A model generated the notes under the pieces. It was not told the origin of the DNA, did no database searches, and was given only the letters and a program-made list of their open reading frames with translations. A stretch of 64,000 nt of DNA, taken from assembly GCF_964355755.1 (NCBI RefSeq), contig NC_092671.1:33552304-33616303 (forward strand). The letters run 5' to 3'. This DNA is from Antedon mediterranea (Eukaryota; Animalia; Echinodermata). The number at the start of each line of letters is the position of its first letter. Position 1 is the stretch's first letter. Positions 1 through 64,000 of this stretch are shown here, one piece after another. The translations under genes were made by a program, and so were the position numbers.

Positions 1-267
1 TATTTATCTAACGTAATTTACGATGTTCGTTATTGTTGTTATTCGAATATCATTAATTAAAACAATGTTTATACTTTTAAATATATTTAGTTTAAGTGTG
101 CTTATTGTTTTTATATGGTGTATGAAATAATAATTAAAATAACTGACACCTGCTGTAAGAAATATTTTCCAAACCATTCTTTAGAAAAATTGGGGAATTG
201 TATTGAATAGCTATCATCACAATAAAGTTAGTGAGAAAATTTACAATTTTTTGGATCCAATAAGTAC

Positions 268-398
268 TGTGATGGGTTTGTCACACGGAAGTGAGCCCTC
301 TAGAGTAAAAGAGGAGATGGATAAAGATGGACGACAACTACAACGTGTTTTGTTATGTTCTTATTGTTGGTTTCAGCCTAACGAGCGAGCCCGTAACA
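268..398 (+). repeat. 5' LTR (131 bp)
   Basis: Direct repeat of 5555-5685; TGTGAT...TAACA; followed by the PBS. Confidence 0.97.
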
Positions 399-400
399 AA

Positions 401-418
401 TAGGGGGGTCATCCGGGA
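401..418 (+). promoter_or_regulatory. Primer-binding site, resembling the complement of the tRNA-Pro 3' end
   Basis: TAGGGGGGTCATCCGGGA two bases after the LTR resembles the tRNA-Pro-type PBS TGGGGGCTCGTCCGGGAT; imperfect match. Confidence 0.65.
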
Positions 419-750
419 ACAAAGTGCGGAATTGTAGTTGTAGATCGAACCGATGGTAATTTTAGTTACTTATTCTAAGCTGGTTTTAGGTTTAGAGGCG
501 TTTTATAACGAACGAGGTTTGGCGGTCGTCGAGCCAGTACACTGTGTTGTTGTTTTAGGCTTGTGTAGGCTTGCCTGTGATACTAGAAGTCGGTTTGGCT
601 TTGATTTTAGGGGTCTAGTTATTGAGACCACGGCGCACGGTAGGTTTAATACTGTGTGGGCTTGGCAGGTATTTCATTACTGGTGCCTTAATTATCGTCA
701 TATTGGTTATTTTAACCTGTGTTTTTGTTTGTTTGTTTCGAATAGAAACT

Positions 751-1899
751 ATGTCAGAAAGTGATTTTGACGAGGAATTTTTGGATAGCATGTCCATTGA
801 GGTGGTAGCTCAGCTATCAGAGGAGCGTTTGCGACTCCTAGGTACTAGGGTTGGAGCATCTATAAATGATTCCATGAATAAATATGACTTGATAAATGTG
901 ATTGGAAATCATGTTGGTTTAATTACACATGAATCCGTAAAAACTGCGGGGAATGAGGTCGAGTTGGCTAGAATCGAGTTGGAACGTGAAAAATTAATGT
1001 TTGAAAGAAGAAAAATAGAAATTTTAGAGATGCAAACTCAAAGAGAAATGGAAAAAGAAAAACATGAATTTGAGTTAAGGAAATTAGAATTAGCTAACCA
1101 AATGGGTCACACACGGGTTTCTACACCTAATGATTCAGAGATTACTCAGAATATTAAATGGGTTCCCAAGTTTAATGAGGACGAGGTAGAGACATATTTT
1201 TTAGCTTTTGAGAAAATTGCTAATAGATTAAAGTGGCCTGCTAGACACTGGACTGTGTTGTTACAAACTGCTCTTGTGGGTAAAGCCCAAGAGGTATTTT
1301 CTGCATTGGCTGATGATCAATGTGAAAGCTATGATGCGGTTAAAACTGCTGTTTTGTCAGCTTATGAGTTAGTTCCAGAGGCGTATCGTCAGAAATTTAG
1401 GAACTTAGGTAAACCTTATGATCAAACGTTTACAGAATTTGCACGTAAGAAGCAGATTCTTTTTGATAGATGGTGTAGTTCGGAAGGAGTAAAGGGTGAA
1501 TTTGGAAAGCTTCGTGAGCTTATGTTAGTTGAGGAGTTTAAATCTTGTTCCCCTACTGAAGTTCGTACACATCTAGAGGAGCAGAAAGTTGATAATTTAA
1601 TGAAAGCGGCTTCTGTTGCCGATAATTACGTGCTCACGCACAAGGTAGTGATTACCAAATCGGTTTCAAAATTTGTTGATGATTCTAAGGTCCAAAGCAG
1701 GCAGAAAACTACAGTTAATAGTAGTAGTAAATTTGTCAGAACTTGTTTTTACTGCAAGAAAAAGGGTCATATAAAGGCATATTGCTGGTTGTTTCAAAGC
1801 AAAGCTAAAGGGGATAATAAGAAACCCCAATCACTTCCAAACACGTTAGTAAATACAGTCCCGTTGAAAGTGACAGCGTTGATGAAAATGAGAAGTTGA
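751..1899 (+). CDS. gag: Gag-like polyprotein (coiled coil, SCAN/capsid-like region, CCHC zinc knuckle)
   Basis: ATG at 751 (MSESDF...); motifs YFLAFEKIA..LKWP, AYELVPEAYRQKFR and CFYCKKKGHIKAYC; frameshifted into the protease region. Confidence 0.9.
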   Translation: MSESDFDEEFLDSMSIEVVAQLSEERLRLLGTRVGASINDSMNKYDLINVIGNHVGLITHESVKTAGNEVELARIELEREKLMFERRKIEILEMQTQREMEKEKHEFELRKLELANQMGHTRVSTPNDSEITQNIKWVPKFNEDEVETYFLAFEKIANRLKWPARHWTVLLQTALVGKAQEVFSALADDQCESYDAVKTAVLSAYELVPEAYRQKFRNLGKPYDQTFTEFARKKQILFDRWCSSEGVKGEFGKLRELMLVEEFKSCSPTEVRTHLEEQKVDNLMKAASVADNYVLTHKVVITKSVSKFVDDSKVQSRQKTTVNSSSKFVRTCFYCKKKGHIKAYCWLFQSKAKGDNKKPQSLPNTLVNTVPLKVTALMKMRS

Positions 1900-3704
1900 T
1901 CCAATCTTCAGGTCCAGAAAAAGTGCGAAAGCTATTTAAGCCTTTCTTCTCTACTGGTTCTGTAGCATTGATCAACGATGTGAATCTGAGTAAAGTTCGT
2001 GTCTTAAGAGACACAGGGGCGTCATAATCCCTGATAATAGAATCGGCATTGTCATTTTCAAACGACTCTTCTGCTGGAGCAAGTGTGCTCATCCAAGGTG
2101 TTGAAGGGGGTTATAAGGAAGTCCCACTTCATGTAATTCGGATTGAAACAGATATTGTTAGCGGAGATTTTGTTGTTGGTGTCGTTCCGAGTGTTCCAGT
2201 ATGGGGTGTCACACTCCTTTTGGGGAATGATTTGGCCGGAGACAGAGTGACAGTAGAACCGGTTGTGTGCAAAAGTCCTGTTGAAGACAAAAGCACGGTG
2301 TGTTTAGAGAAAGAATTATCATGTGTTTCCATCATGTGCGGTGACACGATCTATGGCAAATAAAACCATAGATGAGGATGAGAGTATTGACTTATGTGAT
2401 AGTTTTTACGGAGACATTACGGATCGCGTTTCCCAAGAGGCTGTCTGCTCAGGTCCCGAGTCACACACTGCCCAGGCTGAACAACAGCACCCAAAAGTGT
2501 GTGATTTCGGTCCGACAGTTCTCAATCGGTCCAGGTTAGTGGAAGAGCAGAGTAAAGATCCTGATTTGGTGTCATTTGGTCAGCAAGCTCTTTCTGTAGA
2601 GGAAATGTCTATTGTTCCTGTTTGTTATTATATAAAGGATGGCATACTTATGCGTAAGTGGAGGCCACCAGATATTCCAAGTAGTGATGTTTGGAATGAG
2701 ATTCACCAGATAGTTATTCCTAGTGGATACCGTCAGGATATTATTGGTATTGCGCATGATGATCCTCTTTCAGGTCATTTAGGTGTAAAAAAACGGTAGA
2801 CAAAATTCTCAGGCATTTCTTTTGGCCAGGTCTTAGAAAAGATGTGTCTAACTATTGTAAATCCTGTCATGCGTGTCAGGTAGTGGGGAAGCCTAATCAA
2901 AAGGTTCCAGTAGCCCCACCTAAGCCTATTCCTGCATTCGGTGAACCATTTTCAAGGGTTATTGTTGATTGTGTGGGTCCATTACCACGTACTAAAAATG
3001 GAAATGAGTATATATTAACAATAAAGTGTGCATCAAGTAGGTTTCCAGAAGCGATTCCTCTTAGGCGTATTACAGCTAAGAATGTTGTTAAAGCATTGGT
3101 AAAATTCTTTACATGGGTAGGATTGCCTAAAGCTGTTCAGTCCGATCAAGGATCAAACTTCATGTCAAAGATATTTAAACAAGTCTTAGAGCAGTTAGGT
3201 GTTGCCCATATAAATTCAAGTGCTTACCATCCACAGTCTCAAGGGGCACTTGAGAGATTTCATCAAACACTTAAGAATATGATTAAAACCTATTGTTTTC
3301 AATGTGAAAAGGAATGGGATGAGGGAGTTCCCTTATTGTTATTTGCTGTTCGTGAAACAGTGCAAGAGTCCTTAGGGTTTAGCCCATTTGAGTTGGTGTA
3401 TGGTCATTCGGTCCGAGGCCCTCTTAAAATAGTCAAAGAAAGGCTGTTAGGGAATGCAGAAGAGTCTGTATCGATACTAGATTATGTGTCTGAATTTCGT
3501 GATCGATTAAATCGTGCTCGTGAGATGGCTAGAAAGAATCTTGTGAAGGCTCAGGGTAAAATGAAGAGATTGTTTGATAGTAAATCAGAAAAGAGAAGCT
3601 TTAGTTCAGGTGAAGTGTAGTTATGTTGCCTCTTCAGTCAACCATTATCTGCAATATTTGCTGGTCCTTACAAAGTATTAGAAAGAGTAGGAGAAGTTGA
3701 ATAT
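1900..3704 (+). pseudogene. pol: pol N-terminal part: aspartic protease and integrase (fragmented)
   Basis: LRDTGAS followed by a stop at about 2004-2027; LLLGNDL; HHCC (AHDDPLSGHLG...CKSCHAC); DDE core (IVDCVGP, QSDQGSNF, GALERFH); split across ORFs 2049-2363, 2323-2799 and 2844-3620. Confidence 0.92.
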
Positions 3705-5291
3705 GTGTTAGATACTTCAGATAGGCGTAAGAAGAAGCGACTGTGTCATATAAACATGTTGAAACCATACACAGCGATAAATAATACTGATACCTGTACG
3801 TCAACACCAGTTGCGTGTGTTGTTGAAGAGAATTCTGAAGAGTTTGGGGATCCTGATACATGTGTTAAGTTCAGTAATTCAGATGTCCTTGCAAACATTG
3901 AAGAGAAAGTTGGTCATTTATCTCGTGATCGTAAGGTTGAAATTGTTAGTTTGATATTTGGAAATCTGCAGTTGTTTTCGGATGTTCCAGGTCGAACGAA
4001 CTTAGTGGAGCATGATGTTAAGACAGCTGATTGTTCACCAATAAAACAAAATCCATATAGAGCAAATCCGTTCAAGATGAAGATATTACAAAATGAGATT
4101 GATTACATGATTAAGAATGATATAATCGAGCCTAGTTGCAGTGCTTGGAGTTATCCATGTATATTAGTTCCGAAGCCAGATAAATCGTATCGTTTTTGTA
4201 CTGATTATCGGAAGGTTAATGCTAAATCTACTACAGATTCATATCCCATACCGAGGACAGACGACTGTATTGATCGTGTGGGTAGTGCTAAGTTTGTCAG
4301 TAAATTTGATCTTCTAAAGGGTTACTGGCAAATTCCTTTAACAGAGCGTGCGAAAGAAGTGTCAGCTTTTGTAACTCCTATGGGTCTTAATCAGTATAAG
4401 GTCATGCCTTTCGGTTTAGAGAATGAACCAGCCACGTTCCAGAGATTGGTTAATGGTATAATTTCAGGGTTGGAGGGCTGTGAAGCTTATATAGACGATT
4501 TGGTTGTTTATAGTGATACATGGGATGTCCCTGTGCAGAGAATTAAGGCATTGTTTGACAGGTTGACAGCTGCAAAGTTGACAGTAAATTTGGTGAAAAG
4601 CGAGTTTTCCTGTGCAGAAATTGTGTTCTTAGGTCATAAAGTTGGTTGCGGAAAAGTGAAACCATTAAGTGCTAAGATAAAGGCAGTCTGTGATTTCCCA
4701 GTTCCAAAGAGTAAGCAGGAGTTAATGCGGTTCCTGGGAATGGCTGGGTTTTATCGACGTTTTTGCAGAAGTTTCTCAACGCTTGTAGCTCCATTAACGA
4801 ATCTGCTGAAAAAGAATGCAAGTTTTGTGTGGCAGGAGGAATGCAATAATGCGTTCATTAAAGTTAAAGCAATGTTATCAAACGAACCGGTGTTGATGGC
4901 TCCACAATTTGATAAACAGTTCTCGTTGATGATTGATGCCAGTGATGTTGGTTCTGGTGCTGTGTTGGCGCAAACAGACGAGAATGGTGTTGACAAGCCT
5001 GTGTGTTTCTACTCAAGAAAATTCAACCAGCATGAGAAACGTTATTCTACTGTTGAGAAGGAGACATTAGCTTTGATGTCAGCGTTAAAGCACTTTGAAG
5101 TGTATCTTGGATCTACTCCGTTTCCAATTGTAGTTTGGACTGACCACAACCCATTAACGTTCTTGGCAAGAATGAAGGACAAGAATCAACGCCTGTTGAG
5201 ATGGAGTTTAGCAGTTCAAGAAATGAATCTGGAAATTCATCATATCAGAGGAAAAGACAATGTTGTAGCTGACGCTTTGTCAAGAGTTTAG
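3705..5291 (+). CDS. pol: pol C-terminal part: reverse transcriptase and RNase H
   Basis: RFCTDYRKVN, FDLLKGYWQI, MPFGL, YIDD; RNase H motifs IDASDVG, EKE, TDHNPL, NVVADALSR. Confidence 0.95.
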   Translation: MLDTSDRRKKKRLCHINMLKPYTAINNTDTCTSTPVACVVEENSEEFGDPDTCVKFSNSDVLANIEEKVGHLSRDRKVEIVSLIFGNLQLFSDVPGRTNLVEHDVKTADCSPIKQNPYRANPFKMKILQNEIDYMIKNDIIEPSCSAWSYPCILVPKPDKSYRFCTDYRKVNAKSTTDSYPIPRTDDCIDRVGSAKFVSKFDLLKGYWQIPLTERAKEVSAFVTPMGLNQYKVMPFGLENEPATFQRLVNGIISGLEGCEAYIDDLVVYSDTWDVPVQRIKALFDRLTAAKLTVNLVKSEFSCAEIVFLGHKVGCGKVKPLSAKIKAVCDFPVPKSKQELMRFLGMAGFYRRFCRSFSTLVAPLTNLLKKNASFVWQEECNNAFIKVKAMLSNEPVLMAPQFDKQFSLMIDASDVGSGAVLAQTDENGVDKPVCFYSRKFNQHEKRYSTVEKETLALMSALKHFEVYLGSTPFPIVVWTDHNPLTFLARMKDKNQRLLRWSLAVQEMNLEIHHIRGKDNVVADALSRV

Positions 5292-5554
5292 ATAAAACAT
5301 GCATGAAATGATTTTAAAAGTTTTGTTGATTTTAAAAGTGTTTATTTAATTATAATATGTTAGTTGTGATAGAGTGATGCATTAATGGCATACACGGATT
5401 TAAAGTAATTATAACTTGTGAAATTTTAAAGAAGCAGTTGAAGTAAATTCATATCAACGACCTGTTAAAATAACTACTGTATAAGAAAAGATTTAAGATG
5501 TTATAGTAAACAGTTATAAGTTTAATCATATCAAACTTTCTTTAAGTGGGGGTG

Positions 5555-5685
5555 TGTGATGGGTTTGTCACACGGAAGTGAGCCCTCTAGAGTAAAAGAG
5601 GAGATGAATAAAGATGGACGACAACTACAACGTGTTTTGTTATGTTCTTATTGTTGGTTTCAGCCTAACGAGCGAGCCCGTAACA
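5555..5685 (+). repeat. 3' LTR (131 bp)
   Basis: Direct repeat of 268-398; contains AATAAA; followed by TSD GTAC. Confidence 0.97.
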
Positions 5686-5820
5686 GTACATCGTATTTTT
5701 TTAGAAGAAAATTGTAATCTACCTTAATACTATTAGCCCTAGTATCATTCACTACCGTTTGTTCGGTCGATATCTACGCCTTGAAATATTGAATAAAAGT
5801 TTTTGCAGATACGCCTTTTT

Positions 5821-6390
5821 AACGAAACGGAAGACATCTTCGATCGATGACAAACAATGTTGTGCAGGGAAGCGTAACCAACAGAAATAACATCCTCGGG
5901 GTATTTCAGGACACTGTTTTAATACTTACTGTGTTTTTCTTATCATCTTTTTCCTTTTGATTTGATACCCAGGTAGCAAGCCCATATGGGAACCATATGG
6001 GACCCTTATGAAAACATATAATATGGCTACCATATGGGTTTCCCATATGGGATTCCACTATCTTTGCACCCAAGAACCATATACCTATGGGTCCCAGAGG
6101 GAAGGCCCACGTAGCCCATATATAACCCACATGGGGCCCATATTTCAAAGCATAATATGGGCATCGTTTTTTGTTGCCCGAATGGGATTCTTCTTGTTTT
6201 GACACATCGGTAGATTGATGTAGGCTAATATTTTAAGAACATTTTACAGTAACAATTTTCTCCACAAGACTGTAATTTCTGTTGGTTATGCTTTCAATTC
6301 AATTCAATTCAAAATAACATTTATTTACTTTCTTTTAAAATTAAAAAAGCACAGCATTGTTTGTCATCGGTCGAAGATGTATTCCGTATG
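5821..6390. mobile_element. MITE-like element with inverted ends and a second, CCCATATGGG-rich insert (about 5966-6182)
   Basis: ACATCTTCGATCGATGACAAACAATG...GTAACCAACAGAAAT (about 5835-5890) is inverted at about 6272-6385; the same family recurs at about 9625-9970. Boundaries approximate. Confidence 0.6.
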
Positions 6391-8708
6391 TTTATGGGAA
6401 CATAGATATATAATCATTCTTTATTTAAACTGCTTAATACAAACGTCAGTATTTGAATAAAACAAATAAATCAGTCGATCAATATTACAGTTTGTAGGCC
6501 ACTGTCCAAAGTACAATAGATGATAATACATACATTTAAATTTAATTAGGAGCAAAATAATAATATAAAATAAATAAAATACATGCAGGGTGCCAAAGAC
6601 AAATTTACACAAAGAAACTCTAAAAGAAACCCCGTAAATACAAATCTTTAGTATACTTTATTGTTGTTGTATATTTTAGCTCATATTTTTTTTCCTTTCG
6701 TGGTTAACCACCACCTATATTCATTCAATGTCATATTTTTTTTTATACATCTTCTACTTGTTTCCTCTTTAATATATCATAGGCCTACGTATACATATAT
6801 TTTCTTTTGTATTCTGTTAAAAAACAATTTAACACATTTCCATTAACACTTTTTTATTGACATAGTTGTTTTTTGTTTGTTTTTTTATCCATCTGCATAT
6901 TTTATACTTTTATCTATTATCTGTTAATACTGTACATTTAATTTTCAATAAATCCATCCAATTTTTGGATTATTAGTATTTTTTTTATAAATATGTATAA
7001 TCATAGTCTGCTATTACAGTTGCATTTGTTTGTATCAAATAAATTCATTTAACAACAACAATGCTATTCTCTCTCTCTTAACTAATGATTACTACTTAAT
7101 AATAACTATTTAAGCAACATTAACATAGTATTCTTCATTTAACATTGCTTTTTATTTCAAATAGACTTTAACGAACATTGCAAGTATAATAAGTAAGTCC
7201 AAGAAAAAAAAAAGAAACAGAGAGCATAAAATATAATTATAACGACATGAATATGGTATATTATATTTACCAATCTTAGTACCAATATTGCACATTCCTT
7301 GTGCTTAGTTCATTATGAAAGATTAATAAGATTGTTTTTATGTACATATGTTTATTTTGTTTAAATTTACATATAGAGAATTTTGCAATAAATAAAATTG
7401 TATTGATATATTTACAATACAATCTTAGCTCATAATGATTATTTATGTTAAGGGCATTTTTCCAGACAGCGGGCTATTACTTCGTCATCTTTCTATCATG
7501 TGCTTTATCGATGTTTGTTTCGAATGGCATAGTGAGTTACTTTAAAAAAAACAAAATACTGTATCTGGTTTTAGATTGGTAATGTGGATGTTTGGCGGAA
7601 TTAAGTCACCCACCGCCGAATAGCCTTGGAGATATGCAAAGTACTGTATTAAAGTAGGATAACATACTGATATGACGCCGAGATAATACAGTGCCGAAAG
7701 GTACATTATACAGCATTTAAAGTAAAAGGGAAATACAGTAAATAGGCATACTGTATTCTTTATATTTCAGTGTCTATTTTGTTTTAATTCTAAATAAGCA
7801 ACCAATTTGATAATAAAAGAATTTGTAATATACATCTGTATCTGTAACATATATTCTACGTATAAGCATTTTAACCGAACAATCATCTTTTCTATACTCG
7901 TAAGTCCTATCCATCTTCTTCATGACCAAACTTTGTTTGGGTGACAATTTCGGGCATCCCAAAGCCTCAGAAGACCTTGCTTCCGAAGACAAGTCGAAGA
8001 TGACGTTCTTTGTGACATCACAGGTCTTTTAAATAAAATCATAAAATTCACTCTTTGGCTCAGATATATACTGTTTCGTATGTTTTTCAGCGTTTCAAAC
8101 CCTCTTGAAATCATTCGAAACAATGTCAAAATGTTGGCTACATCATACCGTACGTTTCTGAGGCATTTCAGGTTATTATCTGTTTTTTCACTACGAAAGT
8201 AATTAAAAGTGTTCGTGTACAGCGCCACCTACCAATAATAATGTTGACGTTTACTCGGTTCCTGCTTTTATAGTCTAAATGACGCCCTCTTGAAATTCCA
8301 CATTCCATAGCTTTGATCCAGTGGTAATTTTTAAAATATTTAATAAGTCATAATTTAATAAATATTTAGTTTACGAACTTTTTATATAGACCATGGCCAT
8401 CTCCGTAGCAATATTGATGTTAAGTGCAGCATTCACACCAATCAGATTTTGTACTGCGGCGTGCATAGAGGACAAACTTTTTGTGTTTGCGCGCCTTTAT
8501 ATAGATATTAGGGAAAACCTTGTCACGTACGCGGAAAAAATTATTTCTAAAAATGAACATCAAACCAAAAATTGGCATACATTAACTGCTGACATTTAAA
8601 ACTGGTAAATTTACCTATAAAAACCGAACAAAAATGTTTTTTTGTCATTCGTTTTTTAAAATTTTGATATCAATAAGTAAACTGTGCTTTTTTTATATTT
8701 TAATAACC

Positions 8709-9078
8709 ATTGTCAAAGAACTTAACACAATCAAGAATCTCCTGTTCGTATGAAGCGCGTAACAATTTTGAAAGGCATTGTGGAATAGAATAGAGCTAAT
8801 GGGTGGCGCCATTATGAGCCATGGAGTAGTGCGCCCGCATCATATTAGAAAATCAAAATCATAGAGGGGATCTGCTAATACTATAGGGGGATAGAGAAAT
8901 TGACTGAACCCTCTATAGGAATTAATAGTTTTGACTTCTTAGTTTGGAGCGGGCGCTGCTCCATGCTGTGAAATGGCGTCGCCCAGTTTGACCTAAGTTT
9001 TAACCCTGTACTTCCATTACTGTGTTTTGAATGCAAATTGAAGAACAGGAGATTCTTGTGTTATAAGTTCTTTGCCAT
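8709..9078. mobile_element. MITE-like element
   Basis: CAAAGAACTTAACAC..CAAGAATCTCCTGTTC at the left is inverted as GAACAGGAGATTCTTG..TAAGTTCTTTG at the right. Confidence 0.55.
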
Positions 9079-9624
9079 TGTCTGTTGTAGTAATTTACGA
9101 GGATTAGAGTTTCAAAATAATTGCAAAATGATAAATTTCTTAAAATTGAATACCTGAATATAAGAAGGGTCCAAGTCCACGCAATAGTGTTTAGAGAAAA
9201 TTAACAAAATAACTTATATATTCATATCTAAATGTAAAATGATATAGTACATGATTACAGGGCGGATCCAGGATTATTTTTGCGGGGGGGGGGGGGGGGC
9301 ACACGTACGCGATCGTAGAGAGAAAATACACTGGGGGAAGCCCAGAATAAAAATGCATTTTATGGTGTTCGAGATCACTCTAACGCACTCCTGATTCGAT
9401 CATCTGTAAAGGGTCTTGCACACCTGTTCACAGTTCCGAAGGGTGGCGAAAGTAGTGAGAAAGACTGAGAGAGGGCGTCCTATTTCGTCCCATTTTAGGG
9501 GAGCATATTATGAATATGCATCTCTCTGCACTCGCCTTCTGAATGAACATTTTAATACGCTGCGCTTTCCCAATGAATTGCCGATTCTTACAAAGGGAGG
9601 ATATCGCCTTGTTGTAACTACGTA

Positions 9625-9970
9625 TAGGCCTTTTTCACGAAACGGGAGACATCTTCGACCGATGACAAACAATGTTGTGCAACGAAGCGTAACCAACAGA
9701 AATAACATAACGTTTTCAGGAGATTTCAGGACACCATGTTAATTTAAAAATCGTAACTGTTCAACGGAAATGTTGAACAGTTAACTGTAAAATGTTCTTA
9801 AAAGATTTGCCTACATCACTGTGTGATTGAAAAAAAATATTTTTTCACTGCTTAAAATCCATCGAAAAAAACACCACAGTGTATAAGCATAGGCTGAAAA
9901 CGCTATGTTATTTCTGTTGGTTACGCTTTGTTGCACGGCATTGTTTGTCATCGTTTCGTGAAAAAGGCGC
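9625..9970. mobile_element. MITE, second copy of the 5821-6390 family
   Basis: GATGACAAACAATGTTGTGCAACGAAGCGTAACCAACAGAAATAACATA (about 9661-9709) is inverted at about 9904-9953. Confidence 0.65.
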
Positions 9971-10059
9971 ATTGGTCCCTGGATGTAGCATTCAGATATC
10001 GACGCCCGCGGCGGCGTGAGCTGGGCCAACTTCTAAATATAGAAGAATTGTAACTTTAA

Positions 10060-10102
10060 CTAGATTTGAACTCGTCACTACGGACGAGTTAGGTTATCCG
10101 CA
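10060..10102 (-). mobile_element. Helitron-like 3' terminus
   Basis: Minus strand: hairpin AACTCGTC-CGTAGT-GACGAGTT followed by CAAATCTAG|T. The 5' end was not located. Confidence 0.5.
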
Positions 10103-10305
10103 TCGCAAAAGCCACGTGCACGTCACGTCATAATCATTATACGCGCTTCTGTGGCATAATGGGAACGCGTTTAAGACAATGACTTGGGCCCTTCCTATAA
10201 TCATATATCATGTTTGTGCAGTGAAACAGACATATTATTTGTCAACAGAGGGCACTATTATCAAATGTGTAACTCATATACACAAGGTAGCCCAGTGACA
10301 ATTAT

Positions 10306-11066
10306 TGTTTCTGCTGCAACTGCTCAAAATACGGTATAAAAATACGCTATAAAATACGGTATTTTTTATACCGTATTTTTTAGTACCCCGTTTCTGCTAA
10401 CAATACTTCTTGGGTGGTCGGGTTAAATTTCATCCTTTTTACCCAAATTGCCATTCATTTATTTGGTCGATAATTAAAAGTCGCAATAAAGGAAGTTTTA
10501 CGTCTCATTTTCAACAGCCTAGCCCTAGTGATAGAGATGTTGTGAGAGCACAGAAAACATCGTAATGGGGACAAATAATTCGTTCTCTCCCCGAGTTATT
10601 GTCTTTTGCAATGTTGTACTGCTTCGCAGGCGCTTCATCTTTGAATTTACTTGCTTGGAGACAAGTCTATTCCGTACTCTTGCTGCTTTATTTTTTTAGA
10701 AATGTCTTTATAAATGTGGTTGTCCCTTTTATTACCTTTTAATTGGCCGGAAATTTTAGCTTTCCCACACAGATTTATATAGTAAATACTGTGACGTCTT
10801 CGCTCCACATTTTCGCCGAATATATCTATACACGTGTGTAAAACAGCTGACAGCAACAGAAAATAAAAACACGATGTTGACTTCATGTCACAGGTAAAAA
10901 AAATACGGTATTTTTTATTGGCAGCAGAAAAGGGTACAACAAATACGGTATAAATGTGTAAATACCGTATTTTATCCACAAATCTTGTGGGGAAAATACG
11001 GTATTTTTTATGAGCGGTGTTTCTGCTGCCAAAAAAAATACGGTATTTTCTTGGCAGCAGAAACAG
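10306..11066. mobile_element. Non-autonomous TIR element with many AAATACGGTATT subterminal repeats
   Basis: TGTTTCTGCTGC...GCAGCAGAAACA ends; repeated AAAATACGGTAT motifs in both orientations near both ends. Confidence 0.55.
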
Positions 11067-11916
11067 GGCCTATGTTCAGCTCAATTTGGCCAAGTGATGG
11101 ACTATGGATACCATAAACGTCATTACATTGTAATTATGTGTTTGCCTTTTTTTTATACTCTGTGGAATCACTTGAATATTTTTCATTCCGACAAGAAAAG
11201 CGCAAGTTATGCCCTGTTGTAAACAAAATAATATGCGCATGCGTATTGTATTTTGGAAATAACCTTTGTTACGTAGTATGTCAGGAACATATTTTTTAAA
11301 ATTTGGATAATCAGATCATTCGATATCTTCCTTGTATGTAGAAATGACGAGGTTAATGATCTCGTTATCCGAACATCTCTTATAAATGTTTCAGACGTAA
11401 GAGATCTAAGATCTTGTCATCTGAACATCATTCTCTTCTAAAGGTAGACAAGACGTCATATCCGTTTCTTCTAAATCATGTAGATATGATGATTAATAAG
11501 CTAATTCATTCTCTTCTAAAGCCTGGTTCCAACTGAGAACGCAATGCAAGACACAAATCGCAATGCAAGCAAATTTTCCAATCAGACAATAGAGGATTAC
11601 AATTACGTATTAACCATAGGTTTATTTAATACAGTACCAATAAAGGCTAAGCATTCAAATTAATAAGCAAAAATTGAATACAAGAACTAACACATTTAGT
11701 AGATCTAGACATGTCACGTGTGTACAACACGGCATTCACAAGTTCGATTTTTCATGACGTATCCAAACCCAACTAAAAAAAAGGAAAGACATAATTTCAC
11801 TCATTTTTATTGTAATTAATGCTATGTGTGTGACCTGCACTATGTAAGGTCAAATGTCAGATAAAAGTGGGTTCTGGTACGGTATCGTTATCCGTCTTTC
11901 AGTACAATGTACTCAC

Positions 11917-14900
11917 TTTATCCCTGTTTTCGTCTTCTGCCCTCTGAAATTAGTTTTACAGAAAAAAAGTACTATAAGATTATACAATAAAACAATCTTA
12001 CATTTGATTGTGGAAAATATAATTTTAGTAAATTAGTTCACAACTTTTTCTGTACTTTAAATTCTGAAATTTGCTTCATCTGGTACATTCTCGGTATAGC
12101 AACGTTGTAATTTCAGATATTAACTACCTATTTTGACAATTAATAAATAATCTGAACACAAATTTTGAGTTCAACAATGGCTGTGCGATTCATAATCGTT
12201 ACAAATAATTAAAGCGCATGCGAATGATTCTTACATAGCATGAAATAGTCTAAAACATAATTAATGTTTATGAGTGCAATAGAGAAAATAATTTAATGAG
12301 GTGGAAGATGAATACTTGCTTATCAAGTAAAACGATTACATAGCTGCGTTCAGCGTCGAGAAAACGAAACACTGAGATGCAATTTTATTTGCCGGAGCCA
12401 GACCGGAGCCGAATCGGAGAACATTTGAAAGATGCTTAATACTAACTTTTCCCTTTAGGCTTAACAGTTGTACCCACTAGAGATTTTGGTAATAATTCAA
12501 TTGAAATAATAAAAATTTATAATTATATAATGATCAATTTGATAATTTGATTAATGTATGATTTTTTCGTATAAGTTACGTTTCACGGGGTTCACGTAAT
12601 GAAACCATTGATCCGTCAAGCTAAAACTAGTTTGACAACATTACAACATGCACTGGCTTCCTTGTCATCTTTTTCGTATAAATAATGGTGTAAGAAACAA
12701 TGAAAACACTGCGTATCTTTTTAAGATGTTATGTTAATAATTAAATTTGTATTATATAGATACTTACGACGACCTAGTTGTATTCGGCGTTCATGGTCTA
12801 AAAATAGATAGAAAAAGTCCTGACAATGACAGGATATTATAATGCACATTTGTTACATATTTACATTACAAAATATTTTATAAATAAAAAATATTACATT
12901 TATTTAGATTTCAAGAACACACCTTAATTTTGTCAACGACCAAAGAATCCTAGGCCTAGCCATAGCTGGGCTAAAGCACCTAAAATAGGCTAGAAATGCA
13001 GGAAATATACTGTATGGCCCTTCGAATGATTAAACCTTGATGGCCCAAACGGGAATTGTAGGGCTCCTGTCGGGGGCTTGCAAGATAAGGTTGCTTCAAT
13101 GGTATTTGTGTGAATCCCAATGTGTAACAGCTGTAAGTCAACGTGAAATAGTCGTTTGGCTCTTTTTGCATGATTAAGTCTTGCATGAACCAACGTGCAT
13201 TTTGTGCTACTGCCTGCTGAAACTAGCAGGATGAAGTTGCTGTCAATGATATTTTTGTGCATCCCATAGTGTAACAGTTACAATGCAACATGAATTAGTC
13301 GTTTGGCTCTGTTTGCACGTCTTGTATGGCCCAACGTGTATTTCTAGGCTACAGTCTGGGGCAACTTACATAGAGGATAAAGTTGACATGATTAACATCA
13401 TTTGTGGGCCTACAGTGGGGGGGGGGGGGGGTGTAGAAAGCGATGACCCCGAATTGGACGACCCCAACGATTTGGGCGACCTCGAATTGGACGACCTAGA
13501 ATTGGACAACCCATAACACGAAACCGACGACCCCTATAGCCTAGCCTAGCCTAGGCCTAAGTGTGGTATAACATCCCGAAGCCGAACATAGCCAAATATT
13601 TTTAAACCATACCTTATATAATACTCGCAAGCTAGCAATTGATTAAAAAAATTCAGAAATATCGCCAGTTGATACTGAATGTGTCGACACGAACAAACGA
13701 ACACATATGGAACGCCAAGAGTGCATCATTAGAACTGCATAAATTGGTCCACTCACCAAGTGCGAACATTTAAAAAAAAAAACGATCGTTTTAGGTTAAT
13801 TTAAATATGGTAATTATATTATAATCAGGTCAAAGATCAAAGTGATACTTCCGGTCATTTTTGGAGAAAAAATCCATTAGAGTAAATGATGTATTCTGAA
13901 CAAATCCTCTCTAGCTAGTTACATAGATCTGGCAACATAAAATGTAGTCATGTCGTTGGCCGCCATCTTGGGGCAAACGTACAGATAGCCTTGATTGAAT
14001 TTGATTTGATTTTATTATTTGGGTTAACGATGACCAATCCACTGAGCAAACCTTACCCGCCGCTGAAAAAGGGGCCGTTTTGACATGGTTTGCCATGTTT
14101 ATGATATTTCGTGTGCTAATCGAGTCGAATGCAGTTTTAATGATGACCTCCTGGCATTCCATATCTGTTCGTTTGTTCGTGTCGACACATTCATTATCAA
14201 ATGGCGATATTTCTGTATTTTTTCAATCAATTGCTTGTATCAATCAATCAATCAATCAATCAATTGCGAGTATTATATAAGGTATGGTTTAAAGAGCGTT
14301 GGCTATGTTTGGCTTCGGGATGTTATACCGCACTTAGGCCTAGGCTAGGCTATTAGGGGTCGTCGGTTTCGTGTTATGGGAGCACATTTGAAAGATGCTT
14401 AATACTACTTTTTCCTTTAGGCTTAACAGTTGTACCCACTAGAGATTTTGATAATAATTCAAATTGAAATATTAACAATTAATTATCAATTTGATAATTT
14501 GTTTAATGTATGATCTTTTCGTATAAGTTACATTTCATGGGGTTCACGATATGAAACCATTGATATATGGTGAAACTAAGATCCGTTAAGCTCTGTTTAC
14601 ACTATCAAACTAGTTTGACAAAAATTACAGCAATGGCTTCCTTGTCATCTTTTTTGTATAATTGATGGTGTAAGAAACAATGAAACACTGCGTATCTTTT
14701 TTAAATGTTATGTTAATAATTAAATTTGTATTATAATTATATATACTCACGACGACCTAGTTGTATTCGGCGTTCATAGTCTATAAATAGATAGAAAAAG
14801 TCCTGATAATGACAGGATATTATAATGCATATTTTTTACATATTTACATTACAAAACATTTTTATAAATAAAAAATATTATATTTATTTAGATTTTATAA

Positions 14901-17900
14901 ACACACCTATAATACTACTGTATTGTTAATTTTGTAAACGACCAAAGAATCCTAGGCCTAGACATAGCTGGGCCGGCTAAAGCGCCTAAAATAGGCTAGA
15001 AATGTAGGAAATATACTGTATGGCCCTTCGAATGATTAAACCTTGATGGCCCAAACGGGAATTGCTGGGCTCCTGTCTGGGGCTTGCAAGATAAGGTTGC
15101 TTCAATGGTATTTGTGTGCATCCCAATGTGTAACAGCTGCAAGTCAACGTGAAATAGTCGTTTGGCTCTGTTCGCAAGTCTTGTATGGCCCAACGTGCAT
15201 TTCTGGGCTACAGTCTGGGGCAACTTACATAGAGGATAAAGTTGACATGATTAACATCATTTGTGGAGCTACAGTGGGGCTACTGTCTTACAAGATAAAG
15301 TTACTGTCATTGCTGTATACACATGTGGTATTTTATCCGTGTGGATTTTAACATGATATAGAAATAAATTCATTTATACATATTAACTAACCTTTGTTTT
15401 GCTTCACTTATTCCTAACTTATCTCTGTGTACACTGTCAAATATTTTAACAAAAAAGTGTGATGTTCCCAAAATGGTAGTGATATACCCAAATATGGTAG
15501 TGATATGACATCATCCCGTCCATATATGGAAACATCTTATTTTTTGCAACATAAACTTTGATAGTGTAGACAGAGCTTAACATCATGCAAATTCTCATAC
15601 AAAATTGCTGAAATAATAAAAAAAGTGAAGTTTTGCTTTAGGTTTGCATCTTTAGCAACCAAGGATATCACGTTTCAGTTATAAGTTTAACTTACCAGAA
15701 TCGGGTTCAGTTTTATTGTCTGAAAAACAAAGTGCAACTTTAAAAATAAAAAACAAATTATTTGAGTACAATGAATTCCAATTTAAAAAACGTAATCAGG
15801 CCTCTAATGTACTAATATTGGTTTTAACTCTGTTTTGTTCGGAATATGATGCGCTCTGAAATACATAAATTACCACATGATTTATTAAAGAACTAATACA
15901 TTCATAAACATATGTTTATATTACATAGTTTACTCCTACCAAGTTTGTTTTGTGTAAACAAAATGTATATATATATATGTATGTATGTATGTGCGTATGA
16001 TATTGTCAATCTTCATCGTCCTATTAATGAATGGCCTATTACGATATTTACTCACGTTCCGCATCTACTCCTCTCATTCTATCCGAGTCTGAATAGAGCA
16101 ACCCTTTAAATACAAAATACATACAAATATTTATTTAGATAATGACAAACGAAATATACAAATGCAAAGAAAAAGAAACAACAGCATGGGTATATTTTTT
16201 AACCAAAACTAAAAACATAAATTAACATAATTAAATTGATGAATAAAAGTGGTATGAACCCACAAAAGATAAAAAATATAATAAACACTATGATGGGTAT
16301 TGATATTATTATATCAACTTTGTTTTGAAAGAAATGCAACCAACCAATTAATTTTTAATTGTTGATGTCAACTGCCCGTTTTTTATTTTATGATGTTTTC
16401 CTATAAACTTATATGGTACTACTTTTTCCTAATGATTAGCTTCGGCCCGATGAACCACCCTAATAAATTATTTTTGAAATAAATAAATTAAAATAAAATC
16501 GAATGTTTACAAAAATTTATTCTTCTAGCGGAAACATGCTATAATCTGTGATACTGATACAAAACACACACTTTGTATCTCTAGAGTAGTAAAAATATTA
16601 CAAACCTACGCATCATTAGATCAACTCGCGTACCCCATAGTACGTGCCCACGGATGGTTCTCGAAGATATAAAGCTTTGACGTAAAGAACTGAAAATTTT
16701 TCAAAGTTAAACCAAGGAACTCCATAAACGCGATATAATGTTAAGTAGTTGGATATAATTGTGCCCATCATTAGCAGGTCTATAAGCTTAAGATAGATTA
16801 CGTGAAACAAATGCAAAATGTGATAAATACCAAAAAACATAACCCACATTGGGAAAAGGCACATACAATTAACATTTACATATTGCATTACAGAACCTTA
16901 TCCACTCACCACCTACCAAAAAATCAATATAATCCTAGCCAAAATTTAACCTAAATTCATTTAATCGTCAATAACTATGTATCAGTCTAACTAAACTTAA
17001 TTAATAAACATGTTTAAGGTGTTAAAATCAGTACCGAAAGTATGTATCAACTTACTATAGGGTAAACATTCCAAAGTGGAGCGCGATTTACCGAATTTTG
17101 CTCTTACGTAAATTTATATATAAATGATATATGCCTATTTTGTAAATATACAATGTTAACGTGTAATTACTTACCTGTATCCTGAAATACATTGTTAACA
17201 TTAATAAAAACAAAAACAAATCATGTAGGAGGACAATAAGTAAATGTAATAGATGGAGGCCTGATTACAAAACCATTAATTGATTCATATTTTCAACTTT
17301 TTGATTAGCTTTTTTTTAAATTATTATTTTTTTTTGTCATATAATAATATATGTATATATGCACATTTATATAATTCTCTTATTTATAAGGTACATTGTT
17401 AAAAAATACATATCTTTTGAACAGTATATACATAAGAATAAGATTATTTTGATGTTAAAAAGTAACCACATTTACATTCATATACATTTTTAAAAATACA
17501 ATTAGTTAAATTTGTCGATGGCAATAAAATGACGATAACAATTGATTTAAAAAAACGTAGTTATGAAAAAGTGATTATTTTTGTTTTATTCTGTTCGTGT
17601 CCGTTTCGTTTTTTTAAATTATTTAACGTTTAACACAAGGATCAGCTTTAGTCTCAAGAAGCCTATGCAACATACAACAAATATGAGCTAAGCAACAGAA
17701 GGTGTAAATATATTATAAAAAGACATGAGACAAGTAAATAGTAAATCAGTTTACCTTTCAGTGTTAACGTTTACTGTATTGGTACCTTTGTGATGTTAGG
17801 CCTACATTGTACACGCATTGTTTGTGGGTGATTAATTTGTATAGTATAATAGCCACTTTTCAACTAGGCGAATTTGTTCGCACGATTAAACGTTTTGCAG

Positions 17901-18912
17901 AGAAAAAAAACCCGCTATATTCTTTCCACCGCAAGAAAGCGAATAGCTGTGAATTATGATGTTCATCTTGTGTCTATTCAGCAGATTGTCGATTGTCATG
18001 AGTACTCATGAACGCACCATAGCTTATTTCATGAGCTCTGATTAGTTGCACAATGTTTCACTTCGTAAAAAATAAAACAATTCGAACTACCAATTTCGAC
18101 GAAAAAGAGAATATGCATGCGTAGAAGCAACTGCTTTTAATTCGAAAAATTCGTCACTAGTGAAAAATCGGCTTTACGGAAAATATTAATAGGCCTATGT
18201 ACATGTTTATAAAATACTATACATACATTTTACAAAAACTAATTGATAATTTACTTACTGCATCTTCTTGACAACACAAAGCTTCGACTGGAAATAAAAT
18301 TACAAGAAGCTTACTTGTTGACATTCAGATTGCCCGTCAATAAGTTTTAAGTTTAAAGCTTATAATAAGATTGGTTTATCATAAAATAATGTTTGTGTCT
18401 CGGTAAGGGAAACAACTAGTTTAAAATATTACTAGGCACTTACTTGGATATTGTCCATAAACAAACTGAAATGAAGACACGAACAAAATCACAAGGATCA
18501 AAGTTTGAAAACTGCCGAAAAAGAAATATTTTGGCAGCCATGAATGGATAATAATGAAAGAAAAGAATAGAAATTAAAATGTGTAGGTACAAAAGCAACA
18601 TTACTCTATCTTCAACTTTTGTGGTTTATCAAAGTTTCTGATATGCGAATAGTCTACTAACGAAACTTTTTTAGGTAAATGTATCAGTAAAATGGATTGA
18701 AAAAAAAAAACGTTTCATCCATTCCACTAAAAATGTAATAAGTAATAAAAAAAAAATACATTTGAATAATATTGTTCTATTTTTATTTTTATCCCTTTAC
18801 TATGTATGATGTTTATACAGTATTGTTATCTGTGACAAGAAAGGCCCATTTTAAACCTCTATTTTGACCAAAATTGAATTGGAAGTACAGGTACTTACAA
18901 TTTAGCTTGCAT
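11917..18912 (-). CDS. Micro-exon gene A: predicted secreted peptide of about 86-110 aa
   Basis: GT-AG exons: 18912-18899 (MQAK-F), 18511-18444 (FQTLILVILFVSSFQFVYGQYP), 18287-18259 (IEALCCQEDA), 17181-17175 (7 nt, DT), optional weaker pair 17102-17056 and 16934-16910, 16088-16056 (DSDRMRGVDAE), 15719-15696 (HNKTEPDS), 14780-14751 (DYERRIQLGR), 12797-12768 (HHERRIQLGR), 11943-11917 (QGRRRKQG-stop). Phases join in frame. Candidate 3'UTR exon from 11834 with AATAAA at 11811-11806. Confidence 0.7.
12416..15278. repeat. About 0.9-1.0 kb direct duplication (12416-~13418 and 14379-~15278), each copy carrying a 30-nt micro-exon of gene A
   Basis: Both copies run from GGAG.ACATTTGAAAGATGCTT to TTAACATCATTTGTGG..CTACAGTGGGG with high identity and small indels. 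Confidence 0.93.
13510..14380. mobile_element. Foldback/MITE-like element with about 230-bp inverted arms
   Basis: 13510-13740 (CCCATAACACGAAACCGACGACCCC...AACTGCAT) is inverted at 14129-14380. Confidence 0.8.
15421..15579. mobile_element. Short MITE (empty form of the outer element of the 48.4-51.3 kb nest)
   Basis: CTCTGTGTACACTGTCAAA...TTTGATAGTGTAGACAGAG inverted ends; internal CCAAATATGGTAGTGATATGACATCATC. Confidence 0.7.
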
Positions 18913-20515
18913 GATGCTGTTGAACGAATACTACAATTCATCATTGGTTCAAATTAAAAACAACAGTAAAAATGGTAATTTAAATAATAATAATAATTCG
19001 ATAAATAATATAATAAATTTACAGCTGCTGTCTCTTCAAAAGACTAAATTAGTACACAGAATCATTATTTATATGGTAATTATTTGTTACAAATTATTTA
19101 AACAAATTTGAATATTATGTTAATCAATCGTGTAAGCAGTAATTCTTTTATCATTCCAATATCAATAAATTCTTTTATATTAAATTTAATATCTGTTTAG
19201 ATGTGTTTAGGTCTATTGTTTAATATTGTGCTATGGCAAAAGAAGAATGCATTGATTACACCAGTTATAGGAATGCAAATGTCTTTGTACTATCGAAGCA
19301 TTAATCTTATCGTTGGTACAGAATCGTAATTATACATCTACCTTTTGGCGTCTCTATCATAGTTTGTTTACTCTTGATATCCAAATTTGTAATCAAAAAG
19401 TATGTAAATGCATTAACATTTTGTCCCCATATAGCTTATGTTAGCTTGTCTCAATCCAAGTAAACTTTTGTAATGAAAGTCCTACAGTTAAATTTGTATA
19501 TGTACATAGGCCCATGGAGTAATTTATAATTCTTCCACAAGCGCCACATTTTGTATCTTATTTGTTAATTGTATGTGCATTGTATTTCAGTAACAAACGG
19601 CTACTGTTGTAAGGAAACATTTTGTTTTTACTGTATGGTAATCAAAATTTAAATAATAATATTTAATTATTTGTATATCTACGGACGTACCATAATTTTC
19701 AAAATTATTTTTAAAATGTTCTAGCAATACTTTTGAATTCTTAAATAACAGTTTTTAAACTTCATATTACGGACCGTACCAACAACTTAAACGTGTTTTT
19801 AAAATGTAGTGTAAAATGTTCTATATTTAGTTTTGTTACAATGAATTTTACTGACAGCATTCATTGCATACTTATAATAAGCATTTACTCTACTAGACGT
19901 ATGTTATGTTAAACTTTCTTTCAACCTTTTGTGTATTACGTATCAATGGAAATGAGATGTGGAAAATGAGACTTAAATTAACGCATATCATATATACGTT
20001 TGCGTTTTCTCGCCGCGGTTGAAATCTGTTAATAAGCGAGGCTCAAACCTGTCGAAGAAGAGTACTAAATGCTAGTATTTTATATTTTTGTTTATTCACT
20101 ACTTACAAGCTATGCTTTTATAGGCTTTTATTTTAAGTTAAGTGAAGTAAAATGAAATGAGGTTCTTTTCTTCTAGTTAGTTCTTAGCTGGGATGATGTT
20201 CCTGGCACATTTTCATCTGTCTTATCAAGTTCAGTTGATACGAAAACGTTTGGTAAATAAGCAGGAATTGTGTGAAAACAAAGTTTAACACTATTCCATT
20301 TTGAGAACTGATAGGGCGTGGTACAATCCTCTTGGACCACGCTGCTCTCACGTCTTCAACAATTATTCAGTAAGATATTTTTAATCTCCGTTTTCGTCAC
20401 TTTTCAGTTACCATCTGACAATATTTTTCTTAAACACCAATTCTTATAAACCACAGTATTTTTACTCATATTAATTTGACTTCAACCATAAAGGAAATAG
20501 TAATATTTTTCAACA

Positions 20516-21139
20516 ATGTTAACTGCTGTCATATTAGGCCACAGCTTTGTATCAGGTATGCTTCACATCATGGCGTACCACCATGGCAACAACGGGGTTC
20601 TAGGCCCCAAAAAAATACCTGACGTTTTACGCGTCAGCAACCATTACAGTGCTGTGCATTTTAAGGGGTTTTCGGGGCTTAAGATCGAAGACCTCCGTAA
20701 GCCTCAGTATTACACAATAATAACAGATATACAGCCAGACGTTCTGAATATTGATATAGGGTCAAACGATCTTACATCATCATCTAATACACCACTGGAC
20801 GTGGCTACACAACATATTATAACAACGTTACTGGTTGACATGTTAACTTTATGGCACCCACGTGAAGTCGTTCTATGCTCAGCCCTTTACAGAGCATACC
20901 ACAATGATGGGCATATTGAGGATTTCAATGAACGTATATTTCAATACAATGGCATATTAAAAGATTTTGCCACTTATCATTCCGAACATTTTTATTACCA
21001 TTTGCACCCAGGTTTTTGGCAGGTACCTGTGTCTTCTTGGTCCACTGATGGAATACACCCAAATTCACTAGAGGGAAGGAAAAAGTACAAAGCTTCCCTA
21101 CGAACTGCACTGCTTCAAGCAGCTGCCCGTTTAAAATAA
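20516..21139 (+). CDS. SGNH/GDSL hydrolase (esterase)-like protein, 207 aa
   Basis: Block I ILGHSF, block II GFSG, block III IGSND, block V DGIHP; uninterrupted ORF followed by an A-rich tract. Confidence 0.88.
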   Translation: MLTAVILGHSFVSGMLHIMAYHHGNNGVLGPKKIPDVLRVSNHYSAVHFKGFSGLKIEDLRKPQYYTIITDIQPDVLNIDIGSNDLTSSSNTPLDVATQHIITTLLVDMLTLWHPREVVLCSALYRAYHNDGHIEDFNERIFQYNGILKDFATYHSEHFYYHLHPGFWQVPVSSWSTDGIHPNSLEGRKKYKASLRTALLQAAARLK

Positions 21140-21299
21140 AAAGATAAAAAAATAAAAAATATATAAAAAAAAAAAAATAAAAAAAAAAAAAAAACAACAA
21201 TAAATAAATTTAAAAAAAATAAATAAATGGAAAATTATAAAAAAAAGAAGAAATAAACAAACAAATAAAACACTTTTAAGCAATTCATTTGTTCAGGGT

Positions 21300-21930
21300 A
21301 CCACAGATTACAGGTCACACCGGGCCACTTTGCGCCACGATCTGTATTGTATAATTTTCAAACCACAGATTGTCACTGGTCACATCAGGCCACTTTCCGC
21401 CAAGACCTGCATTGTATAATTCTCATGCCAAAGATTGTCACAGGTCACATCGGGCCACTTTGCGCCACGATCTGTATTGCATAATTTCCAACCCACAGAT
21501 TGTCACAGGTCACATCGGGCCACTTTGCGCCACGACCTGTATAACTTTCAAACCACAGATTGTCACAGGTCAAATTGGGCCACTTTGCGCCACGACCTGT
21601 ATTGTATAATTCTCAAGCCACAGATTGTCACAGGTCACATCGGGCCACTTTGTGCCACGACCTGTTTTGTATAATTTTCAAACCACAGACTGTCACATGT
21701 CACATCGGGTCACTTTGCTCCACGACCTGTATTGTATAATTTTCAAACCACAGACTGTCACAGGTCACATCGGGCCACTTTGCGCCACGACCTGTATTGT
21801 ATAATTTTCAAACCACATACTGTCACAGGTCACATCGGGCCACTTTGCGCCACGACCTGTATTGTATATTTTGAAAACACAGATTGTCCCCGGTCACATA
21901 GGCCTACTATGTGCAATGATCTGTTGGTAT
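21300..21930 (+). repeat. Minisatellite, about 65-bp unit, about 10 copies
   Basis: Unit AACCACAGATTGTCACAGGTCACATCGGGCCACTTTGCGCCACGACCTGTATTGTATAATTTTCA. Confidence 0.95.
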
Positions 21931-21994
21931 AAATGTATTTACTTCATGTTTACTACGTTTCATTAACACAGCATTTAGTTTACAGGTTGGAAAG

Positions 21995-23050
21995 ATGGTT
22001 AAGAGGGCTGCCAAGAAAACTAAAGAACTTGCCAAAAACAGAAAAAATCTAACAATGCCAGGCAACCAAATAAAAAATCAAACTCAACTACCACCAGTAC
22101 TCCCAGTGCAGACGTCCACGACCGACTCACTGAGATGCAAACAATGATTACTCAACTGACTGAATTTCTAAACAAGATTAGTAAGTCTGACGAACCTTCA
22201 CAGGACTCCATTGAAAACATACTATCCTCTGAAGGTTCACTAAACACTAGCTTGTAATTAGATGAAACAACAGGCCCTTATAACCATAATGACAACCCCC
22301 TTAATACAGCACCCCTCCCTTTCACAATTGTTAATGGGGATGCCACGGAAAACCTCCTTCGTTATTCAGGAGGCATTAAGGCGGGTGTTTTGGTCCCTGA
22401 AAAAAAAAATCAAAATCAAAATCAAAGATCAAAATTTTATAGACTTCTGGGAGCTAACAAACCCTGATACAAACGACACATACACCTTGCAGTATAATGG
22501 GACTTTCCAACTTGTTCAAAAAATACGGAAACGCCAATTATCAGAACACGAATGGACTTTGGCTTTTTTCGACTTTTTAACCATACATCTAACCTTTCAC
22601 CCAGGAGACATGCAAGATCTGTTCACATACGGGAAACACATCAAAACATTGATGCAAAATAACCAAGGCACATGGAGGTCTTACGATGAAGGGTTTAGAC
22701 GAGCTAGGGAACATACGCTGTGCTCCTGGGCTACGGTCAGATGTGACCTAATACACACAATAATAACACAACACCAGGGGAAATTTCGTCCCTATAGCAT
22801 TTTCAAGGGCACAAACCATACCAACAATAGATTTCGGTTTCAAGGCCCCAGTGACCCAAACATACCAACGGGATACTGTAGGCATTACCACACCCAATCA
22901 CAGAGATGCATGCAACCCATGCAATGAAAATTCTCGCACAAATGTTGGAATTGCCACGATGATCGACCACACCCCTATTTTAGATGTAGGAAAGGGATCC
23001 AACAACAACAACAAATGCCTAAAGCAAAGCACACTACTGCATCAAGCATG
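21995..23050 (+). pseudogene. DIRS-type gag-like ORF1 (frameshifted)
   Basis: FIDFWEL, EWTLAFFDF, WRSYDEGFRR..W and a C-terminal Cys/His cluster (YCRHYH...C, then HKCWNC...HP in another frame). Confidence 0.7.
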
Positions 23051-23079
23051 CCAAAACAAACATACACACAACACAGACA

Positions 23080-24310
23080 ATCAACTCCCAACACCAATAA
23101 GGACAAATAAACTCTCCTGCCTTTTAAAGGGGTATGCAGGCAGAGAATATTTGATCACAGGGTTTAAACATGGGTTTCTGCTCAATATGAAAGGCCCGAG
23201 ATAGGTTTTACTGCTAAGAATTCCGTTACAGCGGTAGAATGTCCAGAAATCATAACAAACAAAATACACACTGAGTTAGCATTAGGACGTATTGCAGGGC
23301 CCTCTAACACACCCCCACTGAGAGATTTTAAATCATCACCATTGAGCCTGAGAGAAAAGTCAGAGAAAGGAAAGTTTAGACTGATGCATAATTTATCATT
23401 TCCTTATGACGAAAGATCTGTTAACTACAATATACCACAACAACATAAAACAGTACACTATGAACGAATATCAACTGCAATTGATATTATTAAAAAAAAC
23501 AACCTACCCAGCATACTTAGCTAAAACAAACATTAAAGATGCATTCAGATTAATACCCCTACATCCTTCACAGTACCACCTCACAGGTTTCTCATGGGAT
23601 GATAAAATATATTACGACAAAGTCCTACCACAAGGTTGTGGGTCGTCATGTAAAATTTTTGAATCATTCTCAGATGCAATAAAATGGATCCTAACAGATA
23701 AGCTTGAATGCAAACAAGTAGTTAAAGTTCTTGATGACTTTCTATTTATTGGGAACAATCGAAATGAATGCCAGAGATCACTAAATTCTCTTCTCACTCT
23801 TGCTGAAACAATAGGTATACCTTTATCACCTCGCAAAACAGTTGCCCCACCACAAAATTAACCTTTTTAGGTATTGAACTAGATACGAAATGTATGGTTG
23901 CTAGATTACCACTTTATAAACTGCATAAGTACCAGGCCGATATCCAAAAATGGTTAACTCGAAAAGAAATTACACTTAGGGATCTGCAGTTCCTTACACC
24001 GACATCATGGCTAATGTCTACCATTTAAACAGTAAGACCAGCAGCAATGCTAATGTCATGAACATAATCAGACCACTTATGTTAATTCTACTTACAAACA
24101 ACATACATTTGACTGCACGAAGATTTAAAGATATGGGATATGTTCCTTAATCAATACAATGGGATCACCCTTATCAGTAAGTCACAGAAAAAGGATTCAA
24201 AATGTTTACACTTCTTTTCTGACTCATCTAAGCAAGCTTTTGATGCCACGTTTGAATCCTCCTGGCCATAAGAACATTCTAAGTGACGCGATTTCTCGTT
24301 GGCAGGTCAA
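23080..24310 (+). pseudogene. DIRS-type reverse transcriptase/RNase H (disrupted)
   Basis: PTPI..LITGFKHGF, KFRLMHNLSFP, KTNIKDAFRLIPLHP, LPQGCGSS, VLDDFL; downstream LFSDSS and SDAISR fragments. Confidence 0.88.
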
Positions 24311-24398
24311 CAAAGACTAAACAATTCCAGATGCACGAGTCACCATTAAAGATTCCACATCACCTCAAACTAGAAAACTTCCACAAGTTAAATGGAAG

Positions 24399-27350
24399 TT
24401 GATACATGCATCAGTAACACAAGGTACACAAACAACGTACCGTAGATGTTGGCAGAAGTTTTATAATTTTTTGATGAAACATACATTATCTTCCAATCTA
24501 CCTGTCTCCTTGGAAAATGTTTCTCTGTTCATTTGCCATCTGTCTGAGTTCGAGTTCGTTCCCCTAACGGGGTTTTATTTCCACAATATTTAGGCCTCTG
24601 GCCCTTATATCTTATATACAAATCATACAATAATATTTTCTGGTTGGGTTGCAAAATAATATTTTCTATTTTCGTAAGCTAAATAAACAAAATTTGCTAA
24701 ATCTTGGACTACTCTAGTGTTACACATTAAAAAATAAAACTTATTTAAACAAGGGAACGTGTGATAAAAATTAGGAATATATAAGTTTCTAAGTTCGGAA
24801 TAATATGGACAGACTAACATAAAATGAAATTCGTCTTCAATAGAATTCATATTGCATAATTTACATAAACGGTTTTGAAGTGGGATTTTGTTCCATCTTC
24901 CCTTTTCTATTTCCAAATCTAACACTCCTAAACGAAATTTTGTGAATATATTTTTACGTTTCCAATCTTTTAAGTGTAACAAATGATAACTTATTTCAAT
25001 TTTCGTTTTAAAATACTTAAAATATTTTAGTTTTGAATGTAAAAAAATTGTTCAAAATATTTTTGTTTTTCTAAATCAATCAGTCGTAATTTAAATTCTT
25101 TAATAAATAATTTCTTGTCTTCAATCATTTGATTGTACCAAACATAACCAAAGCCGGTTGAACAAAGTAAATGTTTTACCTGACTAGCCCAGCAATATTC
25201 ATTTCTGTTAATTTTTCTTAACTGAAAACTGTAACATTTAAAAATAAATCTATTTTTATCCATGTCAATAATATGCAACCAAAAACGAATAATTGAAATT
25301 AAACAATCGACATGCAAGGAAACTCTGCCTAATTCTGTAGTTACGGCTGCGCTAGGGGCACTTTTTCCAATGTTCAAAATAAACCTCGCAAAACGCGTGT
25401 GGAAATTATTAATAATTATTTGGTAAGAAAACCCCCATATTTCACTGCCGTAAATTAAAATTGGTAATATTTTTGTGTCAAAAATATAATTCCATGTATT
25501 TTCTGGTAAATATTTCATATTTCGACTAATAAAAGATTTAACGGAAAATAACGCGTTGTTTGCTTTTTGACAATTATATTCAAGTGCTTTGTTCCACTGG
25601 CCATTTGAACTAAATACCACTCCTAAATAATTATAAGTCGTAACAACCTCCATTTGAATATTCCTGTAATACCATTTTTCAAAATATTTTAGTTTCCCAC
25701 CCTTTTTAAATACCATTATTTTTGATTTATTTATGTTTACACTGAGACCCCATGTGTCACAAAAATGTTCGAGTTTATTTATTAAAATTTGTAAGCCCCT
25801 TACCGTATCTCCAAATTATACTAAGTCATCAGCGTATAATAAATGATTGATAAAGCTGTCTTCAACTTGTATTTTGTCGCTATCTCTACTCTGATTTAGA
25901 TCATAACTTAAATCATTCATAAATATGTTGAAAAGTAAAGAGGATAAAGGTGAACCTTGTTGTATTCCAATAGAACAGTCAAATGGAAATGTCACTTTGT
26001 TACCAATTTTTACATGTGCAGACAAATTGTTATACATAGACTGAATTATATTGTACATATTACCATTTACACCTATTCGTTTTAATTTAAGTAAAAGAAA
26101 ACTATGATTTATACTATCAAAGGCACGCTTGAGATCAATGAAACAGCAGAATACCCTACCTCGTTTTTTACTTAAATATTTTGCAATGATACTATTTAAA
26201 ATAAAAATATTGTCGAATGTGCGAAAACCCTTACGAAAACCTGCTTGCTCTTGATAAATAATGTTGTTATTTTCAGTGAAGTGGTCTAATCTTGATTTAA
26301 GGATGTGTAACAACATTTTGCCAAGTATCGGAATAAGAGCAATGCCTCTGTAATTTTCTGGCTTATTCTTTTTGCCCTTTTTGTAAATAGGAATTATCAT
26401 GCTCGTCGCCCATTGTGTTGGGAATTGGCCCAACTGAAAAATTGAATTAAAAATAAGTTTTAGATTATCAAATAATAAATTGGGTGCATTTAAGATATAT
26501 TCTAAAAACATACCATCCATACCAGGAGATTTTCCTGATTTCTGCATTTTCAATGCTTGTTTGATTTCACCCAAGTCAATTTCTGAATTGAGGTTATCGT
26601 TTTCGTTAAGTTGGGCATGTCGCCAAGTACAATCAGAACATATTTAAGTTCTATATCATTCACACATAAAATAAACAATATGCCTGACCCAACGAATGCC
26701 CCTAACATTTCAATTATTCTCAGAGGTGTCAGCAAGCAGTACACCAATTCCAATTCACAGACTCGTAAACCATTGCTGCCTATTAGCACCAGTGTATTAC
26801 AGCAGCTTCTAGCGCACCTCCACCTCGCTACAAGAAATAAGTATGACATGCTCATGTACAAAGCACTGTTTCTCATTTGCTACTACGCCTGCACGAGAGC
26901 AAGCGAGGTTGTATTATCCACAAACCCACAACATGTCATATTAGAAAAGGATATAGAAATCAATGACACATGCATTACTATATGCTTCCGTTCATACAAG
27001 CACCGCATTGGCAAACGCAAAAAATGTAACATCAAAGAAAAACGTGGCATCCCGCTCTGCCCCGTTGAGGCGCTGAAACGTTACAGGTCTATTAGACCAG
27101 CAGCTACTGGACAATTTTTTGTGTTCCAAACAGGTTTGCCCTTACAACGGAAACACCTGAGCTGCATTCTTAAAAAAAGCTGCTTCGCATACCACTTTAG
27201 ATTACACACGTTTCAATACGCACTCATTCAGAATTGGTAGGGCTACACAACTACATAACATGGGAGCAAGTGAGATGGAGATCATGACCACTGGTAGATG
27301 GAAAAGCGATGCGTACAAACAATATATACGACCACATTGCATAACTTTAA
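24399..27350 (+). pseudogene. Tyrosine recombinase, interrupted by a LINE insertion
   Basis: N-part 24399-24548 (...LFICHLSE) joins in frame to 26611 (LGMSPSTIRTYLSSI...); catalytic ACTRASE; after a frameshift at about 27175, HSFRIG, GRWKS and YKQYIR. Confidence 0.92.
24551..26608 (-). mobile_element. 5'-truncated LINE (RTE-X-like; clade not certain)
   Basis: RT motifs KSPGMDG, NYRGIAL, QAGFR, IQQGSPLS, LLYADD; C-terminal RLCKLC...EDEFHFMLVC; AATAAA and a GAACTC-repeat tail at the left end; AGTT duplicated at 24547-24550 and 26609-26612. Confidence 0.9.
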
Positions 27351-27443
27351 GTAACAAGTAACATTACAAATTGTTAATGACCCCATAGGCATGTACTCAA
27401 AGCCATGATTAATATTCTGTCAGCTCGACACGCACATGTTTTC

Positions 27444-27870
27444 AGGCATCTGCCCAGGCAGTGCCTGTTAGTTAGTATAAGGTTACAGGCATCTGCTCAG
27501 GCAGTGCCTTCTGTTTAGTATTATGGTTCCGGCATCTGCTCAGGCAGTGCCTTTCTGTTTAGTATTGAGGTTCAAGGAATCTGCTCAGGCAGTGCCTTTC
27601 TGTTTAGTATTAAGGTTACAGGCATTTGCTCAGGCAGTGCCTTCTGTTCAGTATTAAGGTTACAGGCATCTGCTCAGGCAGTGCCTTCTGTTCAGTATTA
27701 AGGTTACAGGCATCTGCTTAGGCAGTGCCTTCTGTTTAGCATTAAGGTTAAAGGCATCTATTTAGGCAGTGCCTTCCTGTTTGTATTAAGGTTACAGGCA
27801 TCTGCTCAGGCAGTGCCTTCTGTTTCAGCAATTAACGTGTTCTCGCCATCAGCTCAGGCAGTGTTTTCTG
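27444..27870 (+). repeat. Minisatellite, about 44-bp unit, about 10 copies, each with an internal hairpin
   Basis: Unit CAGGCATCTGCTCAGGCAGTGCCTTCTGTTTAGTATTAAGGTTA. Confidence 0.93.
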
Positions 27871-30800
27871 CATTACCGTATTATAACTGGCAGTGCATTC
27901 TATCCTTCATCATACCAGTTCGCCGAGCGGGGCCTACTGTTTTGGTTCAAATAAATCTGTTCGTGTTTTTCTTTTGGAAGAGTGAACATTCTTGCGTCCA
28001 CCCTGCATTTACATGGGATGCTCTTGGCGGTGTTTTACACCTGCCATGGGCTTTTTTCTGAGCATCCATGTGATATTAGAATAATAAAATCTGCGTCTAA
28101 CTTTAATTATACATATCCACAATCACATGCAGGTTACACGTTTAGAATGTTCATTTTTCCAATAACATGTTTATATGCCAGAAAATGATGTTGTATGCTT
28201 TTTCTTAAGTCTCTGTGTATCAAAACATTCTTTGTTCTGCCAAGCTTGTGATAACAAAACGTTTAAAAATATTGGAAGTATATTTAAATCGCTTTATATA
28301 TGCAATGTCGTGGATTGTTGGAGTCAAATTTGGTATTAACGTACAGATTAAAAATATATTGTCCGACAAAAACATGAACAATTAGGATCAATACTTTTAT
28401 TTTGTAGTTTTAATAAAGTTAATAACTTAATGTTTTCACTTATAAAATGACAAAATAAATGGTTAAAAGAAACCATTGGCTGGAAGCCAATTTGACAATT
28501 GTTTTGCTTTAAATTACAGTTTTAAATATTATTTGTTTCGATCCAATTTTTGGTCAAAGTGGACATCTTTAATGGCATATTCAATAAAAATGTTTTAAGA
28601 ATTAATTTTTTTCAGGATGCTTTTCTCAAGATATCAAAATTAGGACGGGAATCAGATGGAATCTAAACTATATTATTTTAGTGGTTTTATTTGAAAGAAA
28701 AATACGATTTTTGTGTTTTTTTTTGGCCTACATACATACGGTGACATTTATCCCCCAAATAAAGCAATATGAAAATTTCAATTTTACTCCGTATTATGTG
28801 ACAGTTTTATGTGACATAAATATTTCAAAGAATTTGTTTTCTTCATTGTAAGTCAAATTCTTTCAGTTTCCATGGTTACAAGACACTGTTAAAACCCACC
28901 AATTCATTTGCGGATTTATATAATTTAGAATGTTTTCTTCCAAAGATAACTTAAATTTCCACCTTTACCATTTTGGACTTTTGGCACACACTTGATTCTG
29001 GCCCAATGTGTGCGCAGCGGCACGTGTTCGATTCCCGGTATAGGATGGACAATTTCTTAATTATTTAGTTTGCCTGTATATTATTTACTCTAAAAATATA
29101 ATTCTTCAGCTAAACATGATCTGTAAAATAATATAATATTCATTGGCTATTTATATGTTGGTTGCATCATTATAGTTTATATTAAACTTTCCAGTATTTT
29201 ATTATTCAACTTCTGTTTCCAATAATATTCAATATAAACAATTAATTTTTATTATTATCATTACTGTAAATAATCATTGTATATATTTTATAATTAATAT
29301 TTATATTGGTCTTGTTTTTTTGTAAAAATCTACTGTAATATTATATCTTATTGTGGTTACCATTATAACAAATGTACGATTGATTGAATAAAGTTCACAT
29401 GTATATGCTTCAGTCTCTGAGCTAAACATCAATAGCGAGTTTAGTCATAGTAAAAACTAGCTAGAGCTATTAAACGTGGAACTGGTGTAAATATTGCACT
29501 CAAGGGTAGACCGCCTCCTCCATGCAAGTTTTACCTGGGTAACATGTCTCCCGATAATACCACTGATGATATTAAATTGCATTTAAAAACCACTAAGGAC
29601 ATTGATGCCGATGTTTCTTCGTTGCCCTGTAAAGTTATTGACTGTGCTTCTTTTCTGATTAAATGTGATGCAGTTCATATAAGTGATGTCTATGATACAG
29701 AACTATGGCCATTGAATGCAATAATAAGACGGTATTATTATACAAGAAACACTAAACGTGATGATGGAGGATGGTTCTAACATGTCATTATCCAAGCTGA
29801 GGTGTGTTTCCTATAACTGATAACTAATATAAGTCTTTTAAATCTCGCAAAAAAAGAAGTTTACGATTTATGCAATGACAATGATATTGTGCCATACAAG
29901 AACATTGGCTTAGTGATGATGAATTGTTCATACTTAAGTCATGTTGATTTTGATTGCGTTCGTGTTTCACAGGTCTGCAGTTCTGATGGTTTACTATTGG
30001 GTCGCCCTTATGGTGGTGTAGCCATTTTTTACAGAAAGACGTTATCTAAGTTTATCTCTTGCATTGATTTTAATGACAAAAGATTGATTGGAATCACAAT
30101 AGGTAAAGGATCTAATGTATCCCTTCTTATTAATGTTTATCTTCCCTATGACGATAATGCTGATAATTTCATTGAGTTTGTTGATTATCTAGGAAAAATT
30201 CAAACGATTATTAATGAATTTCACAGTAACAAAGTTGTAGTTTGCGGTGACTTTAATGCTGACATAAATAGGAAATTTGGCAAAGAGCTTGTAAACTTTG
30301 TCTCTGAAAACGATTTGATACTGTCAGATTTATCTTACTTAGGGTTTGATTCAGATAACTTTACATTTTTAAGTGAATCCCATGGAACCACTAGTTGGTT
30401 GCATCATATTGTGTGTACACATGGAGCCAATGCTTGTGTAACTAAAGTAGATATTTTGTATTATATTTTAGGATCTGATCATTTCCCTTTGTTATTTGAA
30501 TTTTCGATCTCTATAGGCTTACAACAATGTAAAGGTGCTAATAATGAAATTGAATCTAAACATGACTACGTTAACTGGGCTAAAGTTAACGCCGCTGATA
30601 TTGAATATTATGCTACATGTACTGATCATTTACTAAGTAATGTTAAAATTTGTACTGATGCACTAACTTGTAATAATATTAATTGTAGCAATGAGAGTCA
30701 CCGCTATTGATGACCTGTATAACAATATTGTTGCTTGCCTAAAACGTGCATCTAGTGAATATTTAAAGCCCTCTAGGTCTAAGTCATATAATGTTGTGCC

Positions 30801-31489
30801 AGGCTGGAATGATTATGTTTCTGATCTGCATTCTGTTGCTCGTGAAGCCTTCTTATTATGGAGAACTCACGGCAAACCCAGGAATGGGCCCTTGTTTCAT
30901 TCTATGAAAATGTCTCGTTGGCGTTACGCAAGTGTAAACATAATGATCAACAACTGAGAGCTGATAAATTAGCTCAGTCTTACAGTAATAGGGACTAAAA
31001 AGGTTTTCGGGAAGGTGTTAAGCATATGAATGATACTAGAGCTAATACCTCTGAAGTTATTGATAATGTTAGTAGTGAATACAACATATGTAACCATTGG
31101 GCCAAACGTTATGATAATCTGTTTAACTGTGTGGATAACACGACTCATAAAGCATTTGTAGAGCAGACTCTAGAATACTGTCCGCCTGAGATTGGTATTA
31201 ATGTCACTCCTGATCTTGTATCTAATTGCATTGATAAACTTTCTGTAGGAAAATCACCCAGACTTGATGGTTTGGGTGGTGAACATCTTAAATATGGTAG
31301 TAAACGACTTAATATCCTATTGAGTTTATGCTTTAATGCTATGCTGTGTCATGGTCATGTAACTAAAGATCTTGTTAAAGTTATTCTAGTGCCGATTGTT
31401 AAGAGTAAATCAGGTGATATTACTAATAAGAATAATTATAGACCTATTGCTTTAGCGTCTGTATTATCTAAGGTGTTTTAATCTATTTT

Positions 31490-34400
31490 TAAATTTTTTT
31501 TATAGTTTTTTTTTTATTATTATTCATATTTCATACAGAGAAAAAAATTAAAAAAGGAAAAAATAAACAAAAAGACGTGTCTATACCAGCAGTAAAAAAG
31601 ATTAATATTATAATAAATTAATAAAGTCTACCCATTGTTTCTCAAAATCATTTGATTCTCCATTTTGTCTTGCAATATACCTTAACATCATTAAATAATT
31701 TCGTATATAAATATTTAAAGCCTTAATACTTGGCAGAGTTTTACCAATTCTACATTTATAAATTAAATACTTTGTAAGAATAATAATTGTCTTGAAAGAA
31801 TTTCATTTAGCTTCGATTTTGTACAGATGACAAATTTCGTTTTTGTAAAAGCACAAGTTAACGGAGTACTTACTCGAACGTTTCGATCTCTATCAGAGAT
31901 CCTTCTCAACTGACTGTTGAGTTTGGTACATGATTGTGTACACAATCATGTACCAAACTGGGAGGCTACCATCTTAACCAAAGAGCCTAAACGCAAAGAC
32001 AGACAGATTAGAGAATCATTACATATAAGGAGAAATAAGGAGAAGACCATGAACCGGGACACTGGAGCCCACGAACTCTCGCATTTGTACAATGATTTGA
32101 TAGACACATCACCTGGCCGAGCCCCACACAACCTCCAACCTACAACCGGAGGCGTACGACGTCATCAACAGATGACGTCAAGAATGACCAAGCTGCATTA
32201 ACACTCCGCAGTCAGTTGAGAAGGATCTCTGATAGAGATCGAAACGTTCGAGTAAGTACTCCGTTAACTTGTGCTTTTACAAAAACGAAATTTGTCATCA
32301 ATAATAATTGTATTAAACAGAAAAACATTGTGAAATATCTCCAAACAAAATCGAATCAATTGTAAAAGTTATTTTTTTTAAAGGAAATACTAATTTTGTG
32401 TTCTATATTTGACCAAAGTGGTTTTACATATTTGCAGCTTACAAACAGATGAGGAAGTGTTTCAGGTACATTGTCACAGAAAGTACATGCTTCATTTTGT
32501 CGAATACCGATTCTTGTCAAAAAAACATTTGTTGCAATTATTCTATTATTTATTCTATATTGGAACCATTGTAGGTTTGTTTGTCTGACACATTTAAAAG
32601 GAAGTTTGTACATTTGTTTCAGTTCCTAATCTGTTTTATTGACATTAATTTTTTCTTCCCATTTTCTCATACTTTTCGGTCTGACAAAAACATTTTCTTT
32701 AAATTTGTTGTAAAAAGCTTTACACCCTGTTGGATTTATAATAAAAATATCTAAATGAAAAGGAATTATTGGTGTTTGCAGTTTAGTCAAATTATTTATA
32801 TTGTAACTATATTTTATTGAATTAATTATACCTTGGTACTGTAAAAAATTACATTGAATATTATAATGTTTTTTGAAATGTTCCCATGACATAAAAAGAT
32901 TTTTTTTTCTGAACTTAATACATCGTTAATATAAACTATTCCCCTTTCATACCAATTTTTTTTAAAACACTGGCCTATTGGCAACTTTTATTTCGTTATT
33001 TCCCCACAAAAATATTCTTGGGATATCTAAAATTGTTTCTGGGTAATTACTTTGATTCAGATTATTCCAGGCAGTTACAACATCATTCCAAAAAGGCATT
33101 CCTTTCAGAAGTTAAAAAAAACACTTTTTCCCGACATTATACCACTCATAAGAGGAACAAAAAAATTAGAAAGAGATTTCCATTTACCCGAAGAAAGCAT
33201 GTATCTCCGGATCCATGTTAACTTTAAGGACTGAAAAAAATCTTCTATTTGAACCATATTAAAACCGCCTTGACTGTGATCTTTACAAATTTGTTTTCTA
33301 CTTATTTTCTAACTAGATTTCCAAATAAATTTAAAAAGTAATGTATTGAGCTTTGCAACAAAATTTGTATTGGGGTTTGGTATGGTTAGAATTATGTGAT
33401 TTATTTTTGGAATAATTAGAGATTTTACAATTGTAAGCCTTCCAAGAGGCGTGAGATATCTTTTTGACCATTGGGCTAGTGATTTTTGTATAGATGTCAT
33501 ACGTTTAATATAATTTAGTTCTGGCATTTGTAGTAAACACAATACATGGTGCAAAGAAGATTAAAGTGTCCATCATCTGGCCAATAGAAATCTTTTTCTT
33601 TACAAATTCTTTCTTTACAATGCGTTTTGCTCCCAATCCACATGTTTTTTGGTAGTTAACCTTTAAACCAGATATGTTGTAAAAACTATCTAACTCTTTA
33701 AATTCTTCTAGCATTCTGATTTTAAACTCGGTGCCTTCTATATTAATACCTTTCATGTACTCATTTGATCTGATATTTTTTGCTAACACCTCAATACATA
33801 AAATAAATAAATATGGTGAAAGAGGGTCGCCTTGACGTCATCCTCTTTGTATATATTAAAAAAAGGTGTTGGGTAACCATTTACAAGAACACTTGATTTA
33901 CATTCGGTGTAAACTAGGATGTCGTACATTGTTCTAGTACACTCACCTATATATCTACCCTTCATGAAACCTGGTTGGTCCTCATTAATTAGAAGATTTA
34001 AAACACATTTATTCTTTCGGCTATACATGATGAGGCACCCTTATATACAACATTTAAAAGTGAAATAGGTCTCCAGTTTTGAATCAATTCACGTGGTTTA
34101 TCAGATTTAGGTAATAGTATTATTAAACCCTGTGTTTGACTATTGAGAGATGACCTGTATCGAATGCATAATGAGTTAACAACAAATTGTCCCAGACTTT
34201 TCCAAAAAACTTTAAAAAACTCTACTGAAAAACCATCTGTGCCAGGACTTTTGTTATGTTTCATTTGTTTGAGGACTTTACTAACTTCTTCAAATGTGAG
34301 TTTCCCTTCTATTTTTAATTTATCACTTTCAGCTAAAGTTGGTAGTTTAGCACCCTTTAAAACCTCCTCAGCCTTGGCTGTATCAATAGGGTGTTCACTG

Positions 34401-34507
34401 TATAAATGTTTATAGAAAGTATATTTGCTTTCTTTAATTTCTATTTGCTATTAACTAAAGTAGAATCGTTTTCTTTTATGCAGGTAATTATAGATTGATT
34501 GATTATA
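31490..34507 (-). mobile_element. 5'-truncated, decayed L1/Tx1-clade LINE
   Basis: KSPGTDGFSVEFFKVFW, NWRPISLLN, WSKRYLTPLGRLTIVKS, zinc motif CTFC..ETLPHLFVSC; A-rich tail at the left; 15-bp TSD GTTT(T/G)AATCTATTTT at 31475-31489 and 34508-34522. Confidence 0.9.
31826..32299 (+). mobile_element. Penelope-like element remnant with 91-bp inverted terminal repeats
   Basis: 31826-31916 is the exact reverse complement of 32209-32299; the internal ORF fragment WEATILTKEPKRKDRQIRESLHIRR...MNRDTG resembles the C-terminus of a PLE GIY-YIG endonuclease. Confidence 0.85.
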
Positions 34508-35064
34508 GTTTGAATCTATTTTGATCAGTAATTGCGGTAACTCACTGGAATTCAATGACTACCAATTTGCATTTAAAGCAAAGCACTCGACTGATACGTG
34601 TATCTTTGTATTAAAACATGTAATTGACTACTACAATAGAAATGGTAGTCCAGTTTTTGCCGGCTTTCTAGATGCCAGTAAGGCTTTTGATCGAGTCAAT
34701 CTCTGGATTCTTTATAATAAGCTCATTAACAATGGTATTAATCTTTGTATTGTTAAATTGCTTAAATGTTGGTATGAGAAACAGAGTTTTGTGATACGTT
34801 GAGGAAACTCTGTTTCAAAAGCATTTACAGTATCTAATGGAGTTAGACAGGGTGGGGTTATGTCCCCTCTCCTTTGTAACATATATATCAGTACTCTTAA
34901 TTGTAGACTAAGTGGTTTGTGCCAGGGTTGCCAATTTAAAAACATTATCTTGAATCATCTTATTTATGCGGATGATCTTGTTCTACTTGCCCCCTCAGTT
35001 GCTGGTCTCCAGCAATTGGTACATGTTTGTGAAGAGTTTTCGCAAGAGAATGATGTTTTATTTA

Positions 35065-38000
35065 TTTTATTTATTTTACTTATCTTTTTGCGTCATGTAC
35101 ATTATATATAATATTAATTTTTCAACTGTATAATGATTGATAGTGTAACTTCGAATCTACCTAACTTTAATCCGTTAACTCACAGCCTTGATAATTTTGA
35201 TGAGCAGTCAGCAGATTTAATCGACCAATTAAACTCGAAATCAACTACTCTTGATAACTGCTCATATTATGATTGTGACAAGTTTAATTCAACCTTCACA
35301 AATGATTCCAATACTAGCCTTTCCCTTTTTCATCTGAACATTAGAAGTATTAAAACTAAAGTAGACCCACTCATACCTCTGTTAGACAATTTAAGCATTG
35401 ATTTCTCAATAGTAGGTCTCTCAGAGACATGGCTACATGATAACTCGCAAACTTCCTCCTTACATAACTATACTTTTTTCTCTAAAAATAGGTCAACTAG
35501 AATTGGTGGTGGTGTTGCTTTATTTGTTCATAATGATATAAATGTTAAAATCAGACATGACATCTTGCTTCCTCTGCCTTATGAATCTCTATTCATTGAG
35601 CTTAGTAACCATAACAAAAAATCTACTGTTGTCGGTATAATATACCGTCCACCTGGAAGTTGTATTGACCATTTTTCTGAATCACTAGACAGTGTTCTAA
35701 GTAAAATTGATTCTGAAAATAAGAAGTGTCACATTATGGGGGATATAAATATTGATCTAATTAAATATCATAATCATCCCAGCACTGGAAATTATCTTGA
35801 TCTACTTCTTTCACATTCTTTTTATCCCACTATATCGAAACCTACCAGAATAACTACAACAACTGCCTCTCTAATTGATCACTTTTATACCAACCAAACT
35901 CATTTTAATATTTCCTCCGGTGTTCTTATTACAGATATTTCTGACCATCTTCCCATTTTTCAACTTATTCATGATGACCAATGCCATTATAACAAATCTA
36001 CTGATAGACAGTCTCCCCGCATACAGGATGTTAATGCCTTTTGTAATGACATCATAAACGAAGATTGGTCTGAAGTTTATAACGCCACACCTAATCTCGC
36101 TTTTGACACATTTTTATTAAAATTCTATAATATACATGACAAACATACCACCTATAAATCTGTACCCAAAACTAAAATGTCTAAACAACCATGGATGTCG
36201 CCTGGTCTTAGAAAATGTAGTAAAAAAAAGCAAAAATTATACAAAAAATTTTATCACAAGATCCTAATCGCAAACTAACATACACAAAATATAACAATAT
36301 GTTTAATAAGCTTTGCCGCACTGCAAAAAAGAATTATTTTTCTTTACAATTTGACACGGTCAAAGGCAATCTTAAAAAAAACCTGTTCCATTATTAATTC
36401 TGTTTTATCCCCTAATAAGTCAAGTCGAAACTATCCCAAACAACTTACAATAAATGACAATACCATTACATCTGAAATAGATATTTGTAATCAATTTAAT
36501 AAATATTTTTCTCAAATTGGCACTTCACTTAAAAATGCAATGCCAGATTCCTTAATTAATCCAAAATCATATCTTCCTGATCCCCTTCTCCATTCTTTCT
36601 TTATAAATCCTGTAACTGAACATGAAGTGATGATAATTATAAATGATCTTGATCCAAAGAAAGGAGGTGGCGATGATAGAGTTACACCATACGTTATTAA
36701 ATTGATTTCTCCATTCATTATTAATCACCTTACGTTCTGTATTAATTCATCTTTTTCTTCAGGTAGTTTTCCCAATTATTTAAAGTTAGCAAAAGTTATT
36801 CCAATTTTCAAGAAAGGTAGACAAGATATACTTTCAAATTACAGACCCATTTCACTACTTAGTACCTTTTCCAAAATCATTGAAAAATTAATGTACTCCC
36901 GTCTCTATGAGTTCCTGGATTGCAATAACGTACTCTTTGCTCATCAATATGGTTTTCGTAAATGTCATTCCACTTCACATGCAATCCTTGATCTCATAAA
37001 TAATGTAACAAACTCCTTTGAAAAAAGAAAATTTTTGTTATCTGTCTTTGTCGACTTATCCAAGGCCTTCGATATTATAGATCACCGTATACTTATTAAT
37101 AAACTTAACAATTATGGAATCAGGGGTATTACCTTAAACTGGTTTCGTAGTTACTTAAGTATGAGGAAGCAATATGTCTCGTTTGGTAATTGTATGTCAC
37201 CGGAGGAGGAGATGACACGTGGGGTGCCACAAGGGTCGGTTCTTGGCCCTCTCTTTTTTTTAATTTACGTAAATGACTTATCCAGAGTCAGTGACACCCT
37301 CCATGTTATCTCCTTTGCTGATGACACTACACTATTTTTTTCTCATTCAGATTTAAAAGTTTTATTTTCTATAGTTAATAATGAATTGTCAAAATATAAT
37401 GACTGGTTCATCTCAAATAAACTCCTTATAAACTCCATGAAAACCAATTACATTCTTTTTCATACACAACGTCAATCGTTAGACCTTACTGATTACAATA
37501 TATTTATTAATGGAGATAACATTAAACAAACGTCAGAGACTATGTTCCTTGGTGTTTTAATCCAGGAAAACTTGAGATGGACCAGTCATCAGAATCATAT
37601 TGCAAATAAAATTTCTAAAACAATTGGGATTATAAATAATCTTAAGCACACTTTTCCCCGGCGTATCCTTCTTTCATTATATAATTCTTTAATTTTACCT
37701 CATCTTTATTATTGTAACATTATTTGGGCTGCTGACTATCCATCACATCTCGATAAACTTAATAAGCTGATTAAGCGTGCTATTAGAAATATTACTTGTA
37801 CGTCTCGCATTACTCCATCTGAACCTTTATTTTATGAACTTAAGTTACTGAAGTTAGGTGATATACATAAATTGCAAAGTGCCTCTTTTGTCTTTCAATA
37901 TTTTTCTAACAATCTTCCTTCTCCCATGATGAATTTATTTAACACTGCTGATTTCAACCATGGTCATAATTTAAGAAGTACTGTTCATAAGTTTCAGTTA

Positions 38001-38395
38001 ACTATTCCTTTTGTTAGATTAACTAGTTCTTCTCACTTTATTTATGTTTCTGGCCCTAAAATTTGGAATCAATTAGATACTAGTATTGTTAACTCTTCCT
38101 CTCTCCCAACTTTTCGTAAAAAACTTAAAAGTAATTTGTTATCATTGTACTCAATCTAGACCTTCAAACTGTTTTTGTCATGACTTTTTTTTATTTTATT
38201 TAATAATTATATACAAATGTATTTTTTTCTTTTGTTTATGGGTCTTGCGTGACAAGTATTCTCTTCTTGCAAGATCCTCTATTAATGGTATTTTTTGTAT
38301 TTTCTCATTATAAATTATCATTCTTTTTTATTGTATTGTTATACCATTGATAGAAACTAATAAATGTTGAATTATTATTATTATTATTATTATTA
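35065..38395 (+). mobile_element. L2/CR1-group (Crack-like) LINE with near-complete ORF2
   Basis: APE ORF 35133-36278 (HLNIRS, LSETW, IYRPP, GDINID, SDHLP); RT ORF 36351-38159 (NYRPISLL, QYGFR, DLSKAFD, GVPQGSVLGP, FADD); AATAAA plus (TAT)n tail; TTATTTA at both junctions. Confidence 0.92.
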
Positions 38396-39288
38396 TTATT
38401 TAATGATAAGAAATCTTTTTGTATGTGTTTATGTCCTCGTACTTGCAAACTTGAAGGTAATTCTATTACTAAACTTTTTGGTAAAAAAGTTGCTTATGTT
38501 GAGAATCGTACCTACCTTGGTCATATTCTTATGTGTGATTGCAGTGATGAGGCTGACATTCAAAGTCAATACAGATCTTTATGTATTAGAAGCAACTCAC
38601 TCAATCGCAAATTTATGAAATGCTCTACCAATGTTAAATGTTGTCTCTTTAGATCTTACTGTATTAGTATGTATTGTGCAGCCCTTTGGTGTAACTATCG
38701 TATGAAGAATATTAGATCTCTTAATGTATGTTACAATAATGCTCTGCGCCGTATACTTAATGTCTCTAGAAGTAGTAGTGCCAGTGCAATGTTTATTGAA
38801 CATGGTGTCCCTTCCTTTAATGAGTACATGCGAAAATCTACCTATAGTTTTATGCAACGTATGTTGAATAGTGGTAACGTCCTTGTTGCTTGTGTTTGCA
38901 AAATTCTCCAAAATGTATTTTAGATGGAGAAGCATTCTATATACTTAAGTTTAGAGTTTACAATTTTTTTTTTTTTTTTTCTGATTATACGTTTATTAAT
39001 ATGGATGATATTTCCGAAATAAAAAGAAATTGAAAAAGCAATGTCAGTTCTAAGTAATAACAATACAAGGACTTCACACGATTAGAAGTATAGTATAAGG
39101 CTCTATTTATTCAAATTGTTTGCTCAGTAATATACTATTAAAAATGTTGGCAAAAAACAAAATGTTTTGAACATTAACCAAAACACAGTTCGTTCTTCTG
39201 GTAGATACTTGTAGGTATGTTTGATGCCACTACAGTAGGCCTACTTGTGTGCAATGCTAGACTACCGTTTGCCATGTCCACTTCATCT

Positions 39289-42200
39289 TTATCCTGGCCT
39301 CGGCCCTCTTACTGCTGATTTATGTGAAAAAAGAAGATATGTAATCATCTACATGTTAACACATGTTTATTTCTAACAATTTGCCTGACCTCTTACACAT
39401 ACCTAATAACAACATGTTGCTTTATTGACTAATGTGATGACACACTAGAGGTCCAGTTCAACCTAAAGCATCCCATATGTGTGGTTACCACCAAATCGTA
39501 GTTAATTGCATTAAGCATTATACTTACCTCCGTATCAGTTTCAGTAATAGAATATTGTGTATTGTACTGCAAATATTATGATGAATGCAATTTATGTACT
39601 TAGTAATATTTGAATACTTTAGTGGTTCTTATGTAACCTTTTGATAATTATTATAAACTATGAAATTGCTAAATCTGTCTAGTTACTTACGCCCTAGTTC
39701 ACGGAGGATTCGGTCACCATCTAAATATAGAAGGGAAAAAATGCATGATGATTACAAGTTCATATAATAATAATAACATAGTAAAGTCTTCATAGTAACT
39801 TACAACGATGTACGCTTTAAATGTTAGTACGTTGTATACAATTATTATCTCAAACAGCATTGTAATTTAAATAACACATCACACAAAATGAAAGCAGTAA
39901 ACCACACGATTGCACAGCAATCTGCAACTGATATCAAATGTATCTTGCCATGAACGGTACTCACCTAATCCTCGACGGATTCTGTTATAAACTGACATGC
40001 ATTCTGTTGAAATATTAACAGAAATTATAGAAATTATAAAGTAACAACATTATTACTTATTATATAGTAGGCCTAATAACAATAATAATACTCCCAATAT
40101 ATATTAATGATAATAGTTTATTGAACTATTGATTATCGATCAAAGAACTATGAGAAAAAACATCTAATTATATACTCATAAATCTCCTTTGATATAATTA
40201 TTTTGGTTACAATATTAGACAACCAGCTCTAACACAGCAAAGGGTATACCACGCTTGATTTGTTTAAAGTTGTACCATTTCAGTTATACGGTATTTAAAT
40301 AATGATAATGATACTAATATCACTTGAATGTACTGTATATAGCACAAATCCCACTAAGTACATAAAACCTAAAAGGAAAATCCAGTTTTTAAAGGACCAA
40401 TACCAGTCAACGTTTAACACGAATCTATTTTGAGAACTGAGAGGGCGTGGTACAAACCTTTTGGACAACGCTGCTCTCGCGTCTCCAATAATCATTCAGT
40501 GATATATTTCTAATCTCCTTTTTCATCACTTTTCAGTTACCATATTTTGACAATATTTTCCATAACCGGCCTTTTCATATAAACCACAGTATATAGGCCT
40601 ATACTCATAATTGAATATACTTCAGTAATAAAGGAAATAGTAATATTTATTAACAATGTTATTTGCTGTCATATTAGGCCACAGCTTTGTTTCGGGTATG
40701 CACTACACAGTATGGCGTCACAGCGACGGGGGTCTAGGCCCCGAATAATATATCTGACATTAAAGAATGTTTATAGAGATTTGAGACTAGGAAAGCCAAT
40801 CAGTTTCATTTTCCTTGTATGAGTGGAGAAGACAATGGCCACTAGCACTGGAAATTGTTCTTTATTGATAAACTATTGATAGCTACACCTAAACCTTAAA
40901 AGTTTAGAGTCATCGTCTAGGCCTACTAAACGATTGTATACAGCCCTACCTTAAAATAAGATAATGGATTGCGCAAAGACATCAATAAAGTGCAATATGT
41001 AGAATAAATTAAACAATAACACGCGTTGTTTATACAACTTGTACATTTTACTTACCTTTAGTGTTACCATTCAGGTCAATACATTCTTCTTCCCATGGAT
41101 CTGAAATATAAAATACAAAGATATTTTTTAATCCGCATCACACTAAAGAGTAGAGAAAAGAAATATCGAGTAATAATATAACAAGAAGAGGATATAACAT
41201 AGCAAAACAATAATTTTGACACAGCAAAGTCATTATTGGTACATTCAAGGGTAAATAACATATAAATATGCGACAGAAACCAATACTTACACTGACATTG
41301 CCCAAATTCAGCCTGAAATAAAAATACGGCTAAACACACAATGATCAACGTTTGCCATCTCCTGAAAAAAATGTGTATGTATACCTGTAGTTTTTTTTAT
41401 AAATCTAACCCACATAAACTACAACAAACAAAATATTTCTAAATGTGATATGTAAATAAATCAAAATTAAAATATCTAGAAGCATTTGTGTTCACATAAG
41501 TACCTTTTTCGATCACAAAATGTTATATAATATTACTGTTAAAGTTCTTGCTGATCCACCAATCACCAATAATGTTATTTTAAGTACTCTGTATCTTGTG
41601 ATTTTTATTATTTATAAAAGACGCAATAAATGAAATGAATTGGAAAATTGCGTCAAAGCATAATAAGCAAGTAAGGGTAGATTTGATAAACATTTTGTGT
41701 CAAGCTATTCAAAAGTTAATGAACAGAGGTATTCTAAATAACACTTAGTAAACGGATGCCAGGTTTTGGCCAGAAATCATATTCTTATTCCCGTCGCATT
41801 ATGCCTTCTTATTCTACCAAATTTCCGAACACTAGACCTATCATAATTTAATCTTTTGTGACGATTACAAAGACCACCTAACGACAAAGACTCAAATCCA
41901 ACTCATAATATGAGTAGGATCAAACCCAGTACCGTTTGATTACGATCATGCGGGAAATTACCTCACGATGATATTACACAGTTTAAGGTCAAAAGATTAG
42001 GCCTATATAAAATATTTTGATATTATGTTTAAATCCTTTAATAAAATGGTATAGTTGTATTATGTGTGATAAATAAAGACATTTTTAACATAATGTTGCT
42101 TTCAAGATTTACATGAATTATATGATAGAATAACAAAATAATATACATGCAAAGCTAAACCCAAATCGCTCAATCTATAGTTAATACAAATTTATAAAAA

Positions 42201-42294
42201 AGTGTCTTCAGATTTATCATCGTGGTTCCACCATTGCAAGATTACAGTAGTCAAATTATTATATGTCAATAAATACTTACAGTTTAGCTGACAT
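39289..42294 (-). CDS. Micro-exon gene B: predicted 74-aa secreted peptide
   Basis: Exons 42294-42281, 41361-41291, 41100-41056, 40003-39965, 39720-39691 and 39314-39289 give MSAKLRWQTLIIVCLAVFLFQAEFGQCQYPWEEECIDLNGNTKECMSVYNRIRRGLDGDRILRELGPVRGPRPG-stop. All donors are GTAAGT or GTGAGT. TATAAAG at 42360-42354; AATAAA at 39111-39106. Confidence 0.78.
40427..40761 (+). mobile_element. Diverged copy of the 5' leader and start of the SGNH ORF of the YR element, inside an intron of gene B
   Basis: Aligns with about 20298-20625 (ATTTTGAGAACTGA.AGGGCGTGGTACAA...ATGTTA..TGCTGTCATATTAGGCCACAGCTTTGT). Confidence 0.85.
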
Positions 42295-42347
42295 GATGAT
42301 AGCGGACATCAGTTAAATAAGTAATATTGTATCTTGTATGGTTGCTG

Positions 42348-44903
42348 TATAGACTTTATAGACACACTTTGATATTATACATAATCCGATGCTTAAATAT
42401 CGTTTTAAACCTGTATAATAAATTTACGACTGAAAATGTTTAATTACAAAGGTTTTCATAATTATTTGAAATAAAATTTACAATATCACTATAGTCGTTA
42501 TTGTTATTATTCGAATATAATTCAATAAAACTCTGCATAAAAATATATCGTTTTAAACCTGTATAATATATTCACGACTGAAAATGTTTAATTACAAAGG
42601 TTAAACAACTATTTTCATAATTATTTGAAACAAATTTTACAATATCACAATAGTCGCTATTGTTATTATTCAAATATAATTCAATAAAACTTTGCATAAA
42701 CGAATAAAGTATGATTGAGGTGTTTTATTGTCTATGGAATGATAATTAATTGCACCTGTTGTATTTTCCAAATACAAGTCGAGAAATTGTACTGAAATGT
42801 ATACGTCAATAAATTTAGGTAGATCTGGTTAATAATTTTCTTCTGGATATTCCAAGTTGATATGAAAATTGGATTATTTAAACTGTCGTTTGTCATTGGT
42901 CAATTCGCTTGCGTTGCGTCCTATAAGTTTGAAACCAACTCGAGAGAGTAAGTTTTATATATTCTGAACTTGGATCGCCAAAAAGAAGATTATAACAAAA
43001 TACTATGATTGTTGTTATTATTATCAATAAGTGAAATAGAGAAAATGGTTAATCTTGTTTGAATCTTAGAAATTTAAAGTGTATGCATACATAACATTTC
43101 CATCTGTCAGATGCTGTAATGGACGAACTTGTTGGAATAATATACCTGATGAAATTCGTGTTCTATCTAACAACAAACTTTTTTCTTCTAAATAAAAAAA
43201 AAAACAACATTATTTCTAGATACTATTTACAACGTTTACGTTTTCTGAATCTGAACTGTTTGATCTGTGTACCGGTGTGAGTGTGGGTGTGTACCTGCTT
43301 GTGATTGCGTTTCAAAGAAATTAACAAAGTTAATATATGGCTCCTCCAACTCAGGCTTGCATTTTGGATGTGACTACCTTTTTTCAGCTTTCTATTTTTT
43401 TAATTATTATACATAATTATTTCGAGATAGAAATTTTGACATTCTTATATGATTGTCTGATGAAAATTCTAAATTGTATGTTTGTTTCCTTTTTGAAACC
43501 TTTTTACCTTTCATTGTTGTTATTGATTTTGTTTCTATCTTTTCTGTTTTAGAAGGAAATAAATGTTTATTTAGATTTGATTTGATGGAATTATTTCATT
43601 ATAGTTGAATCGGTAGTAATATTTATATAGACTTTATAGACACACTTTGATATTATACAGATAATCCGATGCTTAAATATCGTTTTAAACCTGTATAATA
43701 AATTTACGACTGAAAATGTTTAATTACAAAGGTTTTCATAATTATTTGAAATAAAATTTACAATATCACTATAGTCGTTATTGTTATTATTCGAATTTAA
43801 TTCAATAAAACTTTGCATAAAAATATATCGTTTTAAACCTGTATAATATATTCACGACTGAAAATGTTTAATTACAAAGGTTAAACAACTATTTTCATAA
43901 TTATTTGAAGCAAATTTTACAATATCACAATAGTCGCTATTGTTATTATTCAAATATAATTCAATAAAACTTTGTATAAACGAATAAAGTATGATTGAGG
44001 TGTTTTATTGTCTATGGAATGATAATTAATTGCACCTGTTGTATTTTCCAAATACAAGTCGAGAAATTGTACTGAAATGTATACGTCAATAAATTTAGGT
44101 AGATCTGGTTAATTATTTTCTTCTGGATATTCCAAGTTGATATGAAAATTGGATTATTTGAACTGTCGTTTGTCATTGGTCAATTCGCTTGCGTTGCGTC
44201 CTATAAGTTTGAAACCAACTCGAGAGAGTAAGTTTTATAAATTCTGAACTTGGATCGCCAAAAAGAAGATTATAACAACATACTATGATTGTTGTTATTA
44301 TTATCAATAAGTGAAATAGAGAAAATGATTAATCTTGTTTGAATCTTAGAAATTTAAAGTGTATGCATACATAACATTTTCATCTGTCAGATGCTGTAAT
44401 GGACGAACTTGTTGGAATAATATACCTGATGAAATTCGTGTTCTATCTAACAACAAACTTTTTTCTTCTAAATAAAAAAAAAACAACATTATTTCTAGAT
44501 ACTATTTACAACGTTTACGTTTTCTGAATCTGAACTGTTTGATCTGTGTACCGGTGTGAGTGTGGGTGTGTACCTGCTTGTGATTGCGTTTCAAAGAAAT
44601 TAACAAAGTTAATATATGGCTCCTCCAACTCAGGCTTGCATTTTGGATGTGGCTACCTTTTTTCAGCTTACTATTTTTTTAATTATTATACATAATTATT
44701 TCGAGATAGAAATTTTGACATTCTTATATGATTGTCTGATGAAAATTCTAAATTGTATGTTTGTTTCCTTTTTGAAACCTTTTTACCTTTCATTGTTGTT
44801 ATTGATTTTGTTTCTATCTTTTCTGTTTTAGAAGGAAATAAATGTTTATTTAGATTTGATTTGATGGAATTATTTCATTTTAGTTGAATCGGTAGTAATA
44901 TTT
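42348..44903. repeat. Recent tandem duplication of about 1.28 kb covering the upstream region of gene B
   Basis: Units 42348-43625 and 43626-44903 are near-identical; each has an internal duplication of about 150 bp. Confidence 0.95.
42354..42360 (-). promoter_or_regulatory. TATA box of gene B
   Basis: TATAAAG about 60 nt upstream of the ATG, the same position as the gene C TATA box. Confidence 0.6.
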
Positions 44904-45499
44904 GTGATATAGTTAGGGAATTGGATAGACACACCTTAACTGGTGAGAGCTTTTTAATATTGCTGTTGTCTATCCTCGGCATTGTATATTTATTCTGTCG
45001 AAATGAATAAAACAATATTTAAAAAAAACTAAAAAACGACGTGATGCGTCTGCCACTTATTTTTTCAAAAACTCATCACGTCCATTACCAGATAATTCTG
45101 CATCTTAGGTTCATATCATATTTGGTAGATAGTTATTTGCAATCTTACACAATCAAAATGGAGATGCAACAATTCTCGAAATTTGAAATCAATAGTTGCA
45201 ACATGATTTGCAAATGTTGTTGTTGTTGTGTCTGTATCATTTATTAGTTTAAATTGTAAAAATGCATAAATAAAGGTAATCTTGGTATATTTTAATATAG
45301 TGCAACTCCTTAAATGTTTTGTTGCAGAGGTTTTTATCTGTTTTCCAATTCTGTGTGATACAGGAATCATTTGCTTAAGATTGAAATTTCAAGCTCTGAC
45401 TGTAGATTGAAAAAAGTGTTTTGCATATGCCGACCGGAATGTGACACTACTACAAACCTAGGGTGAAATGTATTATATGAAGTTTCTTCGGTCAAAGGG

Positions 45500-46210
45500 T
45501 CTGTTACAACCGCTGATGTAAAAAAACGCCAGCTAATATCGAAACAACCACTAATGTAGAACAATCCACAATGTAGTAACACAAATTGCCTCCCAACTAA
45601 TGTAGTTACTATTGCCAGCTAATTTATAACATATTATATATTTAACAAACATTAGAAAATCATGTGCAAATGCATCTCTCTCACAAACGACTGATAGCCA
45701 CCACCACCTCTGTTAATGGAACGCTTCTCATAATTGACCACCTTAAGCGATCACACCTCTCGTCAGAAAAAGGTGGTCACTTACGAGAGTTGGTTGTCCT
45801 TTAACAGAGGTTGTCACTTAAGAGATGGCCGCGTTTTAAAAGTCAGTCGTTTACGAGAAGGGGATAGACTGAGAGCAGCTAAGTAAAGAAATGCATTTTC
45901 ACATGATTTAGACATAGGTTTGTAAAATATATAATATTTTCTGCATTAGCTGGCGACAGTAACTACATTAGGTGGAAGGCAAATTCCGTTACTGTATTAG
46001 CTGTTGACCGTTCTACATTAGCTGGTGTTGATTTTTATTTACTTTCATTTTATTTTAATACTTACATTTATTTATAATCAGCGTATGCTGACAATCAAGG
46101 GCCCTCTTACTAACTAAGCTGTTGGTGTTTCTACATTAGATGGAGGTTTTACTACATTAACGGTTGTTTCGACATTTGCTGGCGTTTTCTACATTATCGG
46201 TTGTAACAGG
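45500..46210. mobile_element. MITE-like element
   Basis: CTGTTACAACCG..GATGTAAAAAAACGCCAGC at the left is inverted as GCTGGCGTTTTCTACATTATCGGTTGTAACAG at the right. Confidence 0.65.
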
Positions 46211-46575
46211 GGCTTTTTTTTTAAATATCCCCACAACAAAACAAATTGATCTGCGTATGAAGAAAATCCTTAGTTTATGCCAGATATATTTAAAAAACAT
46301 GTCCGTTTAACCGTAATGTTATAAATAAATTCCTAAACTAGTGTTGAATAATGACAACAAACATGTTCAAGTTCTGTGTGTATTTAAGTAAACAAGAAAA
46401 ACATCTATATTCAAAGCATGAACAAGGTCTTACATCATTCCGGGTCATTTTCATGGGAATGAATACTAATTATTATAATTGAACAAAGAAAGTCACCCAA
46501 ACCGAGCGGATCCAAATGGAATATTGAAGTGTTATAATATCTCCATCGTCAATCTCACTGTGGCTGCTGCGACGA

Positions 46576-49500
46576 CTAAACATTCGGAATACCTATAAAT
46601 AATCGAAATATTTAAATATTATTAATTGTATGAAGCCATATTTAAATAAAAAAAGTTATGATTTAAAGTAATACGTTAGCCTATCATAGTTAAGTAACCC
46701 GCAAACTCCGTGTTCTTTGAGGTTTAAAAGGACTACAGTAAGCCATGTGTTCCCCAGATGGAAAGTCTCCTTAACCTTTATTTGTTTTAAGACTTTTTAA
46801 AACTTACCCTCTTTCCGAGATTTTGGTCTTGCTATTACAAAATTAAAAGAAAAACCCCACATTAATCGAACAATTTGTAAATACACGAACTTATAATATT
46901 ATTCTATTTAGTTCTATTGAACAAAAAAGTTATACTCTGTATCTACTGCACGTTGTGCTTTTTGTAAACATTTTCTACCACGCCTGAGGTTGTTGAATGA
47001 TCCTCATTTGAAAATCAACCTATAGCGTCGTCTATATCTGTTATATTCCGAGTTCAAAATTGGAGTACTGTCACGTTGAATGACATAGTTTTCAGGCGTA
47101 GACTTTGACAATGATTCAAGATGGGAGCAGATAATTAATTGTATAACATTTTACTTTTGTAGGTGTGATATAATTCAAATAATACATGTAAACTGTATTG
47201 TAATAATTTATATAAAATAATTTTCTCAATCTTTCATTATGTGTATGCTACTGTATTACAAACATGTTTAGTATACTTACTTTCAGAGTTTATTGAACGA
47301 GTAGGTACTGAAACAAAGATCAGAAGAAAATAAATACATAATATTTATTTCAGGGTAGATAAGCAAGGTATGGTAAAAAGCCTATTTAAATACAATACTT
47401 ACATTCATCCCGACGAAATCGTTTCTTTACTGAAAAATACAAACACGATAACTTAAAGTTCAAGTGAAAGATTATGCATAATATTATAGTGTGTTTTATT
47501 TGGCAAGGGGTCTATTTGTTAAAATTATGATAACTACGACCCATTTAGGCCATACATTTTTATACGATGTAGTTATAGATCAGGATGTATTGGTGAGGGG
47601 CAGGAAGTAACGCTGGTATTTTCCGCGATGTAGGCCGTTTAATACGTGACGAGTTTTAGATTGCACACACTAGTTAAAAAATATTTAAATACAATACTCA
47701 CATTCATTCCTACCATATCGTTTCTTAACTGAAAAATACAAACACGATAACTTACAGTTCAAATGAAAGATTATGCATAATATTATACAGCTTTTAACCT
47801 GACTAGTGGTTTAAGCGACTGCCTTAAATAGCATTAATTAAATAATAGAGAAAGCCTATTTTTAAAGTAATCACAATTTGAATTAAATCAATCGTTATTC
47901 ACTTAAAAGAACATTAAAAACAAACAAAAAAAGAACCAAAATAATGAATTCACTTAAAAGATACAGTTAACCCAATGACCAAGGGTTGACTAAATATTTT
48001 TTTAAAGACACTTTCCTTGTCATTTTTTGACGTTTTGTAAAATATGCATATAATATATTACTATATGGTTATAACAGGTTCCAAAGGACAATTTGAGTGT
48101 CAAATGGTAAAAATGTAATATGTGACATTAAAATGACACATTTAAAAAAAATCAAGGTGAAAATTTATCTTTAATGTTTTGTTTTCAACAAATTTTTTGG
48201 TTAAAGTAAGTAACTGATAATTATGTGACAATAAAATAGAGATAAGCAAAGATCGACTCTTGCTAGTCTCAAAACAATATTATGTATTACTATTGTAAAA
48301 AATTAGGCATGTGGTATATGTAATGTTGTGTCTAAGACTTACTACTTTCCTGACATTGCCCAAATTCAGCCTGGAATAAAAACACAACTAAAAACACAAC
48401 GACCAACGTTTGCAATCTCCTGAGAAAAATATATCTGTATGTTTAAAGCTCTGTCTACACAAATATCAAACTGGTTTGACGTGTCCAAATATCGTATCGT
48501 ATTCATGAAAGGGGACTAACTTTAGTCCTGGACTATCTCTGAAAATTAGTCCTAGACTATCTAGAAATGGTATTCATGAAAGGGGACTATCTTTAGTCCT
48601 CCACTTAACCTGGGCCGATTGCAATAAAGGCCTTAACCGCAGTCTTAGACTTAAACCCAAGATGAAACCTTTAGCAACGAGGGTCATAGATTTAAGACCA
48701 TTGCAATAAGAAGTTTAAGCATAAGATTTTCAGAGCCGAGGACTTAGATTCCAAGCCTCCTCCAGGCAGGCTTACGCTAACAACACGACGCGAGCGCTCT
48801 TAAAGGGGGATTCTGGGTTTAAAATTGCTTTTAAATATCGTTTATTTATTAAATAAAAAATATTATAACAATATAGACATTTCAGAATGAAGAAGTAATA
48901 ACGAGAAATTAAAAAAATTAAATTTCATATACATTTTAGGGTAAATTCATGGAAAGTCTGTCTTTTAGCAGCTTAGGGAAGCTCATTAATATTCATGAGA
49001 TATTCACAAAATCACGTCACCAGTGGATTCCAAACTCGCGACGTCATGTACGTTGTGTTTGTCAACTAATTTACATCTCTCTCCCCTGTCAAACGACGAC
49101 CACCATTGTGATCATTGTGAAATACATTTTTTGTAGATTTTCTAAGCTAGGCCTAAAGTGTAATAATAACAGTAGTAGCATATATTTATTTGACATTTAA
49201 TGAAATAAAAAATTTAGTACAGATACGGAGTCATAAATTATACTATTTTTATACCTCTATAGTACAGATCGTATTATCGGCTTCACGTACAATACTACTC
49301 TAGGCCTAGCCTAATAATAATATGGGCGAGAGCCATTCTGACTAGGGATTCCATGCCACGATGGCTACGTTAAAACAATGGGGCCCATGGGCCTAGCTAG
49401 TCTACTACTAGACGATTGGCCCATAAATAACAAAACCCATCCTATCAACCAAACTCTTAAACAATCTAAACCTAAAACATTCTACAAAATCGGCTGTAAA

Positions 49501-52500
49501 TATTGAAGCAAAACAAGGTCCGATCGCCGTCCACACGTATGGTGTCCCGATCGTCTAAGTAGGCCTAAAATAAATAGGTTTAGTTTACTCTCCAAAAAAG
49601 CGGATACTCATGCATCAAGCAAGTAGACCAGGTAGTAGGAAGGAGACCTAGCCGATCCGGCCGAGTTAAAAATTGAGCTAGCTAGTGTAGTAGACCCTAT
49701 GCGAATTGATACTACCAGGCCTTTTACTATAGAGGCTGCACTACACAAATATTCCAACTCTCTCATTCGAGCTATATTATCTATACCATTCCGGTAGGTC
49801 GAGTCGACTTTCAATCAAATACTGTACATCGTTCATGTTGTGATTATAGACGGGGTGTACACTCGACTCGACCAGTTTGGTATTGTTGTATCTGCTTATC
49901 ACGTGACGATGCCAGACATGGGCAGCAGAGAGAGCACGTGTATCGTCGTCTCGCTCGATCCTCAGCAGGAATGTACAGTATACGTTACGCTTCATTGATT
50001 TTGATTTTTCCCTAAGTCGGTGCGAAAATCGGCAAACGTAAAGTGCAAACATATCTAATTTTTCACTGTTTTGATGAATTTTCATAAAAAATTGACTTTA
50101 TAAATGGGAAGACCGACTAAAATTACATCAGATAAGTATAATTTTACAAAATTAATTGATATGGTTTATGATAACGAGTCGTCGGAAGATGGACCATTTC
50201 ACGAATTTCCTATTTTGTAACCACAGTGTGATTTTGCCGTAGCTGCACTTGTAATCTGGCCTGATTTCACAGCCTTCGTTCTGCTTCACTGGGCGCTTAT
50301 ATAAATTGAAACTTTTACCGTTCAAGAGACAAACAAATATATTTTACATTTTTTACTATTCATTTTAAACCCGGAACCCCCCTTTAATTTCATGGGAAAA
50401 TTAACTTCTTTAAGTACTGCTGTGAATTGATTTATGATACTAGTGTAGAAAAGGGGTATTGAACTATAAGACATGTGTATTATTATTTTTATCTACCAAT
50501 TGTTTCAATAGATAAAATCTATATAGGCCAACACCTACTTGACGATCAATCACTGTTAGCGGTCAACAACCGCACCAACAAGCTGTGCGCATATTCTCCA
50601 TATAATACGCGGCCTAGTGCTACACCATTTTGACCAAGAAAAGACTACATATAGTAGCATATTTAAAATTTATTTTGTTGAAATATTTATTAGTAAACTT
50701 TAAAAATGTATTAGTTAACCAATATTTACTATCACATTACATATAATTTTGTTGCCAATATTTTTAATTATTTTCTAAAATCTCCTAGTATTTACCTAAT
50801 CTTAACGCTATTGAATAAGCAGTGTGTCCATTAATGCATTAACATGGCCTCAATATGTCCTACCGAGGAGCTTGTCGCTACTCCTTTTTGTTAAATTACT
50901 CTATATGCACTTGTTGGTATAGCGCCCTTATTTGTCGGTAACTAAAGGCTGGTTGGATTGTTTGAAATTCTTTAGTAACTAAGACCGCTATATTGCAATT
51001 GACTTTGCTGAGAGGCTTAACTAAGACTTTCGCAAGGGGCTTAGGACTTATATCTAAGCCTAAGACAAAGTCTTGCAATCCGCCCCAGGACTAGTTAGTC
51101 AAGGTTCCATGGATACCATATCAATGATAGTCCAGAATTATCATTAGTCCTGGACTAGATAGTCCAGGACAAAGGATAGTCCAGGACTAAAGATAGTCCC
51201 ATTTCATGAATTGCAGTGATATGACATCATCATGTCCATATATGGGAACATTGCATTTTTGGTTTGTCACAAGTTTGATAGTGTAGACAGAGGTTTAATT
51301 AAATAGTTAAAACAGTTCAGTTTAAAAAAAATTAGAATCAATATTGTTCACATACTACAAATATTTACTGAAAACTGATTTTAAACCTTATTAAACTAGA
51401 ACACGGAAGGACCTTTTTAGGAACCTGCATTCCAGCATAAACGGCTATCATCATTCTGATATGTCATGCTTTTTTAAATTGTAGGTTTAAGATATATTTG
51501 GTTAATGTTTGTGTTAATGTATTGTTCTATTTCGCATAGCAATACATATTACAAATAAAAAGCTACACAATATTGTATTTTACGTGGCAAACTGGAACAA
51601 AATGACAGCACCATCGCAAAACAATTTAAAACCTGTGTATAGAACGTATCAGATTTTGTAAATCCACAGTGCGTGGTTTTGTTACATTTTTTGGAATAAA
51701 GTTACCTATATATATAGGATTGCGTCTTGTAATGCAGTAAGGTATACAGTGCAAATATGTCAAGAAATGCATTTTTTTATCTTAAATGTATTACCATTAC
51801 TTAATAAATTGCAAAAAATACGTCCCCATAGGCCCTATTGCAATACCTTTTGAGTAAGTTGGAAAAGACATTCTACTCGATATAACTTTTTAGGTTTCTA
51901 GTTTACCGACAAGATGAATGCGTTGTTAATTGAGACGAACCGACTTTACATTACTAATCAGCGTATCATAATTTAAAGTAAAATATAGTGTAATATTAAT
52001 TACATGGCATTATGTAAATAGGTGAACGTGATTGGTTGAAACTGTATCACATGACTACCGCTGCGAGGATCGTAAATGGTATATGAGGTGAGGTGAGTCC
52101 CGTGTTCTCTGAACGTAGGGGAATGAGCTGTTAGGAGCTCATTGTACTAAGCCTCGGCATTATGTGGTAGGGTGGCCAGTTCCTTTCCATGCCGCCTTTT
52201 TTCTCCCTAGTATTTTCAACCAGGTACTCATTTTACAGCTGAGTGAACTGGGAGTTGTCGGGCATTGAACCCGGGTCTATCTGTACGACAGTCAAGTGTC
52301 CTAACCACTCGGCTATCCAATGGTATATATGATATTGAATTGAAAATTCTCGAGTACGATGATATTGACTGTGTAATTTTCGTGTGGCAACATTCGCGTT
52401 TGGCGATAAATAAACAACAAAAGTCATCTACTGAGACTTGAACTCGCGATGATGTCCATCATCAAAATACAACGTTTCACCCGTTGCGCCACGCAACTTG

Positions 52501-53099
52501 CTTAAAGAAATTAATCAATGCATACATAGCGCTCTAATTTGTTATTAGCCCTCCCTAGATGTGATGAAAGGCCGTTTTTGATTGGTTAATACTCACGGTA
52601 TGAACCTGGTACACGCGGCGCGCTGAACATGCGGTGATTCGGCTCCTTGAAGAAGACGAATTATTAATTATTCGGCCTACTTGATAATAATATTATTATC
52701 ATTAATGTAGGCTCGTTGATGAAAATTCTTCCGTCAATTTAAATGACCTAGGCCTAAGTGAATATTTAATTGCCAAGAAATCATTAATTAGTAATTATCT
52801 GTATACCATTATTATTCTTCGCAGGCTTATTACATAAAAGAGGCCTAGCTACACCCGACCCAGCAACAGTAGATATTCAACTGGTTGTTGGCTATGTAAT
52901 ATAAAAGATATCGCCTTTTATATCAGTAAAATATAAGATTTGACATCCCCTTGTGAATGATGTAATGTTCTTGAGAAATATATTTCTCTCAGCTAGCGCT
53001 ACGGGAAATATATTCCCTCGGGGATGTCAAATCTTATATTTAACCTCTAAGCAGGCAATATATCTTATAATATAAGCCTACTTACAGTTTAGCTCCCAT
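46576..53099 (-). CDS. Micro-exon gene C: predicted 70-aa secreted basic peptide
   Basis: Exons 53099-53086, 48419-48343, 47728-47702, 47429-47403, 47307-47281, 46831-46808 and 46592-46576 give MGAKLRLQTLVVVFLVVFLFQAEFGQCQES-IKKRYGRNE-LKKRFRRDE-LPTRSINSE-TRPKSRKE-GIPNV-stop. Internal exons of 27, 27, 27 and 24 nt are all phase 1-1. Confidence 0.82.
48447..51295. mobile_element. Four-layer nest of non-autonomous TIR elements in intron 1 of gene C
   Basis: Concentric inverted pairs: CTCTGTCTACAC / GTGTAGACAGAG; ATTCATGAAAGGGGACTA / TAGTCCCATTTCATGAAT; CCTGGGCCGATTGCAA / TTGCAATCCGCCCCAGG; innermost element 48804-50383. Confidence 0.8.
48804..50383. mobile_element. Kolobok-like non-autonomous DNA transposon
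   Basis: TTAA TSD at 48800-48803 and 50384-50387; 21-bp TIR AGGGGGATTCTGGGTTTAAAA versus AGGGGGGTTCCGGGTTTAAAA (purine-purine start). Confidence 0.75.
52085..52318 (-). mobile_element. tRNA-derived SINE
   Basis: Minus-strand head GGATAGCCGAGTGGTTAGG (A box) and GGGTTCAATGCCC (B box); (CTCAC)n tail; 10-bp TSD AATGGTATAT at 52075-52084 and 52319-52328. Confidence 0.82.
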
Positions 53100-53154
53100 G
53101 TTGATAGTGAACGTCAATTTCGTACTAATGGTTGGTGCTCATCTTAAAAGACAC

Positions 53155-53161
53155 TTTTATA
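53155..53161 (-). promoter_or_regulatory. TATA box of gene C
   Basis: TATAAAA about 56 nt upstream of the ATG. Confidence 0.65.
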
Positions 53162-54110
53162 TCGTCACCCCAATACATTAACATTTTAAAAGGTTAAATC
53201 AACACAACAATGAGATATAAGTAATATTTTATACACGAATTTAAAATATTTTTTTTGCATGTGATAATCAATTTTGTCAATTGTCGTTATTGTTATTAAA
53301 TATTATTCAAATGTAGTTACATAAAATAGTGCCTATATTTAATTTGTGCTTATTATTATATTGTGTATGGAATTAAAAGAATGTATGATAATACACACCT
53401 GCTGTAAGGAATTGATTAATATATAAAACATGAATAAAATGTTTAAACAAGATTATTCAAAAAAACAGTTTTATATGTGTAATTTTACAATTTTCGTTAT
53501 TGTTATTATTCGAATATCATTAAATAAAACAATGTTTATGAATAATTTTTAATGTATTGTTGACGTGTTTTTATTATGTTTTTATTGTTTAAAATGGGAT
53601 TAATTATTTTATTAATTTACACCAGTTGTCTGTCAAAATGTAATATTAAATACATGTTTTGATACGATGATGATCAATAGTATTCTTTTCTTAATTCTTC
53701 AATCCAAAGCTCTCCATTTACTCATTTCTATATATCTCATTTTTGTATTAGCAATAGTATTATTGTTCAAGTATACTTCTACCTTTATATCTTATTGCAT
53801 ACTGTAGGGCATGTAGTACGGTGTATATAAATAGAAAAAAGGCTCATATTCAGTTACAACTGTTTGTATTTTCTGTTTTGCCACCTTCGAAATTTACCAT
53901 TTTTTATTTATCCTGAACAAGACTGGATTACTAATTTGGTAATATTCTTTGTACTTCTGTACGCGGAGCACATCGATATTTCACCGTAAAATGTCCAATT
54001 AAATTGTTTTAATATAAGAAAAAGTTGAAAGTATTTTGTTGCTCTTATACTTTACATGCATTAACAAAGTCAAGTTTGACACAATTTGATCTGCATATCA
54101 CGTGACTTTA

Positions 54111-54922
54111 ATTCAATGTCGTAACTCTTTATTTCTCTGGCGTTGCTTGGCTAGCAACCACGCAGCGCCCCTACCGTCGTGTCGTCAGCACCGCAGAATG
54201 CTATACACAAAATAAGCAGCTAGTAAATCAAAGATCTGCAGTCGTTCGCCCACAACATAAATCGCATGTTTCAATAACTTTTATATCAGAAATGTAGGCC
54301 TAATTATGATTATCATTTGGCACCAATAATCAGTGAGACTTTACTTGATGTATTTATATTTTATTATTATATTTATTTCTATACAATAGAGCCTATATTT
54401 AAAAATAATTTATAATTGGGCAAATTAATTAAAGCAAAGTAATTATTGTTATTATGCTATTTTCATCATTTTCATTGTCATGTATATATTAATAATTTTA
54501 TGAAACGATTAGAATAAGGAGGGGCGACTTTTTCTTATTCTCACAGATTTCCTCATCTTAATCGTTTCAAATTAATTAATTCAATTTCAGTATATCACCG
54601 GGCAGATTGGATTCATGTTTTGTTCCTGTTAATATTAATTTTATAATATTTAATTCCTGAAAACCAACAATTAAGGCATTAGAAAATATTATTAGCTAAG
54701 AAACGAATACTATTATTATGGGTTTGACAGTCGTCGTAGTACCACCATGGCGGCTTGTACAGTCAATGATGTAATTAATAACTGTAAAAACAGAAGTTCA
54801 GTAGTCTTGAATGCTGAGGGTTATAACGTTCTAACGCCCTAATTATACAATCCGTTCACACGTACATGCGCATGCTTAGTACATCAACAAACCCAGAACC
54901 ATAAAGAGTTACGACTTTGAAT
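54111..54922. mobile_element. MITE-like element with 22-bp TIRs
   Basis: ATTCAATGTCGTAACTCTTTAT (54111-54132) versus ATAAAGAGTTACGACTTTGAAT (54901-54922). Confidence 0.65.
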
Positions 54923-56819
54923 GGATTGAATCAATTTGTTTAAAGGTTTTTGTTAAAATAATAATAATATTATTTTGATGTTACAAAATAATTGTTTTCT
55001 TTGGCAGAAATCAGCCTGGCATGTGTAAATATGTTCGTCTACGGATGTAAAACTACAGGTCAGGAAAACAGTCAAGATTTCAATTCTAACGTATGGCATG
55101 TATTGTGTAAATCTGATCAAGAAGGATATTTTGAATTAAAGCAGCGTTGGGTTTACCTACCTGTCCAACATATTTGATTTATGTACAATTAACCAAATAT
55201 TATATTTAAAATTCATGCCTGTACCTGAGCTTTAAAACAATAAGGATATTACAGTAAGTTAATTATAGTTGGACTTTTTTATTGTTGCGACTTACTTCCA
55301 GTGTTTATTCCTTTAGGAGGTGTTGAAAAAAAAACAAGAATAATAATATGAACGTATTGAAGTGAATAATTTTTTTTCATTTTTTTATATCGACGTCGAC
55401 AAAACCATGTTTTAAAACCGTGGTTGCGTTAGGTTTGACCTAACAAAGGGTTCAGATAACACTTTTAGCCCTAGCTAATTTTTTCTAGGTGGGATCAGGG
55501 AAACGACCCGCAATATTTTAAATAATATTTACTGAGTCTAATTATTTTACAACTACCAATTTTTTTAGATCCTTAAACCATGGAAAATTTGTCAATGCCG
55601 GTGTCATGAGCAGCTCCCTCTATATTTTATAAATAAACTTGTGCATGTTCCTGTAGCTACCCATAAAAAAAGGATTAAACAGCCTGATACGAAAAGCCAA
55701 AAAGATTGAAAATAAAAGAAATATCATAAGTACGTAACACTTTTATAAATACCAGCATGTACCTGACTGAATCTATTTAATATGTTTAAAAGGGCAGATT
55801 AAAAGTTTTATATTTTTAGTTAAACAAGTATAAAACAAAATTGGTTGCTGGTTGTAAGAACTGGATAGAAATTTAAAACATAACAAGCTTCTGGCATTAA
55901 AAACACTTACAATAAAATATTATAAAACTTCAAGTAAAATACAGCACAACATTATTTAATGCATGCACATTATTGCAAATATTAGGTTGTTGTACCTACA
56001 TCTAGTTATCTACTCACCTTCATTCAGACAGATTCTTTCATTATCTGAAATAAGTAAAGTGACATGGAGTAATAAAGAAGGTTATTCAATAGGCCTACGT
56101 TCTTATGATTAGTACCAAAGTTTGTATATCATTACAGGTGAAATTAATCTATTATATACATTTCGTTTACAAAATTCTATTGATTGTCTTTTTTTTAATT
56201 TACGTTTTTATGACCACCAATTTCTGTCAAGTTTCCATACATCATTTCTGACAGGGGACAGAATCAATCGTAATTGGCATACATTTCGCATCTTACCATT
56301 CTCATTTTCAGTACAGACTCAAATAATACTATAAATAATAAATACAACAATACTACAAATACAACAACTAGGCATAAAGTTAAGAAGTTTCTGTGAATAG
56401 AATATACGGTACACATTGCCAAAAGCAATAGTTACACAGATAAATAAAAACAAGTATGCTTAATCATAAGAAAAAAATGAGTAAATAATACAATTAATAG
56501 CTAATTTTAAATATATAGGATTAATTTACGTTTCATATATTTTCATAATATTAAAAAAAGAAGATCAGCTTTATGATATTTCGTCAAAGATCGGTTGGTG
56601 ATTGTATTAGGAAATAGAGTAAACAGGCGCATCGATAAATAGATTTCAATAATATAAAAATTGTAGAATGTTATTAAAAAAAATATAACCGATGATAAGT
56701 TTTAGGATGTTATAATTTTATAATAGTAAATATTCAAAGGAAAATAAAATGTAATAAACTATATAGTGACAGCATACAGTGACTTCATTACCAATCTGTT
56801 TAGAAAAAAAGATAACCGG

Positions 56820-57730
56820 AATTGTTTTCCAGTGTGGTGGGTGTACCGTAAAAAACATATAAATATGCTAGAATCCGTTCAGAGGAGAGCTACCTGCATG
56901 ATCTTAAAGAAAGGTTATTTTAGATCAACATTATATAGATAGAAGAAAGGGGCTAGGTCTAATGTCAATAGAGAATAGGCGTGATTTCTTAAACATGACA
57001 TTCATTGCCAATATAATAATTTCTCCACGATCTGATTTTATGAGTGAATATGTTGATTCTTTTTTAGTTAATAACCGACACCTATATATACTCACCTTTC
57101 ATCATGGTAGAGCTCGTACTGATGCTTTTAAATACTCAGGATTAGTACGGTTTCCTAAAATGTTTTCAGAACTTGGTGCTACGATCAGAAACAATCTTAT
57201 TGAAGAGTCGTTTTTTAAGTTTAAACACAGTTTAGAGCAACATTTTACAGATTTTTTAACTTTTCATATTTTTATTAACATGATTGTACATACTTTGAAT
57301 TTTTAACTTTTTAACTTTTATACAATGAGAATTTTTTACTTTTATACAATCAGAATTTTTAACTTTTATACAATCAGAATTTTTTACTTTTATACAATCA
57401 TAATTTTTAACTTTTATACAATCAGAATTTTTACCTTTTATTCAATCAGAATTTTTAACTTTTACACAATCAGAATTTTTAACTTTTACACAATCAGATT
57501 GTTCAGATAGCAATTGCATTTTTATTACACTTTTGTTAACATTTTATTATACCATATTTTTCTATGTATTTTTCTAAAGTTGTTAAATGTCGGTTTTATT
57601 GTATCGTTCAAGTTGACAGTGGCTGGTCAAGCACATCACAAGATGACAGTTTTATACTTTTGCTTTTCCGCTACTCCCCTGTTATACTTATATGTTTGTT
57701 TTTTTGCTATGTAGAAAGATTAAATATATA
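56820..57730 (+). mobile_element. 3' fragment of a CR1/L2-type LINE in intron 1 of gene D
   Basis: LESVQRRAT motif at about 56870 and a degenerate C-terminal ORF (56962-57306). Confidence 0.6.
57305..57500 (+). repeat. Minisatellite, 24-bp unit, about 8 copies
   Basis: Unit ATACAATCAGAATTTTTAACTTTT. Confidence 0.92.
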
Positions 57731-58428
57731 TTAAAATGAAGAATGTTCAAGTATCGGGAGTATATACACTAATAGTTATAACTTAGTTGAAATAGAAAAT
57801 GTTACATTAGGTTTGGGCATGGCAAACATGCTTGCGGTCAATATTTATCTAAAAATGTTTAGCCAAACGATATAATATTAGATAATAATCCTGTGAGTAA
57901 CTTCTAACTTTTTGGAGAAACGAAATCTCATGATAATAACCATGTATGTGTTAGCTTGGGAGTATAGGATATGCAACAATAACCTACAATGTACTTACAT
58001 TTTACTCGACATGATGATACAAGAATGCCGATGACAGCTTTAGATAAACAAAATAATAAAATAGTTTGAATAGTTTACTTTAAAGGAAGGGGTGAGGCTG
58101 AGAATATTATTTGAACGTTTCGTTTTCTGGATCGATAGTAATCAAAGAATAGATTATAAACAAGGACAGTCAAGTGGTGCGAGGCTTAGTTTTATTGAAA
58201 ACATTTTCAAAAAATGACCTCATGCACTGATTATAAATACAGTAGACATAGATATACTTTATTCTTCAAATGTAGGCAAAAGAGATTTTTGAAAATCGTG
58301 TCATTGTCGGTGTAAATTGTGGTAAAATGAAAAAAAGTATTTTGCATGTCTGAAAAAAAGTCCCGATCAGACCAAATAGCGTAAGCGATGCATGATGGGA
58401 CGGAATTTGATGCCAGTAAAATAATATA

Positions 58429-59660
58429 TCTATCTATCTATATTATAAGTGAGAGAGTTTGTCTGTCTGTTTGTTTGTTTGTTCGTTCGTTATACAAATT
58501 TTTGTTACTGCACATAATCTTACATATGGGGTATCAAAATGACCGCAATTGTACCGGGAATGTGGTTGTTTGTGATGTCATTTTTGCTAGGGCTCGGGGT
58601 TGTAGGCTATGGAATTGTAAAATTATACTACAACAGTTTTACAGTATTTGAATTATCCTCAGCAAGGCGTTTGGGGAAATATAGATATAGATATACATAT
58701 TTTATTCATTAACCAATAGGACACCTATTCGATTACACATTTAGCAAAGTACTTTAACCATATCCAGCTATGTATCGGTCTCTTGGATTGTCTCATTACA
58801 GAAATCCATGTGTGAACATATAAATGTGTGAACATACACATGTTGTTTACTGTTACTGTGTTCAACTACATCACCAATTCTCCAAGGAAAGAAACGTCAA
58901 TTGTGGGAGAGTGGGGTTGGGAAATTAGGTTAAATTGAATTTGTCCATCACTGGGAAGAATTTGTTTTTAAGAAAGAGTATGGGGTGTTATTGAAGAGGG
59001 GTGAGTATAGACAGATACTGCCGTCGGGTGTTAAGTACTGAGAAGGCTGTAAACTAATCTTGAAACCCGCCCTGGAGCGGGTATAATTGCTAGTATTATA
59101 TAAGTGAGCGAGTTTGTCTGTCTGTTTGTTCGTTATACAAATTTGTGTTACTGCACATACCTATACATATTGGGCATCAAAATGACCGAACTTGTACCGG
59201 GAAGGTTCTAAACTACATTTCAACATCATCCGTCAGCTAGGATCTAAGTTAGGGGCCAACGTGTTGTCAAAATGACCCTCTTTTCCCCACTTTCGATGTC
59301 TGTTTGTTATACAAGTTTCTGTTTCTGCACGTAACCATACATATGAGGTATCAAAATGATCGCAATTGTACCGGAAATTAACTACATTAAAAAAATTCCC
59401 CGAGTCCTGGGGTTTTTGTGGGAGGGGGAGGGTGGGGTTTGTGATTTCATTTTTGCTTGGGCTCGGGGTTGTAGGCTATCGAATTGTAAAATGATACTAC
59501 CAATGTTTTACAGTATTTGAATTATCCTTAAGAAGGGCTTTGGGAAAATATAGATATACATATTTTAATCATTAACCAATATGACACCTATTCATTTACA
59601 TATTTAGCAAAGTACTTTAACCATATCCAGCTATGTATCGGTCTCTTGGATTACCTCATA
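58429..59660 (+). mobile_element. Non-autonomous Helitron-like element (58429-59093) followed head-to-tail by a truncated second copy
   Basis: 5' TC with (TGTC/TGTT)n; 3' hairpin ACCCGC..GCGGGT then CTAG|T at 59090-59093; TAAGTGAG.GAGTTTGTCTG restarts immediately afterwards. Confidence 0.78.
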
Positions 59661-59749
59661 GTCCGGTGGCAGGAAGGAGGTGGGAATCAAATTGCCATCT
59701 AACGTTTCTAGACCAAATTTTTTCGTAGATTACGAATATGAAAGGTAAA

Positions 59750-60670
59750 AGATCAGGATAGGAAGCGTTTTCGAGATATAATGGGTCAAAGTTCAAAATT
59801 GACCAATTACAACAATGTATTATGTATTTGTATTATAACAAATTTATTGAAGCACAATTTGTTCTTTTATTACATGTTTATGATTATAGGTGTCTATTCA
59901 ATCACCTTATGAAAAAAAAAATGCTTTGTGATTAAGGGTCAAATGTCAATATTGACCAATCATAGAACGTACCTATAATGTTTTCTCATCCTGTGAATCA
60001 ATCATTCGCAATGTAAAAGAGTGAATAAATCATTTCAACAGCTGACATAAAGTCAATTTCATCAGTTGACATAATGTCAAAGGTCAAAATTTTAATGCGC
60101 GTATTAGTTAACAAATAAATGCAAAGTTGTCCAAACAAAATATTAATTGTTTTACAAGTAATCAAATTATTTGATCAGTAAAGTTATGTTCTTTCATTAT
60201 AATTTTGAATAATATAATTATAATACTTTTTTAAATCAAATCAGACTTCGATCAGGATAGAAAGCGAATAGGAAGAGAGATAAGGGGTCAAAGTTCAAAA
60301 TTTACCAATTATAACAATGTATTATATACATATGTATTATAACCAATTTATTGAAGTTCAATTTGGTCTTTTAATACATTTGTATGGTTATAGGTATCTA
60401 TTCAGTCGCCTTATAAAACAAATACTTTGCAATTAAAGGTCAAATGGCAATATTGACCAATCACAAAATTTGCATATAAAATCAAATAAAAACTTATTTA
60501 TTTAAGACAAATGTTATGTTTTATCATTCTGACATCAATCATACACAATCAAAGAGCACATTCATCTTTACACTAGTTGACATAGGTCAAAGGTCAACAT
60601 TTGAACAAGTGATATACTAAATAATGCAAAGTTATTCAAACTATGAGATCGATCGTTATTTGATCAGTGA
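59750..60670. repeat. Degenerate direct repeat, about 500-bp period
   Basis: GATCAGGATAG.AAGCG...GGGTCAAAGTTCAAAATT.ACCAATTA occurs at about 59751 and about 60250. Confidence 0.7.
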
Positions 60671-60745
60671 ACTTATGGTATTTTTTCTAGTGCGCATTAT
60701 TTTAAATGTATATAATACTGTAAAATAAATAATAAAATTAATATT

Positions 60746-60782
60746 ACTAGAGGGTGAGCTCGCTTCGCTCGCTCCCCCTCTA
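60746..60782 (-). mobile_element. Helitron-like 3' terminus
   Basis: Minus strand GAGGGGGAGCGAGCGAAGCGAGCTCACCCTCTAG|T: hairpin plus CTAG. Confidence 0.45.
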
Positions 60783-61852
60783 GGAAGTGTAGACGATGGT
60801 TTTCGGAATGATAATGTTCTCCTTATACGTTTTCTGTCGGTTACCATTATTGAAAATGAAAATGCTTGACATTCGTAAAACTAAACTACTTTGTTTTACA
60901 GTGTTTTAGATGATTAATAACATTTTAAAGTACAGTTTTTATTGTTTGGTAGGGCCCTTTGGGGAGGCGGAGGTCATTTGAGGGAGGTGCTTATTCGAGG
61001 GATATATGTTACATTTTGTAGTTTTAATAATAATGGTAATCAAATGAAATCCTCTAATAGATATGAAAAGTTCTAAAAAAGAATAACAAATGCTTGGTAA
61101 ATTGTAGATAACAGTGCGGTGAATTCTACTACAAATAGTACCGTATAATTGTGTTGTTATAAATATGTGGATGGACGTTTATTAGATAGTTGGGTTGGGG
61201 GGGGGGGTGTTTATTATTCAAAGTGATGTTTTATTGGAGAGGCGTTTATTCAAATGAATACCATCCTAATAATTATTAATACATTATTTAATTTAATCAT
61301 CTTTTGAAACTTACTGCTGTGACAGAGTGGGCCCAAGAAAGAAGAAATTATGGTACGGCTTGCAACATGGGCAGACATCTCGGTCCTAACGGGCCACAGG
61401 AAGATAGCCTACAGTTATTCCTGCAAGCTTACTCAATAAAACTCAGCTATCGGGATTTCACTCGAAAAATGTCTTATCATCAAATCTCCCTATGTAATTT
61501 TATAATACTATTCCCCACAATATATTCTGATTCTTTATGGCGTATATTTAATTTGATCTTTATCAATTTGCAGTATAATTCCTATTATTTAACGACTGTA
61601 CCTTCACACACGCGCCGCGGTATGTTTTAAAATAAACAAAAAACTGAAATGGCTATGATTAATGGCCAACTTAAGCTCCAGTCCTACCATATCTGATTTT
61701 TTTTTCGTCTTCCAAAGGGACACTGTATTGATTGATGGAAAGTGCCTGTTTCCAGTCACCATTAGGGTCAAATCTATTATTTTAACTGCTCCCTTGTGTA
61801 TAAAAGAGAGAAAATATTTGAATCCAGGTTGTTGCAAGGTGAACTTATCATA

Positions 61853-62940
61853 GGCCCTGTTCAAACCCATGGCGTTAGACCGTTTTAGCGTACAACGTTA
61901 CTAGCAAGGTCACGTTACAAACCGCAGAGAAAAAAAACGAGGTGTTCAGACCCATAGCGTACGATTATCGTTACAACGGAAGTACGTCATTCAGGTTGTT
62001 TCTAGTTGCATATTCATGTGCTCTTACCCACATGTTTTAATCATTATTTCCACTGTATATAGGCCTAGATCTCAGCCCTACAATTATGACAAAATTTGCC
62101 GTAAATAAAGCATACCTCAGCATTTATTTAAGAAAAATATAGTAAAGCCAAATTTCTGTTTCTATTATTTTTATTTTGTAGTAAAAAAACATTTTCCCCA
62201 GGCTCTTGTGTTGCGAAAATAAAGCAGGCCTCCTAATGATGAAGAAAAAATTGATTGTGATTAGTCTATCCAGTCCAGTCAAAGATATATATTCCCACCC
62301 AGAGTCCAGTGCAGTCGGTTGCTAATAACCCTTAACTTGCTAATAAAAGGGACCCAGCTCTCTTGTTTGTTTACTGAATTTTTTAGGAGTTAGGGGGTTT
62401 TCAGCATTAAACTTGTCCAGTCTAGTCTGCCTTGTATGATGAATGAGTGACTTGATGTCCCACGCTAGTTTTTAGCTTGAATGAAATGCGTGAATGGCTC
62501 TAGGCCTAGCTAGGCCTAAAATCGGATGGGATCGTAGTCCCTATGTTTAAATACAAGGTGCAAGTATTTAGTCATTTGTTTGAAAATATAATGTTAATCA
62601 GTTGATAGTAGTTTGTAGCCTTTGTAACAGTTGTATTTCTAGTGTAGTTAGGCCTTATTTATTCTGCCCTTTTTGTTATTGAAATCCATCTCACACATTG
62701 ACGATACAAGATGTCAGCCTAGGTCAAATCTTGTTTCGCGTCATAACAGGAAACGTTCTGATTGGATACAACGTTGACTTACAGTAGCGTCGTACGCTAA
62801 AATGGTACTATCAACCGTTTTCCACTACAACGCTACAACCGTTGTACGACGCGTTGTACGCTAATCCCCAACTGTTCAGACACACATTCTTTTAGCGTCG
62901 TACGCTAAAACGGTCTAACGCCTTCGGTCTGAACAGGGCC
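61853..62940. mobile_element. Non-autonomous TIR element (PIF/Harbinger-like ends)
   Basis: GGCCCTGTTCAAACCCATGGCGTTAGACCGTTTTAGCGTAC versus GTACGCTAAAACGGTCTAACGCCTTCGGTCTGAACAGGGCC; TSD unclear. Confidence 0.75.
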
Positions 62941-63589
62941 TTAAACCCGGAAATTACTTTGACCGGGAAGAATTGAAATTGAGATAAAAATCTAATGTTG
63001 AAATCATAAATTGTGTTAAAAAACTCTTTATAATATCTTCCTAAGATAGAAATATGGAACAATAGCGTCGCTGTGAACACTAATGTTATCAAATCTACGT
63101 TTCGCGGTACATCTCAGATAGATAAGGTAGGTATCCAATGCGGAGATTTGTACCGAAGTTTTTGCATTGTGCTCGCCTATGTCAGAAATAACCATAATTT
63201 ATATATAGATGACTGTTAAAATGTTATGATGTTAAAATGTTACGCTGACCTTCAATGATTTGCCACTACACAGTTGCATTTATTAGGGCTACAATATTCG
63301 TTTTTGGAAAATAAACTACTATTCATCAGAACCAGAGAATACCAATTCGTCCACAAGATAGGGCATAGGCAGATCTATGTGGCCACATATAGTTTGGCCC
63401 ATACAGCAAAGAGTTGCCTGTACACAAAGGATTCTAAAATAACCCATAAGGATTTTCCCGAATGAACCCTCTAAGGAACCTTTCGGAAACTCTATGTGGT
63501 GTCACTTAACTCTTCCCTGGTGGTGTGCTACATAAGGCCCTGTATTAGAAATTAATATGGGGTAAATAGTTCATAGATGAACTATAGAA

Positions 63590-64000
63590 TAAAACTAAAT
63601 GTGCACCCTCAATCTTTAAATAACATTTATGAATTTGCCCAAATGAATCCAAGGGCTGACCTTCACGGACCTTTTGGGGTTCTCTATGTGGGCTACAAGA
63701 GACCCTATATTGGAAATACTGTATGTGGGGTGAACATGTAGGTTCATAGAGATATAATAAATATCTCTGTGCACCCTCGATCATCCATAAGGAACATTTA
63801 TCGATTTTCCCAAATTAACCAAAAGGCCGGTCATCCTCTGTGGATGGACATTAAGCCCCATAATGGAAATATAAGTGGTGACACTGTGAGTTCATATAGA
63901 CAGGCGCAGCCCATGGAATAAAGCTGCCTGTGCACTCTCGATTCTTAAGGAAAATTATGGATTTGCCCAAATTAACCCAAGGGCCGGTCCTCCATGGATG
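63590..64000. repeat. Degenerate tandem repeat, about 165-bp period, running off the window end
   Basis: GTGCACCCTC...TTTGCCCAAAT..CCAAGGGC recurs at about 63601, 63769 and 63930. Confidence 0.7.

What the first reader, a model, noticed from the sequence alone, without database searches (positions are those of the whole stretch)
46576..48419. Gene C is built from 9-residue, one-exon-per-module cassettes with KR/RR sites
Seen: three consecutive 27-nt exons and one 24-nt exon, all phase 1-1, encode IKKRYGRNE, LKKRFRRDE, LPTRSINSE and TRPKSRKE. Established: KR/RR are prohormone-convertase sites, and Gly before a basic residue is an amidation signal. Inference: either a processed precursor or a cationic (antimicrobial or adhesive) peptide; any exon can be skipped without a frameshift.
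Basis: partly seen in the sequence, partly recalled or inferred. Interest (0 to 1): 0.75.

Follow-up and report, generated by a model that had tools for sequence, protein, structure and literature searches.

The report
Feather-star micro-exon secreted peptide family
This is a real, spliced feather-star gene whose small, predicted-secreted protein is assembled from 24-27-base exons; it likely belongs to a fast-evolving family cut at a conserved arginine site and probably varied by exon skipping, a design we found reported only in parasitic flatworms.

Summary
One spliced contig from run X1 (probably RNA) joins all four micro-exons (27, 27, 27, 24 nt; phase 1-1) to the signal exon and last exon, giving a 7-exon, 70-residue protein. 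The host is a feather star, probably Antedon. Gene C is one of four tandem paralogs. An A. mediterranea relative shares 25 of 28 N-terminal residues but has an acidic, non-alignable mature part, and its four RefSeq isoforms differ by whole 9-10-residue modules. The KR/RR sites are not enriched over shuffles (p 0.42-0.45), and cutting there gives 6-, 6-, 1- and 24-residue pieces. What recurs is a furin-type R-x-R-R site (gene C, gene B, the relative; not gene A). Charge flips (+8 versus -6 to -8), which argues against a family-wide cationic antimicrobial role. No skipping was seen for gene C itself. Best reading: an Antedon-specific, micro-exon-gene (MEG)-like secreted pro-peptide family with a conserved signal exon and hypervariable modules; processing, skipping in gene C and function are untested.

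The parts
53086..53099 (-). Gene C exon 1, coding part (ATG + 14 nt, ends phase 2); TATA-like box at 53161
   Evidence: same 14-nt ATG/donor pattern at 4 of 4 paralogs; length of X1 contig fits; junction itself not printed
48343..48419 (-). Gene C exon 2, 77 nt, signal peptide (phase 2 to 1)
   Evidence: X1 loose end matches its 3' end; 62 of 71 nt identical to gene B's signal exon
47702..47728 (-). Micro-exon module 1, 27 nt, phase 1-1 (R-Y-G-R)
   Evidence: joint in X1; duplicate of module 2
47403..47429 (-). Micro-exon module 2, 27 nt, phase 1-1 (R-F-R-R-D-E, furin-type site)
   Evidence: joints in X1; motif shared with A. mediterranea relative
47281..47307 (-). Micro-exon module 3, 27 nt, phase 1-1
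   Evidence: joints in X1; X1 differs by 1 letter here
46808..46831 (-). Micro-exon module 4, 24 nt, phase 1-1
   Evidence: joints in X1
46576..46592 (-). Last exon, coding part and TAG stop
46034..46575 (-). 3' UTR; covered by X1 from about 46146; AATAAA-like signals at 46072, 46059, 46039
   Evidence: true end not shown
47383..47787 (-). Two copies of a 106-nt unit (exon plus flanks; 47383-47488 and 47682-47787), 92% identical: recent exon duplication
39290..42294 (-). Paralog B: ATG exon, signal exon 41361-41291, phase 1-1 exons of 45, 39 and 30 nt, last exon ending Gly-stop (model from sequence only)
11917..18912 (-). Paralog A: 91-residue model with a duplicated 30-nt exon (model from sequence only)
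56018..58012 (-). Paralog D: ATG exon, 94-nt signal-like exon, 27-nt module homologous to C's; frame does not connect

Best explanation
Gene C is a spliced seven-exon gene in a tandem cluster of four paralogs, and it likely encodes a secreted pro-peptide of an Antedon-specific family that is predicted to be cut by a furin-type convertase at R-x-R-R and probably varied by skipping single-exon modules, most likely for a fast-evolving outward-facing (recognition or defence) role. Shown: exon structure, splicing of the full form, exon duplication, paralog cluster, conserved signal region with non-alignable mature part. Inferred: secretion (hydrophobic N-terminus; cleavage after Cys27 would leave an N-terminal Gln), cutting after R-F-R-R (and perhaps R-Y-G-R, which would free an 8-residue Arg-Tyr-amide peptide), skipping in gene C (by analogy with the relative), and the role. 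Mechanism of growth: a constant signal exon ending in phase 1 is followed by ~27-30-nt exons that duplicate with their flanks; only 1-1 exons survive duplication without frameshift, so symmetry is first a product of duplication and only secondarily allows skipping.
For: Spliced contig with all modules. Four paralogs share the ATG-exon pattern and signal exon. A. mediterranea XP_071941526-29: 25 of 28 N-terminal residues identical to C but mature part not significantly similar (p 0.14), net charge -6 to -8 versus +8. Its 4 isoforms differ by whole modules; X2 lacks exactly one 9-residue module and creates a junction absent from X1. R-x-[K/R]-R is present in 3 of 4 mature regions tested (C, B, relative; not A), chance about 0.014 from shuffles; C and the relative share R-x-R-R-D-E. 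In C's duplicated unit the exon differs at 5 of 27 nt, the flanks at 3 of 79 (Fisher p 0.024; 3 clear amino-acid changes, 1 silent, 1 junction-dependent). Gene C meets the operational MEG rule of Olson et al. 2020 exactly at threshold. Relative's mature part is predicted unstructured (pLDDT 43-55, 3-row alignment).
Against: No skipped form of gene C among X1's contigs (one run; contigs drop rare variants). The relative's isoforms are RefSeq models on near-identical repeats and may include mapping artefacts; its exon structure and orthology to C were not seen. Gene C alone has R-x-[K/R]-R with chance 0.32; gene A and D's module lack it. The exon-versus-flank test is borderline, the block was defined by BLAST, and gene A's duplicate shows the reverse (1 of 30 in the exon, 33 mismatches in 293 aligned flank positions). 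Gene A has a 29+7-nt asymmetric exon pair. Micro-exons are only 50% of C's coding sequence. No expression site, peptide or activity data.
Confidence: 0.5

Rival explanations
1. Unprocessed, disordered secreted matrix, mucus or adhesive protein (casein/SCPP-like logic, recalled); oppositely charged paralogs could pair electrostatically.
For: Very hydrophilic mature part (GRAVY -1.75); relative predicted unstructured; charge ranges from +8 to -8 in the family; dibasic sites not enriched.
Against: R-x-R-R-D-E is kept while neighbouring residues and charge turn over; chains are very short for structural matrix proteins; genes A and B end in Gly-stop, which suggests peptide maturation.
Confidence: 0.2
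2. Gene C makes a cationic antimicrobial peptide, whole or after trimming.
For: 14 of 43 mature residues are Lys/Arg, net +8, pI about 11; conserved-signal/variable-mature pattern, Gly-Arg amidation and N-terminal pyroGlu are reported for sea-urchin centrocins (PMC4805251, passages); gene B's C-terminal stretch is amphipathic (p 0.011 uncorrected).
Against: Only 8 of 43 residues hydrophobic (19%) against 29-42% in those peptides; no amphipathic helix in C (p 0.71 and 0.76); closest relative is acidic; no cysteine scaffold.
Confidence: 0.12
3. Neuropeptide or hormone precursor releasing an Arg-Tyr-amide peptide.
For: Signal peptide plus basic sites meets the loose criteria used for predicted crinoid neuropeptide precursors (PMC9793003 section 36); R-Y-G-R allows monobasic cleavage and amidation (recalled rule); gene A has two exons ending Gly-Arg.
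Against: Sites not enriched; KR cleavage would destroy the amidated peptide; the Gly is absent from the sister exon and from the relative; mature part not conserved within the genus; no match among 16 A. mediterranea PCNP sequences read or in 7 supplement files searched for 6 motifs.
Confidence: 0.1
4. A turnover-prone, largely neutral cluster: the signal exon is constrained, the modules drift and skipping is splicing noise.
For: Paralog D does not connect in frame; gene B has a strong-site 39-nt exon with stops; region is rich in transposon remains.
Against: Full-length open frame spliced in another individual at 12-15 times the depth of intronic pieces (43.9 versus 2.9-3.6; contig depth is only a rough measure); an expressed-type relative is annotated in A. 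mediterranea; R-x-R-R-D-E retained.
Confidence: 0.08

Closest known systems
Uncharacterized Antedon mediterranea protein XP_071941526.1-XP_071941529.1 (isoforms X1-X4)
   Same: Signal region 25 of 28 identical; 9-10-residue modules ending in Glu; R-x-R-R-D-E site.
   Different: Mature part acidic and made of two alternating repeats; not alignable to gene C beyond the site; no function annotated; ortholog or paralog not determined.
Micro-exon genes (MEGs) of Schistosoma, Echinococcus and Hymenolepis
   Same: Signal peptide, run of symmetric micro-exons, tandem arrays sharing only the N-terminus, exon duplication, fast divergence, isoforms by skipping (passages of PMC5825161, 10.1101/2020.04.08.031872, PMC4350168).
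   Different: Free-living deuterostome; no sequence homology found; micro-exons 50% rather than about 80% of the coding sequence; modules of near-uniform 8-10 residues carrying a convertase-type site.
Sea-urchin centrocins and strongylocins
   Same: Conserved signal with variable mature part; Gly-Arg amidation and pyroGlu (PMC4805251 passages).
   Different: No homology; gene C is much less hydrophobic, has no cysteine scaffold or heavy/light chain layout.
Nasonia nasonin-2/-6 (defensin repeats, one exon each, phase-1 introns)
   Same: Growth by exon duplication behind a signal peptide with a phase-1 intron (PMC2853521 passages).
   Different: Those modules are folded defensin domains without processing signals.
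Casein/SCPP genes of vertebrates (recalled, not tested)
   Same: Secreted disordered proteins from duplicated short symmetric exons with skipping.
   Different: Phase-0 exons, phosphoserine/calcium-binding motifs; none evident in gene C.

Membership tests
MEG, operational rule (Olson et al. 2020) | At least 7 exons, at least half under 70 nt and divisible by 3, run of at least 4 | tested here: met
   7 exons, 4 micro-exons, run of 4: exactly at each threshold; an unseen extra untranslated exon would give 4 of 8, still half
MEG, schistosome description (Li et al. 2018) | About 80% of coding region in symmetric 6-36-bp exons | tested here: not met
   105 of 210 nt = 50%
MEG | Signal peptide, secreted or surface product | tested here: inconclusive
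   Hydrophobic N-terminus conserved in 4 paralogs and the relative, helix 4-30 in the relative's model; no signal-peptide predictor or secretion data available
MEG | Protein variants by exon skipping | tested here: inconclusive
   None seen for gene C in X1; 4 module-skipping RefSeq isoforms in the relative
MEG | Homology to a platyhelminth MEG family | tested here: not met
   Profile searches returned only the Antedon protein and two repeat-rich chance hits (3 hits; 2 hits); queries were short, so distant kin could be missed
Neuropeptide precursor (crinoid PCNP criteria) | Peptides bounded by dibasic sites, often with C-terminal Gly | tested here: inconclusive
   Sites present but at chance level; products 6, 6, 1, 24 residues
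Neuropeptide precursor (crinoid PCNP criteria) | Mature peptide conserved among crinoids / listed among known crinoid precursors | tested here: not met
   Mature part not similar to the closest relative (p 0.14); no match
Echinoderm cationic antimicrobial peptides | Cationic | tested here: met
   net +8, 14 of 43 basic
Echinoderm cationic antimicrobial peptides | 29-42% hydrophobic, amphipathic or Cys-stabilised | tested here: not met
   19% hydrophobic by my residue set, moment not above shuffles, no Cys
Echinoderm cationic antimicrobial peptides | Antimicrobial activity | not testable with these tools
   needs synthetic peptide assays
Furin/PC-processed pro-peptide | R-x-[K/R]-R site conserved across homologs | tested here: met
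   3 of 4 mature regions, chance about 0.014; consensus recalled
Furin/PC-processed pro-peptide | Cleavage in vivo | not testable with these tools
   needs peptidomics

The most novel reading that the evidence does not exclude
Feather stars have independently evolved a MEG-type system: a constant signal exon drives a tandem family whose 8-10-residue exon modules are duplicated, mutated rapidly and skipped combinatorially, then cut by furin into a variable pool of short peptides used in recognition or defence. It would be a MEG-like diversification system in a free-living deuterostome, and one that couples skipping to proteolytic processing.
Probability: 0.3. Interest if true: 0.75.

Novelty: new variant of a known kind. 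Interest (0 to 1): 0.5.

Why it matters
MEGs have been described as apparently restricted to flatworms and read as a parasite's answer to host immunity (PMC4350168, passage). A similar architecture in a free-living crinoid would show that the design arises from signal-exon plus micro-exon duplication without parasitism, and offers an animal in which skipping, processing and function can be tested. It also flags a class of small secreted genes that annotation misses: only one locus of this family (4 isoform records) was found in the protein collections, against four genes in this window.

Tried and rejected
No RNA holder listed on record; X1 is RNA only by guess, so I rely on its joints at GT-AG boundaries, which the three DNA-like runs lack. 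No reads or contigs could be laid on genes A, B, D or on gene C's first two exons; those models rest on sequence alone. No whole genome held. Pfam: nothing above cut-off for 4 signal exons or the relative (a Conotoxin match at E 0.15-0.23 is below cut-off and covers the signal region). Word-based search with gene B's signal exon found nothing, a false negative, since searches found the relative. Two of three hits (P0122, P0124) were dropped as repetitive hydrophobic chance matches after reading them. Atlas: no usable hit. Metagenome scan for a 24-nt signal-exon motif: 0. Earlier findings: 5 look-ups, all empty. An 11-row alignment with micro-exon rows misaligned and was discarded. Module homology at DNA level: 9 of 45 pairs at p<0.05, only 3 near or below the Bonferroni level (C modules 1-2; C module 2 with D's module; two B exons), with lenient mononucleotide shuffles. 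The very small joint chance for R-x-R-R-[D/E] printed was not used: the pattern was chosen after seeing the data and gene B does not have it. KR/RR enrichment and an amphipathic helix in C were tested and rejected. Gene C's spliced protein was not folded or searched whole. Species not determined.

Full report
1. Observation. With the 77-nt signal exon (48419-48343), a 14-nt ATG exon 4.7 kb upstream (53099-53086) and the last exon (46592 to the stop ending at 46576) they give an open frame of 70 residues. Independent evidence: of 4 runs laid on 46210-47890, X1 has a 645-nt contig with joints at all four introns in that stretch and a loose end matching the signal exon; X2, X3 and X5 (one sample, perhaps the window's source) are contiguous DNA-like and show none of these joints. 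X1 is RNA only by guess, but exact GT-AG joints, 10 of 30 bins without depth and low-depth intronic pieces fit spliced RNA with some pre-mRNA. It carries its own variants (13-nt deletion and a substitution in the UTR, one letter in module 3). No skipped form was listed; contigs drop rare variants, so this is weak.

2. Context. The Gypsy element at the window's start is 92% identical to an Antedon mediterranea protein, other full-length hits 52-61%, so the host is a feather star, probably Antedon; species not determined. One 20-nt pattern (ATG exon plus donor) occurs exactly four times on the minus strand, each followed by a related signal exon: genes A, B, C, D, separated by transposon remains. 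A and B give 91- and 74-75-residue models, both ending Gly-stop; D does not connect in frame. Only C has RNA support. Modules arise by exon duplication: C's modules 1 and 2 lie in a 106-nt unit 92% identical, and A has a 30-nt exon duplicated with about 890 nt at 84%. Symmetry of phase is therefore expected from the mode of origin and is not by itself evidence of selection for skipping.

3. The relative. A profile of the four signal exons found P0123, A. mediterranea XP_071941528.1 (E 3.4e-06; 1 of 3 hits, the other two rejected). A second search added isoform X2 and nothing else among 354 candidates. From its second Met it shares 25 of 28 residues with C and 21 with B; the mature parts do not align significantly (p 0.14, 0.07); its net charge is -6 to -8 against +8 for C and 0 for A and B. 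It consists of alternating 9- and 10-residue modules; X1 has seven, X2 lacks one 9-residue module, X3 and X4 each lack a 9+10 pair. I did not see its exons or read support, and models over near-identical repeats can be artefacts; X2's junction is the hardest to explain that way.

4. Processing. In C, KR/RR (3 observed, p 0.42), any dibasic (6, p 0.15), R-x-x-R (2, p 0.34) and Gly-basic (1, p 0.53) are all at chance for the composition. Cutting at KR/RR would give 6, 6, 1 and 24 residues and leave the amidation Gly behind one Tyr. The comparative signal is different: R-x-[K/R]-R, the furin consensus (recalled), is in C, B and the relative but not A; 3 of 4 has chance about 0.014, and C and the relative share the following Asp-Glu while everything around turns over. 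Module 1's R-Y-G-R is then most simply a derived copy; if it is cut after the last Arg and not at KR, it would free an 8-residue Arg-Tyr-amide peptide (inferred). Signal cleavage after Cys27 is preferred on the -3/-1 rule (recalled) and leaves gene B with two Cys.

5. Rate. In the duplicated unit the exon differs at 5 of 27 nt and the flanks at 3 of 79 (p 0.024; 2 of 59 without splice signals, p 0.029), mostly changing amino acids. This is suggestive only: small numbers, BLAST-defined block, and A's duplicate shows the opposite (1 of 30 versus 33 of 293).

6. How it likely works. Shown: transcription and splicing of the full form, duplication of modules, a constant N-terminus with a variable remainder. 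Inferred: secretion; furin-type cutting into short hydrophilic peptides; module skipping; an outward-facing role such as recognition or defence, chosen because conserved-signal/variable-mature families in tandem arrays usually serve such roles (centrocins, MEGs). Confidence 0.5 for the whole; about 0.9 for the architecture, 0.6 for processing, 0.45 for skipping in C. A classical membrane-lytic antimicrobial peptide is unlikely for C (19% hydrophobic, no amphipathic moment), and so is a conserved neuropeptide.

7. Known kinds. It works like a flatworm MEG and meets the operational rule of Olson et al. (7 exons, half micro, run of 4) exactly at threshold, but fails the 80%-of-coding description (50%) and shows no homology, so it is not filed as a member. 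The Hymenolepis tandem array that shares only an N-terminal motif is the closest parallel. Many secreted repeat proteins could meet the operational rule, which tempers novelty.

8. In print. I found no description of this family: searches (0 papers; 2, neither echinoderm; none of the 30 listed contains 'microexon'; 3,758 matched loosely, so not exhaustive; 0 for two accessions and three motifs; 1, flatworm VALs; listings). Seen: PMC9793003 abstract, sections 7 and 36, motif search of 7 supplement files and parts 2-3 of 8 of file 3 (16 of 21 A. mediterranea PCNP rows have sequences; figures not held, long cells cut, one supplement store gave no answer); passages only of PMC5825161, PMC4350168, PMC2853521, PMC4805251 and bioRxiv 10.1101/2020.04.08.031872 (its supplements are closed). 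Subscription journals are not covered. Casein/SCPP, furin, monobasic-cleavage and signal-cleavage rules are recalled.

9. Verdict. Real feature; new variant of a known kind; interest 0.5.

Noticed in passing
window 11917-18912 (-): Paralog A model includes a 7-nt exon (17181-17175, phase 0 to 1) that restores frame after a 29-nt exon, a Cys-Cys pair, two near-identical 30-nt exons each ending Gly-Arg, and a stop inside the last 27-nt exon after Gly; the best amidation candidate in the cluster.
   Followed up: partly
window 39290-42294 (-): Paralog B: acidic Cys-x9-Cys segment, R-I-R-R site, then an amphipathic stretch ending Gly-stop; looks more like a classical pro-peptide with an amidated C-terminal product than gene C. 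Last acceptor is a tandem NAGNAG; a strong-site 39-nt exon at 39566-39528 carries in-frame stops.
   Followed up: partly
window 56018-58012 (-): Paralog D: signal-like exon is 94 nt and ends in phase 0, out of frame with its 27-nt module; possible frameshifted pseudogene or incomplete model. A further donor-flanked candidate exon lies near 57095-57130.
   Followed up: partly
window 268-5685: Gypsy-type LTR retrotransposon with 99% identical terminal repeats over 131 nt but split reading frames; integrase lies before reverse transcriptase; 92% identical to an A. mediterranea protein.
   Followed up: partly
window 42348-44912: 1.28-kb tandem duplication, 98.5% identical, ending about 55 nt upstream of gene B's start codon and so duplicating its promoter region.
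   Followed up: no
window 22262-27240 and 25027-26643: Remains of a tyrosine-recombinase (DIRS-like, by inspection) element interrupted by a LINE, flanked by 65-nt (21310-21932) and 44-nt (27443-27870) tandem arrays.
   Followed up: no
window 29817-38923: Nested LINE remains, including a near-intact endonuclease plus reverse-transcriptase pair at 35118-38159, between genes A and B.
   Followed up: no
window 46539-46559, 46778, 47388: Length variants between runs: 13-nt deletion in gene C's 3' UTR in X1; 10-nt insertion and 1-nt deletion in introns in X3 and X5 against X2, consistent with two haplotypes in one sample.
   Followed up: no

Follow-up and report, generated by a model that had tools for sequence, protein, structure and literature searches.

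A duplicated 27-nt micro-exon in a gene family of predicted secreted peptides with a crinoid homolog

The window analysed here, a single stretch of 64,000 nucleotides with the base composition of AT-rich animal DNA, carries four tandem paralogous genes on its minus strand. Using a splice-site scan and a repeat search, we observed that all four share a 14-nt first coding exon, ending at 57999 (gene D), 53086 (gene C), 42281 (gene B) and 18899 (gene A). Gene C, which carries the duplicated exon of this study, has seven coding exons with a total of 213 coding nt, as listed below (predicted bin depths are from the model described further on; P0003 is one isoform of a homolog also described there).

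53086–53099, minus strand: exon 1, coding part (ATG, 14 nt, phase 2), from the repeat family and the splice scan; matches the N-terminus of the homolog P0003; outside the read-covered region.
48343–48419, minus strand: exon 2, 77 nt, predicted signal peptide (hydropathy 3.7; 21 of 25 residues identical to P0003); outside the read-covered region.
47702–47728, minus strand: exon 3, the upstream copy, 27 nt, phase 1-1, full codons KKRYGRNE; bin depth 14.4 observed, 14.41 predicted.
47403–47429, minus strand: exon 4, the downstream copy, 27 nt, phase 1-1, full codons KKRFRRDE; bin depth 12.9 observed, 12.91 predicted.
47281–47307, minus strand: exon 5, 27 nt, phase 1-1; bin depth 15.3 observed, 15.28 predicted.
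46808–46831, minus strand: exon 6, 24 nt, phase 1-1; bin depth 11.5 observed, 11.51 predicted.
46145–46592, minus strand: last exon, 17 coding nt, stop at 46576–46578, 3' UTR to at least 46145; contig record 21 lies on 46145–46589, with a 3-nt junction ambiguity.

Exons of 36 nt or less make up 64% of the 213 coding nt, and the symmetric internal micro-exons account for 86% of the part that follows the signal. The predicted signal peptide has a hydrophobic core of 3.7 on the Kyte-Doolittle scale over 11 residues, which is kept in the paralogs and in the homolog. Exons 3 to 6 encode a basic stretch (14 K/R and 5 D/E of 31 residues) that contains no cysteine. The product of gene C is likely a secreted peptide precursor of about 70 residues.

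Two repeat structures were seen around the gene. A high-copy inverted-repeat element (45490–46270), with very high depth in all four of the runs described below, lies directly behind the last exon, and the candidate polyadenylation signals of gene C fall within it. In the first intron (48500–51210) there are inverted arms of 34–37 nt, 2.6 kb apart, that resemble the ends of a DNA transposon.

Contigs of four runs (out of 14 listed, none of which is on record as RNA) were placed on positions 44800–47880. Run X5 is a second sample from the same coded organism as run X1, and is presumed to be RNA. Its record 21 is a 645-nt contig with a depth of 43.9, and the last exon of gene C accounts for 431 nt of it. 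When this contig was placed on 27 nt of each of exons 3 to 6, together with three low-depth contigs, the model reproduced seven of seven bins within 0.02, including two intron bins of zero depth. The 27 nt on exon 6, which has 24 nt, are expected, because the junction has the 3-nt ambiguity. The remaining 106 nt of the contig correspond, by length only, to exon 2 (77 nt) and 29 nt of exon 1. The letter changes in X5 lacked the kinds that are expected when one copy is placed at both sites, so both copies appear to be included, and unchanged. By this depth arithmetic, in rows that do not display the joints, exons 3 and 4 both appear to be spliced into one gene C transcript, unchanged in the second sample, and the contig depths point to one spliced form of the gene.

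The differences listed for X5 on 44800–47880 comprise one site each in the UTR and in an intron, plus 14 gap letters within the last exon; none was listed in the 105 nt of the micro-exons, in contigs that drop variants. Runs X6 and X13, from organism B, had no cover on exons 3 to 6, a gap that carries no weight.

The two exons lie in a block of gene C that occurs twice as a direct repeat, with an offset of 299 and a maximal length of 106 bp.

47383–47488, no strand assigned: copy 2 of the block, in gene order 59 bp of upstream intron, exon 4 and 20 bp of downstream intron; from the repeat search and alignment.
47682–47787, no strand assigned: copy 1 of the block, at offset 299, with 8 mismatches of 106 to copy 2.

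Each copy holds its 27-nt exon on the minus strand; the acceptor is tttttcag, and the donor gtaagt or gtgagt. Between the two exons 5 of 27 positions differ (47409, 47412, 47415, 47417 and 47428), and between the flanks 3 of 79 (47400, which is donor position +3, 47456 and 47464). Phase 1 is the only frame open in both exons. In this frame the Y/F, G/R and N/D changes are non-synonymous, AGG/CGG is synonymous, and the fifth change falls in the split codon. The sequence-only reading had described a repeat of about 105 bp around both exons, nearly identical flanks, five differences within the exon (six with the donor), and the F/Y, R/G and D/N replacements; on alignment the exon letters, the counts and the replacements were all reproduced.

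An assembly artefact, or a non-coding repeat that only resembles exons, could give the same picture, and the exon joints are indeed deduced from depths, in rows displayed without them. However, record 8 of X1 is a single DNA contig over 46299–47880 that bridges both copies with two other letters and no gap (X1 may be the very sample behind the assembly of the window), and the second sample has contigs on each copy. The fit of the depth model to all seven bins and the existence of an annotated homolog also speak against it. We consider this account largely refuted, and extremely improbable. Apart from one 12-mer, nothing in the spacer that separates the copies is repeated elsewhere in the window. 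The 106-bp tandem duplication of a symmetric 27-nt exon with its splice signals is certainly real, and beyond chance.

The three other genes of the cluster are as follows.

56018–58012, minus strand: paralog D, with the same first exon and a 27-nt exon identical at 16 of 27 positions to exons 3 and 4 of gene C.
39528–42294, minus strand: paralog B, with a two-exon signal region like that of gene C, then phase-1 exons of 45, 39 and 30 nt; predicted from sequence only.
11917–18912, minus strand: paralog A, with signal exons, then exons of 29+7, 33, 24, 30, 30 and 27 nt; likewise a prediction from the letters alone.

A hydrophobic second exon is conserved in three paralogs, with 78% and 45% identity to that of gene C. 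After the signal exon come phase-1 exons of 24–45 nt, with one 29+7 pair in A. The mature regions of the paralogs could not be aligned with one another. We also examined the codons in question in paralog B, where exon 4 reads CGT-CGA; the corresponding codons are CGT-CGG in exon 4 of gene C and GGT-AGG in exon 3. As exon 4 of B resembles exon 4 of C, it was likely exon 3 that took on the G and Arg-codon changes, and this would make exon 3 the derived copy for both. The polarity of the D/N change is ambiguous, since N-E also occurs in paralog D.

Several other features were seen in the paralogs and between them. The candidate signal exon of D (exon 2, 56297–56390) ends in phase 0, out of step with the next 27-nt exon, and D is possibly a broken copy or has a mis-predicted exon 2. 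In paralog A, a 29-nt exon (18259–18287) that carries a Cys-Cys pair and a 7-nt exon (17175–17181) are predicted as asymmetric exons that jointly restore phase 1. In A (11917–11943) and B (39528–39566) a small exon holds the predicted stop and has a further donor behind it, and an intron therefore seems to follow the stop. Just upstream of B (42330–44880) lies a tandem duplication of 1.28 kb, whose copies show 12 mismatches over 1252 aligned columns, with sub-repeats of 148 and 159 bp. An AT-rich motif related to this repeat recurs upstream of gene C (about 53270–53540) and at 17–72 of the window, and a shared promoter element is one possible reading of it. Several reverse-transcriptase- and recombinase-like ORFs, nested and broken and lying on both strands, separate paralogs A and B (20500–38950), together with 65-bp and 44-bp tandem arrays. 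At 268–5685 we found an LTR retrotransposon-like element, bounded by 131-nt direct repeats that are 99% alike; stops and frame changes break up its long ORFs, which have what we take to be gag-, integrase- and reverse-transcriptase-like motifs.

A profile built from the signal exons matched an uncharacterised protein of the crinoid Antedon mediterranea (XP_071941526–XP_071941529, P0001–P0004; E 7e-9). On this basis the source of the window is probably a closely related feather star. The N-terminus is the same as in the gene C family, and the signal exon is identical to that of C at 21 of 25 residues and to that of B at 17 of 23. This homolog is likely the ortholog or a near paralog of gene C. 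The mature part consists of consecutive modules of 9 and 10 residues and includes three to four near-identical repeats, and the four annotated isoforms of the homolog differ by whole 9- or 19-residue modules. Four identical 9-residue modules lie between cleavage modules, and the R-x-R-R-D-E modules are repeated and alternatively spliced.

Exon 4 of gene C matched the homolog module ending in RIRRDE at 5 of 8 residues (shuffle p 0.0035), while exon 3 gave no match (3/8, shuffle p 0.24) and exons 5 and 6 reached 2/8 and 2/7. Apart from exon 4, the mature exons of the two genes do not align. The contrast between the signal (21/25) and the mature part (at best 12/31) was significant, with orthology inferred (Fisher p=0.0009). 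At the level of the family, these alignments argue, the signal exon is conserved and the mature exons are not. The mature part of the homolog is acidic (16 K/R and 24 D/E of 72 residues) and has near-identical repeats, whereas gene C is basic and has one diverged pair. The predicted structure of the homolog has low confidence (pLDDT 0.44).

We also looked for further members of the family. Among proteins of near length, the signal-exon profile matched two of five candidates, and none of 153 longer proteins. A protein search with P0001 returned two matches out of 164, both being itself or an isoform. The representative protein library gave two matches, the query itself and the 3292-residue repetitive protein P0005, which was rejected as a likely composition match. 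None of five proteins had a Pfam match at the cut-off, the ESM Atlas gave no informative structure match (best feature score 0.77), and the exact 24-nt signal-exon pattern was absent from the metagenome contigs searched. No description of the family in crinoids was found in the open-access literature.

The sequence-only reading had proposed that the duplicated exon evolves at an accelerated rate, and we evaluated this with the alignment and the Fisher count that it called for. The exon (5/27) exceeded the flank (3/79) by a ratio of about 5, with p=0.024 at the best-scoring boundary. The p value was 0.034 with a gapped alignment and 0.040 when the flank was limited to sites beyond the splice signals (2/53). 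Flanks widened beyond the edge of homology gave p values of 0.07–0.48, which we set aside because they include non-homologous DNA. A scan over any 27-nt window gave p 0.28; this was also set aside, since the position of the exon is fixed independently by the splice signals and the contig. When divergence was simulated as uniform, with the boundaries trimmed and the splice sites kept invariant, p was 0.013–0.037. In six other duplicated blocks of the window, none of 525 same-shape frames with 6–10 mismatches reached this p (5 of 2307 among all frames), but the same-shape frames overlap heavily and are weak evidence.

The excess could also arise in the same gene, by the same duplication, with no selection at all. 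The redundant upstream copy would drift, and the excess would come from small numbers, one clustered event, constraint on the flanks or gene conversion across 299 bp. Several observations are in line with this. The pN of the exon pair (3/19, 0.16) is not above its pS (1/5, 0.20), giving a pN/pS of about 0.8 on 3 + 1 changes, and non-synonymous sites compared with the flank gave p=0.085. Four of the five changes lie inside 9 nt (chance 0.06), so that one complex event could be their source. The simulated p climbs to 0.024–0.037 when the splice signals are held invariant, and the changes in exon 3 erode the ancestral motif. The exon duplication of gene A (14751–14780 and 12768–12797, with a 30-nt exon per copy) had no excess, with 1/30 differences in the exon and 52/773 in the flank; pooling it with the gene C pair gave p=0.27. 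However, pure relaxation predicts the same rate in exon and intron, and the ratio of about 5, its persistence at non-splice flank sites and its rarity among the frames of the other blocks do not agree with this. Exon 3 also keeps an open frame, strong splice sites and apparent inclusion. We regard drift, the chief alternative for this pair, as a real possibility, though somewhat on the improbable side.

The duplication in gene A is about 870 bp long (12350–15250) and looks older; its sole exon difference is Tyr/His.

The excess in the gene C pair is thus nominal, single, post hoc and borderline, and gives a hint of accelerated evolution. Of the original proposal, the real and expressed micro-exons and the nominal excess stood; replication in a further paralog failed, and pN was not above pS. 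The uncharacterised crinoid micro-exon peptide family is a stronger result than the accelerated evolution of the pair.

The explanation that we favour, at even chances, is that a predicted protease-cutting module of a secreted precursor was duplicated; one copy has likely retained it, while selection for new peptide products likely altered the other. The weights given to this explanation and to three of its alternatives (drift, above, and the two that follow) belong to readings that are not fully exclusive. All internal exons of gene C are phase 1 at both ends and are frame-neutral modules, so that copying or skipping one leaves the frame intact; skipping itself is seen only in the annotated isoforms of the homolog. 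The predicted signal peptide would export the precursor, and convertases would cut after R-x-R-R in exon 4, freeing a C-terminal peptide of exons 5 to 7. In exon 3 the sequence is R-Y-G-R, in which R-x-x-R is kept, R-x-[KR]-R is lost and Gly-Arg is present. One of the cuts may become weaker as a result, or a new amidated terminus may be produced. R-x-[KR]-R is the stricter furin consensus. In pipid frog precursors RXXR is a common cleavage site (PMC3731216), and Gly-Arg is an amidation signal in myticalins (PMC5577615).

The basic motifs could alternatively be compositional, with the product left uncut and active at full length, as a short secreted protein that is charged and disordered (mucus, adhesive, skeletal matrix or cationic antimicrobial). 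With 14 of 31 residues being K/R in exons 3 to 6, basic pairs arise easily. The low-confidence model of the homolog would also fit such a protein, as would the exons of genes A and D, which contain no RXXR. Against this, R-x-[KR]-R recurs in exon 4 of C, in exon 4 of B and three times in the homolog, and it is the sole mature motif still recognisable between species. We consider an uncut product quite unlikely.

We also evaluated a precursor of the neuropeptide or pheromone type, in which the spacer and cleavage exons drift fast and a short repeated bioactive peptide is multiplied by exon duplication. Like the predicted crinoid neuropeptide precursors (PCNPs) of PMC9793003, gene C is from a probable crinoid setting and has a predicted signal peptide, dibasic and RXXR sites and possible amidation; its sequence contains a signal peptide followed by a dibasic-bounded peptide, which agrees with the criteria used there for a PCNP. 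The four identical 9-residue modules of the homolog, between cleavage modules, would also suit such a precursor. However, gene C has no conserved counterpart of this 9-residue module (best 2/8), and the mature regions of the paralogs do not align. None of five family motifs was present in the seven supplementary files of PMC9793003, and no peptide described in its section 36 matches; this comparison with PCNP1-20 covers that text and those files, in which line breaks could hide motifs. A precursor of this type is unlikely.

Returning to a duplicated cutting module, the family may be one of secreted, processed defence or recognition peptides whose mature exons turn over fast, a view that we hold to be evenly balanced. 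The most likely role would be that of an externally acting defence or recognition peptide, since a conserved signal, a variable mature part, tandem paralogs and exon duplication typify such families. The acidic homolog and the basic gene C fit no single antimicrobial mechanism.

The sequence-only reading had likened the exon pair to toxin and MEG genes, and we found no homology tie to a toxin family or to schistosome MEGs. Like gene C, schistosome MEGs have a signal peptide, coding regions dominated by very small symmetric exons, tandem clusters and exon duplication; they are described as apparently confined to platyhelminths and linked with invasion of the host (PMC4350168). Their mature parts evolve faster than the signal, a contrast that the identities of gene C to its homolog (21/25 and 12/31) may parallel. 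MEGs also make a pool of variants by skipping exons and have a dN/dS near or above 1; the corresponding observations here are the four module-skipping isoforms annotated for the homolog, the one spliced form deduced for gene C and the pN/pS of about 0.8. Gene C, at 64%, has most of its coding sequence in very small symmetric exons in the wording of PMC4350168. Its hydropathy also indicates a signal peptide. Gene C is below the stricter MEG cut-off of 75%. It differs from schistosome MEGs in that no sequence homology was found, in its probable free-living deuterostome source and in the predicted convertase sites in its exons. Platyhelminth homologs were not found, the sole real homologs found being crinoid. 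From these features, the family is not a schistosome MEG and would work in the manner of a cluster of modular peptide precursors, MEG-style or frog-type.

With respect to venoms, neither a conotoxin-type cysteine framework (exons 3 to 6 of C have no cysteine) nor a Pfam match was present; the Pfam Conotoxin model scored 12.9–13.4 bits against a cut-off of 25.1, with the N-terminal part of the homolog only. As judged from sequence comparison, the gene C family has no toxin family match.

The AMP/HLP cluster of pipid frogs is like the gene C family in being tandem, with a conserved signal, RXXR/KR/RR sites, tandem peptide exons and alternative splicing; its precursors have 75–96 residues and are derived from cck (PMC3731216). 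The exons of the gene C family are of 24–45 nt, unlike those of the frog cluster. According to PMC3731216, divergence between duplicated frog exons is quasi-zero, and selection on their cleavage sites is purifying and not positive, whereas the duplicated cleavage module of gene C has diverged. Myticalins of the marine invertebrate Mytilus, which the gene C family may resemble in these respects, are lineage-restricted linear cationic precursors with a conserved signal, a variable Arg-rich part, Gly-Arg and pseudogenes. They differ in having three-exon genes, the mature peptide in one exon, a conserved anionic propeptide and no micro-exon modules (PMC5577615). No homology of myticalins to gene C was found.

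A bolder proposal, which we think improbable, is that feather stars have an independently evolved MEG-like arsenal, in which micro-exons would be interchangeable processing modules and a positively selected exon copy would have turned a furin-type site into a Gly-Arg amidation site, giving a new amidated defence peptide.

If selection on the exons is false, what remains is an orphan gene for a secreted peptide with a tandem exon duplication of the ordinary kind. If it is true, this would be the first candidate family of fast-evolving secreted effector peptides for crinoids, and the MEG design would have appeared anew in a free-living deuterostome, where the units being shuffled are exons with cleavage sites. 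As each module carries its own intronic clock, the creation of peptides by exon duplication and selection would become directly countable.
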